In this document: one piece after another, positions 1-64,000 of the stretch | Layout: each line of letters opens with the position of its first letter | Position numbering within the stretch: the stretch's first letter is position 1 | Source of the DNA: a virus | Strand: one strand, 5' to 3' | Virus record (IMG/VR): IMGVR_UViG_3300007735_000800 | Span: 32,001 to 96,000 of that record | DNA: 64,000 nucleotides | Notes under the pieces: model-generated | Database searches by the model: none | Seen by the model: only the letters and a program-made list of their open reading frames with translations | What the model was told of the DNA's origin: nothing | Made by a program: the position numbers and the translations under genes

Positions 1-657
1 TACTATAATAATAGAAGTTTAAGAAAATTGGTAGTAGGTTTTGGATCTCTATTCAGTGATATAAACATTCATCATACTATGAAATCTGGTAATGCGAGTG
101 AAGATATACAGATCAAAGTACCAATAACCTACGCACCACAAGAAAAATTTATTAGAAGATTGTTGGAACCATCATCAATTTCAGATGGAACAAGAATAGA
201 AACTCAACTTCCAAAAATGAGTTATATAATGAGCTCCGTCAATCCCGATCCTTCTAGAAGAATAAACAAATTAACTTCTCTTCAAGCTACTACCGGGTCT
301 GCTGGAGATTGTAGTAACACTGGATATGAAGTAACAGAAAGAATTCCGGTAAACGTAGCTTTTGTCTTGTATCTATATACAAGACATATAGATGATACTC
401 TTCAAATAGTAGAACAAATTTTGCCTTATTTTAATCCAGATCACATAATTTCCATGGACATGAATAATGCACAAACCGATGTACGAATTCCAATTACATT
501 AGTTTCAAATAACATAAATGAAAAATTTGATGGTGATTTTGGTGGTAGACGTGTAAACATATCATCATTATCTTTTGTTGCAAAATCATTTATATACGGA
601 AAAGTAAAAGAACTTACAAAAATAGACACGTTTGACATAAATATTGATAGTCTTTAA
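1..657 (+). CDS. gp15: T4-like gp15 tail sheath stabilizer/terminator (5' truncated by window edge)
   Basis: Frame is open from base 1 (YYNNRSLRKLVVGFGSLF). IKVPITYAPQEKF and QIVEQILPYFNP motifs are typical of gp15. Lies directly upstream of the terminase genes. Confidence 0.9.
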   Translation, partial: YYNNRSLRKLVVGFGSLFSDINIHHTMKSGNASEDIQIKVPITYAPQEKFIRRLLEPSSISDGTRIETQLPKMSYIMSSVNPDPSRRINKLTSLQATTGSAGDCSNTGYEVTERIPVNVAFVLYLYTRHIDDTLQIVEQILPYFNPDHIISMDMNNAQTDVRIPITLVSNNINEKFDGDFGGRRVNISSLSFVAKSFIYGKVKELTKIDTFDINIDSL

Positions 658-659
658 TT

Positions 660-1103
660 ATGAATATTAATAAAAATTTAGCTTCTTTTTTTAATGTGCC
701 TCAAAATAATGTAGACAAAAAACCATCATCCGGTGGAACTTTTGACAGTGCAAATTTTCAAAAAGATTATGAGATGGTTCAATCCAATCTCAAAGATCTT
801 ATTGGAAATGGAAACATAGCACTTGAAAGTGCTCTTAAAGTTGCAACAGAATCAGATTCTCCAAGAGCATTTGAAGTTGTTGCTATATTATTAAAAACAA
901 TGGCAGATTTAAATAACAACGTTTTGGATGTACATAAAAAGGCAAAAGACACAACAGCTCCTCTAAAAACTGAGGTAAAGCAAACAAACAATTCTGTATT
1001 TATTGGGTCTACCAAAGATCTTCAAAATCTGTTAAATAAAGAAAGAAGTACTGAAAAAGATATTGTGGAAGCAGAAATTGTAAATGAGCAACAGCCAAAA
1101 TAA
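660..1103 (+). CDS. gp16: Terminase small subunit
   Basis: A-ESDSPRAFEVVAILLKT and TNNSVFIGSTKDLQNLL motifs of T4-like gp16; overlaps gp17. Confidence 0.92.
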   Translation: MNINKNLASFFNVPQNNVDKKPSSGGTFDSANFQKDYEMVQSNLKDLIGNGNIALESALKVATESDSPRAFEVVAILLKTMADLNNNVLDVHKKAKDTTAPLKTEVKQTNNSVFIGSTKDLQNLLNKERSTEKDIVEAEIVNEQQPK

Positions 1104-2736
1104 AGAAGGTTATAGAAACAATTCTAAACTAAAACTTCCAGGAGTTGAACTTAATTACACAGAAGATCAGCTCAAGGAGTATGTTAAATGCGCAAAAGAT
1201 CCTGTTTATTTTTGTGAAAAATACATAAAAGTAAAAACTCTTGATAAAGGAATTGTTCCATTCAATCTTTATCAGTACCAAAAAAACTTTGTAAATGCAA
1301 TTAATGATAATCGATTTGTAATTTCAAAATGGCCCCGCCAATGTGGTAAATCAACGTGTGTTACAAGTTATATTTGTCATTATATTAATTTTAATCAAAG
1401 CGTAAATGTAGCAATTCTTGCAAACAGATTGAAAACTGCTAAAGAAGAATTATTTTCAAAACTTCAATTGGCTTATGAAAACCTTCCACATTTTCTTCAA
1501 CAAGGCGTGGTTGAATGGAATAAAACTTCTTTTAAACTAGAAAATGGTTCTAGAGTTATGTGCGATGCCACCTCGTCTTCAGCAATTCGTGGTGGTTCAT
1601 ATAACTTGCTTCTTCTTGATGAGTATGCGTTCTTGCCCCCCCATGTTGCTGAAGAATTTTATACATCAACATATCCGACAATTTCTGCCGGTACAACAAC
1701 AAAGCTTATAATAGTATCTACACCCAATGGTATGAATCATTTTCATAAACTTTGGGTTGATGCAAATAGACCTTCTGGACACAAATTAAAAAATAAATTT
1801 GTTCCTCTTGAGGTTTCATGGAGAGAAACACCAATAAGTCCTGGAAAACCAGATCTGAGAAATGATAAATGGGCAGAAGAACAAATAGCCAATACAAGTC
1901 CAGAGCAATTTGAACAGGAATATGGGTGTAGTTTTCTTGGATCCTCAAATACATTAATTTCAACAACCAAATTGAGCGTACTTGCTCCCGAGGATTGTTT
2001 ATCAGAAGATTCAGAAGGATTAAAAATTTTTGAAAAAGCAGATAAAGACAAAGTCTATTTTTTGATGGCTGATGTCTCTAGAGGTCAGGGTTCAGATTAC
2101 TCCGCTTTTGTAGTTGTAGAGGGATCAAAGAGTCCATATAAAGTTGTGGCAACTTTTAGAAATAATACAATAAGTCCATTTGCATTTCCTAATGTGATTA
2201 AAAAGGTTGCAGAACAATATAACAATGCATATGTTTTGGTCGAGACAAATGACATAGGTGGTCAGGTTTCTGCTATCCTATACAATGACTTGAGTTATGA
2301 AAATGTACTGATGACACGGATGATGGGAAGAAAGGGACAAGTTCTTTCCCAGGGATTTGCAAGTGGCAAGAGCGAATTTGGTCTCAGAACAACAGCTCAA
2401 ACAAAAAAATTGGGCTGTGCAATATTAAAAAGATTGGTGGAAGAGGATAAAATTTTACTAAATGATGAAAGAATAATACAGGAATTGATGTCTTTCGTCT
2501 CAAAATCCAACACCTTCAAAGCAGAAGAAGGTCAGCACGATGATTTGGTAATGTCCTTGGTATTTTTTGCCTGGTTATGTCGCCAAGAATATTTTGCAGA
2601 TTTAATTGAATCTGCATATTTAAATTATGAAGAGGCAAAAAAACCAGAAGAAGAAAACACGTTGTTTATGTTAAGTAACACAAATGACGATGATGAAAAA
2701 TTCAGTGACGGTACCGCTGTTTGGTATCCCGCTTAA
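1084..2736 (+). CDS. gp17: Terminase large subunit
   Basis: Walker A PRQCGKST, Walker B LLLLDEYAF, coupling motif IVSTPNG, nuclease motifs ADVSRGQGSDYS and HDDLVM. Confidence 0.97.
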   Translation: MSNSQNKEGYRNNSKLKLPGVELNYTEDQLKEYVKCAKDPVYFCEKYIKVKTLDKGIVPFNLYQYQKNFVNAINDNRFVISKWPRQCGKSTCVTSYICHYINFNQSVNVAILANRLKTAKEELFSKLQLAYENLPHFLQQGVVEWNKTSFKLENGSRVMCDATSSSAIRGGSYNLLLLDEYAFLPPHVAEEFYTSTYPTISAGTTTKLIIVSTPNGMNHFHKLWVDANRPSGHKLKNKFVPLEVSWRETPISPGKPDLRNDKWAEEQIANTSPEQFEQEYGCSFLGSSNTLISTTKLSVLAPEDCLSEDSEGLKIFEKADKDKVYFLMADVSRGQGSDYSAFVVVEGSKSPYKVVATFRNNTISPFAFPNVIKKVAEQYNNAYVLVETNDIGGQVSAILYNDLSYENVLMTRMMGRKGQVLSQGFASGKSEFGLRTTAQTKKLGCAILKRLVEEDKILLNDERIIQELMSFVSKSNTFKAEEGQHDDLVMSLVFFAWLCRQEYFADLIESAYLNYEEAKKPEEENTLFMLSNTNDDDEKFSDGTAVWYPA

Positions 2737-2739
2737 AAT

Positions 2740-2747
2740 TATAAATA
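2740..2747 (+). promoter_or_regulatory. T4-type late promoter (TATAAATA) upstream of the tail sheath gene
   Basis: Exact TATAAATA in the intergenic gap; gp55 is encoded in the window. Confidence 0.8.
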
Positions 2748-2769
2748 TTTTTATAATTTAGGGAAAACC

Positions 2770-4068
2770 ATGACAACAATACCCCCAACCTTTAATTCTT
2801 TTGTGACCCCATCAGTATATTCGACACAAAATACAACAAATGATTTGTATGTAGGTTTTGTAGCTGGAAATACTTATGTTGTACCTACCTTTGGAAATGC
2901 GGGTGCTTGCGCTACCACGGTTGATCCCGGTGGTCTATTCGGATGGTTAATATATTCAAGAACAAGTATTGCCAACCCTGCAAAAGGTTTAACGAGTGAC
3001 CAATATCTTTTATATTCTACTCCAACAGATTTCTTGAATGACTTAAATGCACTAAAAGGTGTGACACAGTGTGTTTTGTCTTTGGCTAATTCGGGTGGGA
3101 CCTATTCCTTCTTTACAAGAAATGCGGCAACCTCTAGTAATGTAGGTTCAACAATAACACCAACAACTATAGGTGCTGACTTTTTACATGCTTTGCATGC
3201 TCTTGCATATGGTGTAAATTTGGTAATAACCGGAACAACCGGTGGTTTAGAAAATTTTGATTTAATAAATTCAAGTAATATAGAAGTTTTGATGGGACAA
3301 ACTGCAAATGCATCTCTGTCTAGTTATTTGTTAGACAATCCATATGTTGTTGGAATATTCCCTTCTAATGGTTATACTGCAGCAAATTTTGATTTATTTA
3401 TTCCCAGTGGCGTAACAAATGCAGATTTTACTGATAGAATTTTCAATATTTACGGTAATGTAAACTACAACATTTCAACATCAACATTATACGCAAATTC
3501 TACGATGAATTATACTACGACACCAGTAGCCCATGTTGTAGGTGCATTTGCAAATTCTAAAAATCAAAATCAATACTATTTAACAGTTGCCGGTGACAAT
3601 CTTTCAGTACCGTTAAATGGAAAAATCTCCAATCCAATATCATGGTACACAACTACAAAGAAAGACATATTTAAAAAGAACAGAGTAAATTTTTATACTT
3701 ATGTTTCCACTCCTTTCTTGGGTTCAGACTTAGTCGGTGCCACTGCCGGAACAAGCACTTCTTATACATCCGATGAAAGAATTGGTGTTGCAAATCTAAA
3801 GAATACAATAGAAAAATCAGTCAATGATATTTTGTTGACATATTTATTCAATGTAAATAACTCGATTACCAGGGCTTCTATAACCACTCAAGTTGAACTT
3901 TATATTGAATCTATAAATGAATATTTGGTTCCCTCCGCAACAATAATAACTTGTGATGGAACCAATAACACAGATAATTCTTCCACACTCACTGTCGATA
4001 TAACAGTAAAACCAATACAATCTGCATCTGAGCTAGTGATCAGGGTTTCGGTTTCTGACGTAGCATAA
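2770..4068 (+). CDS. gp18: Tail sheath protein, short and divergent
   Basis: C-terminal sheath domain (KNRVNF...DERIGV...YLFNVNN...TR...CDGTNNT...DITVKP); position between gp17 and gp19. Confidence 0.8.
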   Translation: MTTIPPTFNSFVTPSVYSTQNTTNDLYVGFVAGNTYVVPTFGNAGACATTVDPGGLFGWLIYSRTSIANPAKGLTSDQYLLYSTPTDFLNDLNALKGVTQCVLSLANSGGTYSFFTRNAATSSNVGSTITPTTIGADFLHALHALAYGVNLVITGTTGGLENFDLINSSNIEVLMGQTANASLSSYLLDNPYVVGIFPSNGYTAANFDLFIPSGVTNADFTDRIFNIYGNVNYNISTSTLYANSTMNYTTTPVAHVVGAFANSKNQNQYYLTVAGDNLSVPLNGKISNPISWYTTTKKDIFKKNRVNFYTYVSTPFLGSDLVGATAGTSTSYTSDERIGVANLKNTIEKSVNDILLTYLFNVNNSITRASITTQVELYIESINEYLVPSATIITCDGTNNTDNSSTLTVDITVKPIQSASELVIRVSVSDVA

Positions 4069-4076
4069 AATAAAAC

Positions 4077-4628
4077 ATGCCAACAGTAAGCAATTCCAAT
4101 TCAATACAAGCATTTAAACAAAATTTTAACGGTGGAACCCGTTCAAACAGATTTGAAGTAATATCATCTTCTGGATGGCCTAGTGGCGTTCAATACAATG
4201 CATTGAATAGTAAATTTAAAATTTATTCTACTTCTATGCCAAAAGCAGAAGTCGGAACAATAACTGTTGGATACCGTGGCAGACCTTTTAATCTTGCAGG
4301 AGATAGATCATATCCAACATGGCAGCTAAATGTTTATGATGATAGAGATACAAAAAATTTGTGGAAATCTTTTCAACAATGGAAAGAATTGATGGATGGG
4401 CATGTAAACCATAAAGTATATAATGCTGATTTTCCTTATAAAAATTTACAAAAAACTTGGGTTTTAAATCAATTAGATTTAAACGAAAATATACTTAGAA
4501 CAATAACTTTAAAAAATTGCTGGCCTAGCCAAGTTGGAGGCTTGCTTTTTGATTCAACATCATCAAGCCAGTCCAGTTTTTCTGTAACCATGGTATTTGA
4601 TTGGTACGAAATCACGAAAGGCATTTAA
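4077..4628 (+). CDS. gp19: Tail tube protein, copy 1
   Basis: GGTRSNRFEV, YRGRPFNLAGDRSYPTWQLNVYDD, CWPSQVG and F-VTMVFDWYE motifs. Confidence 0.9.
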   Translation: MPTVSNSNSIQAFKQNFNGGTRSNRFEVISSSGWPSGVQYNALNSKFKIYSTSMPKAEVGTITVGYRGRPFNLAGDRSYPTWQLNVYDDRDTKNLWKSFQQWKELMDGHVNHKVYNADFPYKNLQKTWVLNQLDLNENILRTITLKNCWPSQVGGLLFDSTSSSQSSFSVTMVFDWYEITKGI

Positions 4629-5201
4629 ATGGCGAAGATATCAATAGCCGATTTCAAATCAAATTTTCAAGGTGGTACCAGAGAAAATAGATTTAGAGTA
4701 AGTGGTATAATTCCAGGAAACGGAGAATTCAGTACTTTTCATATAAGAACTACTCAAATACCAACATTTTCAACAACTACTATTGAATATGGTTATTTTG
4801 GAAGAAAAGCTTTTTATCCTGGAGAAAAACAATATCAACCTTGGTCAGTAAGAATAATTGATGATACAGGACAGATACAGGATCTTTGGAAAAAATTTAA
4901 TAGATGGCAAAATAAAATTAATGATCATAAAACTAATAATTCTCAACTTTTAACCAATCAAACCAGTTACAAAGGATATGGTTGGAGAGTAGATCATTTA
5001 GATCTCAATGGCGATCTTGGTACCGGAAATATAGAAAAATCATTCTATATGCATGGATGTTGGCCAAAAGTTGTAGATTCTATACTTTTGAGTATGACAA
5101 ATCCAAATGCTTTAAATGAATTTAATGTAATATTCTTATATGATTGGATTGAATTGGGTTCCAAAGGAACAAAAATTACAAGATCAGTAGGGTCCTCTTA
5201 A
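4629..5201 (+). CDS. gp19: Tail tube protein, copy 2 (paralog)
   Basis: GGTRENRFRV, YFGRKAFYPGEKQYQPWSVRIIDD, GCWPKVVD and FNVIFLYDW motifs. Confidence 0.85.
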   Translation: MAKISIADFKSNFQGGTRENRFRVSGIIPGNGEFSTFHIRTTQIPTFSTTTIEYGYFGRKAFYPGEKQYQPWSVRIIDDTGQIQDLWKKFNRWQNKINDHKTNNSQLLTNQTSYKGYGWRVDHLDLNGDLGTGNIEKSFYMHGCWPKVVDSILLSMTNPNALNEFNVIFLYDWIELGSKGTKITRSVGSS

Positions 5202-5226
5202 TTCAGTATAACTATAATAGAACACT

Positions 5227-6804
5227 ATGGAAATTGATATTTTTGGTTTTGAATTCGGAAAAAAGGTACCCACAAAGCAAGAAAAACAAGATATTGCTTT
5301 GCAGAAGTTTACTGCCCCAGAAACATTTGATGGTACTGTAACAGTAGAGGCTGGCGGCTATTATAGTTCATCTATTGATTATACTGGAACACTAAAAGAC
5401 GAAAATAGTTCTGTAATACAATACAGAAACATGTCTGTGTATCCAGAGGTCGATAATGCCATCGAAGAGATAGTAAACGCTAGCATTGTCAAAGGAGTGG
5501 ATGGTAAACCATTAAAACTTGATTTAAAAAATCTACCAGTTTCTGAACCTATTAAAATTAAAATTTACAAAGAATTTGATACTTTAGTAAAACTTTTAGA
5601 TTTTAATCATAAATCCTATGAAATTTTTAGAAGATGGTACATTGATTCTAAATTATTTTATAATTTAATAATTGATAAAGATAGACCTCAAGATGGTATT
5701 AAAGATATTCTTCCAATAGATCCTTTAAAAATAAAAAAGGTAAGAAAAGTAAAAAAAGAACAAGAACGAACAAAACATAGTTCTGTTTCTTTGATTAAAG
5801 AAATTGAAGAATATTATCTTTATACAGATTCCGATAAAGAATCATTTTTATTGACTGGTCCACAGGGCCTTCATTTGTCCCTGGATAGCGTCGTATATGT
5901 ACCATCCGGTGTGGTTGATTTAAACAGCAAACGCGTCCTGGGGTATTTACACAAGGCTGTAAGACCTTTGAACATGTTAAGGCAACTAGAAGATTCTCTT
6001 CTAGTTTACCGGGTAGCAAGAGCACCAGAACGTAGAGTATTTTACGTTGACGTAGGTCAGCTGCCAAAACAAAAAGCCGAGCAATACATGCGGGATATGA
6101 TGAGTAGATTCCGTAACAGGGTTGTTTATAATCAAAATACCGGAGAGGTAAGAGATGAAAGAAATCATCTCTCAATATTGGAAGATTATTGGATTCCAAG
6201 AAGAGAAGGATCTCAGGGAACACAAATCACAACTCTTCCCGGCGGAAACGCCATGTCACAAATAGAGGATGTTGATTACTTTAAAAAGAAGCTTTATAAT
6301 TCTTTGAATGTTCCTCTAAACAGACTTGCAGCAGATCAATCTGGGTTCAATATGGGTCGTTCGGTAGAAATTACCAGAGAAGAAGTTAAATTTTACAAAT
6401 TTGTTGATAGACTTAGACATCATTTTTCTAAACTTTTCTTAGATATGTTGAGAGTGCAGCTTCTTTTACGTGGGATAATAACAGAAGAAGATTGGAAAGT
6501 ATTAAAGCAGGAAATAGTGTTTGTTTACAATACAGACAATTATTTCTGGGATCTAAAGGAAGCAGAAATTTTGGCAGAAAGAATTAAAATGATTTCTTAT
6601 GTCGAACCCTATGTTGGTAAATATTTTTCTACAGATTACATAAAGAGAAAAATATTGCATCAAACTGAAAATGATATTGCTGAGATTGATAAACAAATGA
6701 AAGAAGACAAGATAAAAATGCAGCAAGAACAACTTGCTATGATGGCACAGCAACAAGCCATGCAGATGCAGGGAATGGCACCTCCAGAGGAGCAGCAGCA
6801 ATGA
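5227..6804 (+). CDS. gp20: Portal protein
   Basis: YRVARAPERRVFYVDVGQLPKQKAEQY, EDYWIPRREG and TLPGG motifs. Confidence 0.97.
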   Translation: MEIDIFGFEFGKKVPTKQEKQDIALQKFTAPETFDGTVTVEAGGYYSSSIDYTGTLKDENSSVIQYRNMSVYPEVDNAIEEIVNASIVKGVDGKPLKLDLKNLPVSEPIKIKIYKEFDTLVKLLDFNHKSYEIFRRWYIDSKLFYNLIIDKDRPQDGIKDILPIDPLKIKKVRKVKKEQERTKHSSVSLIKEIEEYYLYTDSDKESFLLTGPQGLHLSLDSVVYVPSGVVDLNSKRVLGYLHKAVRPLNMLRQLEDSLLVYRVARAPERRVFYVDVGQLPKQKAEQYMRDMMSRFRNRVVYNQNTGEVRDERNHLSILEDYWIPRREGSQGTQITTLPGGNAMSQIEDVDYFKKKLYNSLNVPLNRLAADQSGFNMGRSVEITREEVKFYKFVDRLRHHFSKLFLDMLRVQLLLRGIITEEDWKVLKQEIVFVYNTDNYFWDLKEAEILAERIKMISYVEPYVGKYFSTDYIKRKILHQTENDIAEIDKQMKEDKIKMQQEQLAMMAQQQAMQMQGMAPPEEQQQ

Positions 6805-7226
6805 AAAACTTAACAAGCAATATAATCGCCAATGGCATTAGATCTTTATTGCAGGAAAATGATGATGCATTTAAGAAAAGTCTTATAAATTGTTTGTCTT
6901 TAAAACTTAATGAATCTATAAAAGAGTCAGAAAAAGAATTTGCAATTAATTTATTAAAGTCAAAAAATCAATTGCCAGAATCAACAGACTTAAAGTATTT
7001 TATAGAATTTGTTGAAAATTATGACGATGTTTTAAATAATAAATTAAAATTAAAAAATCAAACTGTCATAAATATTAATGAATCAGATTTAAATGATCTA
7101 AAAGATTTGTTTGATTGTTTAAATTCAAAAAATCGTAAAATAATGATTTCAGAAATATTAGAATCACCACAAAAATTAAAACAAAATTTAAATTTTTATA
7201 GGAAGGCCCGAGGAATACTAAAATGA
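6801..7226 (+). CDS. Hypothetical protein, probable prohead core component (gp67/gp68 position)
   Basis: Between portal and prohead protease; ATGA overlap with the next gene; L-x-E motifs (LLQE, LNE). Confidence 0.55.
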   Translation: MKNLTSNIIANGIRSLLQENDDAFKKSLINCLSLKLNESIKESEKEFAINLLKSKNQLPESTDLKYFIEFVENYDDVLNNKLKLKNQTVININESDLNDLKDLFDCLNSKNRKIMISEILESPQKLKQNLNFYRKARGILK

Positions 7227-7384
7227 AACAAAATGTAAGACAGATTCTTAAAAGTGTAATTGAAGAAAATGCTGTAAATTTTAAAAACCAAACAAATAAA
7301 ATTTTATATTCCAAGGTTGGAGATAAATTAAAACAAGAATATGTGAATGTTTCTAGAAAATTATTTAATAATAAAGGCCAATAA
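7223..7384 (+). CDS. Small (53 aa) prohead-core-like protein, not in the supplied ORF track
   Basis: My translation: MKQNVRQILKSVIEENAVNFKNQTNKILYSKVGDKLKQEYVNVSRKLFNNKGQ. ATG overlaps the upstream TGA and its TAA abuts the gp21 ATG. Small helical protein at the usual gp67-like position. Confidence 0.65.
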   Translation: MKQNVRQILKSVIEENAVNFKNQTNKILYSKVGDKLKQEYVNVSRKLFNNKGQ

Positions 7385-8029
7385 ATGAAACTTATCACAG
7401 AACTAACAGAAGACATAAAATATGTAAAGGAAAACGTGGGTAATGGCGATAAAAATTATTACATTGAGGGCATATTCATGCAATCAGATGTTAAAAATCG
7501 CAATGGCCGCATATATCCTAAAAATACTTTGGCCAAAGAAACAAGCAGATACATCAACGAATATGTCAATAAGGGTCGTGCCCTCGGTGAATTAAACCAT
7601 CCAACTGGACCAACTGTAAATCTTGATAGAGTATCACACATTGTCAAAGAACTTCAAGAAGATGGAAAAAACATCTATGGTAAGGCTAAAGTTCTTGATA
7701 CCCCAATGGGTAAGATTGTAAAAAATTTAATTGATGAAGGAGCTCAACTTGGAGTTTCAACTCGTGGTATGGGTTCTTTAAAATCAAGAAATGGATACCA
7801 AGAAGTTCAAGAAGATTTCATGTTAGCTGCAATTGATATTGTTGCAGATCCATCTGCTCCAAATGCTTTTGTAAATGGAATCATGGAAGGTAGAGAATGG
7901 ATGTTTGAGAATGGAATTTGGTCGGAAAGACAGTACCAAGGTGCTCGCAAATTAATTTCCAACTCTTCTTCAAGAAATTTAGAAAAAAATATAGTAAAAG
8001 TATTCAAAAACTACTTTAGGAATATTTAA
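7385..8029 (+). CDS. gp21: Prohead core protease
   Basis: MKLITE start, IEGIFMQ..VKNRNGRIYP, ALGELNHP, GVSTRGMGSL and DIVADPSAPNAFVNGIME motifs. Confidence 0.96.
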   Translation: MKLITELTEDIKYVKENVGNGDKNYYIEGIFMQSDVKNRNGRIYPKNTLAKETSRYINEYVNKGRALGELNHPTGPTVNLDRVSHIVKELQEDGKNIYGKAKVLDTPMGKIVKNLIDEGAQLGVSTRGMGSLKSRNGYQEVQEDFMLAAIDIVADPSAPNAFVNGIMEGREWMFENGIWSERQYQGARKLISNSSSRNLEKNIVKVFKNYFRNI

Positions 8030-8832
8030 TGGCGATTATAGATGACCATACCACAAGATTACTTTTGGAGGCTGTTAATAAACCAACAACCAGACAAAAG
8101 AAATTGAAGAAAAAGGCTACAGGAAAAAGCACAATTTCTGGTGGTTATGGCACGGGTGCCCCAAAGAGAGATGATGTTTCTCCTTTAAAGGCAAGTCCTG
8201 AACAAATATGGTTTGGAGCACAAACTAAAACACCACCCGGAACAGATCTTCCCACGCAAGCAATGTGGGGATATCATAAAAATTGGGTAAACAGAGCTTT
8301 GGAAGGTGTTACAGCTGGTAGTCTATACAGTATGGTAGATTCTTTAGCGCAAGGAGTCGGTGCTGGTGTTGGTTCTCTATTTGGTTTAGACCCAAATAAA
8401 AGTGCATATTGGACTGGAAAATTAATAAACAACCCTTTAGTTAAAAATCCAGCATCAGCTGCTGTCATTGAATTTGGTGTAAAACAAGCAGTTAGAACAA
8501 AAATAGCTCAAGAATATTTGGGTGGAACTCCAACAGGATTTTTTCAGCCAGGGACAGCTGAAGCTGAAATGGCTGATTTTTTCGTAGATGTAATAAGTGC
8601 AAAAGATAAACCAATTGCTGGAAAAAATAGATTTGGTAGACTTGGTCAAGCAGTAGCAGCAAAATTGCCCGAAATAGCTGCCATGGGCATTGATCCATTA
8701 GATTTTGCTACCGAATTGTTTGGTGCAAATGCTGCACTAAAGGCATACTCAAATATTGCAGGTAAAAGTGCTGCAGATGCAGCTGGTGCTGGTGGGTATT
8801 TACAAAAGGGTCGTTCTAAAGGAATTTATTAA
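8029..8832 (+). CDS. Hypothetical Gly/Ala-rich protein inserted between gp21 and gp22
   Basis: 267-aa ORF coupled to the gp21 stop; no recognisable family; early LLLE motif. Confidence 0.6.
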   Translation: MAIIDDHTTRLLLEAVNKPTTRQKKLKKKATGKSTISGGYGTGAPKRDDVSPLKASPEQIWFGAQTKTPPGTDLPTQAMWGYHKNWVNRALEGVTAGSLYSMVDSLAQGVGAGVGSLFGLDPNKSAYWTGKLINNPLVKNPASAAVIEFGVKQAVRTKIAQEYLGGTPTGFFQPGTAEAEMADFFVDVISAKDKPIAGKNRFGRLGQAVAAKLPEIAAMGIDPLDFATELFGANAALKAYSNIAGKSAADAAGAGGYLQKGRSKGIY

Positions 8833-8836
8833 AAAT

Positions 8837-8844
8837 TATAAATA
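8837..8844 (+). promoter_or_regulatory. T4-type late promoter upstream of gp22
   Basis: Exact TATAAATA. Confidence 0.8.
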
Positions 8845-8868
8845 ATTAAAGTTCAAGGATCTATTGAC

Positions 8869-9906
8869 ATGAATAAAAGAAACAACAAAAAAGATTTACA
8901 AGAAGTAATGAATGCTATGCAAGCTAACGGTGTAGCATTTACTCCAGATGGTCGTGGAGAAATAATCCCACAACCAATCGTAACCGCTAATAATTTAGCA
9001 AAAGCCCAGGTTCCTACTCCAGCTGCTGCTATGGCCGGAGCTTTTCCTGCTATGGGTGCTCCAGCTCCAATGCAACAATCTGCTCCGGAGCCTGAAGAAG
9101 AGGAAGAAGAAGAGGAAGAGGATGAAGACGAAGTAACAGAAGTAGAGGAAGCTGCCCGCATTCAATTCCGTTCAGCTCTAATTGAACTTCTTGGTGAAAA
9201 TGTTTCAGAATCTCTAGTTTCTCAACTTGAGGGAATTTTCGAAGCTGCTGTTCAAGAAAGAGTCAATGCTCATTTGAATGAAACTTTAGAAAATGTAGAT
9301 GGTAATGTAAAAAATTACCTAAATCAAGTAACAGAGAGCTTGGTTGAAAAAGTTGACGACTATCTAGATTATGTCGTAGAAGAATGGATGCAAGAAAATA
9401 CAGTTGCAGTTGAACAAGGCATCAAGACTCAAATTGCTGAAAATTTTATCGGCGGTCTAAAGAACTTGTTTGAAAATCATTACATCGACGTTCCAAATGA
9501 TAAGTATAATGCTTTAGATGAGCTTTATGCCCAAAATATTTCATTGCAACATACATTAAACAATGCCATCAATGAGAATCTAAATCTTCGCAAAGAAATC
9601 AATCTAACTGAGTGTGCTGGTGTCTTTGTTTCCGAAACAAGAGATCTTGCCGATACTCAAATTGCCAGATTGCAATCTTTGATGGAAAACGTTACCTTTA
9701 ATACAACTGATGAATACCGTGAAAAATTGGTAGCAATAAAGGACAACTATTTGCAATCGCAAAATTTTGTTCGTCCAGTTGTTCAACCAATTCCACAACC
9801 AACAATTATTACAGAAGAAATGACATTTTCGCCAGTCAGAAATACTGAATCATCCACAGTCGATCAGTATGCTGATGTAATTGGAAAACTCAACAGAAAA
9901 GTTTAA
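8869..9906 (+). CDS. gp22: Prohead scaffolding (core) protein
   Basis: Acidic N-terminus with poly-Glu; IFEAAV, VDDYLDYVVEEWM and FIGGLKNLFENHYIDVP motifs; precedes the MCP. Confidence 0.93.
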   Translation: MNKRNNKKDLQEVMNAMQANGVAFTPDGRGEIIPQPIVTANNLAKAQVPTPAAAMAGAFPAMGAPAPMQQSAPEPEEEEEEEEEDEDEVTEVEEAARIQFRSALIELLGENVSESLVSQLEGIFEAAVQERVNAHLNETLENVDGNVKNYLNQVTESLVEKVDDYLDYVVEEWMQENTVAVEQGIKTQIAENFIGGLKNLFENHYIDVPNDKYNALDELYAQNISLQHTLNNAINENLNLRKEINLTECAGVFVSETRDLADTQIARLQSLMENVTFNTTDEYREKLVAIKDNYLQSQNFVRPVVQPIPQPTIITEEMTFSPVRNTESSTVDQYADVIGKLNRKV

Positions 9907-9917
9907 TTTTACAAAAT

Positions 9918-9925
9918 TATAAATA
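9918..9925 (+). promoter_or_regulatory. T4-type late promoter upstream of the major capsid gene
   Basis: Exact TATAAATA followed by an AGGAG Shine-Dalgarno. Confidence 0.85.
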
Positions 9926-9953
9926 ATTTTAACTCACAGGAGATATTACTAAA

Positions 9954-11360
9954 ATGAATTTTCAAGACAATACGCCATATGATATTTTAACAGAGAAGTG
10001 GAATCCCGTGCTCGATCACGGCGCTCTTCCAACTATCGCTGATGATTACCGTAAGAAGGTCACTGCTGTCCTTCTTGAAAACCAAGAGCAATCAATTCGT
10101 GCTCAACACCTAACAGAAGACATGAGCTCCAATAACTTGGGAATGCCATCAAGCTTCACCAACAATGGTAGCGTTGCTGGATATGATCCAGTACTCATTT
10201 CGTTGGTTCGTCGCGCTATGCCAAATTTGATGGCATACGACATCTGTGGTGTTCAGCCAATGACCGCCCCAACTGGCCTCATTTTCGCAATGCGTGCCAA
10301 CTATGGTGGTTTCAGCTATGGTGCTACAGCTGGTTATGCTGAAGCAATGTTCCAAGAAGCCCAACCAAACTACGGTGGTTCTGGTTATACTATAGGATTG
10401 GATTACCGTGGATTTACAGCAGGCTACGGTCTCTGTGGTTCTTGCGGTCCAACCTCCGGTAACCCAACTACTAATGGAATTAGATCCTATACCGCAGCAC
10501 AATTCAGTGCTTTCCGTGGCATGTTGACCTCAACAGGTGAAGCTCTTGGTTCACCAACAGTTTTCAATCAAATGGCTTTCTCAATTGACCGTGTTGCCGT
10601 ACAAGCTCGTACACGCGCTCTAAGCAGCAACTACACAATTGAATTAGCACAAGATTTGAAAGCCGTTCACGGTCTTGATGCTGAAGCCGAACTCGCCAAC
10701 CTACTCAGCACTGAAATTCTTGCTGAAATCAACCGCGAGATCGTCCGCACCATCTACTACGTTGCTCGTAAGGGTTCTGTCCAATCAGATTTGACTGTTA
10801 CAGGTGAATATGATTTGAATTCAGATTCTGATGGTCGTTGGTCAGCTGAAAGATTCCGTGGTCTCACTTTCCAAATTGAGCGTGAGTGCAACGCAATCTC
10901 CAAGGAAACCCGTCGTGGTAAGGGCAACTTCATCATCTGCGATAGCGATACCGCAGCTGCCCTCGCCATGTCTGGCTTCATGAGCCTAAGCCCAGGAATC
11001 GCTCCACAACTCAATGTTGATGATACCCAAGGAACTTTTGCTGGTATCCTAAGTGGAAAGATTCGTGTTTATATCGATCCTTACACCCCACTCGGTGTAA
11101 ACTTCTTCTGCGCCGGCTATAAGGGCGAGTCACCATATGATGCAGGTTTGTTCTACTGCCCATACGTTCCTCTCCAAATGGTTCGTGCAGTTGATCCAAA
11201 TACCTTCCAGCCAAGAATTGCCTTCAAGACCCGTTATGGTGTCGTAGCCAACCCTTACGTCCTAAACGGAACTGCTCCAGATGGCGAAGCTTTAACTCAA
11301 GGTATCAATCAATACTACCGCTTGACTCAAGTCAAGAACCTACACGGTATGACACTCTGA
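9954..11360 (+). CDS. gp23: Major capsid protein
   Basis: LVRRAMPNLMAYDICGVQPMTAPTGLIFAMR, ELAQDLKAVHGLDAEAELANLLSTEILAEINRE, FYCPYVPLQM and FKTRYG motifs. Confidence 0.98.
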   Translation: MNFQDNTPYDILTEKWNPVLDHGALPTIADDYRKKVTAVLLENQEQSIRAQHLTEDMSSNNLGMPSSFTNNGSVAGYDPVLISLVRRAMPNLMAYDICGVQPMTAPTGLIFAMRANYGGFSYGATAGYAEAMFQEAQPNYGGSGYTIGLDYRGFTAGYGLCGSCGPTSGNPTTNGIRSYTAAQFSAFRGMLTSTGEALGSPTVFNQMAFSIDRVAVQARTRALSSNYTIELAQDLKAVHGLDAEAELANLLSTEILAEINREIVRTIYYVARKGSVQSDLTVTGEYDLNSDSDGRWSAERFRGLTFQIERECNAISKETRRGKGNFIICDSDTAAALAMSGFMSLSPGIAPQLNVDDTQGTFAGILSGKIRVYIDPYTPLGVNFFCAGYKGESPYDAGLFYCPYVPLQMVRAVDPNTFQPRIAFKTRYGVVANPYVLNGTAPDGEALTQGINQYYRLTQVKNLHGMTL

Positions 11361-11383
11361 TAGTGTAAAATAAGTTAATAGAG

Positions 11384-11415
11384 AACCTCCCGAGAAATCG
11401 GGAGGTTTTTCTTTT
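11384..11415 (+). terminator. Rho-independent terminator after gp23
   Basis: AACCTCCCGA-GAAA-TCGGGAGGTT perfect 10-bp stem followed by a T-rich tract. Confidence 0.9.
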
Positions 11416-11417
11416 AG

Positions 11418-11425
11418 GATAAATA
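11418..11425 (+). promoter_or_regulatory. Late promoter variant (GATAAATA) upstream of gp3
   Basis: GATAAATA immediately after the terminator, 5 nt before the ATG. Confidence 0.6.
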
Positions 11426-11430
11426 TTTTT

Positions 11431-12021
11431 ATGGCAGAAAACATTTGTCAAGATAACGTAAATCCACTTTACAATAATTACTTTCAATTTGTAATTAATC
11501 GTGGAACACGGCGTCTTGAGTTTATGGTGCAGAAAGTAAACTTACCAGGAATAACCGTTCCAGATCAAAGGCAACCTACAATTTTTGGTACAACTGTTCC
11601 CGTACCAACATTAGTTGCAGATTTTGATCCTCTAAACATAGAGTTCATGGTAGATGCAGATATGGTAAATTGGTTATCCTTATATTCTTGGATAAAGAAT
11701 ATTACAAATATTCAAGATGCAACCACGGATAATTTAAATGAATATCAAAAATGGCATTGGACAGCTTCTTTAATAATACCAAGTCCAATTGTAAATAACA
11801 GTACAAACGATAGAGCAATAACAAAAACAAATCCACTTGTTGTAAATTTTACAAATATTATTCCAATCAAATTGTCTGGACTTATATTCAGATCAGACGC
11901 TCAAGATGCTCAACAATTGCAATCTTCATGTACCTTTAAGTATTCTTACTATACAATAGATAATAAACACAACCCACCGTCAAATTTGACAAACACAACA
12001 AGAACCCAACCTTACATATAA
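11431..12021 (+). CDS. gp3: Tail completion / tube terminator protein
   Basis: NYFQFVI, QKVNLPGITV, FDPLNIEFMVDADM.NW and CTFKYSYY motifs; follows gp23 as in marine T4-likes. Confidence 0.85.
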   Translation: MAENICQDNVNPLYNNYFQFVINRGTRRLEFMVQKVNLPGITVPDQRQPTIFGTTVPVPTLVADFDPLNIEFMVDADMVNWLSLYSWIKNITNIQDATTDNLNEYQKWHWTASLIIPSPIVNNSTNDRAITKTNPLVVNFTNIIPIKLSGLIFRSDAQDAQQLQSSCTFKYSYYTIDNKHNPPSNLTNTTRTQPYI

Positions 12022-12659
12022 TCTTCTGGATTGTCTGACCAAGCTTCTGCACTATTTGGGTTGGCCTGTGGATCGTATGGTAGTTTAGAGGACTCTCTTT
12101 TGCCTTTAGAGCGCTTCTTCTTCTTCTTTTGCTCTTCGGGCTTCGGTTTTATTTCTTCGTCTCTAAAGCCATCCTGGAGCTCTTCTTCTGTTATTATTTC
12201 TATGCCCTCGTAGGTTTCAATCAAGTCATTTACAAAATTTACAAATTCATCATTATTGAAAAGATTATTTAAAAGTTCCAATCCTGGTTGTACGTCTGTC
12301 AATTCTTCGCTGCCGGCAGATACCACAGATTTTGGATCACTTTGCATGGCAACAAAGAATATTTCGTACATTTTTTCCAGTTCTATATTTGGTTGACCTA
12401 TGTATATCACAGAAGATCGAAATATTGATATTTCGGATCCTTTAATATTTGCAAGGTAATTTGTTAATTTAACATAATCAAGAAGATTCCCATTTTGATC
12501 TTTTGATGTATATGTTTCCAACTTAGCTGGTAATTTTATTGTAATTTTATCAGGGCTTGATTCATTTACTAAACCAACTAGTTCTTCACCTGAAACTAAT
12601 TTTAAAACTCTCAGTATTCCTGAGATTGGATCTTCGGGAAGTGACTCGGACATCTGCAT
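12012..12659 (-). CDS. Conserved T4-like hypothetical protein (KLVSGEE, Sm-like), normally uvsW-linked
   Basis: LKLVSGEEL N-terminal motif; downstream of uvsW with an AGGGAGGA SD. True start may be 12653. Confidence 0.6.
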   Translation of the reverse strand: MQMSESLPEDPISGILRVLKLVSGEELVGLVNESSPDKITIKLPAKLETYTSKDQNGNLLDYVKLTNYLANIKGSEISIFRSSVIYIGQPNIELEKMYEIFFVAMQSDPKSVVSAGSEELTDVQPGLELLNNLFNNDEFVNFVNDLIETYEGIEIITEEELQDGFRDEEIKPKPEEQKKKKKRSKGKRESSKLPYDPQANPNSAEAWSDNPEDYM

Positions 12660-12674
12660 GTCCTCCCTTCCTTA

Positions 12675-14174
12675 TTATTTATCTTTTGGTAGCTCCATTG
12701 AGACTATCTTGTAGTCAAACTTTTCTTTTTTGTATATCTTTACACGCTCTTCAAAATGTTTGAGCACATGGTTTTTCTGTGACTTCCACGAAAGATCATC
12801 AACAATATCAAAAACCTTTAGAGTTTTTTTCTTTTCTGATACTCTAAGTCCTCTTCCTATGCTTTGCAGCAAACGAATTACCGATTTAGTAGGAGAGGCA
12901 AAAATAATATTATCAAGGTTGACAATGTTGATGCCAGCAGAAGTAGTACCAAAAGACGCAACCAAAATGGCATCTTTTTCACGATCCACGACTCTGCGGA
13001 TGTATTCTCTTGTCTCAGCTTCTGTCTTTCCAGATATAAAATATACTTTTCTATCGCATCCATCTGCCTGTATGAGATCCGCGAGTGGCTTTCCATGGAT
13101 CTCAACGTAGTTGAAGAGTATGAGTGTGTTTCCTTTTGTTTTGAGGGCAAGGTCTCTGATGAATTGATTTCTTTTTTCATTGGTTACAATCCACTTAATT
13201 TCATCTGGATACTTCTGCTTTTTTAGCAGTTGCTTCTCTTCCTCTGTATATTTAAGAATTATGCAATCTATACCAAGAGTTGCAAGCAACCCTTTTGTCA
13301 TAAGACCTTTGGTTTGTATGAACTGAACAGCTGGCCCTAAAATACCTTCTATGCTCAACCTATGTGCTTGTGTTTGTTGGAGGGTTCCGGTTGTGCCGAT
13401 CCTAAACCAAGCTTTTGATAATTTTTGTCCAATAAAATTTATTGATTCGGCCTTTGCTTGATGGCATTCATCAAAGAAAACTGCATCAAACTGTTGAAAC
13501 CATTCTTTAGGTAGCTTGTATATTGATTGCCAAGTTGAAACAACAATTTGTTTGTTGGTATCTTTATCTTCTCCAGCAAATATTTTATGTATGTATTTTT
13601 TACAAGACCAAGATTTGTCTTGAGAGCAATAATCAAAAAAATCAGATTCCATCTGATTTACCAATCCTACCGTGGGAACTAATATTAAAATTTTACGATC
13701 TGTACCGATAACCTTTTGCAGATATCGAACCAAGACGTATATTATCAAACTTTTTCCAGATCCTGTCGGAGATATTATAACCGATCTGTGATTGTTCAGG
13801 CCATGAAGTATTGCCTGTTCCTGGTGAACATGCATCTGCACATCTTTTTTTCGGACAGATACTTTCAGAGATTTGTAGAATTCCGAAAGTTCTTCCTTTG
13901 TTATGCATAAAGGGTTTTTTGTCTCTTTAATATTTATGGTGTATTTTCTATCTTCACAAAATTTTTGAAGATATGTTTTTAACCCTCTTGGGAGTGTGGA
14001 TGACAGAATATCATATAAACGAATCTTTCCATCCCACAGCCTACGTTTAAACATAGGCATATATTGCGCTCCGGGAACCATAAATGAAAAATAGTCCCTA
14101 AGTTCTTTCTTTAATGCTTGTTCTGTTTTGATGTAGTAGCGAACTTCATCAATAGATTCAACTTCAATATCCAC
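12675..14174 (-). CDS. uvsW: UvsW RNA-DNA/DNA-DNA helicase
   Basis: SPTGSGKS Walker A, DECH, GTTGTL, QSIGRGLR; N-terminal FSFMVPGAQYMP.F.RRLWDGKIRL. Confidence 0.96.
   Translation of the reverse strand: MDIEVESIDEVRYYIKTEQALKKELRDYFSFMVPGAQYMPMFKRRLWDGKIRLYDILSSTLPRGLKTYLQKFCEDRKYTINIKETKNPLCITKEELSEFYKSLKVSVRKKDVQMHVHQEQAILHGLNNHRSVIISPTGSGKSLIIYVLVRYLQKVIGTDRKILILVPTVGLVNQMESDFFDYCSQDKSWSCKKYIHKIFAGEDKDTNKQIVVSTWQSIYKLPKEWFQQFDAVFFDECHQAKAESINFIGQKLSKAWFRIGTTGTLQQTQAHRLSIEGILGPAVQFIQTKGLMTKGLLATLGIDCIILKYTEEEKQLLKKQKYPDEIKWIVTNEKRNQFIRDLALKTKGNTLILFNYVEIHGKPLADLIQADGCDRKVYFISGKTEAETREYIRRVVDREKDAILVASFGTTSAGINIVNLDNIIFASPTKSVIRLLQSIGRGLRVSEKKKTLKVFDIVDDLSWKSQKNHVLKHFEERVKIYKKEKFDYKIVSMELPKDK
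12676..12683 (-). promoter_or_regulatory. Late promoter variant (GATAAATA), minus strand
   Basis: TATTTATC on the plus strand, at the end of uvsW. Confidence 0.5.
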
Positions 14175-14178
14175 ATAA

Positions 14179-14186
14179 TATTTATG
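14179..14186 (-). promoter_or_regulatory. Late promoter (CATAAATA) upstream of uvsW
   Basis: TATTTATG on the plus strand, overlapping the uvsY stop codon. Confidence 0.55.
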
Positions 14187-14619
14187 ATATTCCGTTCATC
14201 ATTTTATTCCATTCGATGGCAGATTTAATCATAAAATTTCTGTTATTTAATGATTTAATAAACTCTTCAACCATCTTGAGTTTTACTTCAGTCACAGCCA
14301 ATTTTGATTTTAGTTCTATTACTTTTACATCTGCTTCAACAAATTGCTCAACATCGCTTTTTAGCAAAGTAAGATCCGAAGGCTCTTCCCCCCAGGCTTC
14401 CAATTCTTCTTTGGAGGCTTTACCGGTATAAATTTTCCATTTCCTCAATTTTAAAACAGCCAAGTCGTTTTGGTGTTTTGTCAAAAGTAATTTGACATCT
14501 GCAAGTATTGTTAAATACTTGGAGTGTATTTGAGGTATCTTAAGAGACTCTATACCTAACTCTGTAGAGTCTATTTGAGAGTCTTTAGTAATAAGTTCTT
14601 TAAGGTTATCTAGATTCAT
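14182..14619 (-). CDS. uvsY: UvsY recombination mediator
   Basis: DSQIDSTELGIESLKIPQIHSKY, LRKWKIYTGKA and NRNFMIKSAIEW motifs. Confidence 0.93.
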   Translation of the reverse strand: MNLDNLKELITKDSQIDSTELGIESLKIPQIHSKYLTILADVKLLLTKHQNDLAVLKLRKWKIYTGKASKEELEAWGEEPSDLTLLKSDVEQFVEADVKVIELKSKLAVTEVKLKMVEEFIKSLNNRNFMIKSAIEWNKMMNGIS

Positions 14620-14642
14620 CTTTAATACTCTTTTTTAGAGTT

Positions 14643-14670
14643 ATTCTAAAGTACCTTTAGATAAAGTCAA
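14643..14670 (-). promoter_or_regulatory. Sigma70-type promoter for uvsY (TTGACT-N16-TAGAAT)
   Basis: Read on the minus strand; divergent from the promoter at 14681. Confidence 0.65.
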
Positions 14671-14680
14671 ATAAATATTC

Positions 14681-14708
14681 TTGACAATTATATAAAGTAA
14701 TCTATAAT
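14681..14708 (+). promoter_or_regulatory. Sigma70-type promoter for the glycosylation island (TTGACA-N16-TATAAT)
   Basis: Consensus hexamers; GAGGA SD and ATG at 14726. Confidence 0.8.
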
Positions 14709-14725
14709 TTATTTGAGGACTATAC

Positions 14726-15361
14726 ATGCAGATCGACTTACGTGAAATTCCAGTTGTTTGGATAAATCTGGATTCGGCAAAAAAGAATGCTGAAACCATG
14801 GAAGAAAGATTTAAAAAGTTTGGATTTAAAAATACACATAGAAAATCCGGACTAATAATTCCACCTCCACCCAATACAGATAAAAGCATTGCTCATTTTA
14901 GGGGATGTGGACAATCACATATAGACATTTTAGATGATGAAAATTATTCAACACCACTTCTTGTTTTGGAGGATGATGTTGAGTTTATTGAAAATTTTAA
15001 TCCTGTAATAGATATACCAGAAGAATCTGATGGAATTTATCTTGGTGTATCAAGTGGAAATCTTTTTTACAAATCATGTAGGAAAGATCAAAATTACCTT
15101 CGAATAGCAGGAATATTGGCTGCACATGCCATATTGTATGTAACCCCTAGATTCAGAGCAGCGATGTCTGAAGCTGGTAAATATTGTTTATATGAAATAA
15201 ATCAACCATGGGATGTTGGAACTGCAGCTATACAAGTAAATTATAACGTGTATACACCCAATATACCACAAATATTTCAATGTGATGATAGAGAAAATGC
15301 CAATAAATGGCAAAGACTCACGGATAAACCTCTGGAAGATAGAAAGTTTATTTTTCCATGA
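14726..15361 (+). CDS. Glycosyltransferase, GT25-like
   Basis: WINLD start motif, GCGQSH and LVLEDD (DxD-like). Confidence 0.7.
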   Translation: MQIDLREIPVVWINLDSAKKNAETMEERFKKFGFKNTHRKSGLIIPPPPNTDKSIAHFRGCGQSHIDILDDENYSTPLLVLEDDVEFIENFNPVIDIPEESDGIYLGVSSGNLFYKSCRKDQNYLRIAGILAAHAILYVTPRFRAAMSEAGKYCLYEINQPWDVGTAAIQVNYNVYTPNIPQIFQCDDRENANKWQRLTDKPLEDRKFIFP

Positions 15362-16185
15362 TAACATTTAATTCACTGGGCAGATTCGGAAAACTTGGAA
15401 ACCAGATGTTTCAGTACGCAGCATTAATTGGTCTAGCAGAAAAAAATGGATATGAGTACGGAATTCCATATTCCAACAGGGAATGGGGAATTAGTGCATG
15501 GTATGATTGTAAATTATTTTTACCGGATTTATTTAACATTACTGCCAAAGACTCAAGCTCAATTGACAACAAACACAAATTTAGATATGATCAATTAATT
15601 TATAATGAGAAGTTTTTTTCATTGCCGGATAATATAGATATTTTAGGGTATTATCAAAGTGAAAAATATTTTACACACTGCAAAGATAAAATTTTAAAAG
15701 AGTTTTCTTTTAAAAATGATGATTTGGTAAACAAAACAAAAGAAGAATTTGATAACAAAAAATTTATAGGTCTTCACATTAGACGTGGTGATTATTTAAA
15801 AATACCGCACATACATAAAACATGTAATCAAGAATATTACATTAAATCAATAAATAAAATTTTAGATAATGTAAAAGATGAACATTTTTTATATGTTTTT
15901 AGTGATGACATAGAATGGTGTAAACACAATTTAAATTTTAATATTAAAACTTTTTTTGATGATTCTCCAGAATCTGAAGAAAAATACTATACAAACCAGG
16001 AAAAAACTTTAATAAAAATGAGTTTATGCAATCATTTTATTTGCGGTAATAGTTCTTTTAGTTGGTGGGGATCTTATCTTATCAAAAATTCAAATAAAAT
16101 TGTCTGCATGCCAAATCAATGGTTTGGAGAAGGTATAAAAGAATCTTGGTCTGACATTTATTATGATGGGGTTTCAATAATATGA
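15358..16185 (+). CDS. Alpha-1,2-fucosyl/colitosyltransferase, GT11
   Basis: GKLGNQMFQYA, GYYQSEKYF, LHIRRGDY, FSDDIEWCK and NSSFSWWG, the GT11 signature motifs. Confidence 0.9.
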   Translation: MITFNSLGRFGKLGNQMFQYAALIGLAEKNGYEYGIPYSNREWGISAWYDCKLFLPDLFNITAKDSSSIDNKHKFRYDQLIYNEKFFSLPDNIDILGYYQSEKYFTHCKDKILKEFSFKNDDLVNKTKEEFDNKKFIGLHIRRGDYLKIPHIHKTCNQEYYIKSINKILDNVKDEHFLYVFSDDIEWCKHNLNFNIKTFFDDSPESEEKYYTNQEKTLIKMSLCNHFICGNSSFSWWGSYLIKNSNKIVCMPNQWFGEGIKESWSDIYYDGVSII

Positions 16186-17003
16186 ATAAGCTTCACATCA
16201 TAACAGATGCATTTAACAACAGTTCTTGCTTAAATTATCTTCCAAAAACTTTTAAATGGGTATTCAATACATATCCTTCTGACAATGGTCCAGTTGTATA
16301 TTTTGATTCTTCAATATTTACTAAAATAAATGATGAATATTCTGGAACAAGATATGGTTGGTTAGGAGAATCTTCAGAAATTATTGCACCATTGATAATG
16401 GGAGTTACATCAAATAAAGATGTATTAAAATTAAGATATAAAAAAATTTTTACAAATGACAGAAGAATTGTCAGTATAGATCCAACTTTTTTTGTTTATA
16501 ATCCCCCAGCATCAAACATGCCGTGGGTAAAAGAAAGAGAAGTATTTACAAAAACAAAATTGTGTTCATACATCACAAGCTTCAAGCAATTCACGTCAGG
16601 TCACATTAAAAGAATGGAATTGTTTGAAAAATTAAAAGATAATCCAAAATTCAAAGATCATATATTTGGAAGAGATTATAGATTTATTGAAAACAAAATT
16701 GATGGGCTTAAGGATTATATGTTTTCTATAGTTGTAGAAAATAGTATCTATCCAAAGTATTATACAGAAAAAATTACTGATTGTTTTGCCACAGGAACAA
16801 TACCAATATATTATGGGGATGAGTCTATATGTGAAGATTTTGATAGATCTGGAATTATATTTTTAAATGAACTTGAATCATTTGATGATTTAAATGAAGA
16901 GTTATATAAAAATAAATTAAGTAGTGCAAAAAATAATTTAATAAAATTAAACTCCATGAAATCAGCTGATGATTACATTTACGAAAACATATTAAATGAT
17001 TAA
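16182..17003 (+). CDS. GT10-like (alpha-1,3/4-fucosyltransferase-like) glycosyltransferase
   Basis: YMFSIVVENS....YYTEKITDCFATGTIPIYYG matches the alpha-1,3-FucT motif. Confidence 0.75.
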   Translation: MNKLHIITDAFNNSSCLNYLPKTFKWVFNTYPSDNGPVVYFDSSIFTKINDEYSGTRYGWLGESSEIIAPLIMGVTSNKDVLKLRYKKIFTNDRRIVSIDPTFFVYNPPASNMPWVKEREVFTKTKLCSYITSFKQFTSGHIKRMELFEKLKDNPKFKDHIFGRDYRFIENKIDGLKDYMFSIVVENSIYPKYYTEKITDCFATGTIPIYYGDESICEDFDRSGIIFLNELESFDDLNEELYKNKLSSAKNNLIKLNSMKSADDYIYENILND

Positions 17004-17865
17004 ATTACATATATCAAATTTTTGGCCATCGTTTGATTACACTAATAATTTTTTTGTAGAATTATTTAAAGATATTTACACACAAGATATAATTTTTACA
17101 AATATCAACGATTGCAATTTATGTTTGATTGCGGATTGCAATATTCCACCAGAATTAGATAAAACAAAAACAAAAACCATTTGTTTTACCGGAGAACCAA
17201 AAAAAATAGATTTTTCTTTATGTGATTATTATCTTACTTTTGATCCCGATTCCGACAATAATATAAGACTGCCTTTATGGTATATTTACATTAATTTTTA
17301 TAATTTAAATAATCAAAAAAATCCTATTCCAGCAGTAAAACCAAGTGAGATTGACGATAATATCTGGCTAAATAAATTAAAAAATAATTTTTGTATAGCT
17401 CCTTTTTCTGTTGCTACTAAAGCTAGAATTGAATTTTATAATTTATTAAATTACTATAAACCAACATATGGATTTGGCCTACCTTTTGGTAACGGAGATC
17501 AAGATAGAAATGAATTAAAAAAATATGACGTAATTTCTAATTTTAAATTTTGCATGACTTTTGAAAATACTTGCAAACAGGGATATGTTACTGAAAAAAT
17601 TTTACAAGCTAAAACAGCCGGATGTATCCCAATATATTGGGGAGATGAATATGTTACAAAAGATTTTAATCCAAATAGTTTTATATATGTAAATAAATTT
17701 AAATCTTTTAATGAATGCTTAGAGTATGTAAAATACGTAGATAACAATTTTGAAGAATACAATAAATATTGTAAAGAACCATTATTTTTAAATGATATTG
17801 AAACAAATTTAAATATAATAAAAACAAAAATTAAAAATAAATTAGCCGATAAGATAGGAAAATAA
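16996..17865 (+). CDS. GT10 alpha-1,3/4-fucosyltransferase-like glycosyltransferase
   Basis: FKFCMTFENT..QGYVTEKILQAKTAGCIPIYWG and FNPNSFI motifs. Confidence 0.85.
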   Translation: MIKLHISNFWPSFDYTNNFFVELFKDIYTQDIIFTNINDCNLCLIADCNIPPELDKTKTKTICFTGEPKKIDFSLCDYYLTFDPDSDNNIRLPLWYIYINFYNLNNQKNPIPAVKPSEIDDNIWLNKLKNNFCIAPFSVATKARIEFYNLLNYYKPTYGFGLPFGNGDQDRNELKKYDVISNFKFCMTFENTCKQGYVTEKILQAKTAGCIPIYWGDEYVTKDFNPNSFIYVNKFKSFNECLEYVKYVDNNFEEYNKYCKEPLFLNDIETNLNIIKTKIKNKLADKIGK

Positions 17866-17870
17866 TTATT

Positions 17871-18401
17871 ATGGAACATTTTTATAAAAATTTGGGAGAA
17901 GATTGGTTTTCATATTCTGAATTATACAATAATATTGTAAAAACACACGGAAGTGGAAGTCATTTTGTTGAAGTTGGATCTTGGAAGGGGAGAAGTTCTG
18001 CTTATATGGCAGTAGAAATTAATAATTCTGGTAAAAATATTAAATTTGATTGTGTTGATATTTGGGAAAAATCAGAAGAATACAGTGAAGAAAATTTATA
18101 TGAACAGTTTTTAACAAATATTAAACCAGTAAAACATATTATAAATCCAATTAAAATGAAATCAGTGGATGCTTCTAAATTATATGAAGATAACAGTTTA
18201 GATTTTGTTTTTATTGATGCTTGTCATTTTTATGAATGTGTAAAAGAGGATTTAGAAGCTTGGTATCCAAAAGTAAAATTAAATGGAATTATTGCTGGTC
18301 ACGATTTTCATTCAGAAAATATTAGAAAAGCAGTAGAAGAACAATTTCCAGAATTTTATTTTAGTCAACAACAAAATATTTGGTTGAAAACAAAAAAATA
18401 A
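17871..18401 (+). CDS. Class I SAM-dependent methyltransferase (Methyltransf_24-like)
   Basis: VEVGSWKGRS, LDFVFIDA.H.YE.VKEDL.AW and GIIAGHD motifs. Confidence 0.88.
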   Translation: MEHFYKNLGEDWFSYSELYNNIVKTHGSGSHFVEVGSWKGRSSAYMAVEINNSGKNIKFDCVDIWEKSEEYSEENLYEQFLTNIKPVKHIINPIKMKSVDASKLYEDNSLDFVFIDACHFYECVKEDLEAWYPKVKLNGIIAGHDFHSENIRKAVEEQFPEFYFSQQQNIWLKTKK

Positions 18402-18421
18402 AAAATTATGTCTTAAATAAT

Positions 18422-19153
18422 ATGATTAAAACAAAAATTTTAAGTATACCAAATTCAAATAGAAAAGACGATATAAAAAAACAAATGGAAAAAAACCATA
18501 TTTGTTTTGATTTTTTTGATGCAATTACTCCAAAAGATTTTTATTTAACACAAGAAAAAAATATTACAAAAATAATATTAAAAGACTCAATATATTTTAT
18601 AAATTCTGAAGTTGTAAATCCAATTATAAAAAGAAATTACATGAGAGTTGGAGAGGTTGCATGTGCAATATCACATATTAAAATATGTGAAAACCTTTTA
18701 AATAATGAAGAAGATGATTATTATCTAGTATTAGAAGACGATACAGTATGTTTAAAAGATATTGAAAAACTTTATTTACTTAAAAATTACATTAAAAATA
18801 ATATTAATAAACAAGATTTAATCTATCTTTTAAATTATTCTCCATCTTTTCAACAAAGAAAACCCTGGTATTATGATTTATGTGAAAAAATAGAAGATCA
18901 TTTTTATGTTTTAAAAAACAATCCAAGTATCTTTTTAGAAGCAACTAATGCATTTATTATTAATAAAAATTTTTGTAAAAAATATTTAGAAATAGTGAAA
19001 AATATCGGACTGATTGGTCCAGCAGATAGCGCGTTAATACATATGTTTGCCAATAAACATATATCTGTTTCAATAACAGATTTAGATTATTTTTCTCCCA
19101 TATTTGAAAATAATCCAAGTTTTGTACATCAAACAGAAAAAATATCAATATAA
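18422..19153 (+). CDS. Glycosyltransferase, GT25 family
   Basis: FDFFDAI, GEVACAISH and YYLVLEDD motifs; ATG at 18422 is the likely start. Confidence 0.8.
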   Translation: MIKTKILSIPNSNRKDDIKKQMEKNHICFDFFDAITPKDFYLTQEKNITKIILKDSIYFINSEVVNPIIKRNYMRVGEVACAISHIKICENLLNNEEDDYYLVLEDDTVCLKDIEKLYLLKNYIKNNINKQDLIYLLNYSPSFQQRKPWYYDLCEKIEDHFYVLKNNPSIFLEATNAFIINKNFCKKYLEIVKNIGLIGPADSALIHMFANKHISVSITDLDYFSPIFENNPSFVHQTEKISI

Positions 19154-19193
19154 TATTTGATTTATTTAAAATATTATTAATAATTCATCTTCA

Positions 19194-20108
19194 ATGAAGA
19201 ACATACATTTTTATAATTTATTTCATAATGGTGATTTACATTATTCTAGAGAATTTGTAAAAGATATTATTAATAAAGTAAAAAATAAATATAAAATTGG
19301 TTATTATATTAAAAAATTAGAATCATCATCATTAAATGATATTGATATTGAATTTAAAAATGTAGATAAAAATAATATTTTGTCTACATTTTTAATTTCA
19401 AATTGCCAAAAAATTATAAAAGAAGAACAAAATGATATTTTTGTAAATACATGGATAGGTACAAATAATGCCAAATATGTAAGCAAACATAAATGTTCTT
19501 TAAAAAGTAATTATTTGCTTTATAAAGATATTTTTGCTTTTTTAGATATACCAATAGATTCAATTTCAAATTATATACCATCTATAGATTATTCAAAATT
19601 TAAAATAGAATCTATAGATAAATTTTTTAATAACAATAAACAAAATTTTTATTGCCTAATATCAAATGGACCGGTACACTCTGGTCAAGCTAATTGTTTT
19701 GATTTATCAAATATTATAAACATTCTTAGTAAAAAATATTTAAATATTGGTTTTATTTTAACCCATAAAACAAATTTGGAACATTCATCAAATATTTTTT
19801 ATACAAATGATATAATAGGTTTACAAAAAGATTTAAATGAAATTTCATATTTATCACTAAAATGTAAAATTATTTTTGGTAGGGCTAGTGGGCCTTATTG
19901 CTTCTCACATGTTAAAGAGAACATGTTTGATATAGATAAAACAATAATAGCCAATTCAAATTTTATAGAAGAGGGTCTATGGGCAATGGAAGATGATTTT
20001 GAAAACAAAAAACATTGTAAACAAATTTGGTTGAATACAGCTTCTGATGAAGAATTAATGAATATAATTCAAAATGAAATAGATGTTAAATTGGAAAGTA
20101 AAATATGA
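19194..20108 (+). CDS. Hypothetical protein of the glycosylation island (possible GT-B fold)
   Basis: 304-aa ORF in the operon; HNGDLHYSR and IFGRASGPYCF segments loosely recall GT9-like proteins. Confidence 0.45.
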   Translation: MKNIHFYNLFHNGDLHYSREFVKDIINKVKNKYKIGYYIKKLESSSLNDIDIEFKNVDKNNILSTFLISNCQKIIKEEQNDIFVNTWIGTNNAKYVSKHKCSLKSNYLLYKDIFAFLDIPIDSISNYIPSIDYSKFKIESIDKFFNNNKQNFYCLISNGPVHSGQANCFDLSNIINILSKKYLNIGFILTHKTNLEHSSNIFYTNDIIGLQKDLNEISYLSLKCKIIFGRASGPYCFSHVKENMFDIDKTIIANSNFIEEGLWAMEDDFENKKHCKQIWLNTASDEELMNIIQNEIDVKLESKI

Positions 20109-20470
20109 GCATATCAAATAATATTGAACAAATAATAAAAGAAACAGTCTCTAAAACCTTAGAGAAAAAAAACATACCCGAAAATCCATCTGATTATTAT
20201 TTTACAGACAATATAGCTGAGACTATCGAAAAACTCTGCATACTTCATATAAGAACATGGTTTTTAGAGGACATGGCTGGAGTTTGTAAAACAGATTCTG
20301 AGTTAGCAGATATAAAAAGAAAAGTAGACATTTGCTTCAAACAAAAAAGGCCAGCTTTAATTCAAGCAATAAATAGAATGGTAGATGCTGCTATATTAGA
20401 TGGAAAAAGTTTAAAAGAAGATTCTGTAAAAATTTATAAGGGATTTGTTAATGATTCAGCTACCAATTAA
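20105..20470 (+). CDS. Small helical protein, DUF4254-like
   Basis: DNIAETIEKLCILHIRTWFLED...KRKVD..F.QKRPALIQAIN pattern. Confidence 0.5.
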   Translation: MSISNNIEQIIKETVSKTLEKKNIPENPSDYYFTDNIAETIEKLCILHIRTWFLEDMAGVCKTDSELADIKRKVDICFKQKRPALIQAINRMVDAAILDGKSLKEDSVKIYKGFVNDSATN

Positions 20471-21620
20471 ACTAGTTAAAGATACGATTTCATCGTCAGA
20501 AATAGATTTATTGTGTGACTGGTTAAAAACCTATCCACAATTAACTAAAGGCAAATTAACTGAACAATTTGAAGCAGAGTTTGCAAATTGGACTGGTACA
20601 AAATATTCTGTTTTTGTTAATTCAGGATCATCAGCAAACTTAGCTATGATCTATGCATTAAAAGTATCAAATAAACTAAAAAATGAAAAAATTGTTGTCC
20701 CATGTGTTTCTTGGGTTACCACGGTAAGTCCAATTATTCAATTTGGAATGAAACCAATTTTATGTGAAACAGATAAAGATAGTTTGGGCATTGACATAAA
20801 TCATTTTGAAAAAATTTGTAAAGAAGAATCTCCCGCCTGTTTGTGCCTAGTACATGTTTTAGGATTTCCAAACAAGATGAAAGAGATTAAAGAAATTTGT
20901 AAAAAATACGATGTAATACTATTAGAAGATTCTTGTGAAAGTGTTGGTACAGAATATGAAGGAAAAAAAACGGGTACCTTTGGGCTGATGTCTTCTTTTT
21001 CAACATATTTTGGTCATCATTTTTCTACAATAGAAGGTGGTTTTATTTGCACTGATGACTTTGAATTATATGAAGTATTAAAATCAATCAGATCGCATGG
21101 TTGGAGTAGAGATCTATCTGAACAAACTAAAAACCGCCTGCAGTCAGAGCATCAAATTGATGATTTCAGAAACCTATACACTTTTTATTTTCCCGGTTTT
21201 AATTTAAGAGCAACAGATGTTCAAGCTTTTTTGGGATTGAATCAATTAAAGTCTTTGAATGAAAAAAATAATAAAAGATATAAAAATTTATTGACATATC
21301 ACTCAAATATAAAAAATAGTTATTGGAAAATTAAGTTTAATAATTATGTAAGTAATTTTGCTTATCCAATAATACACCCATTAAAGAATAAAATTGTAGA
21401 AAAATTAAAAGAAAATCAAATAGAGTGCAGACCATTAATTTGTGGTAGTATGTCCAGACAACCATTTTTTTATCAAAGGTATGGTATTGTTGAACACAAT
21501 TTTTCAGATATAATTCATGATTATGGATTATATTTACCCAATAATCCAGATATGACCGAAGAAGAAGTATTGTATATTTCAAATACAGTTAACTCAATAA
21601 CAAAAAATATAAATGAATAA
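20451..21620 (+). CDS. colD: PLP-dependent DegT-family enzyme, ColD-like GDP-4-keto-6-deoxymannose 3-dehydratase
   Basis: NSGSSANL, LLEDSCES and GFNLR motifs. The active-site segment STYFGHHFSTIEGG has His where aminotransferases have the Schiff-base Lys. Confidence 0.72.
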   Translation: MIQLPIKLVKDTISSSEIDLLCDWLKTYPQLTKGKLTEQFEAEFANWTGTKYSVFVNSGSSANLAMIYALKVSNKLKNEKIVVPCVSWVTTVSPIIQFGMKPILCETDKDSLGIDINHFEKICKEESPACLCLVHVLGFPNKMKEIKEICKKYDVILLEDSCESVGTEYEGKKTGTFGLMSSFSTYFGHHFSTIEGGFICTDDFELYEVLKSIRSHGWSRDLSEQTKNRLQSEHQIDDFRNLYTFYFPGFNLRATDVQAFLGLNQLKSLNEKNNKRYKNLLTYHSNIKNSYWKIKFNNYVSNFAYPIIHPLKNKIVEKLKENQIECRPLICGSMSRQPFFYQRYGIVEHNFSDIIHDYGLYLPNNPDMTEEEVLYISNTVNSITKNINE

Positions 21621-22557
21621 AAACTCTAAAATATTTGTTGCGGGACATAAAGGACTTGTTGGTTCTGCTTTGATGAGAAAACTCCATGAAAATGGATTTA
21701 CAAACTTAATAACAAAAACTAAAGATGAATTGGATTTGAGAAATCAAATTGACGTTAAGTATTTCTTCGATAAAGAGAGGCCAGATTACGTATTTCTAAG
21801 TGCCGCAAAGGTCGGAGGAATTGGCTGGAATAAGAATTGTCCAGCAGAATTTATATACGATAATTTGCAAATACAAAACAATATAATTCACAGCGCGTAT
21901 TTAAATGGAGTCAAAAAACTTTTGTTTCTTGGATCGGCGTGCATTTATCCCAAGATTACACCTCAACCAATTAAAGAAGAATATTTGATGACGGATCAGC
22001 TTGAACCAACAAATGAAGGATATGCTTTATCAAAAATTGTTGGTTTAAAAATGTGTCAATACTACACAAAACAATATGGATTCAATGCCATATCATTGAT
22101 GCCAGCTAATTTGTATGGAATCAATGATAATTTTAATGTAGAAAAATGCCACGTTATACCAGCATTGATACGTAAATTTATTGATGCAAAAGAAAATAAT
22201 GAATCATCTGTGGTGTGTTTTGGTGATGGTACTCCGACACGAGAATTTTTGTTTTCTGACGATCTTGCTGATGCATGTTTATTCTTAATGAAAAATTATA
22301 ATTCTCCAGAAATAATTAACGTTGGTTCAGGTATGGATGTAACCATAAAAGAACTAGCGGAAACAATAAAAAGTAAAATAGGATTTAATGGAGAAATTAT
22401 TTGGGATACATCAAAACCAAATGGAACTTCACTGAGAAAAATATGTAATAAAAAAATAAATTCTATGGGCTGGAACGCCACAACCAAACTAGAAGATGGA
22501 ATATCGAAAACAATAGATTGGTATTTGTCAAATAGAAAAAATTATTATAGAAATTAA
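21613..22557 (+). CDS. fcl: GDP-L-fucose synthase / ColC-type epimerase-reductase
   Basis: GHKGLVGS, AAKVGGI, GSACIYP, YALSK, NLYG.ND and HVIPALI motifs. Confidence 0.93.
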   Translation: MNKNSKIFVAGHKGLVGSALMRKLHENGFTNLITKTKDELDLRNQIDVKYFFDKERPDYVFLSAAKVGGIGWNKNCPAEFIYDNLQIQNNIIHSAYLNGVKKLLFLGSACIYPKITPQPIKEEYLMTDQLEPTNEGYALSKIVGLKMCQYYTKQYGFNAISLMPANLYGINDNFNVEKCHVIPALIRKFIDAKENNESSVVCFGDGTPTREFLFSDDLADACLFLMKNYNSPEIINVGSGMDVTIKELAETIKSKIGFNGEIIWDTSKPNGTSLRKICNKKINSMGWNATTKLEDGISKTIDWYLSNRKNYYRN

Positions 22558-22585
22558 TTGAATACTTTAAAATATAAAATATACT
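22558..22585 (+). promoter_or_regulatory. Sigma70-type promoter, leaderless geometry (TTGAAT-N16-TATACT)
   Basis: ATG of gmd lies 6 nt after the -10 hexamer; AT-rich context lowers specificity. Confidence 0.55.
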
Positions 22586-22591
22586 ACTAAT

Positions 22592-23572
22592 ATGAATAAA
22601 AAAGCTTTAATTATTGGTGCAAACGGCCAAGATGCGTCATATTTGGCTGAATTATTAATTGAAAAACAATATGTAGTTCACGGTACAATCAGAAGAAATT
22701 CTGTACCAGAATCTCAGACAACCAGAATTCAACATTTGCACGATAATAATTTAATTACCCTGCATTATGCAGATCTTACGGACCCAATTAGCATTGAAAG
22801 CGTAATTCAAAAAATACAACCAGATGAAATATATCATTTAGCTGCACAGTCTCATGTTCAAATTTCTTTTGATTTACCTCACTATACTTTAGAAGTAAAT
22901 GGTTGTGGAACGCTGTCTGTATTAGAAGCAGTCAGGCGGTTTTCACCACATTCTAAAGTTTACCATGCAGCAACATCTGAGATGTTTGGAAATTCAAAAG
23001 ACCCAGATGGTTACCAGAGAGAAACTACACCAATGGTTCCGGTGAGCCCATATGGATGCGCTAAACTATATGCACATACTTTATGCAGAAATTATAGCCA
23101 GGCTTATAATATTTTTGCTTGCTCTGGAATTCTTTTTAATCACGAATCTCCAAGAAGAGGGATAAACTTTGTTACAAATAAAGTAGCAAATCAAGCAGTT
23201 AAAATTAAATTAGGTTTGGCGGACAAATTAGTTCTTGGGAATCTTGAAGCCAAACGTGATTGGGGGCATGCAAAGGATTATGTAGAAGCAATGTGGCTTA
23301 TGTTACAAAAACCAACTCCAGAAAGTTATGTTATTGCTACTGGAGAAACTAGAACTGTAAGAGAAATGACACTGTACATTTTTAATAAATTAAATTTAAA
23401 TTTTGACAAATATGTGTCTACAGATGAAAAATATTGTAGACCAGAGGAATTACACTATTTAAAAGGTGATGCAACAAAAGCTTATACAGAATTAGGATGG
23501 AAACCAAAAATAAAATTTGAAACTATGATGGATGAAATGGTAGATTTTTGGATAAAAAATTATAAAAAATAA
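22592..23572 (+). CDS. gmd: GDP-mannose 4,6-dehydratase
   Basis: GANGQDASYLAELL, LAAQSHV.ISF, ATSEMFG, SPYGCAKLY, GILFNHESPRRG.NFVT.K and RDWGHAKDYV motifs. Confidence 0.96.
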   Translation: MNKKALIIGANGQDASYLAELLIEKQYVVHGTIRRNSVPESQTTRIQHLHDNNLITLHYADLTDPISIESVIQKIQPDEIYHLAAQSHVQISFDLPHYTLEVNGCGTLSVLEAVRRFSPHSKVYHAATSEMFGNSKDPDGYQRETTPMVPVSPYGCAKLYAHTLCRNYSQAYNIFACSGILFNHESPRRGINFVTNKVANQAVKIKLGLADKLVLGNLEAKRDWGHAKDYVEAMWLMLQKPTPESYVIATGETRTVREMTLYIFNKLNLNFDKYVSTDEKYCRPEELHYLKGDATKAYTELGWKPKIKFETMMDEMVDFWIKNYKK

Positions 23573-23581
23573 TTAATAACT

Positions 23582-24250
23582 ATGAATATTAAACAATTTA
23601 TATTTGACAATTCACCAATAAATAAATGTGGGCAAAGATGTCCAATTATTTTAGAAGCTGGAACAGCTCATGGGTTTGATACGGTTGAATTTGCTAAAAC
23701 ATATCCAGATGGTGTAATTTATGGAATTGAACCTATTACAGCGATGTATGATCATACATACATGTTAACAAAATCTTTTAATAATGTAAAACTATTTAAA
23801 AAAGCATTATCCGATAAAAATGGCAGCGCGGAAATGTATGTTTCATATTATTATGGTAGCCCAACAGGTTCTAGTTCGATACTGGAACCAAAAGACCATG
23901 TACATTTACATCCGGAAATAACATTTAACAATAAAGAAATTGTTGAAACAATTACGCTCGATGATTTTGTGGAAGAACAAAACATATCACATATTGATTT
24001 TATGTGGTTAGATTTGCAGGGATATGAACCAATTGTATTAAATAAATCAATAAAAACTCTTAAAAAGAGTAGGTATTTACACTGCGAAGTTACTATGATT
24101 GAATATTATAAAGATAATATAAAATATCCAGAGTTTAAAAAATTTTTAAATGATAATAATTTTGAAGTTTTAGATGAAAGTGAAATTTTTACTCCAAATG
24201 GAATTAAAAAAGCTGGAAATGTTTTGTTTAAAAATAAATCATATAATTAA
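23582..24250 (+). CDS. FkbM-family methyltransferase
   Basis: LEAGTAHG, GIEP, TITLDDF and IDFMWLDLQGYE motifs. Confidence 0.85.
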   Translation: MNIKQFIFDNSPINKCGQRCPIILEAGTAHGFDTVEFAKTYPDGVIYGIEPITAMYDHTYMLTKSFNNVKLFKKALSDKNGSAEMYVSYYYGSPTGSSSILEPKDHVHLHPEITFNNKEIVETITLDDFVEEQNISHIDFMWLDLQGYEPIVLNKSIKTLKKSRYLHCEVTMIEYYKDNIKYPEFKKFLNDNNFEVLDESEIFTPNGIKKAGNVLFKNKSYN

Positions 24251-24261
24251 GGTAAAATAAA

Positions 24262-24897
24262 ATGTATTATTCTCAGTATAATCAAGATAAAATTTTAAAT
24301 ACTAGAATTTTTAAAAATAAAAAAAATGGATTTTTTATAGATATAGGTGCACATGATGGAATAACATATTCCAATTCATATTTTTTTGAAAAAGAATTGG
24401 AATGGACAGGTATATGTGTGGAACCAAATCCATCCGTATTTAAACAATTACAAAAAAATAGAAAATGTACTTTAATAAACAAACCTGCTTGGATAGAAAA
24501 TAAAAAAGAAGTATTTTTTACAATTACAGGACATTCTGAAATGTTGAGTGGATTATACGACACATATCATCCAAAACATCTAAAAAGAATAAAGTCGGAA
24601 ATAGATGATTTAAATCAAAAATTTGAAATCACTGAAGTTGAATGTTTTGATTTAAATGAATATTTAATAAAAAATTCTATAAATAATATTGATTTTATTA
24701 GTTTAGACACCGAAGGAAGTGAATTTAAAATTTTAAAAAATATTGATTTTTCTCAAATTTCTATAAAAGTTATTGTAATAGAAATACCATATGATCAAAA
24801 TGAAGTAATAAATTTTTTAGAAAATAAAAATTTTTATCTATATGCATATGCTCAAAATTCAGATTTAATTTTTGTTAATAACAGCTATAAATTTTAA
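24262..24897 (+). CDS. FkbM-family methyltransferase
   Basis: YSQYNQD, FFIDIGAHDG...SNS, GICVEPNP and IDFISLDTEGSE motifs. Confidence 0.88.
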   Translation: MYYSQYNQDKILNTRIFKNKKNGFFIDIGAHDGITYSNSYFFEKELEWTGICVEPNPSVFKQLQKNRKCTLINKPAWIENKKEVFFTITGHSEMLSGLYDTYHPKHLKRIKSEIDDLNQKFEITEVECFDLNEYLIKNSINNIDFISLDTEGSEFKILKNIDFSQISIKVIVIEIPYDQNEVINFLENKNFYLYAYAQNSDLIFVNNSYKF

Positions 24898-24924
24898 TTA
24901 AAAAATTAAAAATATTCTTTATTA

Positions 24925-24952
24925 TTGACAATTAATTTTTTTGTGTTAAAAT
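24925..24952 (+). promoter_or_regulatory. Sigma70-type promoter for gp55 (TTGACA-N16-TAAAAT with extended TG)
   Basis: GTG start 6 nt after the -10 hexamer, no SD. Confidence 0.75.
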
Positions 24953-24958
24953 ATAAAT

Positions 24959-25528
24959 GTGAAAAAACCAAAGAAAAAAAAATCTAAACCGTCTGATGCT
25001 GATTATGTAGACAATCAGGCGTTATATGATGCTTTGGTAGAATTTAAAAAGAAGATAAGAGAATCTGAAAACAGCGGAAAGAAAAAACCAAAACTTCCCG
25101 ATTTTATAGGCGAGTGCATACTAAAAATTGCATCTCGCCTTTCTTATCGACCAAATTTTGCCAACTATCCTTATAGAGAAGAAATGGTATCTGACGCAGT
25201 TTTAAATTGTATTACTTATATTGAAAATTTTGATCCAAAACTCTCAACCAGTCCATTTGGTTATCTAACGCAAATATGTTGGTTTTCATTCGTTAGGATT
25301 ATAAACAAAGAGAAAAAAGAAAAATATGTTCAATACAAGTTTGCAGAACAAAAAAATAATAAAGATTTTCAAAATTGGTTTAATGAAGTATATGCTGGTA
25401 TTGACATTGGAAGAAAAGATTTCTTTGGTTTGACCGATTCGGATATGGAACGGTTTGATAAAATGACTGAACCTAAGGTAAAGAAGAAAAGAAAAAGAAA
25501 AGTAAAAGAAGACATGTTTGAACTATGA
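24959..25528 (+). CDS. gp55: Late transcription sigma factor
   Basis: YVDNQALY, FIGECILKIA.RLSYRPNF.NY.YREEMVSDA and PFGYLTQICWFSF.R.I.KEKK motifs. Confidence 0.95.
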   Translation: MKKPKKKKSKPSDADYVDNQALYDALVEFKKKIRESENSGKKKPKLPDFIGECILKIASRLSYRPNFANYPYREEMVSDAVLNCITYIENFDPKLSTSPFGYLTQICWFSFVRIINKEKKEKYVQYKFAEQKNNKDFQNWFNEVYAGIDIGRKDFFGLTDSDMERFDKMTEPKVKKKRKRKVKEDMFEL

Positions 25529-26571
25529 AAGCCGTAATATTGAATGACACCCATTTTGGATACAAAGCAGATTCTCCGATAGTTTTAGAATACTTTCTAT
25601 CCTTCTTTGAAAGGCAGTTGTTTCCTTACCTAAAAGAAAACAAAATTACAACAATATTTCACCTAGGTGATGTATTTGACCGAAGAAAATACATCAACTT
25701 CAAAACCCTAAATGAAGTAAGAACCAGGTTCTTTGAACCTTTGCGTGATATGGGAATAAAGGTTATTGCAATTTGTGGTAACCATGATACGTATTACAGA
25801 AACAACAATAGAGTAAATTCACTGGATGAACTTATTTCTTATTATGGTAACTGGGAAATTTATTCTGAGCCAACAGAAATAAAAACTAGTTCGGGGTGTG
25901 TTGCCCTGGTTCCTTGGATAAATCCTGAAAATCAAGAAAAATCTGCTGACTTTATAATAAACACAACCTGTCCGGTTTTATTTGGTCATTTGGAATTATT
26001 GGGATTTCAAACTATTCGTGGTACATTTGTGGATCAAGGTTATGACCCAAGATATTTTAACAAATTTGAATGTGTTCTTTCTGGGCATTATCACATCAAG
26101 TCTAGTCGTGACAATATCCATTATTTGGGCACGCAATATCAGATGGCTTTCTCGGACGTTTGGGAGTCAAAGGGGTTCCACGTATTTGACTTCAAGGATC
26201 GTACTTTATCGTTTATTGAAAATCCAAGGAAGCTTTTCCACACGTTTGATTATAATGAAGACAACCCGGAAAAGATCGATTATCAGAACTTCAAAGATTG
26301 TTATGTCAAAATTTTTATCAAGAAGCGCACTAAGGCTGCAGCTTTTGAAAAGTACATTGATAAATTCTATGAAGCAGGTGTGGCAGAATTGGCAATAACG
26401 GACGAGGTATCGACAAATCCAGAATTGGTGGCAGTAGATGTGCACAAGGATACATTGCAGCTTCTTCATGAAGAAATTGAAACAATAAACGACAAATCTG
26501 TTGATAAAAAAATACTTGCAAAGATCATAGATGAGGCTTATAATTCTGCATTGTCAAAGGATGAAGAGTGA
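25525..26571 (+). CDS. gp47: Recombination endonuclease subunit (Mre11/SbcD-like)
   Basis: DTHFG, HLGDVFDRRK, GNHD, GHLE and SGHYH metallophosphoesterase motifs. Confidence 0.95.
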   Translation: MKAVILNDTHFGYKADSPIVLEYFLSFFERQLFPYLKENKITTIFHLGDVFDRRKYINFKTLNEVRTRFFEPLRDMGIKVIAICGNHDTYYRNNNRVNSLDELISYYGNWEIYSEPTEIKTSSGCVALVPWINPENQEKSADFIINTTCPVLFGHLELLGFQTIRGTFVDQGYDPRYFNKFECVLSGHYHIKSSRDNIHYLGTQYQMAFSDVWESKGFHVFDFKDRTLSFIENPRKLFHTFDYNEDNPEKIDYQNFKDCYVKIFIKKRTKAAAFEKYIDKFYEAGVAELAITDEVSTNPELVAVDVHKDTLQLLHEEIETINDKSVDKKILAKIIDEAYNSALSKDEE

Positions 26572-28289
26572 TTGAATTTTTAAAAGTCAGATTTAAAAAC
26601 TTTGGTTCGTTTGGAAACAACTTTTCAGAAATTGATTTAAATAGCAGAAAGACAACGTTGGTCACGGGAACCAATGGTCATGGTAAATCTTTTGCTTTGT
26701 TGGATTCTCTTTGTTTTGGTTTGTTTGGCAAGCCATTCCGACCAATAAATATACCACAGTTGATAAATACAGTTAATGGAAAAAACTGTTTAGTTGAAAT
26801 TGAATTTAACAGATCTAACTCTCATTATTTGGTTCGTCGTGGATTGGCTCCCAAAATTTTTGAAATTCATAAGGATGGTAAGCTTTTAGATCAAAATGCC
26901 AAGTCCAAAGATTATCAAGAAATGTTTGAGGAACAGATCCTGGGATTTGATTATTCTGCCTTTAAACAGGTCGTAATCCTCGGCAAATCCAACTTCATAC
27001 CATTCATGCAGCTGACTCCCATGGAGCGCAGGAAGATCATAGAAGGACTCCTAGAGCTCGATATACTGGCTGACATGAATGTATATGTAAAGGGGCAGTT
27101 GGGTTCTTTGAAAGTCGATATTGCTGAACAGAACAGCCTTTTAAAGATATCCCATGAAAAGATAAAATCCCAAAAAGAATTTATAGAACAAGTGAAAACT
27201 AGTAATGCTGGAGATATAAAAATTCTTGAGGGAAGAATTAAAGAATACAAAGATCAAATTGGTGAAGACAATAGAACACTAAAAACTTTACTTGAGGATC
27301 ATTCCGATAAATCCACGCAGATCTCAGATTTAAAAAAGAAAATTGCATCTCTTAAAGATGTTCCTGGTATGCTAATCAAATTGGAAACATTAAAAATTTC
27401 ATTGCTTGATGACATAAAGGCACTGGAAGAGAATGCAACTTGTAAGTGTTGCTTACAGGTTCTTCCAGTTGAACAAAAGCAAAAGCACATTCAAGAAAAA
27501 AGAACAAAGTCAAAAGAATGTTTTGATGCTTTAAAGGTTGCGACAAAGAAGAATCAAGATTTAGAGCAGTACAATAAAAATTTGGAAAAAATGTCGCAAG
27601 AAGCGGAAATATTAGTAAATGACATTAATGGCATCAAATATAGAATTGGAAATGGTGAATCCAATATCAAAGTTTTGGAGAAAGACATAAAGGAAAAACA
27701 AGCAGCCAACAACCTGACTACTTTACTAGCCAGTTTGGCTGATTCGGAAAGTAAAAAAGATGAAATTGCAAAACAAGTTGAAAAACTCATTCAAGAACAA
27801 ATTCATCACGATGTTGTATATGATATCCTCAAAGATGGCGGGCTCAAGAGCCGCATTATCAAACATTATGTTCCCATCATCAATGGACTCGTCAACAAGT
27901 TCCTCGGAAAACTTAATCTCTATGTTGATTTCACCATCGATGAGGAATTCAAGGAAACAATCAAGTCTCGATATAGAGATGCATTCTCATATTCCTCTTT
28001 CTCTGAGGGAGAGAAACAGCGTATCGATTTGGCCATACTGCTGACTTGGCGTGAAGTGGCCAAGATGAAGAATAGCCTAAACTGCAATCTATTGATTTTT
28101 GATGAGATATTGGATTCGTCTTTGGATTCTTCGGGAACCGAGTCTTTTTTGAAGATATTGAATAAAATGAAAAATAAGTGTTCTATATTCATTATAAGCC
28201 ATAAGGCAGATTCTTTAGTCGATAAATTTGATCAATCATTACAATTTGAAAAGAAAAACAACTTTTCAAAGATAAAAGTAAACATATAA
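26568..28289 (+). CDS. gp46: Recombination ATPase subunit (Rad50/SbcC-like)
   Basis: Walker A GTNGHGKS, zinc hook CKCC, signature FSEGEKQRID and Walker B LIFDE. Confidence 0.95.
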   Translation: MIEFLKVRFKNFGSFGNNFSEIDLNSRKTTLVTGTNGHGKSFALLDSLCFGLFGKPFRPINIPQLINTVNGKNCLVEIEFNRSNSHYLVRRGLAPKIFEIHKDGKLLDQNAKSKDYQEMFEEQILGFDYSAFKQVVILGKSNFIPFMQLTPMERRKIIEGLLELDILADMNVYVKGQLGSLKVDIAEQNSLLKISHEKIKSQKEFIEQVKTSNAGDIKILEGRIKEYKDQIGEDNRTLKTLLEDHSDKSTQISDLKKKIASLKDVPGMLIKLETLKISLLDDIKALEENATCKCCLQVLPVEQKQKHIQEKRTKSKECFDALKVATKKNQDLEQYNKNLEKMSQEAEILVNDINGIKYRIGNGESNIKVLEKDIKEKQAANNLTTLLASLADSESKKDEIAKQVEKLIQEQIHHDVVYDILKDGGLKSRIIKHYVPIINGLVNKFLGKLNLYVDFTIDEEFKETIKSRYRDAFSYSSFSEGEKQRIDLAILLTWREVAKMKNSLNCNLLIFDEILDSSLDSSGTESFLKILNKMKNKCSIFIISHKADSLVDKFDQSLQFEKKNNFSKIKVNI

Positions 28290-28292
28290 ATA
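28285..28292 (+). promoter_or_regulatory. T4-type late promoter (TATAAATA)
   Basis: Overlaps the gp46 stop, 6 nt before the next ATG. Confidence 0.7.
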
Positions 28293-28298
28293 TTTTAA

Positions 28299-28583
28299 AT
28301 GTTCAAGGGAACTTACAAGGCAAAAGATTCATATGGTAACCCCATTTACTACACAAATGGTGATGTTGTCCTCGATCAAGGAAGGGCATATAGATGCCTA
28401 TCAAATACCATATACGGACCTTTACAGAGCCCTGACAATTGGTATGTTACTGGATTAACGGAGCCTTATAGAGGAACCACTGCACCGATAAACCCAATAG
28501 AAAATCAAATATGGGTAACTGATTCGGGAACCAAATACATTTGGTTCAAAGATACAAATGGATTTCAGTGGATTGAAATTTGA
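28299..28583 (+). CDS. Small hypothetical protein with a Trp-rich virion/carbohydrate-binding-like module
   Basis: YTNGDVV..QGRAY and P.NPIENQIWVTDSG.KYIW...W motifs resembling fibre-protein modules. Confidence 0.55.
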   Translation: MFKGTYKAKDSYGNPIYYTNGDVVLDQGRAYRCLSNTIYGPLQSPDNWYVTGLTEPYRGTTAPINPIENQIWVTDSGTKYIWFKDTNGFQWIEI

Positions 28584-28607
28584 TTTGCAGAATAAAGAGG
28601 ATATAAT
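28580..28607 (+). promoter_or_regulatory. Sigma70-type promoter (TTGATT-N16-TATAAT), leaderless geometry
   Basis: ATG at 28614, 6 nt after the -10 hexamer. Confidence 0.6.
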
Positions 28608-28613
28608 AAAGAT

Positions 28614-28766
28614 ATGAACGAAGACAGTTTTGAGAAATTTACTAATCGCCGCAAGAATAAGCCATCTGTTTTTGGCAAAAAGCAACAGAACAGAAACAAG
28701 AGAGGCAATAGGCACGAACAGAAGCAAAAGCTCAATGACACTCTATACAAGAAAGAAGTAGAGTAA
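28614..28766 (+). CDS. Small basic protein (50 aa), not in the supplied ORF track
   Basis: My translation: MNEDSFEKFTNRRKNKPSVFGKKQQNRNKRGNRHEQKQKLNDTLYKKEVE. Fills the gap before gp45 and has its own promoter. Confidence 0.6.
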   Translation: MNEDSFEKFTNRRKNKPSVFGKKQQNRNKRGNRHEQKQKLNDTLYKKEVE

Positions 28767-28777
28767 AGGAATTATAT

Positions 28778-29449
28778 ATGACAACTGTGACTAAAATGCG
28801 TCTCTCAAAAGAGACTTTGACTATACTTAAAAACTTTTCCTCCATCAATTCTAATATCTTGATTAATCCGGGAAGCATTATCAAGACAAAATCTGCAAGC
28901 AGCAACATATATGCAGAAGCAAAAATTGAGGAAGAATTTGATGTATCGGTTCCCATCTGGGATCTAAATAAGTTTTTGGCAGTGGTTAGCATGTTTGCAA
29001 ACCCAGATCTTGAATTTACTGACAAGTATGTTGACATCTCAAATGGTAGATCATATGTCAGATACCATTATTCAAATCCAAAATTGCTATCGGTTCCAAC
29101 CAGAGAAATAAAGATACCAGATGCAATAATAAAATTTGACCTAAATGAAGAAAATCTCAACGAAATGCTGAGAGCTGCAAGCATTCTTCAGGTTGGCGAT
29201 ATTCAGATAACAGCAAAAGATGGTGTTTTGAGCATTGTTGTCGATGATTCTGGAAACAGCAGTTCAAATAGCTTTTCAATGATATTGGATGATAACTACA
29301 GCGGTCCAGATTACAGCGGTTCTTTCAACATCAATCACATCAAGTTTGTCCCTGGATCATATAAAGTACACCTTACGAATACCGTTGTCGCAAAGTTTGA
29401 ACATGAATCTGGCAATTTGTTTTACTACATTGCAATAAACAAGGGATAA
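28778..29449 (+). CDS. gp45: Sliding clamp
   Basis: MRLSKETLTILKNFSSINSNILI, IWDLNKFL and FVPGSY motifs. Confidence 0.95.
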   Translation: MTTVTKMRLSKETLTILKNFSSINSNILINPGSIIKTKSASSNIYAEAKIEEEFDVSVPIWDLNKFLAVVSMFANPDLEFTDKYVDISNGRSYVRYHYSNPKLLSVPTREIKIPDAIIKFDLNEENLNEMLRAASILQVGDIQITAKDGVLSIVVDDSGNSSSNSFSMILDDNYSGPDYSGSFNINHIKFVPGSYKVHLTNTVVAKFEHESGNLFYYIAINKG

Positions 29450-29450
29450 A

Positions 29451-30392
29451 ATGACAGAAATAAACAATTTGATTTGGGTCGAAAAATATCGACCCAAGAC
29501 TCTGTCTGATTGCATTCTTTCTACGGATTTGACCATCATATTCAACGGTATGGTCAAAGATGGCAAAATTCCCAACATGTTATTCTATGGCAAACCTGGA
29601 ACAGGCAAAACCACTGTGGCAAAGGCGCTTGCCAATGATCTGGGTTTAGATTGCATGATGATTAACTGCTCCGAGGAGAATGGTATTGATACCCTCAGAG
29701 TCAAGATAAGAGAATATGCATCCACGGTTTCTCTCACGGGAAATGGCAAAGTCATTATTTTGGATGAATTTGATTATGCTACAAAAGGCATTCAAACAGG
29801 TTTGCGTGGAGCTATAGAGGAGTTTGCAGATAATTGCAGATTTATAATCACATGCAATTATAAAAACAGGGTGATAGACCCATTGCACTCAAGATGCACT
29901 GGAGTAGATTTTAGCATACCCAATTCAGAAAAGGCTGCGATTGCCACCAGGATTCTGCAAAGGATAGAATCTATACTTAATTTTGAAAATGTTCCATATG
30001 AAAAACAAGTTTTGGCAAATGTGGTTAAAAAATATTTTCCAGATATTCGCAGAATCATCAATGAACTTCAAAAGTATTCTTCTTCTGGAAAGATTGATGT
30101 TGGCGTATTGGGACAAAACAGTTCAGATTCATTCAAAGAACTATTGGGGTACATGAAAACAAAGGATTTTGCATCCTGCAGAAAATGGGTTATTCAAAAT
30201 ATAGATCTCAATACAAGCGAGTTTTTTAAACGTCTATACAATGAGCTTTATACAGCTCTTAAACCAAGTTCAATTCCTGCAGCAATTTTGATTATAGCCG
30301 AGTATCAGTACAAATCTGCATTTGCAGCGGATCATGAAATCAATACTATGGCCATGTTGGTACAGATAATGATGGATTGTGAGTTTGCCTAA
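29451..30392 (+). CDS. gp44: Clamp loader large subunit
   Basis: WVEKYRPKT, GKPGTGKT, IILDEFD and PLHSRC motifs. Confidence 0.96.
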   Translation: MTEINNLIWVEKYRPKTLSDCILSTDLTIIFNGMVKDGKIPNMLFYGKPGTGKTTVAKALANDLGLDCMMINCSEENGIDTLRVKIREYASTVSLTGNGKVIILDEFDYATKGIQTGLRGAIEEFADNCRFIITCNYKNRVIDPLHSRCTGVDFSIPNSEKAAIATRILQRIESILNFENVPYEKQVLANVVKKYFPDIRRIINELQKYSSSGKIDVGVLGQNSSDSFKELLGYMKTKDFASCRKWVIQNIDLNTSEFFKRLYNELYTALKPSSIPAAILIIAEYQYKSAFAADHEINTMAMLVQIMMDCEFA

Positions 30393-30781
30393 TGGAACTA
30401 TTTGATTTTATCAACAACATCAATTACCATAAAAAGCCAGTCCTAGATGAGGACGAAAAGGCAGATAAATTTTATCTGCCTTTTATGGTAAATAAATATT
30501 ATTCTTTTTTTGCAGATACCATATTTTATGCAAATGAGATGAATTGCAACTGGGAGTTAGATAAAAAACTTCAACATGATTTTTATTTGAATGGAATAAG
30601 GAAAAAGAAAAGATTTAATGCTTGGGTTAAGAAAGATACCGAAGACGATATTGAAACTATAAAAAAAGCATATAATTACACAGAGTCTAAAGCTCAAGAA
30701 GTGCTAAATATACTTGGACCCGATGGTGTGAAAAAGTTAAAACTTTTTATGCTTAAAGGTGGAACTAATAGTAAAGAGTGA
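30392..30781 (+). CDS. gp62: Clamp loader small subunit
   Basis: YLPFMVN, Y.NEMN, Q.DFYLNGIRKKKRF and Y.Y...KA.E.L..L motifs. Confidence 0.93.
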   Translation: MELFDFINNINYHKKPVLDEDEKADKFYLPFMVNKYYSFFADTIFYANEMNCNWELDKKLQHDFYLNGIRKKKRFNAWVKKDTEDDIETIKKAYNYTESKAQEVLNILGPDGVKKLKLFMLKGGTNSKE

Positions 30782-31212
30782 GTGATATGTCGGAAACATC
30801 AGATAAAATTTTTAATAATGTTGGCGTTCATATAAAACTTTTGGATCCAGAAGATTTTATGGTTGTCAGGGAAACCCTATCGAGAATAGGGGTATCACCC
30901 AAAGGAAAAAAAGTTTTATATCAATCCTGCCATTTAATACATAAAAATGAAGTTTATATCATAGCCCATTTTAAGGAATTGTTTTCCTTGGATGGGCTTC
31001 CTTCCAATGTATCCGAAGAAGATTTAAAAAGAAGAAATGCAATCATATCTCTATTAGAGGAGTGGGAACTCTTAGATGTTGTTGACAAAGAAAAAATTAA
31101 AGATAAGATGCAAATCAGCGGTCTTAAAATTATAAAACATGAAGAAAAGAATGACTGGCAATTAATACCAAAATTTAATCCAGGCACTCTACGTAAATTT
31201 TTTAATAGTTGA
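30778..31212 (+). CDS. regA: Translational repressor RegA
   Basis: DFMVVRETLSRIGV, LYQSCHLIHK and YI.HFKELF.LDG motifs. Confidence 0.95.
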   Translation: MSDMSETSDKIFNNVGVHIKLLDPEDFMVVRETLSRIGVSPKGKKVLYQSCHLIHKNEVYIIAHFKELFSLDGLPSNVSEEDLKRRNAIISLLEEWELLDVVDKEKIKDKMQISGLKIIKHEEKNDWQLIPKFNPGTLRKFFNS

Positions 31213-31219
31213 GGAAATA

Positions 31220-32461
31220 ATGTACAATCTAACTCTTAGCATGATCGTAAAAAACGAGGCACCAAATATTCTACGGTGCTTGGAATCTGTAGCCCCATTT
31301 ATTGATTATTATGTAATATGTGATACTGGGTCAACAGACAATACCAAAGAGATAATTAAAAATTTCTTTGACAGTAAAAACATACCAGGTGAAATATTGG
31401 ACCATGAATGGAAACACTTTGGTCATAATAGAACAGAGGCACTTAAAGCTTGTTATGGAAAAACTAAATGGGCCATGATGATTGATGCGGATGATTACCT
31501 ATCCGGAAAGTTACCAGTAGAAAAATTTGATGATAATTTGGATGGATATGTTGTAAAAATTACAAGAGGGCCATTTGAGTGGTATAGGGCACAATTGTTT
31601 AATTTAGGAAAGAAAAATTGGTGGTATGAAGAACCACTTCATGAATATGCTATATGTGAACAACCTATAAATGTCGTTAGACTTGAAGGTGATTACAGCT
31701 GGGAAGTAAGAACAGAAGGATGCAGATCTAGAGAATCCGGTGGGGACGATAGAGAAAAATACAGAAAAGATTATTATTTCCTTAAAAAATATCTTGAGGA
31801 CCATCCAGATAATGTAAGAACCCAGTTTTATCTTGCACAATCTGCATTTGATGCTCATATGTTTGATGTAGCTGAAATAGAATATGAAAAAAGAGCAAAA
31901 ATGGGAGGATGGGTTGAAGAGGTATTCTATTCTTGGATGAGAGTTGGAATATCCCGGGAATTGCAGAACAAACCTCTCCCAGAAGTTATAGACGCATTCT
32001 TATTAGCACATGAAACTCTGCCAGTAAGAGCGGAACCATTCTGGCAAATGTCGTGCATCTATAGAAAACACAATAGACCAAGAAATGCATATGTAATGGC
32101 ATCTCATGCACTGCAAATACCAATACCACAAGACAATATTCTTTTCGTGGACAAGGGAAATTATACTTGGGGAATTTTGGACGAAATTGCAACAACGGCA
32201 GCACAGGTAGGAAAATTCCATGTTGGCCTTGCTGCATGTGATAAACTTCTTTCGGAATCACATTTGCCACCGGATCAGAGAGAAAGAGTTATGAGTAACA
32301 GAAATCTATATGTTGATGTTGTTTCTAAAATGAATGCTGAATTGATAAAGCAACAGCAAGAAATTTTAGAAAAACAGCAAAAGGCTATGGAATCGGCTGA
32401 AAAAAGATCAAAGCAAACTACTCTTAACATAGATTTATCAAAGCCACCCATTACGTTATAA
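31220..32461 (+). CDS. GT2-family glycosyltransferase with C-terminal TPR-like repeats
   Basis: LSMIVKNEA, ICDTGSTDNT, FG.NRT.AL, MIDAD, HE motif, FYLAQS and helical repeats. Confidence 0.85.
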   Translation: MYNLTLSMIVKNEAPNILRCLESVAPFIDYYVICDTGSTDNTKEIIKNFFDSKNIPGEILDHEWKHFGHNRTEALKACYGKTKWAMMIDADDYLSGKLPVEKFDDNLDGYVVKITRGPFEWYRAQLFNLGKKNWWYEEPLHEYAICEQPINVVRLEGDYSWEVRTEGCRSRESGGDDREKYRKDYYFLKKYLEDHPDNVRTQFYLAQSAFDAHMFDVAEIEYEKRAKMGGWVEEVFYSWMRVGISRELQNKPLPEVIDAFLLAHETLPVRAEPFWQMSCIYRKHNRPRNAYVMASHALQIPIPQDNILFVDKGNYTWGILDEIATTAAQVGKFHVGLAACDKLLSESHLPPDQRERVMSNRNLYVDVVSKMNAELIKQQQEILEKQQKAMESAEKRSKQTTLNIDLSKPPITL

Positions 32462-32466
32462 TAATC

Positions 32467-32474
32467 TCTAAATA
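32467..32474 (+). promoter_or_regulatory. Late promoter variant (TCTAAATA) upstream of the fibre module
   Basis: In the intergenic gap. Confidence 0.5.
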
Positions 32475-32500
32475 ATTAATAATGCATTAAAACATTATTA

Positions 32501-32911
32501 ATGGAGATTTTTATGGCCGAAAACTACGACATAATTGTTGTAAAAGGCGATACAGCTAGATGGTCTTCCTTCTTTTATAGCCTAACAGGAGGAAATACCT
32601 TCGATTTTAGTGGATGTACCATGTACATGCAAGTAAGATCTGGATATTATGCTGAACCCCTTTTGGCCGGCTACACACAATACATTTCCGCAGGAGCCTC
32701 TTTAGATTATCCTAAAGGATTAACCGGAGGAATATCTGCAGGTGCTACTGGAGGAACTGTATATTTTTGCATAGGTTCTTCTCAGTCAAATCAACTCACA
32801 GCAGATAGAATGTGCAAATATGATGTAAAAGTAGAACATCCCAGTTTAATGGACAAATACACAATCATTAGAGGAAATGTTCAAGTATTGGGCAACGTAA
32901 CTAACATATAA
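32501..32911 (+). CDS. Virion accessory / fibre-adaptor-like protein
   Basis: YDI.V.KGDT, D.SG.T.YMQVR, YDVKV and I.RG.V pattern typical of BppU-like/adaptor domains. Confidence 0.5.
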
Positions 32912-34923
32912 TGTTCTTCGGAAAGAACAAAACATCTTTAAAATTGTCTAAACCATTCCCTGGATTGGCCGAAGGTTGTGAATATTTTATAGTGGAGAGT
33001 GCAACAAATCCAAAAAAAATAAAAATTGGAAATGGTCTCACTCAATTATACTTGAGAGACAGTGATGGTGAAAGTTATTTGATTGAGGGAAATTCAACAA
33101 AAATAAAAAACATATTTACACCAATAAAAAATTATGATTCATTGGATGGAAAAATTTACAAATTAAAAAGATCCTTTGGTTCTTTTGATCAAAATGAACT
33201 TGTAAAATTCATAGATCCAACTAATTATGATGAAAAAATACAATTTGGGATTGGAGTCACCGAACAATACATAATCAAAAAGAGCAATGATAAAGTAATA
33301 AAGGTTTATGGAAATTCAAATCAAATAAAAAGTTTATTCGAAGAAGTTCAAATAAATAAACCTCAAATATCAAAAGTAACAGTACCACAAAAACCAGTTA
33401 AAATAATAGAAAAAGTTATAGTAAAAGAATCTATACCTGTCATAGGTGAACAAGGTTTGCGAGGAGAGCGTGGTGAAATTGGTAATGAAGGTCCGCCGGG
33501 ACCACAGGGTCCGGTTGGACCTAGAGGACCACAGGGAATACAGGGAGAGCGCGGTGAAATAGGTCCAAAAGGTGAACAAGGAATTCCCGGTCCAAAAGGA
33601 AATGTTGGTCCACAGGGAGAGCGGGGACCAAAAGGTGATAAAGGAGACAGCGGAGCCAAAGGTGATAAAGGTGATGTTGGGCCACAAGGAAACCCCGGTC
33701 TAAAGGGGGATAAAGGAGATATAGGACCCAAAGGAGATACCGGAGAACCTGGGTTTGATGGAAGAGATGGTCTTCCGGGTCCACAGGGGGAACAAGGAAT
33801 ACAAGGTCCTGTTGGACCTCAAGGTCCCAAAGGTCCACAAGGAATACGGGGACCAGTTGGTCCAGAGGGTCCAATGGGCCCACAAGGAATCGCTGGAAAA
33901 GATGGACAGTCTTCTTTTACTGAAGTAGAACACCCTTTGGTGTTGGAAGACAATATATTAAAATTTGATTCCAAGCACATAGCAACACTTTTAAGTAAAA
34001 GTGGTGGTGGTGATGTAAAAAGTATTTTAGATAAATTGTCATTACTTTATACGAGTGGTGGTGGTGCCGTAGGAATTAAATTTAATGGAAATTATCTTTT
34101 AAAATCTGTAAGTGACGTAAATTTTACTGGAGCCGGTGTAATTGTAACACGTCAGGGTAAAAATGTAACAGTAAACATACCAGGGTCAGAAGGAACAGTA
34201 ACTTCTTTAACTGCTGGTGCCGGAATAACATTGAGCCCATCATCTGGAATAGGCAATGTTACCATAACAAATCTATTAAGCGTAAAGGGACTTGATGGAA
34301 CGATTCAATTATCAAATGATGGTGCAACGGATTTAAAATCTGATAATGCATTTCGTCTGGATCCAATTACAGCTAATTTAGAAATACCAAACGGACTTAA
34401 AATTTTACCTAGTGGCTCAAATGATTATATTGAATTTAAAAATGGATCCACACAAGGAACCGCACCAAATAAATTTTATTATCAAACAACATATCCTTCC
34501 GGCGTAACTCAAGGTGACCGTTGGATGGATTCCGATAATGGTATTGAATATGTTTATATTTACGATGGAAATACCAACCAGTGGGTTCAACCAACTAATA
34601 CAGGCGGATCTAGCAGCACTACAATTTCTGTTCTTGCAACCACCACAGTTATCGGAGCAACTTATGCGGCTCTCCCCACAGACTATTACATCGGTGTAAG
34701 TTATGCTGGTCCAGTAACAGTAACACTCCCAGTAAATCCAGAAACTGGAAGAGAAATTGTAGTAAAAGATGAATCTGGAAATGCAGGCAATGGAGTCAAT
34801 CGTCAGATCACGATTGTCGGAGCCACTGCATCACATAAAATCGACAATCAAAGTTCAGCGATAATAAACCTAGACAATGCCGGTCTCCATTTTATCTACA
34901 GATCCGGCTGGAGAATAATATAA
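32911..34923 (+). CDS. Collagen-like fibre protein
   Basis: 52 uninterrupted Gly-X-Y triplets, a duplicated N-terminal domain and C-terminal fibre modules. Confidence 0.85.
33445..33912 (+). repeat. Gly-X-Y collagen repeat (52 triplets)
   Basis: Counted from GEQ to GQS in the translation. Confidence 0.92.
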
Positions 34924-36158
34924 TGTCATACCTATACAACGATCTGGTTGGATTTAAAGAAAATTCAGTTGATGCTTTCAACCGTTTAAAAGTCAGCCAA
35001 CCATTCACTTTATTTGATAGCCAGCATCGTTATCAGGTAAATGATAAATGGAATTATATTGGTGCAACGGGAGGCACGTATTCTTACAATATAACAGAAA
35101 GCACGGTATCTCTTACTACAGGAACAACGGTGGGGTCCAAATTATATTGTGAAACCAAAAGAGTGTTTTCATACCAGCCCGGAAAATCTTTATTGGTCGT
35201 TTTAACTTCGGCTTTTAATCAACCAAAATCTGGTTTAAGGCAAAGAGTTGGATATTTTGGAGTAACTGGTGGATTTACGGGTGCAACACCATATAATGGA
35301 ATTTATTTGGAACAAGACGGTTTAACTTTATCAATTTGCATGGCATCGGCATCACTTGGAACAACCACGGTCGTTAACCAAAGCAATTGGAATGGTGATA
35401 AGTTTGATGGGACTGGTGAGTCCGGAAGAATTTTGGATGTCACAAAAGCAAATATTTTTTGGCAAGATATTGAATGGCTTGGTGTTGGTGATGTAAGAAC
35501 TGGATTTTTTGTTGATGGTAAACCAGTTGTGGCTCACACATTTCATAATGATAACATAAATTCAACAACTTATATGACAACTGCATGTTTGCCGATGCGG
35601 TATGAAATTGAAAATACTGCAGGACAAACTGGAAGTAGTACCATGCGCCAAATTTGCGCAACTGTGATGTCTGAGGGAGGATATGAGGGATTTACACGAA
35701 GATTTAATGTATCCAAAAATGGATCAAATGCAACAGCATTAACTACTCAGGACGTGCAATATCCAATGATAGCTTTGCGTTTAAATTCAAATCGCTTGGA
35801 TAGCATAATTGTTCCTTCAAATATTAGTGTTGTTGCCGAACCAGGAATAAACAATAAACCAACCACGGTTCAATACAGAATATTGCTTAATCCAACTCTA
35901 ACAGGCAATACTTGGACAACGCATTATAATGGAAATGTCGATTATAATATCACGGCAACAGCTGTAACTGGAGGGACCGATATTATCGGTGGATACGTTA
36001 GCAGCAGTGGATCATTGGACATTTCTAGCATAAATGATTTTAATTTTCAACTTGGAAGAACACAATTGGGGGTCAGCGACACATTTGTGTTAACAATGAC
36101 AGGAATAGAAGATGGAACCAACGTTTATTGCGATCTTTCATGGTTCGAAATCATATAA
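34923..36158 (+). CDS. Putative virion structural protein (beta-rich, lectin-like)
   Basis: DAFNRLKVSQPFTLFDS, YQPGKS and EWLGVG..R.GF motifs; coupled to the collagen gene. Confidence 0.6.
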   Translation: MSYLYNDLVGFKENSVDAFNRLKVSQPFTLFDSQHRYQVNDKWNYIGATGGTYSYNITESTVSLTTGTTVGSKLYCETKRVFSYQPGKSLLVVLTSAFNQPKSGLRQRVGYFGVTGGFTGATPYNGIYLEQDGLTLSICMASASLGTTTVVNQSNWNGDKFDGTGESGRILDVTKANIFWQDIEWLGVGDVRTGFFVDGKPVVAHTFHNDNINSTTYMTTACLPMRYEIENTAGQTGSSTMRQICATVMSEGGYEGFTRRFNVSKNGSNATALTTQDVQYPMIALRLNSNRLDSIIVPSNISVVAEPGINNKPTTVQYRILLNPTLTGNTWTTHYNGNVDYNITATAVTGGTDIIGGYVSSSGSLDISSINDFNFQLGRTQLGVSDTFVLTMTGIEDGTNVYCDLSWFEII

Positions 36159-36161
36159 ATA
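36154..36161 (+). promoter_or_regulatory. T4-type late promoter (TATAAATA)
   Basis: Overlaps the upstream stop, 7 nt before the ATG at 36169. Confidence 0.7.
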
Positions 36162-36168
36162 TTAAGAC

Positions 36169-38187
36169 ATGCCACTAGATTTTCCTCCATCTCCCGCAGT
36201 AAACGAAATTTACACCTTTGGTGGCCGTTATTGGATATGGAACGGCACAGCGTGGGATTCTTACAGTCCAGTTACAACAATCACAACTTTAAATGGTTTA
36301 ACTGGTACGGTAGGAATCACCGCAGGAAGTGGAATGGGTGTTACTGTTTCCGGACAGAACATTGTATTGAACAATACCGGAGTTTTAAGTTTTAATGGTT
36401 TGACTGGAGCCGTTACTGGAGTAACTACAGGAACTGCAAATACATTTGGACCAGTTCAAAGTTTCAATGGTGGGATAGTTGCATCTGGTGCGACTTTGAC
36501 CGGAAATGTTTATATCACTGGATTGACTACCCCATCAGTAGACTCTCAGGCTGCAAATAAAGCATATGTTGATTCTGTTGCAAGCGTAGGAATTCATTAT
36601 CATACCGGAGTAACTTTAGCCTCCACAGATTCCGAGACTTTTAATACTGGTGTAACATATGACAATGGGGCATCGGGAGTAGGTGCTACATTAAGAAAGA
36701 CCGCATCCTTTGCAAGAATAAACATCGACTCAACAGATGGTTCAACTGGCGACAGAATTCTAATAAGATCCGCAGCAACGCAACAGTGGAATGGTGTTTA
36801 CAGCGTAACAAATCAAGGAAGTGGATCTACCGGATGGATTCTCACCAGAACCACGGATGCCGATAATTACCATCCATACGAAAATGATGGTTTGGGTGGC
36901 AATGATTATTTCTTTGTCACTGGTGGCAGTAGCCTAAAGAACAATGCATACATTTGTTCGAATGTCGGTGGAATTACTTTTGGCACAACTGCAATAACAT
37001 TTGCAATATTCAGCACACCACCTGTATACACAGCAGGAACTGGATTGGCTCTGAATTCCCTGCAGTTCAGCAATACGGGTGTTCTTAGCTTTAACGGTTC
37101 TACTGGATCTATAACAGGTGTTTCTAGTGTTCGCGGTCTCACTGGTGCAATAGGAATCACCAACGGCAGCGGAATCGGTCTAAGTGTTTCCGGTCAAACA
37201 ATGACCTTCAGCAACACTGGAGTTTTGAGTATTGACGGGGGAACTGGTGCCATTACGAATGTTGCTAGGACTAATGTAACTAATAATTTTTCAACATCAC
37301 AAAATGTAAATGGATCTATAGTAGCCTCTAACCCAATTTTTAGTGTAACTGTAAGTCCAACAAAAATTACTTTTTATGAAGACAGTCTCGGGTTTTCAAC
37401 AGATTTATATACTGGTCAATATATAAATCAATCCATTTATTTACCTAGTTACACCACCACTTTAGCAGGACTTTCTGGGGATCCTCAAACCTTTACAGGT
37501 ACAAATATATTCAATTCCATTGCATACTTTAATGGTGGTATCAGTGCTGCTGGAGCAACATTCAGTTCACTTGCAAGATTCAATGCAGGAATCTCTGCTG
37601 CTGGTGGTACATTCTCTGCTCTTACAAGATTCACCGCAGGAATCTCTGCTGCTGGTGGTACATTCTCGGGCACTCAAACATTCGTTAATGGCGCAACTTT
37701 TCAAGGAAACATAAATGCACCAAATATTGTTACGAGTTTCAATGGACTGACAGGTGCTGTTACAGGAGTTACCACAGGATCTGCAAATACCTTTACGGCA
37801 CTGCAAACTTTCAACTCTGGTATTAGTGCTGCTGGTGGTGTTACATTTGCAGGAACTGTTGCATCCGATACAGGTTATAGAATTACTTCAAATGCAATAA
37901 ATGCACAGACAGGAACTACATATACATTCTTGGCTACAGACAATGGAAAAGTTGTGACATTTAACAATGGTTCTGCAATAACTGTAACAATTCCTACAGG
38001 ACTTCCTGTTGGCTTCAACTGCACGGGAATTCAATTGGGTGCAGGGCAAGTAGGATTCACTGCAGCATCGGGAGTAACTTTGAATGCATATTCAAGTGCA
38101 TACAAGATTGCTGGACAACATGGAGCTGCTTCTCTTGTGTCATATACAACAAATATCTACAATCTTTCAGGTTCTCTAAATCCATGA
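36169..38187 (+). CDS. Tail-fibre-like, Gly/Thr/Ser-rich repeat protein
   Basis: N-terminal FP.SP.VNE.YTF.GR.W.WNGTAW module; repeated FNGLTGAV and FNGGISAAG motifs; C-terminal fibre-tip module. Confidence 0.75.
   Translation: MPLDFPPSPAVNEIYTFGGRYWIWNGTAWDSYSPVTTITTLNGLTGTVGITAGSGMGVTVSGQNIVLNNTGVLSFNGLTGAVTGVTTGTANTFGPVQSFNGGIVASGATLTGNVYITGLTTPSVDSQAANKAYVDSVASVGIHYHTGVTLASTDSETFNTGVTYDNGASGVGATLRKTASFARINIDSTDGSTGDRILIRSAATQQWNGVYSVTNQGSGSTGWILTRTTDADNYHPYENDGLGGNDYFFVTGGSSLKNNAYICSNVGGITFGTTAITFAIFSTPPVYTAGTGLALNSLQFSNTGVLSFNGSTGSITGVSSVRGLTGAIGITNGSGIGLSVSGQTMTFSNTGVLSIDGGTGAITNVARTNVTNNFSTSQNVNGSIVASNPIFSVTVSPTKITFYEDSLGFSTDLYTGQYINQSIYLPSYTTTLAGLSGDPQTFTGTNIFNSIAYFNGGISAAGATFSSLARFNAGISAAGGTFSALTRFTAGISAAGGTFSGTQTFVNGATFQGNINAPNIVTSFNGLTGAVTGVTTGSANTFTALQTFNSGISAAGGVTFAGTVASDTGYRITSNAINAQTGTTYTFLATDNGKVVTFNNGSAITVTIPTGLPVGFNCTGIQLGAGQVGFTAASGVTLNAYSSAYKIAGQHGAASLVSYTTNIYNLSGSLNP
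37534..37850 (+). repeat. GISAAGxTF repeats, including an exact 32-nt direct repeat at 37585-37616 and 37636-37667
   Basis: GCAGGAATCTCTGCTGCTGGTGGTACATTCTC occurs twice, 51 nt apart; degenerate copies flank it. Confidence 0.85.
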
Positions 38188-38945
38188 GATCAATTCCTTC
38201 TGGCAGAGGTTTTTCGGTTGCTTCCCAGATGCTTACTGTTGTCAAGGACAGCAGCCTTCTTCTCAATCTGGACGCAGGAGACACAAATAGTTATTCTGGA
38301 TCTGGAACCACTTGGACGGATCGCAGCACACAGGCTGGAAGCGTTACCTTGACAAACGGTCCATCATACAATACCACAACATCTCCAAATATTTTGTTTG
38401 ACGGTGTTGATGATTATGCTGTTGATGGAGGAAACTCTGCAATCAAAGCAATATCAAATGGTGGGAGTTACACCATTGATGCATGGATGAAATTAAATTC
38501 TTTGACTACTAGCCAGTATCTTTGTGGAAATCAAAATGCTACAGTTGGCTCATATGGGTTTGGGTTGCTATTGGTGCCATCATTAAACAGCGTAAGATTT
38601 TTTTATACTTCAGCCACATCTATTAATGTATTAACTTTAAGTGGTATTACTTTTAATACAACTTGGATGCATTTTAATGCATCATTTCAATACAATAATG
38701 GTTCGTCACCAGCACAGAGTGTATACACAATATACATCAATTCTGTTCAACAAATAACAAGTACAAACAGTCAGCCTACAGGAACTTTGGCTAATTCTGC
38801 AAATTCTTTTTACATAGGAAGAAGACCCAATGCAACACTTCCGGCTAGTATGAATTTAGCAACTTTTAAACTTTATAACAGAGTATTGAGTTCAACCGAA
38901 GTCACACAAAATTATAATTCCGGAAAAGGAAGATTTGGATTATGA
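38184..38945 (+). CDS. LamG/concanavalin A-like lectin domain protein
   Basis: LLLNLDAG...SYSGSGTTWTD, FDGVDDY and YNRVLSSTEV.QNY motifs. Confidence 0.85.
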   Translation: MRSIPSGRGFSVASQMLTVVKDSSLLLNLDAGDTNSYSGSGTTWTDRSTQAGSVTLTNGPSYNTTTSPNILFDGVDDYAVDGGNSAIKAISNGGSYTIDAWMKLNSLTTSQYLCGNQNATVGSYGFGLLLVPSLNSVRFFYTSATSINVLTLSGITFNTTWMHFNASFQYNNGSSPAQSVYTIYINSVQQITSTNSQPTGTLANSANSFYIGRRPNATLPASMNLATFKLYNRVLSSTEVTQNYNSGKGRFGL

Positions 38946-39181
38946 ATACAACTTATATCATAATAAATGTCTCAGAACTTCCTTTGGTGCATTTTGATGA
39001 TGTATTGGAAAACTCTACAAATACTTTAAGGTATTCTTTGGATGGAACTAAGACAATTGTTAAATGGCAAGGTTCAGATCCAGATTTTTTAAAAGACTTG
39101 ACAACGGTTGAAGGACCTTACACTTTCCAAGAAATTTTACCGATACTTGGAGGAACTGAGTGGACAGAACCGGAGATATGA
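38942..39181 (+). CDS. Small hypothetical protein typical of lectin/fibre modules
   Basis: LRYSLDGTKTIVKW...P.FL and EW motif; coupled to the LamG gene. Confidence 0.55.
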   Translation: MNTTYIIINVSELPLVHFDDVLENSTNTLRYSLDGTKTIVKWQGSDPDFLKDLTTVEGPYTFQEILPILGGTEWTEPEI

Positions 39182-39188
39182 GTATAAT
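39161..39188 (+). promoter_or_regulatory. Sigma70-type promoter for dut (TGGACA-N16-TATAAT)
   Basis: ATG 8 nt after the -10 hexamer, no SD. Confidence 0.65.
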
Positions 39189-39196
39189 ATACTTAT

Positions 39197-39718
39197 ATGA
39201 TCCTTCAATATTTTAAACACTCACCAGATGTCGTAGACCCAAATTTTCAGACTCGTATGGCAGCATGCTTTGACTTGGCTGCATATATCCCAACAAACGA
39301 GAAAATTAAAATTTATCAGGGCAAAAGTTTCACGGAAGTCTTTCCGGAATATGATTCTTCCAATGAAAAGAACTTCATTGCCCTGATGCCCGGAGAAAGG
39401 GCTTTAATCCGCACAGGATTGACTTTTAACGTGCCCGAGCAGTATTCCCTCCGTCTGCACCCCCGTTCAGGGATGGCCCTTAAATACGGTTTAACGCTGG
39501 CTAATTGCGAAGGTATTGTGGACGAGGACTATACTCTGGAGACCAAAATTATCATCCTTAACACCAATACTACCGATGCTATCAAAATTTATGACAGGGA
39601 CAGGGTGGCTCAGGCTGAAGTGGTTGAATACGAACAGTGCTATTTTCAGGAAATTTATAAAGAACCTGATCAAAAATCAAACAGAATCGGTGGGTTTGGA
39701 AGCACCGGAGTCGCTTGA
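39197..39718 (+). CDS. dut: Trimeric dUTPase
   Basis: ACFDL, RTGL, PRSG.ALK, GIVDEDY, AQ and RIGGFGSTG motifs. Confidence 0.95.
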   Translation: MILQYFKHSPDVVDPNFQTRMAACFDLAAYIPTNEKIKIYQGKSFTEVFPEYDSSNEKNFIALMPGERALIRTGLTFNVPEQYSLRLHPRSGMALKYGLTLANCEGIVDEDYTLETKIIILNTNTTDAIKIYDRDRVAQAEVVEYEQCYFQEIYKEPDQKSNRIGGFGSTGVA

Positions 39719-39946
39719 TTTTTTGCTAGGCCACTTAACAGATTTAAATTCTCTCCAAGCTGTCCAAGCAACTATTGCCAAAACGATTATATACCAAAAG
39801 CTCCATTCAGATGCTTGATTTGGTGTACTGAAGAATGGATTTGGTGTTGTTGTATGGATTGGATTTCCAGCCTTGTCTTTCATGTAGACAAACTGTGGAG
39901 ATGTGCAGGATGATAGAATCAAAAATATAGGAATTAGGTATTTCAT
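39677..39946 (-). CDS. Lipoprotein with C-terminal TM helix (u-spanin-like architecture)
   Basis: Signal peptide with lipobox LSSC; TM segment WSFWYIIVLAIVAWTAW followed by a basic tail. Confidence 0.5.
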   Translation of the reverse strand: MKYLIPIFLILSSCTSPQFVYMKDKAGNPIHTTTPNPFFSTPNQASEWSFWYIIVLAIVAWTAWREFKSVKWPSKKSSDSGASKPTDSV

Positions 39947-40377
39947 GCTTTATCTCCAGATACCGAAGTTCCAAAGTAAAACCCAACAACCGCCAACAGA
40001 ACTTGTCGATTTTCTTGAGCCAAGAAGTATCCCGGGATCTCCACAAAATATCTTCTAGTGGTTTCGGGAATCATTCCAAAAATACTTTCGGGTTGTTTTT
40101 GCTCAAATTCAGTGAATGTTGGAATCCCAAAGAATGGAAGTACAAAAGGAGCAGCAACCACGGCAAACAAGCATGTTAAAACAATAAGTCTTCTTACATT
40201 TCTACCAACATCCAAAGGAACTCGTTGGGCTGCTTTGTCTTGGTTGTTTGTTGTCTGTTGGTTGGACTTAATAAGGCGTTCAAACATTTCTTTTTGGTCT
40301 TGAGCCCGTTGAGCCCAATACTTGAACAGAAATCCTGTCACGCCCCCACCAATCAAAGATAAAAGTTCTACGCTCAT
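39943..40377 (-). CDS. 3-TM holin-like membrane protein
   Basis: Three hydrophobic segments; C-terminal LLAVVGFYFGTS resembles the GTA-type 3TM holin ending. Confidence 0.5.
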   Translation of the reverse strand: MSVELLSLIGGGVTGFLFKYWAQRAQDQKEMFERLIKSNQQTTNNQDKAAQRVPLDVGRNVRRLIVLTCLFAVVAAPFVLPFFGIPTFTEFEQKQPESIFGMIPETTRRYFVEIPGYFLAQENRQVLLAVVGFYFGTSVSGDKA

Positions 40378-40384
40378 AATTACC

Positions 40385-40990
40385 TCAGTTCTTTTGATAT
40401 GAAAGTTGTATTTCTACCGAATCACGGATACTTTCAAAATAGTCTGTAACGGATTGTGCATTTTCCATGTCAGGTGGAAAATCAAAATGCCATTGAAGCA
40501 AAATAAAACCAATGTTTACATTTTTGTTTCTAATTGGCAGGCAGGCATAATGAGAAATATTTTCATCCTCAAAGAAATGCTTTGCATAAGAATTGGACAT
40601 TGCCTCAACATGATGCACAATTACTTTGTTATCAAGTACTGCGTGGAGCAGAGGAATAAACAGAGAACAGAGAACATTCTTGAATTTTAAAGATTGTGAA
40701 ATATAACCTTTGTGCGACGATTCGTGTGTGATTGAAAACTTACGCATGGAAATTCCATCCATGAAGTATTCACCATTATGAAATTGCAAAACACTTACAC
40801 GCATCGCCTTGCTGTTTATTCTGAGTTCTGTTAATAATTCATGAATTTCTGTGTGTATGGCAATAAAGTTGTCTGATTTTGGACGAGATTGTATAAATTT
40901 TACTACCCCCCATCCTATTCCCAAAATTCCAAAAACTGCTATGGAAATAACTTCGATAAGTTTAGAAAAATCTGGGATTAGTGCCAACAT
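40385..40990 (-). CDS. T4 T-like holin (single TMD plus GAF-like soluble domain)
   Basis: One N-terminal TM helix. ELR..S.A.RVSVLQFHNG and SHYACLPI....IGFILLQW align by eye with the T4 T periplasmic domain. Confidence 0.5.
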   Translation of the reverse strand: MLALIPDFSKLIEVISIAVFGILGIGWGVVKFIQSRPKSDNFIAIHTEIHELLTELRINSKAMRVSVLQFHNGEYFMDGISMRKFSITHESSHKGYISQSLKFKNVLCSLFIPLLHAVLDNKVIVHHVEAMSNSYAKHFFEDENISHYACLPIRNKNVNIGFILLQWHFDFPPDMENAQSVTDYFESIRDSVEIQLSYQKN

Positions 40991-41014
40991 CTTGTGAAAT
41001 TCTCCGTGTCTTAA

Positions 41015-41022
41015 TATTTAGA
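41015..41022 (-). promoter_or_regulatory. Late promoter variant (TCTAAATA) driving the reverse membrane-protein cassette
   Basis: TATTTAGA on the plus strand, upstream of the ATG at 40990. Confidence 0.55.
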
Positions 41023-41023
41023 C

Positions 41024-41051
41024 TTGACGACCCCTATAACTAGTGTATATT
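41024..41051 (+). promoter_or_regulatory. Sigma70-type promoter (TTGACG-N16-TATATT) for the DUF1599-gp43 operon
   Basis: ATG 8 nt after the -10 hexamer. Confidence 0.65.
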
Positions 41052-41059
41052 GAACTACC

Positions 41060-41386
41060 ATGACTAGAAGAGAAGATTTATTTAAACTACATCAAGATAT
41101 GTGTTCTGAAGCATTAGAATTGATGAAAAAGAAAAACAATGACTATGCTTCCGGCGTTGATCCATTTATGAATTTTAGACGAGCAGAATATTTGGGTTTT
41201 GCAACGGCAGAACTCGGGGTTCTTATCAGAATGACAGATAAAATGTCAAGAATCTCTACTTTCTTGAACAAGGGAGATCTTTCTCTTGCAAACGAAAGCG
41301 TCTATGATGCAATTGTTGATATGATCAACTACAGTGTTCTGCTTGCTGGACTGTTGAAGGACAAAGACCAAAAGAACAACCAATGA
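41060..41386 (+). CDS. DUF1599 / nucleotide-modification-associated domain 1-like helical protein
   Basis: KKKNNDY, PF.NF, GVLIRMTDK.SR and ES..DA..D.INY motifs. Confidence 0.7.
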   Translation: MTRREDLFKLHQDMCSEALELMKKKNNDYASGVDPFMNFRRAEYLGFATAELGVLIRMTDKMSRISTFLNKGDLSLANESVYDAIVDMINYSVLLAGLLKDKDQKNNQ

Positions 41387-43884
41387 AGTTTTATACTGCC
41401 TGTACACTCAAAGGCAATAAAATTTTGGTTCGTGGATACAACAAGGGCAAGAGGTTTACGGACTCCGTGACCTTTAAGCCATCGTTGTACATTCGTTCAG
41501 AAAAAGAATCCAACTACAGAAGTCTCAAGAACATACCCGTCAAGAGAATGATATTCGATTCTCTCTATGACTGCAGAGAATTCTTGGATCAATACAGAGA
41601 CATACCGGACTGCCCAATCTATGGAAACACTGATTTCATTACTCAATACCTCATGGAGACTTATTCGGCTGAGGTGGAATACGATCTTTCCCAAATCAAG
41701 GTAGCATATCTTGACTTGGAGTGCGAATCTGAAGGAGGTTTCCCAGATCTAGATTCACCCAACGAAAGAATCAATCTGATAACCATAAGAATCAACGGTA
41801 CAACCTATGTAATAAGTTTTACTCCAGTTACCTTGCCAGATTGCAAGGTGATCATGGTTGCATCCGAAAAAGAATTGATCAAAAAGATCTTTGAGGTTCT
41901 GGCCAAAGAGGATGTTGACATCATAACCGGATGGAACATCAAGCTCTTTGATATGCCCTATATAATAGGTAGGGCATTGCTTTTTTACGAACCGGAAGAT
42001 ATACAGAGTTGGTTGCCTTTTGGTTTGATGAAGATGCGTGAGACTGATATAGGCGGAAAGAACTATAAAATTTATGAGTTCCCCGGCTATACGATTCTGG
42101 ATTACATGGATCTGTATAAAAAGTTTTCCGGTACCAGCCAAGAAAGCTATGCACTGCAAAACATAGCAAAGGTGGAACTCGATGCGCAAAAACTGGATTA
42201 TAGCGAGTATGGCTCACTGCGTGAGTTTTACAAAAAGAACTTTCAAAAGTTTGCAGAATATAACGTCCAAGACGCTGTCCTGGTTGAACGACTTGACGAT
42301 AAACTGAAACTTATCGATCTTGCTGTTTCTATTGCATATGAGGCAAAGATTACTTATGATACTGTATTCTTTGCTACCCGTATATGGGAAAGCATATGCT
42401 GTGATTATTTGCTAAAGCAAAATATAATTACTCACCTTAAGAAAAAATACGACAAAGATGATCAGTTTGTTGGTGCTTATGTTAAAGACATAGTTCCCGG
42501 ATTCTACAACAATGTTGTAAGTTTTGACGCGACCAGTCTGTATCCATCGATTATAATGCAATGGAATATTTCGCCGGATACCTGTGTAAATGATGATTCA
42601 TCATTGAATGCAGATTACTTTTTACAAGAAAATAAAAAAGAACTCCCGGATCTTTTGGAAGATGCCGAGTCCCGAAATGCATGCCTCGCATGCAATGGTT
42701 CGATGTTCACCAGAGATATAAAAGGATTTATTCCAATTCTCATTGAGAGAACATTCAATCAGCGCAAGGAAGCCAAGAACAAGATGATTGAACTGGAAAA
42801 AGAATATGAACAGACAAAAAATGAAAAACTATTGCCGAGAATCGCGGCACTCAAAGTTCGGCAATCGGTTAAGAAGATTCTCGCAAACAGCCTGTACGGT
42901 TGTCTTGGCAATCCCGCTTTTGTGTACTCATCTCCTGCACTCGCTACTGCGGTTACCGTCACGGGACAGGTAATTATTCGCAAAGCAGAGAATTGCATGA
43001 ATCAGTACATACAGAAGGTAACCAAGACCGATAAAGATTACGTCATTGCCGTTGATACTGATTCCGTATATCTGCATCTAGACGCAATCGTAAAGCAGAT
43101 TTCCAGTAAAACAAAGATAGATGATGTTACTGATTTCATCGACCAAGTTTGTGAACAGAAGATTCAACCAGAGTTCAAGAAAGAGATGGAATTGATTGCA
43201 CATACTCTGGGCTGCACCGAGAACAAGATATTCTTCAAGAGAGAGGCAATTGCATCTGCAGGTATATTCATTGCGAAGAAAAGATATGCACTGTATCTCC
43301 AGGATCTGGAAGGAATCAGGTTCAAGGAACCAAAGCTCAAGATCATGGGTCTTGAGACTGCGCGCAGCAGCACTCCGGTAGTCGTTAGAAACAAACTAAA
43401 AGATTGCATAAAGATTATCCTTACAAAAACCCCAGAGGAGCTGCGAGTTTATGTGGATGAATTCTATGATGAGTTTATTAAAATGCCTATTGAGGATATC
43501 GCAGCTCCTCGGGGTGTAAAGGGCATTGCTAAGTACGGAGACGGCATTAAAATTTATAAAACTGGAACACCAATTGCAACAAAAGCAGCTCTACTGCACA
43601 ATGAATATCTTAGAAAAATGGAACTCACCAAGGACATTCAGATAATCAAAGAGAATGACAAAATGAAGTTTGTCTTTGTAAAAATTCCAAATCCTTATGG
43701 GATAGGTGGCAGGGATGCTGTGATGGGTTTTATCAACAAACCTCCCAAGGAATTTGAATTGGAAACTTACATTGACCGAAACAAGCAGTTTGAAAAAACT
43801 TTCAAAGAGCCTTTGGACAATGTTCTTCAGGCTATTGGTTGGTCGATAAGTAATGAAGTAACACTTGAATCGTTTTTTGTTTGA
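41383..43884 (+). CDS. gp43: Family B DNA polymerase
   Basis: Exonuclease DLECE; SFDATSLYPSII, KILANSLYG, DTDS and KKRY motifs. Confidence 0.97.
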   Translation: MKFYTACTLKGNKILVRGYNKGKRFTDSVTFKPSLYIRSEKESNYRSLKNIPVKRMIFDSLYDCREFLDQYRDIPDCPIYGNTDFITQYLMETYSAEVEYDLSQIKVAYLDLECESEGGFPDLDSPNERINLITIRINGTTYVISFTPVTLPDCKVIMVASEKELIKKIFEVLAKEDVDIITGWNIKLFDMPYIIGRALLFYEPEDIQSWLPFGLMKMRETDIGGKNYKIYEFPGYTILDYMDLYKKFSGTSQESYALQNIAKVELDAQKLDYSEYGSLREFYKKNFQKFAEYNVQDAVLVERLDDKLKLIDLAVSIAYEAKITYDTVFFATRIWESICCDYLLKQNIITHLKKKYDKDDQFVGAYVKDIVPGFYNNVVSFDATSLYPSIIMQWNISPDTCVNDDSSLNADYFLQENKKELPDLLEDAESRNACLACNGSMFTRDIKGFIPILIERTFNQRKEAKNKMIELEKEYEQTKNEKLLPRIAALKVRQSVKKILANSLYGCLGNPAFVYSSPALATAVTVTGQVIIRKAENCMNQYIQKVTKTDKDYVIAVDTDSVYLHLDAIVKQISSKTKIDDVTDFIDQVCEQKIQPEFKKEMELIAHTLGCTENKIFFKREAIASAGIFIAKKRYALYLQDLEGIRFKEPKLKIMGLETARSSTPVVVRNKLKDCIKIILTKTPEELRVYVDEFYDEFIKMPIEDIAAPRGVKGIAKYGDGIKIYKTGTPIATKAALLHNEYLRKMELTKDIQIIKENDKMKFVFVKIPNPYGIGGRDAVMGFINKPPKEFELETYIDRNKQFEKTFKEPLDNVLQAIGWSISNEVTLESFFV

Positions 43885-43892
43885 GGTATAAT
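43865..43892 (+). promoter_or_regulatory. Sigma70-type promoter (TTGAAT-N16-TATAAT), leaderless geometry
   Basis: ATG at 43899, 6 nt after the -10 hexamer. Confidence 0.65.
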
Positions 43893-43898
43893 AAAACC

Positions 43899-44474
43899 AT
43901 GACTTGGAAATATAGTACAGATGTTATGAATGGTAGATACACCATTCATTGGAGTCCCAGTACGTATGGAAACCCATATGTCAATTCAATACAACAAATT
44001 GATTTGGGCGATATTTCTTTTCAAGATGTGACTTTTGTTTATGATATTAATAAACACTCGGGTTATATTTGTGCTGTCATAAAAGATAAACAATCGTCGC
44101 AAACCTATGACATTCCTACATTTATGGTAACTGGTGCATTTTTGAATGATATGGGTTTGAACTGCGAAGATAAAACACCAAAAGACGATAAATTTATTGA
44201 AAAAGTAATTTTGATTTTGAACGAAACTGGATTTTGGAATAGCGCATCAACTAAGCAGAAAATGACGAAAAAGCCTACTAAAACTTATACCATAAAAAAT
44301 TTGGAATATGATCCTAATTTGTTTTATGAGAAAAAACCAACTCAAGTAGATGACAGTTCTAAACTCAAGTATGAAATAAAACAAAAAGATGCATTGATTG
44401 CCGAATTGAAAGAGCAGATTCAGGAACTAAAAGAAGACATTGAAATGCTAAAAGCAGTAAATCAGGAGTATTAA
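43899..44474 (+). CDS. Hypothetical protein with C-terminal coiled coil
   Basis: ORF; ATG at 43899 is favoured over the TTG at 43881 by promoter geometry. Confidence 0.6.
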   Translation: MTWKYSTDVMNGRYTIHWSPSTYGNPYVNSIQQIDLGDISFQDVTFVYDINKHSGYICAVIKDKQSSQTYDIPTFMVTGAFLNDMGLNCEDKTPKDDKFIEKVILILNETGFWNSASTKQKMTKKPTKTYTIKNLEYDPNLFYEKKPTQVDDSSKLKYEIKQKDALIAELKEQIQELKEDIEMLKAVNQEY

Positions 44475-44477
44475 GAA

Positions 44478-44780
44478 ATGGTAAAGAAACTTAAATCTAG
44501 ATATGGTGATGAACGAATTATTACGCTTCTTGAAGATGGACGTTACCGAATCGAAGGCAGGTCTCTTTATACTCGCCACGGCACTGGTCTATTTGACTTT
44601 GAAGGCGGTCCATGCTATATCATTGGTGATAGACTTCTTGATGTTGAAGACACCCCTGTAATAACCAATATAGAAATTGATGAAAGCAACCTTGCAGATA
44701 ACTATGCAAGTGTTATACTTTCCGTTAAGAAAGCAAAAAATGTCAAAGTATCTAAAAAATCTAATAAGCAAAATCGATAA
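44478..44780 (+). CDS. Hypothetical protein
   Basis: 100-aa ORF tightly packed between neighbours. Confidence 0.55.
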   Translation: MVKKLKSRYGDERIITLLEDGRYRIEGRSLYTRHGTGLFDFEGGPCYIIGDRLLDVEDTPVITNIEIDESNLADNYASVILSVKKAKNVKVSKKSNKQNR

Positions 44781-45762
44781 TCCTGACGCAACTCTTGTAT
44801 CGGAAGGTATCGATGGGGCGGATGTATCCGGCTTCATTGACACTGGTTCATATGCATTGAATGCATTGCTGTCTGGATCCATCTTCGGGGGTTTACCAAA
44901 CAACAAGATCTCCTGCTTGGCAGGAGATCCGGCAACGGGAAAGACCTTCTATGCCATTGGCATCGCAGGCCAGTTCCTAAAGGATCACAAAGACGGTGTT
45001 GTGATTTATTTTGATACCGAGCAAGCAGTGACATCTGACATGTTCACTGCAAGGGGAGTTGATCCTGAGCGTGTAGCAGTCATTCCCGTTGCCACAATCG
45101 AAGAGTTCAAGACACAGGCACTTAAGATTGTCAATGACATTCTTGAGCAGCCCGAAGAGGATCGCAAGCCGGTCTTCATGATTCTTGACTCACTTGGCAT
45201 GTTGTCTACTCGTAAGGAGATGACTGATTCTGCTGAAGGCAAGGATGTTCGTGACATGACCAAGGCTCAGCAGACCAAGGCAACATTCAGGGTTCTTACT
45301 CTGAAGCTTGGCAAGGCCAAGATTCCCATGCTCCTTACCAACCACACATATCAGGTAATTGGAGCATATGTACCCACAAAAGAACTTGGTGGTGGCATTG
45401 GACTGAAATATGCTGCTAGCAATATTCTTACTTTGTCCAAGAGCAAAGACAAAACAGATGAGGGTGTTGTTGGAAACTTTATTAAGTGCACCAACTACAA
45501 GAATCGTTTTGTCAAGGAGAACATGCAGGTTGAGACCCGGTTAAACTATACATCTGGTTTGAGCAGATACTATGGTTTGACAGATCTTGCTATAAAATAT
45601 GGAATCTTTAAAAAGGTTTCTACTAGAATTGAATTGCCAGATGGATCAAAGGTGTTTGAAAAAAACATTGACGACGAACCAGAAAAATATTTTACCTTGG
45701 ATATTCTAAATAAACTCGATATAGCAGTTCAAAAGGATTTTAAATATGGACAAAATTCCTGA
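44740..45762 (+). CDS. uvsX: RecA-like recombinase UvsX
   Basis: DTGSYALNALLSG, AGDPATGKT, YFDTE, LDSLG and GG.GLKYAAS motifs; likely start MSKY at 44740. Confidence 0.95.
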   Translation: MSKYLKNLISKIDNPDATLVSEGIDGADVSGFIDTGSYALNALLSGSIFGGLPNNKISCLAGDPATGKTFYAIGIAGQFLKDHKDGVVIYFDTEQAVTSDMFTARGVDPERVAVIPVATIEEFKTQALKIVNDILEQPEEDRKPVFMILDSLGMLSTRKEMTDSAEGKDVRDMTKAQQTKATFRVLTLKLGKAKIPMLLTNHTYQVIGAYVPTKELGGGIGLKYAASNILTLSKSKDKTDEGVVGNFIKCTNYKNRFVKENMQVETRLNYTSGLSRYYGLTDLAIKYGIFKKVSTRIELPDGSKVFEKNIDDEPEKYFTLDILNKLDIAVQKDFKYGQNS

Positions 45763-46066
45763 ATATAAATTTTTAGAATTACTTTGTGAAGAAAACGACA
45801 CATGCCCAATACAAATTTTAAGCGGGCAGTTTAAAGATATAGTTTACAAATATGGTAAAATTTCTTTGCAAGAATTGCCTAATGATGAATTGTCTGTAAA
45901 CATGGATATTACAGTTATAACTTGTCCAGAGAGTTTTGATCAACAAAACAAAGAATTTACTCAAACTGTCGGAGAAATTTTTGTAAATATAATTGAAAAT
46001 AATTTGGCAGAAACAAAAACAAAAGAAGAGCCTATTGATTTGGAAGACGATGTGCATTCTGATTAA
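45746..46066 (+). CDS. Hypothetical protein at the T4 gp40 position
   Basis: Between uvsX and gp41; acidic; no sequence motif recognised with confidence. Confidence 0.5.
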   Translation: MDKIPEYKFLELLCEENDTCPIQILSGQFKDIVYKYGKISLQELPNDELSVNMDITVITCPESFDQQNKEFTQTVGEIFVNIIENNLAETKTKEEPIDLEDDVHSD

Positions 46067-46069
46067 TGC

Positions 46070-46097
46070 TGGACTTTTTTGAAAAAAGCGATACAAT
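46070..46097 (+). promoter_or_regulatory. Sigma70-type promoter for gp41 (TGGACT-N16-TACAAT), leaderless geometry
   Basis: ATG 6 nt after the -10 hexamer. Confidence 0.6.
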
Positions 46098-46103
46098 AAA
46101 AAC

Positions 46104-47519
46104 ATGGAATCAGTAATTCTAAAGAACTTGGTCCTCAATGAGGACTATGCTCGCAAAGTTGTACCTTTTCTGCACGAAGAATATTTTCACGACAAGTGTG
46201 AAAAGACTATCTTTGGCATTGTAGGTAAGTTTATATTAAAATATAACAATATTCCCACCAAAGATGCAATTGTTATTACTTTGGAGAATGAAAAAACTCT
46301 TGGAGAAGTTGAATTCAAGAAGTGTGTCTCTATATGCGATGAGATGTACAAAGAGGGAGAAAAGTCGGATACAACTTGGCTTGTAGAGAATACAGAAAAA
46401 TTTTGCAAAGAAAAGGCAATTTACAATGGTATCATGGAATCCATCGGTATCATTGAAGGCAAAGACAAGGAAAAAACTCAAAATGCTATTCCTGAAATCA
46501 TGTCTAAGGCTTTGTCTGTTTCTTTTGACACTAAGGTTGGGCACGACTTTCTTGAGGACGTAGATCAACGATATGACTATTACCATAGAGTTGAGGAAAA
46601 AGTCCCGTTTGATCTAGACATGTTTAATACCATAACAAGAGGCGGCACAAGGAAGAAAACACTTAACGTTGTCATGGCAGCTTCTGGTGTTGGCAAGAGT
46701 GCATTTCTTTGCCATCATGCAGCCGCATGCCTATCACAGAACCTAAATGTTCTTTACATAACTCTTGAGATGGCAGAAGAAGAAATTGCCAAGAGAATTG
46801 ATGCAAATCTTCTTGATACGGACATGCACGATCTTGAAAAAATGCCACTTACCCAATATGAAGGTAAAGTTGAAAACCTGAAGAGGACTTGCCGTGGACG
46901 ATTGATCATCAAGGAATATCCTACAGCAGCAGCAAACGTAACTCATTTCAAAAATCTAATCGAAGAACTCAAGATCAAGAAAAAGTTTACTCCAGATGTA
47001 ATTTTTGTTGATTACTTGAACATTTGCTCATGCGCAAGGTTTAAACTTGGAAACGGCATGAACAGCTATACCTATGTAAAAGGAATCGCAGAAGAACTCA
47101 GGGGTATGGCAAAGCAGTTTAATGTTCCTCTCTGGACGGCAACCCAGGTTAACAGAGAAGGCGCAAAGAGCAGTGATATGGAAATGACCGATACTTCTGA
47201 AAGTTTTGGTTTGCCACAAACTGCAGATTTCTTCTTTGCTTTGATAGAGAATGAAGAACTCGCTGCATCTGGTCAGATCATGGTAAAACAATTGAAGAAC
47301 CGTGGAAATGACCTCACCAAGAATAGAAAGTTCCTTGTTGGTGTTAATAAGTCGAAGATGAAATTCTATGATGTGGACAACACAAACAATAATTTGGTAA
47401 ACTCCAACAACAACGATGATGAAGATCTTGGATCTGGATTTGATGGAAAAGCATTCAACCCACAATTTGGTAAGAAGAAGAACAAAGCCTTGAACTGGAC
47501 CTTTGAAGGCGCTAAATAA
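46104..47519 (+). CDS. gp41: Replicative DNA helicase
   Basis: AASGVGKS, YITLEM, IKEYPT, VDYLNI and DTSESFGLP.TAD motifs. Confidence 0.96.
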   Translation: MESVILKNLVLNEDYARKVVPFLHEEYFHDKCEKTIFGIVGKFILKYNNIPTKDAIVITLENEKTLGEVEFKKCVSICDEMYKEGEKSDTTWLVENTEKFCKEKAIYNGIMESIGIIEGKDKEKTQNAIPEIMSKALSVSFDTKVGHDFLEDVDQRYDYYHRVEEKVPFDLDMFNTITRGGTRKKTLNVVMAASGVGKSAFLCHHAAACLSQNLNVLYITLEMAEEEIAKRIDANLLDTDMHDLEKMPLTQYEGKVENLKRTCRGRLIIKEYPTAAANVTHFKNLIEELKIKKKFTPDVIFVDYLNICSCARFKLGNGMNSYTYVKGIAEELRGMAKQFNVPLWTATQVNREGAKSSDMEMTDTSESFGLPQTADFFFALIENEELAASGQIMVKQLKNRGNDLTKNRKFLVGVNKSKMKFYDVDNTNNNLVNSNNNDDEDLGSGFDGKAFNPQFGKKKNKALNWTFEGAK

Positions 47520-48496
47520 TGTTGTATATTGATAAAAAGTATGTGAATCTTCTTTCTGGTTCGTTGCAAAAGTTTAAGTGGAAAAAAGATTCGTTAGCCA
47601 CATGCAGGTGTTTCAAGTGTGGCGACTCAAAGAAAAACAAATCCAAGACAAGGGGATATTTTTTTGAGCATAAAGGCCATTATGTTTACAAATGCCACAA
47701 TTGCGGGTTTTCTTGTAATCTTTATTCTGTACTTGAAAGTATCAGCCCATCTCTCTGCAAAGAATACTCGTTTGAACTCTACAAAGAAAAAAATCCAGAA
47801 CCAAAGAGAGAAATTGAATCCAAAAAGCGTCAACCTGTGTTTAGTGAACTCGGCACAAGGCTTGACCTACTCAATCCAGAGCATAAGGCAATAAAATATG
47901 TTGAATCTAGAAGAATACCGAAAGAAAAGTATAGCAATTTTTATTACACTTCAGATTTTGGTAAGATCATGGATTCCTTTGATCGTGAAGGAAAAGCAGA
48001 AGAAAGATTGGTCATTCCTTTCTACAATGAGGCCGGAGAGCTTATTGGTGTGCAGGGACGAGCGTTCGGTGAGAATGCAATACGCTATATTACGCTCAAA
48101 CAAGAAGGTTGCGAACGCCTTTGGTATAATCTAGACAAGGTAGATCCGCGCTCGACTGTTTATGTGACAGAGGGACCCATAGATTCTATGTTTATACCAA
48201 ATGGAATCGCAATGCAGGGTGCCGGATGGTTGGCGGAACTTCCAGAGAAGATAAAAAACTCAAAAGTAATTTTTATTTTTGACAATGAGCCTAGAAACCA
48301 TGAAATAGTCCAGTTGATTGGTAAGTATATTGATTGCGGAAGAGAAGTAGTAATCTGGCCCGAAGAGATAAATAAAAAAGATATAAATGATATGGTTTTG
48401 GCTTATGGATCACAACAGACAATCAAGCTCATAATCAATAATGTTTATTCTGGACTTAAGGCAAAAATGAAATACACTTATTGGAAGAAGGTTTAA
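47519..48496 (+). CDS. gp61: DNA primase
   Basis: Zinc finger C..C.DS...K.RG...CHNCG; GVQGR, VTEGPIDS, DNEPRN and KDIND (TOPRIM). Confidence 0.95.
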   Translation: MLYIDKKYVNLLSGSLQKFKWKKDSLATCRCFKCGDSKKNKSKTRGYFFEHKGHYVYKCHNCGFSCNLYSVLESISPSLCKEYSFELYKEKNPEPKREIESKKRQPVFSELGTRLDLLNPEHKAIKYVESRRIPKEKYSNFYYTSDFGKIMDSFDREGKAEERLVIPFYNEAGELIGVQGRAFGENAIRYITLKQEGCERLWYNLDKVDPRSTVYVTEGPIDSMFIPNGIAMQGAGWLAELPEKIKNSKVIFIFDNEPRNHEIVQLIGKYIDCGREVVIWPEEINKKDINDMVLAYGSQQTIKLIINNVYSGLKAKMKYTYWKKV

Positions 48497-48497
48497 T

Positions 48498-48728
48498 ATG
48501 GACGAAAACGAAGACTTATCAGAGGAAGACATTTTAAAGGCCAGCGAAGCTTATTTAATGTTCGTCCATAGATTTAGTGAATATGTAAAAGAAATGGACC
48601 CAAAGCTCTGGGAAAGAGCCAGAGAATATGCAGCTGATTTTACAAAAATACCAGGTGTAAAGATTGAACTTGTAGATGAGGATATTAATGATGACACAGA
48701 CGGAAACCACAAAAACGGATCAGACTAA
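48498..48728 (+). CDS. Small acidic hypothetical protein
   Basis: 76-aa ORF between primase and thyX. Confidence 0.55.
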   Translation: MDENEDLSEEDILKASEAYLMFVHRFSEYVKEMDPKLWERAREYAADFTKIPGVKIELVDEDINDDTDGNHKNGSD

Positions 48729-49422
48729 TAAAGTTTTAGTTTTGGATCACGGCCACGTTGATTTGATTGATTGGATGGGTTCAGATCTTAGTGTGGTCAA
48801 TGCAGCCAGAGTTTCTTTCAATAAGGAAAGTTCCTGGGATTATGCAGATAGCCATGTTCCAATCAAGTCTTTGCCAGAAAAAGATGCTAAACTAATAAAG
48901 TATCTTGCAAAGCATGATCACTTTACTCCATTTTGTCACCCTCAGATTAGTATAAGGGTCAAGTGTCCAATTTTTGTTCGTGCTCAACTAGGCAAACACC
49001 AGATTGGTCTTGTTATGAATGAGGTTAGCCGGCGCTATGTAACATTTGAACCTGAAATTTATACTCCTCTCTGGCGGAATGCACCAACTGACGGAGCCAA
49101 GCAGGGAAGCAGTGGTGCAATCGAAGATATGGATACTTGCATTCGTATGCGGCAGGAGTATGATGCCGTTGCAAAAGAATGTCTGGATCTTTATAGTAAA
49201 CTTATTCAAGATGGTGTTGCACCCGAACAAGCAAGATCCATTCTTCCCCAAGGAACTTATACGGAATTTGTGTGGACTGGTTCTCTCTACGCATTTGCCC
49301 GCATTTATAACCTGAGAATCGATGCTCACGCACAATGGGAAATTCAGCAATATGCAAAAGCAATTGACAAATTAATTGCTCCCCTTTTCCCAGTTTCGTG
49401 GCAAACTCTAACAACTAAATAA
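48676..49422 (+). CDS. thyX: FAD-dependent thymidylate synthase
   Basis: VVNAARVSF, HFTPF, PIFVRAQLGKHQ, NEVSRRY, PEQARSILP and HAQWEI motifs; true start may be a few codons downstream. Confidence 0.93.
   Translation: MRILMMTQTETTKTDQTNKVLVLDHGHVDLIDWMGSDLSVVNAARVSFNKESSWDYADSHVPIKSLPEKDAKLIKYLAKHDHFTPFCHPQISIRVKCPIFVRAQLGKHQIGLVMNEVSRRYVTFEPEIYTPLWRNAPTDGAKQGSSGAIEDMDTCIRMRQEYDAVAKECLDLYSKLIQDGVAPEQARSILPQGTYTEFVWTGSLYAFARIYNLRIDAHAQWEIQQYAKAIDKLIAPLFPVSWQTLTTK
49414..49421 (+). promoter_or_regulatory. Late promoter variant (ACTAAATA) upstream of the RNR gene
   Basis: Followed by an AGGAG SD. Confidence 0.45.
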
Positions 49423-49447
49423 AGACACCACTACAGGAGTCTCAAAT

Positions 49448-51337
49448 ATGGCAGAAATTTTATCACCGTTTCAATCGTTTATTTTCATCTCACGCTACTC
49501 CAGATGGCTTCCCGATTACAATCGCAGAGAAAGTTGGGAGGAGTGCGTAGAGCGTTGGTGGAATTACTTTACGAACAAGGTCCCTCAACTTGCAGAACGC
49601 CCTGATGTAAAGGATGCAATTCTGAATCTTGAGGTTCTTCCATCTATGCGTAGTCTGATGACTGCTGGACCAGCATTAGACCACGACAATACTTGTTTGT
49701 ACAACTGCTCTTATTTGCCAATTGATTCTCTTGAATCATTTGCTGAGTTGTTTGTCGTTCTCATGAATGGAACTGGCGTTGGTTATTCTGTTGAGCGTCA
49801 ATACACAGACAAACTCCCAACAGTTTCAAGCAAGATTGAGAAGCACTTCAACGTGACTTACGTTGTTGAAGATTCAAAGGAAGGCTGGGGCAATGCAGTC
49901 AAGTTCTTGATGGATCATCTATATGCAGGTCGCCACATCAAGTGGGACTTGAGCAAGATTCGTCCTGCTGGTGCAAGACTCAAGACATTTGGTGGTCGTG
50001 CCAGTGGCCCAGCACCACTTGACAATTTGTTTAAATTCCTTGTCAAGGTTTTCTACAACGCACAAGGACGCAAGTTGACTGCTCTTGAATGCCATGATAT
50101 TTGCTGCGCCATTGCCAATGCTGTGATCGTTGGTGGTGTTCGTCGTTCTGCCATGATTTCTCTCAGCGATTTGTCTGATCGTGAGATGGCTCACTGCAAG
50201 AGTGGTGCATGGTGGGAGCAGGCTGGTTTCCGCTCATACGCAAACAACTCTGCGGTATATCGTGGTCGCCCACCGATGGGTCAGTTCCTTGAGGAGTGGA
50301 CATCACTGTACAACAGTCACAGCGGTGAGCGTGGAATGATTAACCGCAGAGCCTTGCAGGAACAAGCAGCCAAGTGGGGCCGCGACGAAAACTGTGAATA
50401 TGGAACAAACCCGTGCTCAGAGATTATTCTCAAGCCATTTGAGTTCTGCAATCTTTCAACTGTTGTCGTTCGTCCCGATGATACTGCAGCAACTTTGAAG
50501 AAGAAGATTGAGATTGCCACGATCATAGGAACTGTTCAATCTACTTTCACGAACTTCCCATATCTTCGTCCAGAGTGGAAGAAGAATTGTGAAGATGAAA
50601 GATTGCTCGGTGTAAGCATGACAGGGATTTATGACAACAAACTTACCAGTGGTCTTGAAGGTAAGCCAAAGTTGATCCGTCTACTTGAAACCCTTCGTGA
50701 TCATGCAACAGCAACAAATCTCAAGTGGGCAGAGAAGCTTGGTATCAACCCAAGCAAGTCAATCACTTGCGTCAAGCCAGAGGGAACAACTTCTTGCTTG
50801 GTGGATTCTGCATCAGGGCTACACCCAAGATATGCGGATTATTATTATCGTAGAATTCGCATCGACAAGAAGGATCCAATCTACAATCTCATGAAGGATC
50901 AAGGCGTTCCTTGTGAAAATGATGTTATCAACCCAGGAAACACAGCGGTCTTCACCTTTGCGATGAAGGCCCCCAAGGGAACAATCACCACGGAAGATCT
51001 CCGTGCATTGGATCATTTGGATCTGTGGAAGACATATCAGGAACACTATTGCCACCACAAGCCATCTATTACCGTGAACTACAGGGACTCTGAGTTCCTT
51101 GAGGTCGGCCAGTGGCTGTGGGAAAACTTTGATGTGGCAACAGGAATTTCGTTCCTTCCTGGTGGTGATAGCCATACATATGCTCAGGCTCCATTTGAGC
51201 AAATTGATTCTGCTACATATTCGGCACATCCAAAGGTTAAGGTTAACTTCAAGGATCTGTCTAAATATGAAGCAGAAGACAATACTGAGGCAGCAAAGGA
51301 ATATGCGTGCAGCGCTGGCGGTTGTCAGATAGTCTGA
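49448..51337 (+). CDS. nrdJ: Class II (adenosylcobalamin-dependent) ribonucleotide reductase, monomeric RTPR type
   Basis: LPSMR, NC, GTGVG, GG.RRSA, TNPCSEI, FCNL and TCVKPEGT motifs; no adjacent nrdB. Confidence 0.88.
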   Translation: MAEILSPFQSFIFISRYSRWLPDYNRRESWEECVERWWNYFTNKVPQLAERPDVKDAILNLEVLPSMRSLMTAGPALDHDNTCLYNCSYLPIDSLESFAELFVVLMNGTGVGYSVERQYTDKLPTVSSKIEKHFNVTYVVEDSKEGWGNAVKFLMDHLYAGRHIKWDLSKIRPAGARLKTFGGRASGPAPLDNLFKFLVKVFYNAQGRKLTALECHDICCAIANAVIVGGVRRSAMISLSDLSDREMAHCKSGAWWEQAGFRSYANNSAVYRGRPPMGQFLEEWTSLYNSHSGERGMINRRALQEQAAKWGRDENCEYGTNPCSEIILKPFEFCNLSTVVVRPDDTAATLKKKIEIATIIGTVQSTFTNFPYLRPEWKKNCEDERLLGVSMTGIYDNKLTSGLEGKPKLIRLLETLRDHATATNLKWAEKLGINPSKSITCVKPEGTTSCLVDSASGLHPRYADYYYRRIRIDKKDPIYNLMKDQGVPCENDVINPGNTAVFTFAMKAPKGTITTEDLRALDHLDLWKTYQEHYCHHKPSITVNYRDSEFLEVGQWLWENFDVATGISFLPGGDSHTYAQAPFEQIDSATYSAHPKVKVNFKDLSKYEAEDNTEAAKEYACSAGGCQIV

Positions 51338-51344
51338 TCCTCAA

Positions 51345-51418
51345 TCCTCGGTAGCTCAGCTGGTAGAAGCGGGAAGCTGTTAACTTCCATGTCGCTGGTT
51401 CGATCCCAGCCCGAGGAG
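51345..51418 (+). tRNA. trnN: tRNA-Asn (GTT), CCA end not encoded
   Basis: Acceptor stem TCCTCGG/CCGAGGA; anticodon stem GGAAG/CTTCC with GTT at 51379-51381; T arm GCTGG-TTCGATC-CCAGC. Confidence 0.93.
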
Positions 51419-51421
51419 CAT

Positions 51422-51453
51422 AAAAAAATCCTTCCCTTGCGGGAAGGATTTTT
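51422..51453. terminator. Rho-independent terminator, probably bidirectional
   Basis: AAAAATCCTTCCC-TTGC-GGGAAGGATTTTT. Confidence 0.88.
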
Positions 51454-51461
51454 CATAAATA
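51454..51461 (+). promoter_or_regulatory. Late promoter (CATAAATA) preceding the hairpin element
   Basis: Ends 5 nt before the first base of the long helix. Confidence 0.65.
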
Positions 51462-51466
51462 TTTTT

Positions 51467-51556
51467 GTCAGCGGCGGTGGGATATTTCCACGCATTCCTT
51501 TTGGGCCAGTCTAAGTATAAACCCATCGTAATGCTAAGGAACCACCGCTGCTGGCC
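51467..51556 (+). ncRNA. Putative novel rod-like ncRNA (about 90 nt)
   Basis: 14-bp closing helix GUCAGCGGCGGUGG/CCACCGCUGCUGGC with two G-U pairs; inner helices UUCC/GGAA, GCAUU/AAUGC and UGGG/CCCA; no ORF; GC-rich in an AT-rich genome. Confidence 0.6.
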
Positions 51557-51560
51557 AAGG

Positions 51561-51568
51561 TATAAATA
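51561..51568 (+). promoter_or_regulatory. T4-type late promoter (TATAAATA)
   Basis: Exact match upstream of the RuvC-like gene. Confidence 0.7.
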
Positions 51569-51571
51569 TAT

Positions 51572-52132
51572 ATGTTCTTTATGCTCGTAGGGATTGACTA
51601 TTCTATAACCAGCCCAGCCATCTGCCTTTTTGATGAAAAGCGGGAATTCTGCTTTCAAAATTGCTCATTCTATTTTTTGACCAATACTAAAAAATTTGCA
51701 ACAAAAATTGCGCCAAATATTAATGGTGAAGGTTTTGAAGAATATGCCCACGATACAGAAAGATTTGACACAATTTCTGAGTGGGCAACAAATTTATGTG
51801 TTGGTGCTGCTGATGTTGCTATAGAAGGTTATTCATATGGATCTCATGGGAGAATTTTTAATTTAGCTGAAAATTGTGGTATACTCAAGTATAAGCTCCA
51901 TAAGCTCGCCGTTCCAGTAACCGTCGTGGAGCCATCCAGAGTGAAGAAACTCGCCACAGGTAAAGGAAACGCTGATAAACAGGCAATGTACGAAGCCTTC
52001 CTAAAAGAGACAAAGACCGATTTGATTTCGGTCTTTGAGCAAAAATCTTTGACTAACCCAGTTACTGATATTATCGACAGTTATTATATTCTTAAGTATC
52101 TGTTTCAGACAAGAAATAATCAGAATAGTTAA
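51572..52132 (+). CDS. RuvC-like (RNase H fold) nuclease / Holliday junction resolvase
   Basis: VGIDYSITSP, AIEGYS, KK.ATGKGNA.K and DI.DSYY motifs; start may be 51581. Confidence 0.8.
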   Translation: MFFMLVGIDYSITSPAICLFDEKREFCFQNCSFYFLTNTKKFATKIAPNINGEGFEEYAHDTERFDTISEWATNLCVGAADVAIEGYSYGSHGRIFNLAENCGILKYKLHKLAVPVTVVEPSRVKKLATGKGNADKQAMYEAFLKETKTDLISVFEQKSLTNPVTDIIDSYYILKYLFQTRNNQNS

Positions 52133-52388
52133 AAGTTTTAAATTCGTATAATGGTTTAAAATCGGGTGTTGGAGTTAATACCACATTTACAGTTTTAATA
52201 TCATCCAAAATTAAATAATTTCCCTCAAATCCAAAAGATTCAGCCAAGGGTATTATTGGTATATCTGAGGTTTGAACTAGAAGATTTGAATCTGGACTTT
52301 CAAGTACGTGTCCAAGAATATTCCCTTCATGGAGAATATTATATACAGTGCAATTTTTCATTATAATCTTTTGAAGTTCGTAGCTCAT
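52092..52388 (-). CDS. Hypothetical protein
   Basis: 98-aa ORF in the reverse operon. Confidence 0.5.
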   Translation of the reverse strand: MSYELQKIIMKNCTVYNILHEGNILGHVLESPDSNLLVQTSDIPIIPLAESFGFEGNYLILDDIKTVNVVLTPTPDFKPLYEFKTFNYSDYFLSETDT

Positions 52389-52396
52389 AAAATTAT

Positions 52397-52699
52397 TTAG
52401 TGTCTTTCAAATCGACCTGCATTGAAAGTTCTGGATTGTTCTAATCTATCCTGCATGCTCTGAGGAGCTACCTTTTTTACTCTATTGATAACATCATTCC
52501 ATGCATTGCCATATACCTTTAATGGGGTGAGTGTGGTATCGTAGGCAACGCTATTAGCCTGTTCCGACCAATCCTTCACTACCTTTTTCTTTTTGCAACT
52601 TGGGCATGGTTCCCCTATGGGTTTACTGTTTTCCGCCATCTTCAAAAATAATTCAAATTTATGATCGCAAGCTTCGCATTTAAATGAATAGTTAGGCAT
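52397..52699 (-). CDS. FmdB-family zinc-ribbon protein
   Basis: MP.Y.F.CEAC.H.FE and CPSC motifs. Confidence 0.8.
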   Translation of the reverse strand: MPNYSFKCEACDHKFELFLKMAENSKPIGEPCPSCKKKKVVKDWSEQANSVAYDTTLTPLKVYGNAWNDVINRVKKVAPQSMQDRLEQSRTFNAGRFERH

Positions 52700-53189
52700 T
52701 TTTGTCTTTCTTGAATGTTATTAGCATATCATCAAATAAGAATCCATAAGAAGGTTCTTTTGGTTTTGATTTTAGTTCCATTTTAGCTTCTTTTGGGGTT
52801 CTGTTTCCCTTAAACAAATTGCAATCTTTGCAGGCTGCTACCATGTTTGTCCATGTAGACCCACCACCTTTCGACCTGGGTATCATATGGTCAACTGTGG
52901 CGGTTTTATCGCAAAGATCAATACCACAATACTGACATGCATATTTATCACGTTTAAATATGTTTTTTCGTGAGGGAGCCACTTTTTTAAATGGCAATTT
53001 TACATAATACTTCAAAATCAATACTTTAGGTATTTTAATAATTTTTGATACGGATACAACTTCGTAATATTCCCCTATGGAATCATCAGCCCACACTTTA
53101 TCTTTTGTAAGTAATTTAAAAGCCTTTGAAATCGTAATGATATTCAGGGGTGTACTGTCTTGATTCAACAGGAGAACCTGTTTCTTCAT
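52692..53189 (-). CDS. HNH endonuclease (McrA/HNH_5-like)
   Basis: VLLLNQD start; RDKYACQYCG, TVDHMIPRSKGG..W.N...AC..CN..KG; likely ATG at 53189. Confidence 0.88.
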   Translation of the reverse strand: MKKQVLLLNQDSTPLNIITISKAFKLLTKDKVWADDSIGEYYEVVSVSKIIKIPKVLILKYYVKLPFKKVAPSRKNIFKRDKYACQYCGIDLCDKTATVDHMIPRSKGGGSTWTNMVAACKDCNLFKGNRTPKEAKMELKSKPKEPSYGFLFDDMLITFKKDKNA

Positions 53190-53199
53190 ACTTCTTAAG

Positions 53200-53219
53200 T
53201 ATTTATGTAAATCTAAATA
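53200..53219. promoter_or_regulatory. Back-to-back late promoters (CATAAATA on minus, TCTAAATA on plus)
   Basis: TATTTATG at 53200-53207 and TCTAAATA at 53212-53219, in a 40-nt divergent gap. Confidence 0.6.
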
Positions 53220-53229
53220 TTTTACAGCC

Positions 53230-53916
53230 ATGGATAACAAGAATAATAGACAATTTTTTTGGGAAGTCAAGCAATTTTTTAATAAACCTCAGTTGAACGA
53301 GTCTGCTACTCCAAAACCGGATTTACTCAATACAGTAAAAAGTATAATGAGTTCCGACAGAGGGATAGACGGTGGAACTGAATTTAAAGTGCGAGAAGGA
53401 ATTATAAATTCTGGAAGAGATTTGAAACAAAAAACTGCTGATCTTTTAGACAGCTACAGTCATAAAAAATATACACAGACACCTTTGTCTTCAGGAAAAG
53501 GTCAAAACAGAACCGGTAATTTGTTTAACATAAATGAACAAAATATAGATGTAAAAAAACCAAAAGTAACTACTGAAAAAATTCTTGGGTTGGCTGCACA
53601 AAAACAAGATAATGAAGCCATGAATTATAGTTTCAATGCAACAGCTCCCGGAATGCAAAAGGTAAATTTTCCACAAAATCAAAAATATGCTGTTCAAGGA
53701 ACAAATAGAAAAAGTGGAATAAAGTCTGATGTTTATTCTATGGCCAAGGAAAGATTAGCTCTTCAAAAAATGTATAGCAAAATTGCAACTCCTAGACAAA
53801 TAAAAACAACAGGTAACGAAGGAAATGTTGGAGTCAATGTAACTTCCAAGTTGAGCAGTCAAGCTCCAGTAAATAAAACTGATCCGAGCCAATTAAACGC
53901 ACAAGAACTATTATAA
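53230..53916 (+). CDS. Hypothetical basic protein, putative internal head protein
   Basis: QLNE and INEQ (L/I-x-E) motifs; behind a late promoter. Confidence 0.5.
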   Translation: MDNKNNRQFFWEVKQFFNKPQLNESATPKPDLLNTVKSIMSSDRGIDGGTEFKVREGIINSGRDLKQKTADLLDSYSHKKYTQTPLSSGKGQNRTGNLFNINEQNIDVKKPKVTTEKILGLAAQKQDNEAMNYSFNATAPGMQKVNFPQNQKYAVQGTNRKSGIKSDVYSMAKERLALQKMYSKIATPRQIKTTGNEGNVGVNVTSKLSSQAPVNKTDPSQLNAQELL

Positions 53917-54917
53917 TGATTCCTCCAGTATTACATAAAATACTACATGAAAAATATGTTCAAACGAAGTTTGGTACACTTCGTGATGAAGATGACCAAT
54001 TAAAAGGTTGGCAAAGAGGTGAATATGGATCATTTGTATATCCAGGGCAATTAAGTAGAGGTGGGGATTTTGGGCAGTTTCCTCCAGAATCTGGCTTACC
54101 ACCAACAGAACCGCCCCAAACACCTCCTGGAGGAGGACCGGAGGGACCACGAGGTGGAAAACCAAAACAACCTTCAGGAGATCGCCCTCCAAGTAGAGCT
54201 TCTGAAATGGGAAGAAGATTTAGAGGAGCTCCAGAAAAACCTTCTTATGGTGGTATCCCATCAAGAGAAGGTGTGAGATTATCACCATACTTCTTTGATG
54301 ATATGGGGGGAGAAAACGTAAAATATTTTCAAGATTTGGTAAATAAATATAATCCACCCCCACCACCACAACCACCAAAATCAAAATTTTCTATTTCTCC
54401 TGAAGTAACAGGACTAGGAAAATTTGCAACTTCCATGGCAGCAGGAAGTGCAGCAGGGTATTATCCTGCAAAATGGACACAAGAATTAACACAACCTTAT
54501 CTGGGTGATATAGGCTCTTATTATGCAGGAACAGTGGCTGGAACTGCGGCTGGAATTCCAGCAGCAGAGATTGCGGTTACTGGAATCCCAGCGCTAATGG
54601 CAGGTGAAGGTATTGGTGGGGCAGCTTCATTGACAGCAGCTGCAGCCGGAAGCCAATTATTAAATCCTCTTACTTGGGTAACTGCCTTAGGTTTGGCAAC
54701 CATTTATCCAGCAGAAATTATAAAAGCAGAACAGCAGGCTAAAGTGTTGGAAAGAATAGAAAAAGAAGAAAGACTTAGAGAAAATAAAAGAAAAACCAAT
54801 GAAATATTGGGAATTAAAGAAGAAGATGATAATTGGTGGGAAGAATTTAAATATGATTTTAAAAGAGCAATGGCAGTTGGTGGGGCAGATGCAATAATGT
54901 CAGGAGGAAGAATGTAA
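53916..54917 (+). CDS. Hypothetical Pro-rich protein with a long Gly/Ala hydrophobic segment
   Basis: ILHE near the N-terminus; about 90-aa Gly/Ala-rich hydrophobic stretch; charged C-terminus. Confidence 0.55.
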   Translation: MIPPVLHKILHEKYVQTKFGTLRDEDDQLKGWQRGEYGSFVYPGQLSRGGDFGQFPPESGLPPTEPPQTPPGGGPEGPRGGKPKQPSGDRPPSRASEMGRRFRGAPEKPSYGGIPSREGVRLSPYFFDDMGGENVKYFQDLVNKYNPPPPPQPPKSKFSISPEVTGLGKFATSMAAGSAAGYYPAKWTQELTQPYLGDIGSYYAGTVAGTAAGIPAAEIAVTGIPALMAGEGIGGAASLTAAAAGSQLLNPLTWVTALGLATIYPAEIIKAEQQAKVLERIEKEERLRENKRKTNEILGIKEEDDNWWEEFKYDFKRAMAVGGADAIMSGGRM

Positions 54918-55834
54918 TGAAAAAATTAAAACCAGTTCTACAAAATATATTATTTAAAAGATATGTAAATTCATTGTTAAATGAACAATCTATTGCACCT
55001 CCACCAATCAGACTTCCATCGGCTGGATATGCACCATGGAAATTACCTACCCCGAATGCAATTAGACCTACTTTTGAATTACCAGTTACGCCAACAGAAG
55101 TTTCTCCTGGCACAACTACAATTTTTGCAAATCCCAATGTGCCTCCAGGCTCAGGCGCAGAACAAACTAAGAAAAAGTTAAGCTTTGATGATGCTCAAAC
55201 CGTAATAAAAAATGAAATAGAATCAGGATTGTCAAAAACAAAAAATCAAAAAGAACTAGTAGATTATGTTTTTGATAAACAAACAGAACTTTTATCAGAT
55301 TCTGAATATGGAGATCAATTGTCAATCTATGCCGGAAATGAAATAAAAAATAGATTGGGATTGGCTAAAACAGAAACACTACCAACACCGATTGAACCAA
55401 AACCTTTTAAATTTCCAACACAAAATCCGAAAGAAGTAATAAAACCGTCACCATTAACTACGACCCCTTCCACCGCCCCTGTTGAAGAACCAGAATTTAA
55501 TTATTCTCCAAAAGAAAAATCTGTGACACCCACTCTGAGTGCATTGTTTCCTTCCATGGTTCCCATTAGGTATTCTAAATTAAGAGCCTCACCAGATGAA
55601 GAATTGGAACTTCAAACAAAGTCTGAGTTTAAAGGACCAGAAAAATTTAAAACAGCAGTTGGTAGTGACGAATTAGAAATACGTCGAAAAGATGGAATGG
55701 GAACATTTCCCGGTATGGAACCATCTGAACAAGATGAAATAGAGCCATACGAAGGTTCTATGTATGATGTTGATGCAGATTTGTTATTAAAGAACATTTT
55801 AGGAAAATATTCTGGAACTTATAGAATTGAGTGA
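54917..55834 (+). CDS. Hypothetical Pro/Thr-rich protein
   Basis: LLNEQ near the N-terminus; coupled to the upstream gene. Confidence 0.5.
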   Translation: MKKLKPVLQNILFKRYVNSLLNEQSIAPPPIRLPSAGYAPWKLPTPNAIRPTFELPVTPTEVSPGTTTIFANPNVPPGSGAEQTKKKLSFDDAQTVIKNEIESGLSKTKNQKELVDYVFDKQTELLSDSEYGDQLSIYAGNEIKNRLGLAKTETLPTPIEPKPFKFPTQNPKEVIKPSPLTTTPSTAPVEEPEFNYSPKEKSVTPTLSALFPSMVPIRYSKLRASPDEELELQTKSEFKGPEKFKTAVGSDELEIRRKDGMGTFPGMEPSEQDEIEPYEGSMYDVDADLLLKNILGKYSGTYRIE

Positions 55835-55840
55835 TATAAT
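55813..55840 (+). promoter_or_regulatory. Possible sigma70-type promoter (TGGAAC-N16-TATAAT)
   Basis: Perfect -10, weak -35; the ATG only 2 nt downstream makes the geometry odd. Confidence 0.4.
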
Positions 55841-55842
55841 AA

Positions 55843-56511
55843 ATGGAAGTGTGTGAATTTAAAAAATTTAATCATCTTGTAAATCCAATAAAATGTGAAT
55901 TAAAGGAAGTTACAAAAAACGGAAAACGTTTTTATGCAACTCCGGTTGGAGAATTCCCAAGCGTAACTACAGTTGTTGGTTTTAAGAAACAGCAATTTTT
56001 TGCTGAATGGAGACAAAAAAATCCAGAAGAAAGCAAAAGAGTAACGACTAGAGGAACAAAATTTCATAAAATAATAGAACAGTATTTGAATAATGAAGTC
56101 TTGGATCTAGATTCTATAGGATCTGGAAACAAGGCTTTGTTCCTTTTATTGAAACCAGAGCTCGACAAGATAGATAACATCATAGCACTTGAAACTCCCC
56201 TGTGGTCAAAAACAATAGGTCTTGCGGGTAGAACAGACTGTATAGCAGAATATGATGGCAAGCTTTCAATAATAGATTTTAAAGCCAGCACAAAAGAAAA
56301 AAGAAAAAGCGATATTGAAAATTATTTTCTCCAGGCATGTGCATATGCTTTGATGTATCAAGAACAAACTGGGCAGATAATAGACAATTTTTCCATCTTA
56401 ATAGCATGTGAAGATGGTTTACGCCAAGTATTTGAAGACAAACCAATAAAATACGTAAGAGAACTAAAAAATATAATAACAGAATATAAGGAACGGTATG
56501 GAAATTCGTGA
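55843..56511 (+). CDS. PD-(D/E)XK exonuclease (Cas4-like T4-type exonuclease)
   Basis: FPSVTTV, RGTKFH..IE.YL, LAGRTDCIAEYDG...IIDFK and YFLQ..AY motifs. Confidence 0.9.
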   Translation: MEVCEFKKFNHLVNPIKCELKEVTKNGKRFYATPVGEFPSVTTVVGFKKQQFFAEWRQKNPEESKRVTTRGTKFHKIIEQYLNNEVLDLDSIGSGNKALFLLLKPELDKIDNIIALETPLWSKTIGLAGRTDCIAEYDGKLSIIDFKASTKEKRKSDIENYFLQACAYALMYQEQTGQIIDNFSILIACEDGLRQVFEDKPIKYVRELKNIITEYKERYGNS

Positions 56512-57076
56512 ATTAAAAAATATGGAAGATTTTGTTAATAGAAGAGGTTCCAAGTATTGGATTATGATGAATGACAGCTCAAAGGCCAAACTACACAGAG
56601 AAGCTCATATTAAAAAATATGGTGGATTTTTTGAAAAACAGGATAGATTTTTTATTTGGAGATCGCCAGTAGAAGAAAAAAATGGTTATTGGCTGAAAAA
56701 TATTCATACTAACGAAAAAACTTTCTTCAGCAATATGAAAGAATTTGGGGAAAAGAATGGCCTTACTGCTGTAAAAATATGTGAACTTTTAAATGGAAAA
56801 AGAAAAACATATAAAGGATGGACTGCGGTAGAGATAAGAGAAGTCAAGGATGGAGTTGGTTCCAATATAAAAGCCAAAAATGAACCAAAAAAGAAAATAA
56901 AGGTTTTTGAAGGTGCAACTTTCCAAAATATGGAAACAAAGCAAGTGTTCTTTGTTGATAATATAAGTGAGTACGCAAAAGCAAATAATATCAATGGCGG
57001 AAATTTATATAAAGTCGCCAGGGGTAAGATGAAAAGCTACAAAGGTTTGAAACTTTATAACCCACTAGAACCTTAA
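56498..57076 (+). CDS. Protein with two NUMOD1-like DNA-binding repeats, no nuclease domain recognised
   Basis: NMKEFGEKNGL...KICELLNGKRKTYKGW and NISEYAKANNI...NLYKVARGKMKSYKG. Confidence 0.65.
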   Translation: MEIRELKNMEDFVNRRGSKYWIMMNDSSKAKLHREAHIKKYGGFFEKQDRFFIWRSPVEEKNGYWLKNIHTNEKTFFSNMKEFGEKNGLTAVKICELLNGKRKTYKGWTAVEIREVKDGVGSNIKAKNEPKKKIKVFEGATFQNMETKQVFFVDNISEYAKANNINGGNLYKVARGKMKSYKGLKLYNPLEP

Positions 57077-57082
57077 AATTAT

Positions 57083-57090
57083 GATAAATA
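57083..57090 (+). promoter_or_regulatory. Late promoter variant (GATAAATA)
   Basis: 6 nt before the ATG at 57097. Confidence 0.6.
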
Positions 57091-57096
57091 ATTTAG

Positions 57097-59457
57097 ATGA
57101 ACTTCAAAGATTTATTAAAATTAACAGAAGAAAGCCGCACCAAGGCAGATTCTTTCCGTACAACTGGTGAAGCAACTCAAAAAGAGCGAGCAAAGTCTAG
57201 CGCTCCAGATGCAAAAGCCAAAGATGCCGCAAGAAAGCGTGTAGAAAGATCTAAAAAACTTCCAAGGGATAGAATGCCAAAGGAGCAACTCATCCGAGAA
57301 GTTATCGCAGTAAGAACAGCCTCTGGTAGAGTACAATTAATCTTTAAAGATTCTTTCAATAAAAATGTACATACTAAAATAAATCGTGGCGACACTCTTA
57401 CCATGGAGGAAGCCAGATCTTTCACCCAGGAGGATGGGTTTGAACAAACAGGTGCTTCAAAACTTTTGTTTGGAGATGTCAAAACAAAAGAACCAACGGA
57501 TAAAAGAGTAGCAAAAAAGGGGGAAGAGGGAGAAGAAAAGGAAGCTGAAGCCGAGGCAGAGCCTGAGCCCCTTGAAAAACCAGAGAAAAGAGCAAAAAGA
57601 CTGTCTCCAGAAGAAATATTTGATTTGATGAGCCAAATGGGTCCAGAACAATTGGCTCAAATGCCATTTGAGGTCAGACAGCAATATTTTAAACAAGTAA
57701 GAAATCCACCTTCAAATGTTGATTTTGATAACGCATCATTTGAAACTTTAAGCACAAAATTTGGTATCAATCCAATATCATCGGTTCCATACAATCAACA
57801 AGTTTTAAATGCATTGGTATTCTTGGCTAAGATAAAATCTGGTGCCAGCGAACAGGAGCTGGGTACATATACAGCATTAGCCCCAAGTGCACTGGAGTTT
57901 ACAAAAAATGCATTCCTGCAGGCAAAGAAAATATTGTCACAAATAGGTGAACAATGCATTCAAAACTTAATATCAACAATTGAAAATGGAAGCAAGAGCA
58001 CCTTCAGTGAGGGTGGCGTTGATATGGAATGTGGAAATTATAAATTTAAAATGTCCGTTGGTGGTGAAGTCTCTTTGACCACAGATAAGTTTAATCAAGA
58101 AGGAAAAGGAATAAGAGGAATTATTGCCACCGCTATAAATCAAACTCTAAACAATCCTGAAACCATGAATGACCCAAAAGTGAAGGAATTTATATCAACT
58201 TCAGGACAAGTTGGATCAAAATTTGGCCAAAAATTAATAAATCAACAAACATTTTCATCTTTAAAGAATTCACCAGATGTTATAGAACAATTGAAGCAAA
58301 CAATGGTCTTTGGAGAAAATGGACAAGCATTGGGACCTTATGTTGATTCAAAAGGAAATCTTAATAAATTTGCATCTTTTGAGAATTATGAAAAAGAAAT
58401 AACCAAAGATGCTTCATCTTTGTTTAAATCCTCTAAAGATAAACCAAATGGTTTTGCATCAAATTTTGTAAAAACTGTTTTGAAAATGTTTTACAGGGGT
58501 GATGGAATAAAACAACCAGAATTTGCGCCAACACACATGATAACACAAAATGGGGTATTTCCCATGACGGATGCCTATTTTGATGAAATATCAAAAACTG
58601 CAGTTTTAACAATGAACAATGTTAAGCCACTGATCAGTGCTGCAAACATAGAATCGGGAAAGAAAAAACCATCTGAAAGATTGGCTCAATTTGCAACCGT
58701 AGTCGAAGAAACACAAAAGCAAAAAGAACCAGATATTTTTATTGATAGATCAAATATAAATCCATTGCAATTAGCAATGGCTTCTATATCACAAAGCATG
58801 GAATTTGATATCAATGCCAGTCTTTTACCTGGATTCTCTCCAAAAGACCTTAATGCTATACAATATAATATAGTAAGAATCGGTAAAAAGACTGTAAGAA
58901 TCCCAGTTGAGAGAAATGACACAGTTACAAATGAGATAATGGCAGAGAGTCATATACTGGTAAATGATATTTTAGTTGAATCTTTGACAAATAATTTTGT
59001 TTTGAATACATTGCTAGCATCAAGATTGATGACTAAAGATGAAGCAATATCAATTACTTCTGAAAACTTTTTGCTGGAAAGTGCAAATCCGATAAGATCA
59101 ATATATGAAAGAGTATTGACCAGAGTTAACAAAAATCCAGAGATGTTGATTGCAGTATTGAACAAATACAATTCTTATCTCTATGAAAAATATGTCCGTG
59201 ATTACAAAATGGAATACCGAAATTATCATGGAAAAGCAAAACAGAGAAAAGAAAGAGCAAAAAGAACAGCAGCTAGAGAAAATCTCATTAAAAAGGGAAG
59301 AGTAAAAAAGGGAGATGGTAAAGATATTGACCATAAAAAACCACTAAGAAGTGGTGGTTCAAATGGTATAAATAATTTACGAATCAGAAATAAATCTGAA
59401 AATAGAGCTGATAACGGCCACAAAAAAGGTGAAAAACAAAACAAGGATTGGAAATGA
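57097..59457 (+). CDS. Large putative internal head protein with C-terminal HNH nuclease domain
   Basis: N-terminal MNFKDLLKLTEE; C-terminal DIDHKKPLRSGGSNGINNLRIRNKSENR (HNH). Confidence 0.65.
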   Translation: MNFKDLLKLTEESRTKADSFRTTGEATQKERAKSSAPDAKAKDAARKRVERSKKLPRDRMPKEQLIREVIAVRTASGRVQLIFKDSFNKNVHTKINRGDTLTMEEARSFTQEDGFEQTGASKLLFGDVKTKEPTDKRVAKKGEEGEEKEAEAEAEPEPLEKPEKRAKRLSPEEIFDLMSQMGPEQLAQMPFEVRQQYFKQVRNPPSNVDFDNASFETLSTKFGINPISSVPYNQQVLNALVFLAKIKSGASEQELGTYTALAPSALEFTKNAFLQAKKILSQIGEQCIQNLISTIENGSKSTFSEGGVDMECGNYKFKMSVGGEVSLTTDKFNQEGKGIRGIIATAINQTLNNPETMNDPKVKEFISTSGQVGSKFGQKLINQQTFSSLKNSPDVIEQLKQTMVFGENGQALGPYVDSKGNLNKFASFENYEKEITKDASSLFKSSKDKPNGFASNFVKTVLKMFYRGDGIKQPEFAPTHMITQNGVFPMTDAYFDEISKTAVLTMNNVKPLISAANIESGKKKPSERLAQFATVVEETQKQKEPDIFIDRSNINPLQLAMASISQSMEFDINASLLPGFSPKDLNAIQYNIVRIGKKTVRIPVERNDTVTNEIMAESHILVNDILVESLTNNFVLNTLLASRLMTKDEAISITSENFLLESANPIRSIYERVLTRVNKNPEMLIAVLNKYNSYLYEKYVRDYKMEYRNYHGKAKQRKERAKRTAARENLIKKGRVKKGDGKDIDHKKPLRSGGSNGINNLRIRNKSENRADNGHKKGEKQNKDWK

Positions 59458-60605
59458 AAGTCAAGAAACTTCTTGAAAAAGTTTATGCTAACTCTGGTTT
59501 AGGAAAATGGTTCAATAAAGAATCTGGTGGTGGTGGTCCGGGATGGGATCGCTATAACACAAAAGGAGATAGAGTGGGCAAATGCGGAGATAGCGATGAG
59601 GGTGAACCATATGCAGCTTGCTTAAGCAAGCAAAAAGCAAAGAAGTTGGGAAAAGGTGGCGTTGGTTCTTTTGTAAGAAGAAAAAGAGCTGCCCAAAAGA
59701 AGGCTGGCAAGGGAACTAAAGGTTCAGTGAAAGGTAAAGGGAAAAAACCTGTATTTGTAAAAACTGGAGTCACCGAAGTCAAAGAATCATATGATATATT
59801 TTTAGTTGAGGGCGCATCTTCTGTTTTCACTATGCAATTTTCACCTATAGAAGCGTGGGAATTGCTGCCATGTGATTTGATAATAAATGAATCGGGTGAA
59901 ATTTTTGATGTGGATTATATTGAAGAAAAGGATGGAATCTTAATTGTTGAGATGACCGACGAAATTGGAAATGAAATAACGGAATATTTTAATAAAAACA
60001 CTGTAATGGGATTTTTGGATAATTTGGAAGAAACTTCAAGTAATGAGTTTGGAGATAAGATTGAAGTTTATGAGAGTGAAGGTAAAAAAGTTAAATTAAA
60101 CAAAATAATGCGTGGAGATGTTAAAAAATATAAAGTTTTTGTTAAAAATGATAAAGGCAATGTTGTAAAAGTTAATTTTGGTGATCCAAACATGGAAATC
60201 AAACGTGACGACCCAAACAGACGTAAAAACTTCCGTGCAAGACACAATTGCGACAACCCGGGCCCACGATGGAAGGCAAGATATTGGGCATGCAAAACAT
60301 GGAGCAGCAAACCAGTTACAGCAATGTTAAAAGAAGAAGACCTCATACTTGAAGCAAAGAAGAATAAGCCCAAAGATCCCGCTAAATGGTCTTCCTGCAT
60401 CTCACAGGCCAAGAAAAAGTTTGATGTGTATCCATCCGCATATGCAAATGCATGGGCTGCAAAGTGCTATAAAGGCAAAGGAGGAGGCTGGAAGAAGGTC
60501 TCCGAAGATGTTGCCCACAAAATGTTAAAAACACTGGAAAATAAAGAATACAATCCGAATTTATTTGGTTTGATGGAACAAAGAACTTTTAACAGAGATA
60601 AATAA
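59448..60605 (+). CDS. Multi-module basic protein (three Cys/Trp-containing modules separated by acidic linkers)
   Basis: Modules GLGKWF...CLSKQKA, VNFGDP...RRKNFRARHNC...RYWAC and KFDVYPSAYANAWAAKCYKGKGG. Confidence 0.6.
   Translation: MEMKVKKLLEKVYANSGLGKWFNKESGGGGPGWDRYNTKGDRVGKCGDSDEGEPYAACLSKQKAKKLGKGGVGSFVRRKRAAQKKAGKGTKGSVKGKGKKPVFVKTGVTEVKESYDIFLVEGASSVFTMQFSPIEAWELLPCDLIINESGEIFDVDYIEEKDGILIVEMTDEIGNEITEYFNKNTVMGFLDNLEETSSNEFGDKIEVYESEGKKVKLNKIMRGDVKKYKVFVKNDKGNVVKVNFGDPNMEIKRDDPNRRKNFRARHNCDNPGPRWKARYWACKTWSSKPVTAMLKEEDLILEAKKNKPKDPAKWSSCISQAKKKFDVYPSAYANAWAAKCYKGKGGGWKKVSEDVAHKMLKTLENKEYNPNLFGLMEQRTFNRDK
60597..60604 (+). promoter_or_regulatory. Late promoter variant (GATAAATA)
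   Basis: Overlaps the upstream stop. Confidence 0.55.
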
Positions 60606-60614
60606 AATAGAACC

Positions 60615-61148
60615 ATGAAATTTAAACAATTATTACAAATAACAGGACCCATCTATGAAAATTCTGGTGAACAAACCTTTGGTGGTGGTTTGTTCATCGG
60701 TGATCCACAAGCACCAAATAAATCAAGTGCATTGACAGATAAAGGAACTTTCAACATAAAACTTCCTCGTTCTTTAGATGCAATTAATGCTTTGTTGTAC
60801 GGTCTTGGACAAAAAGAATACATTGATCCGGATTCAGTTCTTAATGTTGTAAAACAAAAATTAAATCATTTTGGATTTGATTTTCAATATATGAATTCCC
60901 TTCCAGATGGCGAGACTTTGATCAAGCTATTCCAATATGGAAGTCCATATATCGGTGTTTATGGAATGACTCCTCACCAAGACGTAAATGAAACAGGATT
61001 CTCTTCTGATGGTATCAAGGAAAAACTTGGTCACGGCTTAAACTTAAGAGTAAATATAGTAAAACAGCCAAACATGTTACGCAAGGTCGAACTTATGATC
61101 GTCCCTGCAATGGATAGTGAGAATTCTGATTGTGGCTGCATGCACTGA
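60615..61148 (+). CDS. Hypothetical protein, putative internal head protein
   Basis: MKFKQLL...IYE leader. Confidence 0.5.
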   Translation: MKFKQLLQITGPIYENSGEQTFGGGLFIGDPQAPNKSSALTDKGTFNIKLPRSLDAINALLYGLGQKEYIDPDSVLNVVKQKLNHFGFDFQYMNSLPDGETLIKLFQYGSPYIGVYGMTPHQDVNETGFSSDGIKEKLGHGLNLRVNIVKQPNMLRKVELMIVPAMDSENSDCGCMH

Positions 61149-61155
61149 TTTAAAA

Positions 61156-61551
61156 ATGCAAAACAATATTTTGTTGACAGAGGAAAATTTTATGCTCTTC
61201 TGCCAACAAAATTATTTTAATCCACATTGCAGTGGAAAAAATGAATTTATTGATGATTTAAAACGCATCAAATATATCAAGCGATTAATACAAAAAATTC
61301 ATAAACAAAAGACTTTAAAATCAATTCGGGAAAGATTGATAATAAATCACATAGTTATTTTAAAAAATGTATTTGGTGAGGAAAATTGTGCTAGGATATT
61401 ATTTTTTAGACTAGAACCTAGATTGCATTCTTATTTAAAATCTTTCATGGTATTTTTGGAATTCAATGTCAAGAATATACCAGAAGTTCAGTATAAACTA
61501 ATAAATACTGATCCTAGAGTAGACAGAAAATTAATAGGTGTAGAATCCTAA
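61156..61551 (+). CDS. Conserved T4-like hypothetical protein
   Basis: LTEENFMLF....Y.NP...EF.DDLKRIKYIKRL and LIINH.V.L.NVFG motifs of a family conserved in marine T4-likes. Confidence 0.7.
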   Translation: MQNNILLTEENFMLFCQQNYFNPHCSGKNEFIDDLKRIKYIKRLIQKIHKQKTLKSIRERLIINHIVILKNVFGEENCARILFFRLEPRLHSYLKSFMVFLEFNVKNIPEVQYKLINTDPRVDRKLIGVES

Positions 61552-61554
61552 ATA
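61547..61554 (+). promoter_or_regulatory. Late promoter variant (CCTAAATA)
   Basis: 6 nt before the ATG at 61561. Confidence 0.5.
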
Positions 61555-61560
61555 ATTTTA

Positions 61561-63318
61561 ATGGCTGGCAAAACTTATATACCAACATTTTATTTTTATA
61601 ATTTTGCTGACTTAGTTGCTTCACCATATACTAAGTTTGCCGCATATGCTAGTGGACTTATAGATGAAAAAGGCAACTTGACCGGAAATGAATCATCTAT
61701 AGATCCATTAGAATATTTTGTAATTAAACTAAAGAAGATATTTGAACAATTGCCACCGGGCGTTACAAAATATAAACTTGGAAATATTATGGGAATAATG
61801 CAATTATTCTCAGAAGAAGTTTCATATTTTGGTGTCACAAAAGATCAATTCAATTGTTTGGTGGAAGCTCACATAACAAATATTACGGATGGTAAAGTGA
61901 GCTATTTGGAGTTATTGGAAGATATGAGTACTGGAGGAATGGCTGGTGGGCTTGGGAAGCCTGCAGATGCGCCTGAAGCAAATAAGGGAAACGTATCAGG
62001 ATATGATCCTGTCATGGGTTCTCTCCAGAGCAGATCGGGACCAGTTAACATGATCGGTGCGGTAGAAATGTTTGGAGTTCCTTCTTCCGAATTCCAAATG
62101 ATGAAGAAAACAAATGCATATCCAAAAAATGCAACAGGAAATTATTTGAGAAGATTTGGATTGAGAAATGCCGATAAAAAGATGGCAATAAGGGATGAAG
62201 AAACTGGAGAGATTCACTGGCTCCCGGCTCCAAACAAAAAAACGTTTGTGGAGAAATTTAATTTGAATGATTTAAATATATTAAAAGAGTCTTTTATAGA
62301 ACCTGAAACAACTCCATCTGGGAATTCAGCTAAATCTGAAGTGTGGGCTTTAAAAGCTGTATCAAATTTTTTAAGTAAAAATTTTGAACATGTTCCATGG
62401 GAAGGCGAATTGGGTCCAGGAGAATTTGCTGTATCTACTGGTGGTAGAGGCAAACTCGATATGAAATTAAAAGATCGAGATGGTGTGGAAATACCAATAG
62501 AAGTAAAAAGTATAAAAGCCAACCCAAGTTATACTGCTTTTAATATGGATTTATCTACGAAAAATAATCCAAAAGGTGTAGCCACATATGCATCGACTGC
62601 TCACGGATTAACTGACATATATGATCCAGAATATGAAGAGCAAATTGATGACTTACTTAGAGGAAGTCCAATAGAAAATATTTCCAAACAATTAGAAGCA
62701 AGAGGAGAAAAATTTACAGCACATGGAATCCCGAGCATAGGGTATAGATCTCTTCAACAAAGAGGAGTACCAATACTCGGTAGCCCTCAAAGAGCAAGAG
62801 AAAGGGTTTTAGGCTGGAGAAAGGGACTGTTGGACATTGTTGGTAATGAAAAAAGAGGTGTTGTTCTTGCTGTGAATCCTGAGATGCGCCATATGCATGT
62901 TTTAAATATGGAAACTGGCCAGAATGGTTCTGCAGTTAACAGATTATTAAGAGATATGGGTGGTCTTGTTCCAACCGGAACAGCATCAACACCAAATGTT
63001 GAGAGTGGAATGTATTTGCCATATGTAAAAATGGCAAAAGGATCCAACCCAGAGGAAAGAAAACTAAGAAAAACCTTGAGAGATCAGGGAGCTAGCCCAG
63101 AAGAAATTGCAAGAACTTTGGCAAGTGCTAAAAAGGCTGGAGATATACCACAAGCAAGAAGAATGTTACGTGTAGATTATAGATTCTCTCCAGATGGATC
63201 TACTGATGATCCATGGGTAAGAAATGGTCAAATCGCATTTGGAGATTTGAATCTGGGAAATAGAGAAAATTTTAGAGATTGGGAAAAAGAATTAGAAAGA
63301 TTATCCAGAGCAGAATAA
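61561..63318 (+). CDS. Conserved T4-like N-terminal domain fused to a PD-(D/E)XK nuclease-like domain
   Basis: N-terminal PYTKFAAY..GLIDEKGN...KLKKI.E..PPG; internal GKLDMKL...PIEVKS catalytic-like motif. Confidence 0.6.
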   Translation: MAGKTYIPTFYFYNFADLVASPYTKFAAYASGLIDEKGNLTGNESSIDPLEYFVIKLKKIFEQLPPGVTKYKLGNIMGIMQLFSEEVSYFGVTKDQFNCLVEAHITNITDGKVSYLELLEDMSTGGMAGGLGKPADAPEANKGNVSGYDPVMGSLQSRSGPVNMIGAVEMFGVPSSEFQMMKKTNAYPKNATGNYLRRFGLRNADKKMAIRDEETGEIHWLPAPNKKTFVEKFNLNDLNILKESFIEPETTPSGNSAKSEVWALKAVSNFLSKNFEHVPWEGELGPGEFAVSTGGRGKLDMKLKDRDGVEIPIEVKSIKANPSYTAFNMDLSTKNNPKGVATYASTAHGLTDIYDPEYEEQIDDLLRGSPIENISKQLEARGEKFTAHGIPSIGYRSLQQRGVPILGSPQRARERVLGWRKGLLDIVGNEKRGVVLAVNPEMRHMHVLNMETGQNGSAVNRLLRDMGGLVPTGTASTPNVESGMYLPYVKMAKGSNPEERKLRKTLRDQGASPEEIARTLASAKKAGDIPQARRMLRVDYRFSPDGSTDDPWVRNGQIAFGDLNLGNRENFRDWEKELERLSRAE

Positions 63319-63344
63319 AAAAATTCCCCTTTCGGGGAATTTTT
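63319..63344. terminator. Bidirectional rho-independent terminator between convergent genes
   Basis: AAAAATTCCCC-TTTC-GGGGAATTTTT. Confidence 0.88.
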
Positions 63345-63561
63345 AATCTTGTATAAATCCTTTGTTACATTTATTTTCTGCGCACTGATTTCTTTCTCTC
63401 GCTTCTTTAATCACTTTATCGTCAGCATCCTTCCATCCAGTGGCATATTCCTGCCAATAAGGATCTGAACTTCCACCAACTGCCTGCACTGGAAGTTGAC
63501 CTCCCGCCATCCTGGATCTGTAACCTTTATCATAACCTTCACCAGGAGTATATTTTGTCAT
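63343..63561 (-). CDS. Small protein with ribosome-modulation-factor-like pattern
   Basis: GYDKGY...PY...Y..GWKDA two-helix signature. Confidence 0.45.
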   Translation of the reverse strand: MTKYTPGEGYDKGYRSRMAGGQLPVQAVGGSSDPYWQEYATGWKDADDKVIKEARERNQCAENKCNKGFIQD

Positions 63562-63974
63562 TTTGATTCCTTCGGAATAATTTGAATTTGATTTAACAGT
63601 TTATCCAATGCCTTTACATGGGCATGTTGCTCTGTAATAGCAAGATATCCTCTAATTTCTATTAGTTTTAAATAATCATCTTGATTAAAAATTGTTGTTT
63701 TCTGAGACTTGGAAGTTTTCTTGTTTGGTTGTTTTGATTTGGAATTTAATTCCTTACCCCATTGATTCAACATATCATTCATGTTGAGATAGTCTTTCAT
63801 TCCATCAACCATATCATCAGAATTGTTAATGTTATTCCACAAGTTTTTAAATTTGTCACTCATTGGTCCATAATAAAAGAAACCACCTTTGGGATTCCAG
63901 TTATTTGGATTGTTCATCTCATTGTCATCGCCATTTTGCCAGTTATTGAAATCATTATAATCTGAGTTATTCAT
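63558..63974 (-). CDS. Hypothetical Asn-rich protein
   Basis: 138-aa ORF with an AAGGA SD; low-complexity N-terminus. Confidence 0.55.
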   Translation of the reverse strand: MNNSDYNDFNNWQNGDDNEMNNPNNWNPKGGFFYYGPMSDKFKNLWNNINNSDDMVDGMKDYLNMNDMLNQWGKELNSKSKQPNKKTSKSQKTTIFNQDDYLKLIEIRGYLAITEQHAHVKALDKLLNQIQIIPKESK

Positions 63975-64000
63975 TTAAATCCTTAGTTTGTATCAAAAAT

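Follow-up and report, generated by a model that had tools for sequence, protein, structure and literature searches.

Conserved leaders ending in a head-protease motif on late genes of an uncultured T4-like myovirus: candidate head-internal proteins

The source phage is a divergent, uncultured T4-like myovirus from water, and the window, the whole stretch of 64,000 nucleotides that was analysed, is part of a 126-kb IMG/VR contig. The block at 53230-63318 consists of ten plus-strand genes, named A to J here. In the original prediction it was regarded as a putative cluster of capsid-packaged cargo genes, most of them following late promoters and starting with a short leader that ends in L/I-x-E; that the cargo may be an arsenal of injected effectors for host takeover or anti-defence was a speculative part of this prediction. 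The genes and promoter elements are listed below.

53214..53219, plus strand: TAAATA late promoter core of A, 10 nt before the ATG (32/32 relatives, at 9-10 nt)
53230..53916, plus strand: A, basic low-complexity protein, first gene of the hypervariable slot; body of 96 to 792 aa in relatives
53916..54917, plus strand: B, slot protein with the B/C-type leader MIPPVLHKILHE followed by KYV; Pro/Gly-rich middle, Ala/Gly-rich hydrophobic hairpin
54917..55834, plus strand: C, slot protein with a B/C-type leader ending in PVLQNILFKRYVNSLLNE followed by Q; conserved C-terminal tail LGKYSxxYRI
55832..55840, plus strand: extended -10-like box TGATATAAT of D, 2 nt before the ATG
55843..56511, plus strand: D, PD-(D/E)XK exonuclease (phrog_298, E=1e-63; PF12705, E=6e-9)
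56498..57076, plus strand: E, NUMOD-like DNA-binding modules (PF22083, phrog_2081, phrog_925)
57085..57090, plus strand: TAAATA late promoter core of F, 6 nt before the ATG (54/54 relatives, at 6-7 nt)
57097..59457, plus strand: F, basic, clade-conserved protein of 786 aa (87 kDa); leader MNFKDLLKLTE(E) / MNFKDLLKLTEE, disordered linker, folded domains of no assigned type, HNH-like C-terminus
59454..60605, plus strand: G, basic Cys/Trp-rich chain of small modules; leader MKVKKLLE followed by KV
60599..60604, plus strand: TAAATA late promoter core of H, 10 nt before the ATG (52/52 relatives)
60615..61148, plus strand: H, acidic protein of 177 aa; leader MKFKQLLQITGPIYE followed by N
61156..61551, plus strand: I, DUF7207 protein downstream of H (PF23837, E=6.5e-31)
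61549..61554, plus strand: TAAATA late promoter core of J, 6 nt before the ATG (47/49 relatives)
61561..63318, plus strand: J, N-domain conserved from aa 1 to about 243, with a gp61.1-like part at aa 2-147 and LNILKE at its end; hypervariable C-domain

The promoter claim proved to be loose. Only four genes, A, F, H and J, have a conserved TAAATA directly in front of them; B, C, G and I follow downstream of these and lack a conserved promoter of their own, and D and E stand behind a -10-type box. TAAATA copies do occur 40-100 nt ahead of B, C, G and I, but they were not conserved in the relatives, and within 40 nt of the start the hexamer was present in 0/39 relatives for G and in 2/47 for I. 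In the case of D, GATATAAT preceded the gene in all four relatives sampled, and an upstream TAAATA was seen in only 6/43. Of the 201 occurrences of TAAATA in the whole genome, 25 have their end 3-15 nt ahead of a called start, the expected number being 1.8. The block could accordingly be divided into four late transcription units (A-B-C, F-G, H-I and J), with D-E as an early-type unit that would interrupt them. The ATG of G overlaps the stop codon of F (ATGA), which suggests translational coupling.

The leaders quoted in the prediction were all detected in the block. [LI]xE was also above background at N-termini genome-wide: 53/178 ORFs (29.8%) carry [LI]xE in their first 20 aa, compared with 15.9% of interior windows (P=2.5e-6), and the control motifs [LI]xD, [LI]xQ, [VA]xE, [FYW]xE and [LI]E showed no N-terminal enrichment in the same genome. 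The proposed enrichment in late-promoter genes over the other genes was weak, since it could be observed at 15 aa (P=0.02) and was not significant at 30 aa. Since the motif is common by chance and the late-gene contrast is weak, its bare presence in a single genome says little, and it is the conservation in relatives that carries the case.

The phage encodes its own head set, that is a gp21-type head protease, a scaffold and gp23.

7385..8029, plus strand: gp21-type prohead protease (phrog_207 head maturation protease, E=4.8e-82), the presumed processing enzyme
8869..9906, plus strand: gp22-type scaffold (phrog_237, E=3e-61), the presumed docking partner of the leaders
9954..11360, plus strand: gp23 major capsid protein (phrog_138, E=1e-144)

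The motif was calibrated on the head-core genes of this genome versus its tail and packaging genes. All six head-core genes have [LI]xE within the first 20 aa, and none of terminase, sheath, the two tube proteins and portal does (0/5). In overall [LI]xE content the scaffold, core141 and gp21 were 3-5x enriched and the tail proteins depleted. The scaffold contains 13 sites versus 3.5 expected, an excess that is expected of a protein shredded by the protease, and gp21 contains 7 versus 2.2. The motif was also present in gp21 and, near the expected processing site, in gp23: gp21 starts with MKLITELTE, and in gp23, which is 36% identical to T4 gp23 (BLASTP), LTE occupies aa 53-55, 4 residues off the column aligned with the T4 cleavage site FLTE/A (the slash marks the cut).

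Conservation was counted on distinct N-termini from about 50 syntenic loci of relatives. The [LI]-x-E motif was kept in F (39/40), G (30/30), H (35/35), the B/C-type leaders (27/28) and the type 3 leaders (17/17), and its middle residue (P2) was hypervariable. In F, where the motif falls in the first 20 aa, P2 is taken by 12 different residue types and P1' by Ala in most cases; relatives that do not have the usual site carry a replacement [LI]xE at aa 16-18. The AF2 model of F has a helix at residues 3-16 and pLDDT values below 50 at 14-25, which would correspond to a leader helix followed by a disordered linker. The C-terminal HNH-like domain of F (about aa 700-786, nt 59194-59457) shares about 50% identity with stand-alone HNHc proteins, and D745-H746, N760 and N769 are invariant; the predicted motif appears intact, and such an activity would be risky next to packaged DNA, which speaks against a place inside the head. 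No PDB relative of F was found and no match among 50,697 phage records. With at least 212 protein clusters, F belongs to the stable, conserved core of the clade and is not a fast-changing effector, a further point against the cargo reading.

In G the [LI]xE is followed by K in all N-termini. Module 3, closed by an invariant MLKE, is itself invariant, and modules 1 and 4 are optional; stretches matching modules 3 and 4 were also seen within short genes annotated in pelagi- and roseophages. G contains 10 [LI]xE sites where 3.9 are expected (P=0.007), and with extra conserved sites at the module boundaries it may give rise to several small basic proteins by cleavage. In the leader of H, L/I13 and E15 are fixed, and residues 11, 12 and 14 have 2.5-3.0 bits of entropy. 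The codons of the fixed L and F residues vary synonymously, thus selection acts on the peptide. No family and no known fold was matched by H.

The interval between A and D comprises 2-5 kb and 2-4 genes in the relatives, with three conserved leader types in front of bodies that are mostly not alignable. The slot bodies (96-1181 aa) are of low complexity and Pro/Gly/Ser-rich with conserved C-terminal tails; 32 B/C-type bodies fell into 12 BLAST components, and a homologue of the B body was not found by BLAST. The slot proteins evolve quickly and are conserved at their ends. The quoted motifs are ILHE at aa 9-12 in B and LLNE at aa 20-23 in C, and the B/C-type leader recurs in relatives. The QLNE of A (aa 21-24) did not prove to be a conserved leader motif, [LI]xE being present within the first 28 aa in only 7/30 relatives and within the first 45 aa in 22/27. 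The conserved leader of A is MDNKxxRQFYWEVKxF, and its sole strongly conserved candidate site, YWE, is outside the L/I rule.

The capsid-cargo reading does not hold for about half of the block. In D, LKE (aa 20-22) lies inside the PHROG-matched stretch (residues 8-219) and its K is mostly fixed. E is present in 54/54 loci, and across these a conserved [LI]xE is absent; no nuclease domain was detectable in it. Both genes follow the conserved -10-type box and have motifs that do not resemble a leader, so they were withdrawn from the cargo list, and they are probably ordinary non-virion genes. LTEENF of I is conserved with T nearly fixed, but the LTE lies within the DUF7207 Pfam domain. Since the conserved L-x-E of D and I is inside folded domains, conservation by itself does not prove cleavage. 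The N-terminal LIDE of J is not conserved, and the N-domain of J is of the gp61.1-like kind known in T4-like phages (tblastn matches to Acj9 gene 61.1 and phiM12). [LI]xE is present near the domain boundary of J in 34/38 relatives, mostly as an ILxE closing the conserved domain; that J might be cleaved there is pure conjecture. AF2 gave a poor model for the C-domain, whose Atlas neighbours are PD-(D/E)XK REase families at 0.81-0.85; a restriction-endonuclease fold can be taken as a lead only.

A shared tag was recognized in the genome. The start M-x(1,2)-F-[KR]-x-[FLYI]-[LIV], a pattern defined after the data were seen, occurs in 8/178 genes with 0.11 expected (P about 7e-13). These M-x-F-K-x-L-L-type starts belong to F, H and six other genes with MKSFKQFLIE-like leaders. 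The latter decapeptide is a near-copy of the T4 capsid-targeting sequence (CTS) MKTYQEFIAE, with which T4 IPII and IPIII start (NC_000866), and the tag matches at residues 4, 7, 8 and 10, the positions reported in PMC9026906 as determinants of targeting and processing. The same decapeptide is borne by non-homologous bodies, both in this genome and in relatives. The leaders of F, G and H are variants of 8-15 aa, unlike the canonical 10-mer. Sequence homologues of IPI-III and Alt were not found.

Could the leaders be uncleaved conserved N-terminal helices, serving oligomerisation, binding of a chaperone or assembly factor, or translation of leaderless mRNAs, on late proteins that are non-virion or tail-associated? 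With only 5-13 nt between late promoter and ATG, the mRNAs are almost leaderless and the first codons could be constrained; the conserved LxE of D and I can be a mere part of the fold, and the gp61.1-like domain seen in J, which other T4-like phages encode beside their primase gene, is not known as a virion protein. However, the synonymous variation at fixed residues speaks against a signal at the nucleotide level, and a protease site fits better with a motif of which only [LI] and E are held, the middle residue being free and the site shifting in F. The near-T4 tag on unrelated bodies and the lack of the motif at the N-termini of annotated tail and packaging proteins point in the same direction, and we consider the helix explanation unlikely. 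Chance is extremely improbable as an explanation for the block as a set of unrelated hypothetical genes, although L/I-x-E is common in an AT-rich genome (at least one site in 28 positions has background odds of about 25%), the contrast of late-promoter genes with the rest is weak (P=0.02-0.14) and the motifs quoted for A and J are not conserved. It is contradicted for F, G and H by the retention of the motif in nearly 100% of relatives with P2 free, and more generally by the shared tag and the difference between head-core and tail/packaging genes; it survives only for QLNE of A, LIDE of J and the motifs of D, E and I.

The proteins might also be targeted and cut as accessory scaffold or core components similar to T4 gp67 and gp68, which would be shredded and expelled before packaging, and neither retained nor injected. 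The site number of G is on par with gp22 and core141, and the low-complexity, length-variable slot proteins with conserved ends could be scaffold-like spacers. On the other hand A, B, C, F and H have background site numbers and would survive near full length, F combines folded domains with an apparently intact motif of nuclease type, and the match of the G modules to short annotated genes of unrelated phages makes a scaffold role unlikely there. Such a fate for these proteins seems distinctly unlikely.

Reviews of the T4 work describe a CTS on IPI, IPII, IPIII and Alt that is removed by gp21 (Mullaney & Black 1996, as reviewed in PMC9026906, PMC3012670, PMC5694885). Common to both systems are a gp21-type protease, propeptides of similar length (8-23 aa here, 10-19 aa in T4), aromatic or hydrophobic residues at positions 4 and 7, the L/I-x-E end, one tag on unrelated bodies and a hypervariable locus; MKTYQEFIAE/A of T4 IPII/IPIII corresponds to MKSFKQFLIE/Q in this genome. 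In contrast with the single leader class of T4, at least four or five are present here, the leaders of F, G and H are longer or shorter variants, and the candidate cargo comprises an 87-kDa HNH-bearing protein, a multi-module chain and low-complexity proteins. H is acidic, whereas the T4 internal proteins are basic. The T-even IP loci cited in PMC3012670 and PMC9026906 are likewise described as hypervariable, with a conserved CTS and diverse bodies, and resemble the A-D interval; its bodies, long and Pro/Gly/Ser-rich with conserved tails, are unlike small compact basic proteins. The ejection proteins of phiKZ, 201phi2-1 and SPN3US have long cleavable propeptides cut at S/A/G-x-E (PMC5694885). 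If J were cut at ILxE at about aa 243, it would share with them a long conserved N-part, a mature C-part and the cut at Glu, but P3 here prefers L/I instead of A/S/G and the protease is closer to T4 gp21.

Since the leaders end in the cleavage motif of a head protease that the phage itself encodes, the slot proteins A-C together with F, G and H are probably head-internal, loaded into the capsid and trimmed in the manner of the T4 internal proteins. The reading as a whole, four late units with an early-type D-E and leader-tagged cargo cut by the gp21-type protease, is the one towards which we lean on balance. The DNA itself shows the protease, the promoters, the shared tag and the leaders together with their conservation; docking, cleavage, packaging and injection would follow by analogy with T4. 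The amphipathic leader, ending in [LI]-x-E according to the T4-type protease rule, would dock the protein on the scaffold core while the prohead assembles, and the protease would then cut it off after Glu. The mature protein would remain in the head alongside the DNA and may accompany it into the cell. The system is a variant of the known T4 CTS and internal proteins and introduces no new principle.

The 126,277-bp IMG/VR contig from which the window is taken (G000:C1:32001-96000) is about 70% complete, and the source phage is a divergent T4-like myovirus. The terminase, the sheath, two tube proteins, the portal, the gp21-type protease, the gp22-type scaffold and gp23 were all recognised by PHROGs, and so were the replication genes; the identity of gp23 to its cyanophage counterparts did not exceed 54%. 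The protease, scaffold and gp23 that a T4-type capsid-targeting sequence (CTS) system requires are therefore present in one phage. In nucleotide and tblastn searches of 50,697 cultured phage records, neither the ten-gene block A-J nor F, its largest protein, was matched, hence there is no cultured clade member with a virion proteome. A search based on F retrieved 54 related loci (46-65% identity), and in about 50 of the 54 the gene order HNH (minus strand), A…C, D, E, F, G, H, I, J and two minus-strand genes was kept; J was present in 49 of the F-centred loci. The search for related loci by the exact peptide patterns of J found nothing. Our literature search for CTS-type tags in marine or cyanophage T4-like phages returned only T4 and giant-phage papers, none of them on such tags in aquatic T4-like phages. 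The genes concerned were the following (window numbering):

7385-8029: gp21-type prohead protease (phrog_207, E=4.8e-82)
8869-9906: gp22-type scaffold (phrog_237, E=3e-61)
9954-11360: gp23 (phrog_138, E=1e-144)
53230-53916, plus strand: A, first gene of the hypervariable slot A-C
53916-54917, plus strand: B, slot gene
54917-55834, plus strand: C, slot gene
55843-56511, plus strand: D, PD-(D/E)XK exonuclease (phrog_298, E=1.2e-63; PF12705, E=5.7e-9, above its cut-off; catalytic core recovered in the profile test)
56498-57076, plus strand: E
57097-59457, plus strand: F
59454-60605, plus strand: G
60615-61148, plus strand: H
61156-61551, plus strand: I
61561-63318, plus strand: J
-7750 to -7076, 76967-77272 and 81083-83221 (G000:C1:24250-24924, 108967-109272 and 113083-115221; loci L060 and L059): six near-copy CTS genes

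According to the original prediction, the block encodes capsid cargo with L/I-x-E leaders processed by the protease. All of the quoted leaders were found in the sequence, and the motif [LI]xE was conserved at the start of F, G and H. It was present within the first 20 residues in 39 of the 40 distinct N-termini of F, with twelve residue types at the middle position (P2) and mostly Ala at P1'; where the site was missing at residues 10-12, a replacement was found at 16-18. All 35 N-termini of H carried it, residue 13 being L or I and residue 15 E only, while the entropy of residues 11, 12 and 14 was 2.5-3.0 bits, and [LI]xE-K was present in 30/30 N-termini of G. The leaders of F, H and G (12, 15 and 8 aa, respectively) are variants sharing an F-K-x-L-L or K-x-L-L core and the terminal [LI]xE; F and H have a common start and no body similarity. 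Since the codons of the fixed L and F residues of H differ synonymously, selection acts on the peptide, and a nucleotide-level signal was rejected on the same ground.

A start of the form M-x(1,2)-F-[KR]-x-[FLYI]-[LIV], a pattern picked post hoc, was found in 8 of the 178 ORFs of the genome against 0.11 expected (P ~7e-13). Besides F and H these are six others, which read MKSFKQFLIE, MLSFKQFLVE, MKSFKEYLME, MKRFKKFLIE, MRRFKEFLEN and MKSFKKFLEE; T4 IPII and IPIII (translated from NC_000866) start with MKTYQEFIAE/A. Residues 4 and 7 are reported to be the main targeting determinants and residues 8 and 10 those of processing (PMC9026906), and at positions 4, 7, 8 and 10 the tag of this genome agrees with the T4 determinants. 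A T4-type CTS is a propeptide of 10-19 aa with targeting residues at about 4 and 7 and an L/I-x-E end (8 and 10 in IPIII); the six genes outside the block have exactly this propeptide, whereas F, G and H have it only as variants. In relatives MLRFKQFL[IVL]E stood on other bodies, and among the 12 canonical-leader proteins only two pairs had partial body similarity. One leader on unrelated mature proteins, as in T4, was thus found in the canonical-leader set, in the B/C-type slot proteins, the bodies of which fell into 12 BLAST components, and in F compared with H. A common tag on diverse bodies is the hallmark of T-even internal-protein loci (PMC3012670). Judged from the sequences, the tag system is a variant of the T4-type CTS/internal-protein system. 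Four of the six near-copy genes form a tandem array; of the bodies, one belongs to DUF6321, another gave a weak lysozyme-like match (E=0.004, below cut-off), and the rest had no family match.

The bare [LI]xE motif is common, with at least one in 28 positions expected by chance in about 25% of cases. The ORF set used for the statistics was a crude ATG-only longest-ORF call (178 ORFs), some of them spurious, which should dilute an enrichment and not create it. In this set [LI]xE was present in the first 20 aa of 53 ORFs, compared with 15.9% of interior windows (P=2.5e-6), and the control motifs [LI]xD, [LI]xQ, [VA]xE, [FYW]xE and [LI]E were not enriched (N-terminal ratios 0.8-1.1). Each of the six head-core module genes (6801, 7223, gp21, 8029, gp22 and gp23) had the motif in the first 20 residues, and it was found in none of the five proteins terminase, sheath, the two tube proteins and portal. 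Over the whole proteins there were 13 sites in gp22 (3.5 expected), 7 in the 141-aa core protein (1.4 expected) and 7 in gp21 (2.2 expected), and one site apiece in the sheath and tube proteins. T4 shreds the counterparts of these motif-rich proteins. The LTE of gp23, at residues 53-55, is at most 4 residues from the column of the T4 FLTE/A site. This calibration on the head core, together with the gp23 site, suggests that the protease plausibly retains the T4 cleavage rule. Three unannotated genes (141, 53 and 267 aa; window 6801-7384 and 8029-8832) flank the protease, all three with an N-terminal [LI]xE; they are likely to correspond to gp67 and gp68 of the T4 prohead core, or to be additional internal proteins.

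Late promoters of the TAAATA type had been proposed for most genes of the block. This held for A, F, H and J, where the core ends 6-10 nt before the ATG, and failed for B, C, G, I, D and E. In relatives TAAATA was kept 5-13 nt before A (32/32), F (54/54), H (52/52) and J (47/49); no conserved copy preceded D, E, G or I in the related loci, and within 40 nt of the start it was found in 0/39 for G and 2/47 for I. Own late promoters of B, C, G and I were rejected, as the TAAATA copies 40-100 nt upstream were not conserved; these distal copies look like AT-rich noise. In the whole genome a called start follows 3-15 nt after the end of 25 of the 201 TAAATA copies, compared with 1.8 expected; thus the spacing is a real promoter-start arrangement, and many late mRNAs would carry almost no leader. 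Since the conserved TAAATA stands at A, F, H and J only, four late units, A-B-C, F-G, H-I and J, can be distinguished, and D-E, preceded by the -10-like box TGATATAAT, is a separate unit between them. A late promoter, as expected for expression alongside head assembly in the CTS-type system, was therefore found for A, F, H and J, and not for D and E. The late promoter and start of A (window 53214-53231) lie within the 5' end of a divergent HNH endonuclease gene (52692-53231, minus strand), and the two start codons share two bases.

D and E were rejected as cargo in view of the -10-type box, the lack of a late promoter and the position of the D motif, LKE, inside its domain: LKE lies in the PHROG-matched stretch and its K is mostly fixed. 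No conserved [LI]xE was found in E. I is a DUF7207 protein, its LTE lies within DUF7207 and the T is nearly fixed; D, E and I were not counted as cargo. E consists of NUMOD-like DNA-binding modules of the homing-endonuclease type, present in 54/54 loci, and no nuclease domain was detected in it; its sequence suggests a DNA binder that has been domesticated, not a mobile endonuclease.

From the HNH gene to D there are 2-5 kb with 2-4 genes, the bodies of which are of low complexity and mostly unalignable. Among related loci BLAST found no homologue of B and only one of C, and family and profile searches gave no match for A, B, C or H. The N-termini belong to three conserved types: the A type, MDNKxxRQFYWEVKxF; the B/C type, M-x-K-L-x-P-[ILV]-L-x-x-I-L-E-x-R-Y…L-L-x-E; and a third, M-x-Y-L-T-N-x-Y-K-N…L-Q-E…L-E, which in this genome stands on genes outside the window. 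[LI]xE was present within the first 28 residues in 27/28 of the B/C type and 17/17 of the third type, and in only 7/30 of the A type; therefore the QLNE quoted as the leader motif of A is not a conserved feature, and A has no conserved L/I-x-E, unlike what the T4 CTS requires. Irrespective of leader type, the last slot gene retains …D-[IV]-D…L-G-K-Y-S-x-x-Y-R-I as its C-terminal tail (window 55765-55834 in C; the gene ends in loci L003-L056), and the A-type proteins terminate in [ST]-[FY]-R-[IV]. The tail may serve as a second element in docking or processing. In relatives the third leader type lies within the slot, between the HNH gene and D. In this genome, as M-x-Y-L-T-N-x-Y-K-N…L-L-E, it heads dockerin/EF-hand-like calcium-binding repeat proteins (window 69349-71813 and 74499-75158; L061:5350-7814 and 10500-11159), and a further gene of this type is at genome position 5067-5510.

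F is stably maintained in the clade: its clusters, at least 212, are all about 780-810 aa long, and JGI calls them 'hypothetical' or 'McrA'. Its last approximately 90 residues match phrog_4590 (E=9e-20), and over roughly the C-terminal 75 residues the identity to stand-alone phage proteins labelled 'HNHc domain' in BFVD is about 50%. When the HNH His-Asn-Asn/His motif was sought, D745-H746, N760 and N769 were invariant in 25/25 sequences with canonical spacing, and two strands and a helix were modelled at 742-773; there was no Pfam HNH match. The remainder gave a weak BFVD match to 276-aa cyanophage proteins of unassigned role, a profile search of F against PDB gave nothing at E<=1 and Foldseek only noise, and no fold was recognisable outside the C-terminus. 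In G the order in the alignment (A3) is leader, optional Cys/Trp module, basic linker, second module (beginning after a nearly conserved F-[LI]-V-E), invariant DUF5754/Hva1-like module (terminating in an invariant M-L-K-E), variable linker, optional fourth module and short tail. Ten [LI]xE sites were present against 3.9 expected (P=0.007), and G is a candidate polyprotein, plausibly cut at the module joints. Stretches like modules 3 and 4 also occur in phages of Pelagibacter and Roseobacter and in a Nitrosopumilaceae virus, where they lie in short annotated genes. H matched only unnamed viral clusters in the Atlas.

The N-domain of J, about 243 residues long, is conserved, and its N-terminus is matched only by two function-unassigned PHROGs; over the first 100-147 residues it is similar to gene 61.1 of Acinetobacter phage Acj9 and to a phiM12 gene next to the primase. 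The LIDE originally quoted for J was not conserved. In most relatives the N-domain ends in …L-[DN]-I-L-x-E, [LI]xE is found in the boundary region in 34/38, and beyond the boundary the sequences diverge completely. Pfam had no match in any of the 25 J homologues, the profile search against PDB gave nothing at E<=1, and VIA-align of the N-domain gave only noise (Z<=5.1). When the PD-(D/E)XK core D…(D/E)xK was sought, D…EVK was found in the C-domain of this genome. Its Atlas neighbours are R.HinP1I, SmaI, ThaI, PvuII and Eco47II (0.81-0.85), and its structural ones PDDEXK_5 and SmaI (TM <0.6); both sets are leads only, and the AF2 model of the C-domain has pLDDT <50. J may be built as a cleavable carrier and effector; it is equally possible that the boundary is an ordinary one between domains.

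On balance, and by analogy with T4, F, G, H and the slot proteins would be recruited to the prohead core by their N-terminal tags and trimmed there by the gp21-type protease; we infer their retention in the head, their injection and their roles. Cleavage after Glu by the protease, with a mature form in virions, is supported indirectly by motif conservation and site density. In the AF2 model the leader of F is a helix (residues 3-16) followed by a low-confidence linker (14-25). There are two main alternatives. In one, which seems unlikely to us, the leaders are assembly helices which stay uncleaved; in the other, which we hold to be quite improbable, these proteins are scaffold-like components which are expelled. 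With tag-directed packaging as the preferred reading, several differences from the T4 internal proteins are to be noted: here there are several tag classes, G is a modular chain, the slot proteins are long and of low complexity, and the large HNH-bearing protein F is conserved. A more far-reaching proposal, which we likewise regard as quite improbable, is that the cluster is part of a delivery system much larger and more modular than that of T4, with interchangeable tags and mixed cargo. F would then be a pre-made HNH nuclease, and G a polyprotein that is separated at conserved L-x-E joints into small modules that bind nucleic acids. J would resemble a polymorphic toxin with a conserved carrier, a conserved ILxE cleavage site and an exchangeable C-terminal effector, in this genome restriction-endonuclease-like, which would be freed in the head and injected against host or rival DNA.

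Capsid-packaged proteins enter the cell ahead of any phage gene expression and are thus a first line against host defences; to our knowledge they are well characterised in a few phages only, T4 and the phiKZ/SPN3US group among them. If the tags act as in T4, an abundant uncultured aquatic T4-like clade packages far more proteins, and of greater variety, than T4. In that case the identity of packaged proteins would be readable from the tag sequence alone, exact neo-N-termini would be testable by viral metaproteomics, and new portable tags would be at hand to load foreign proteins into capsids.
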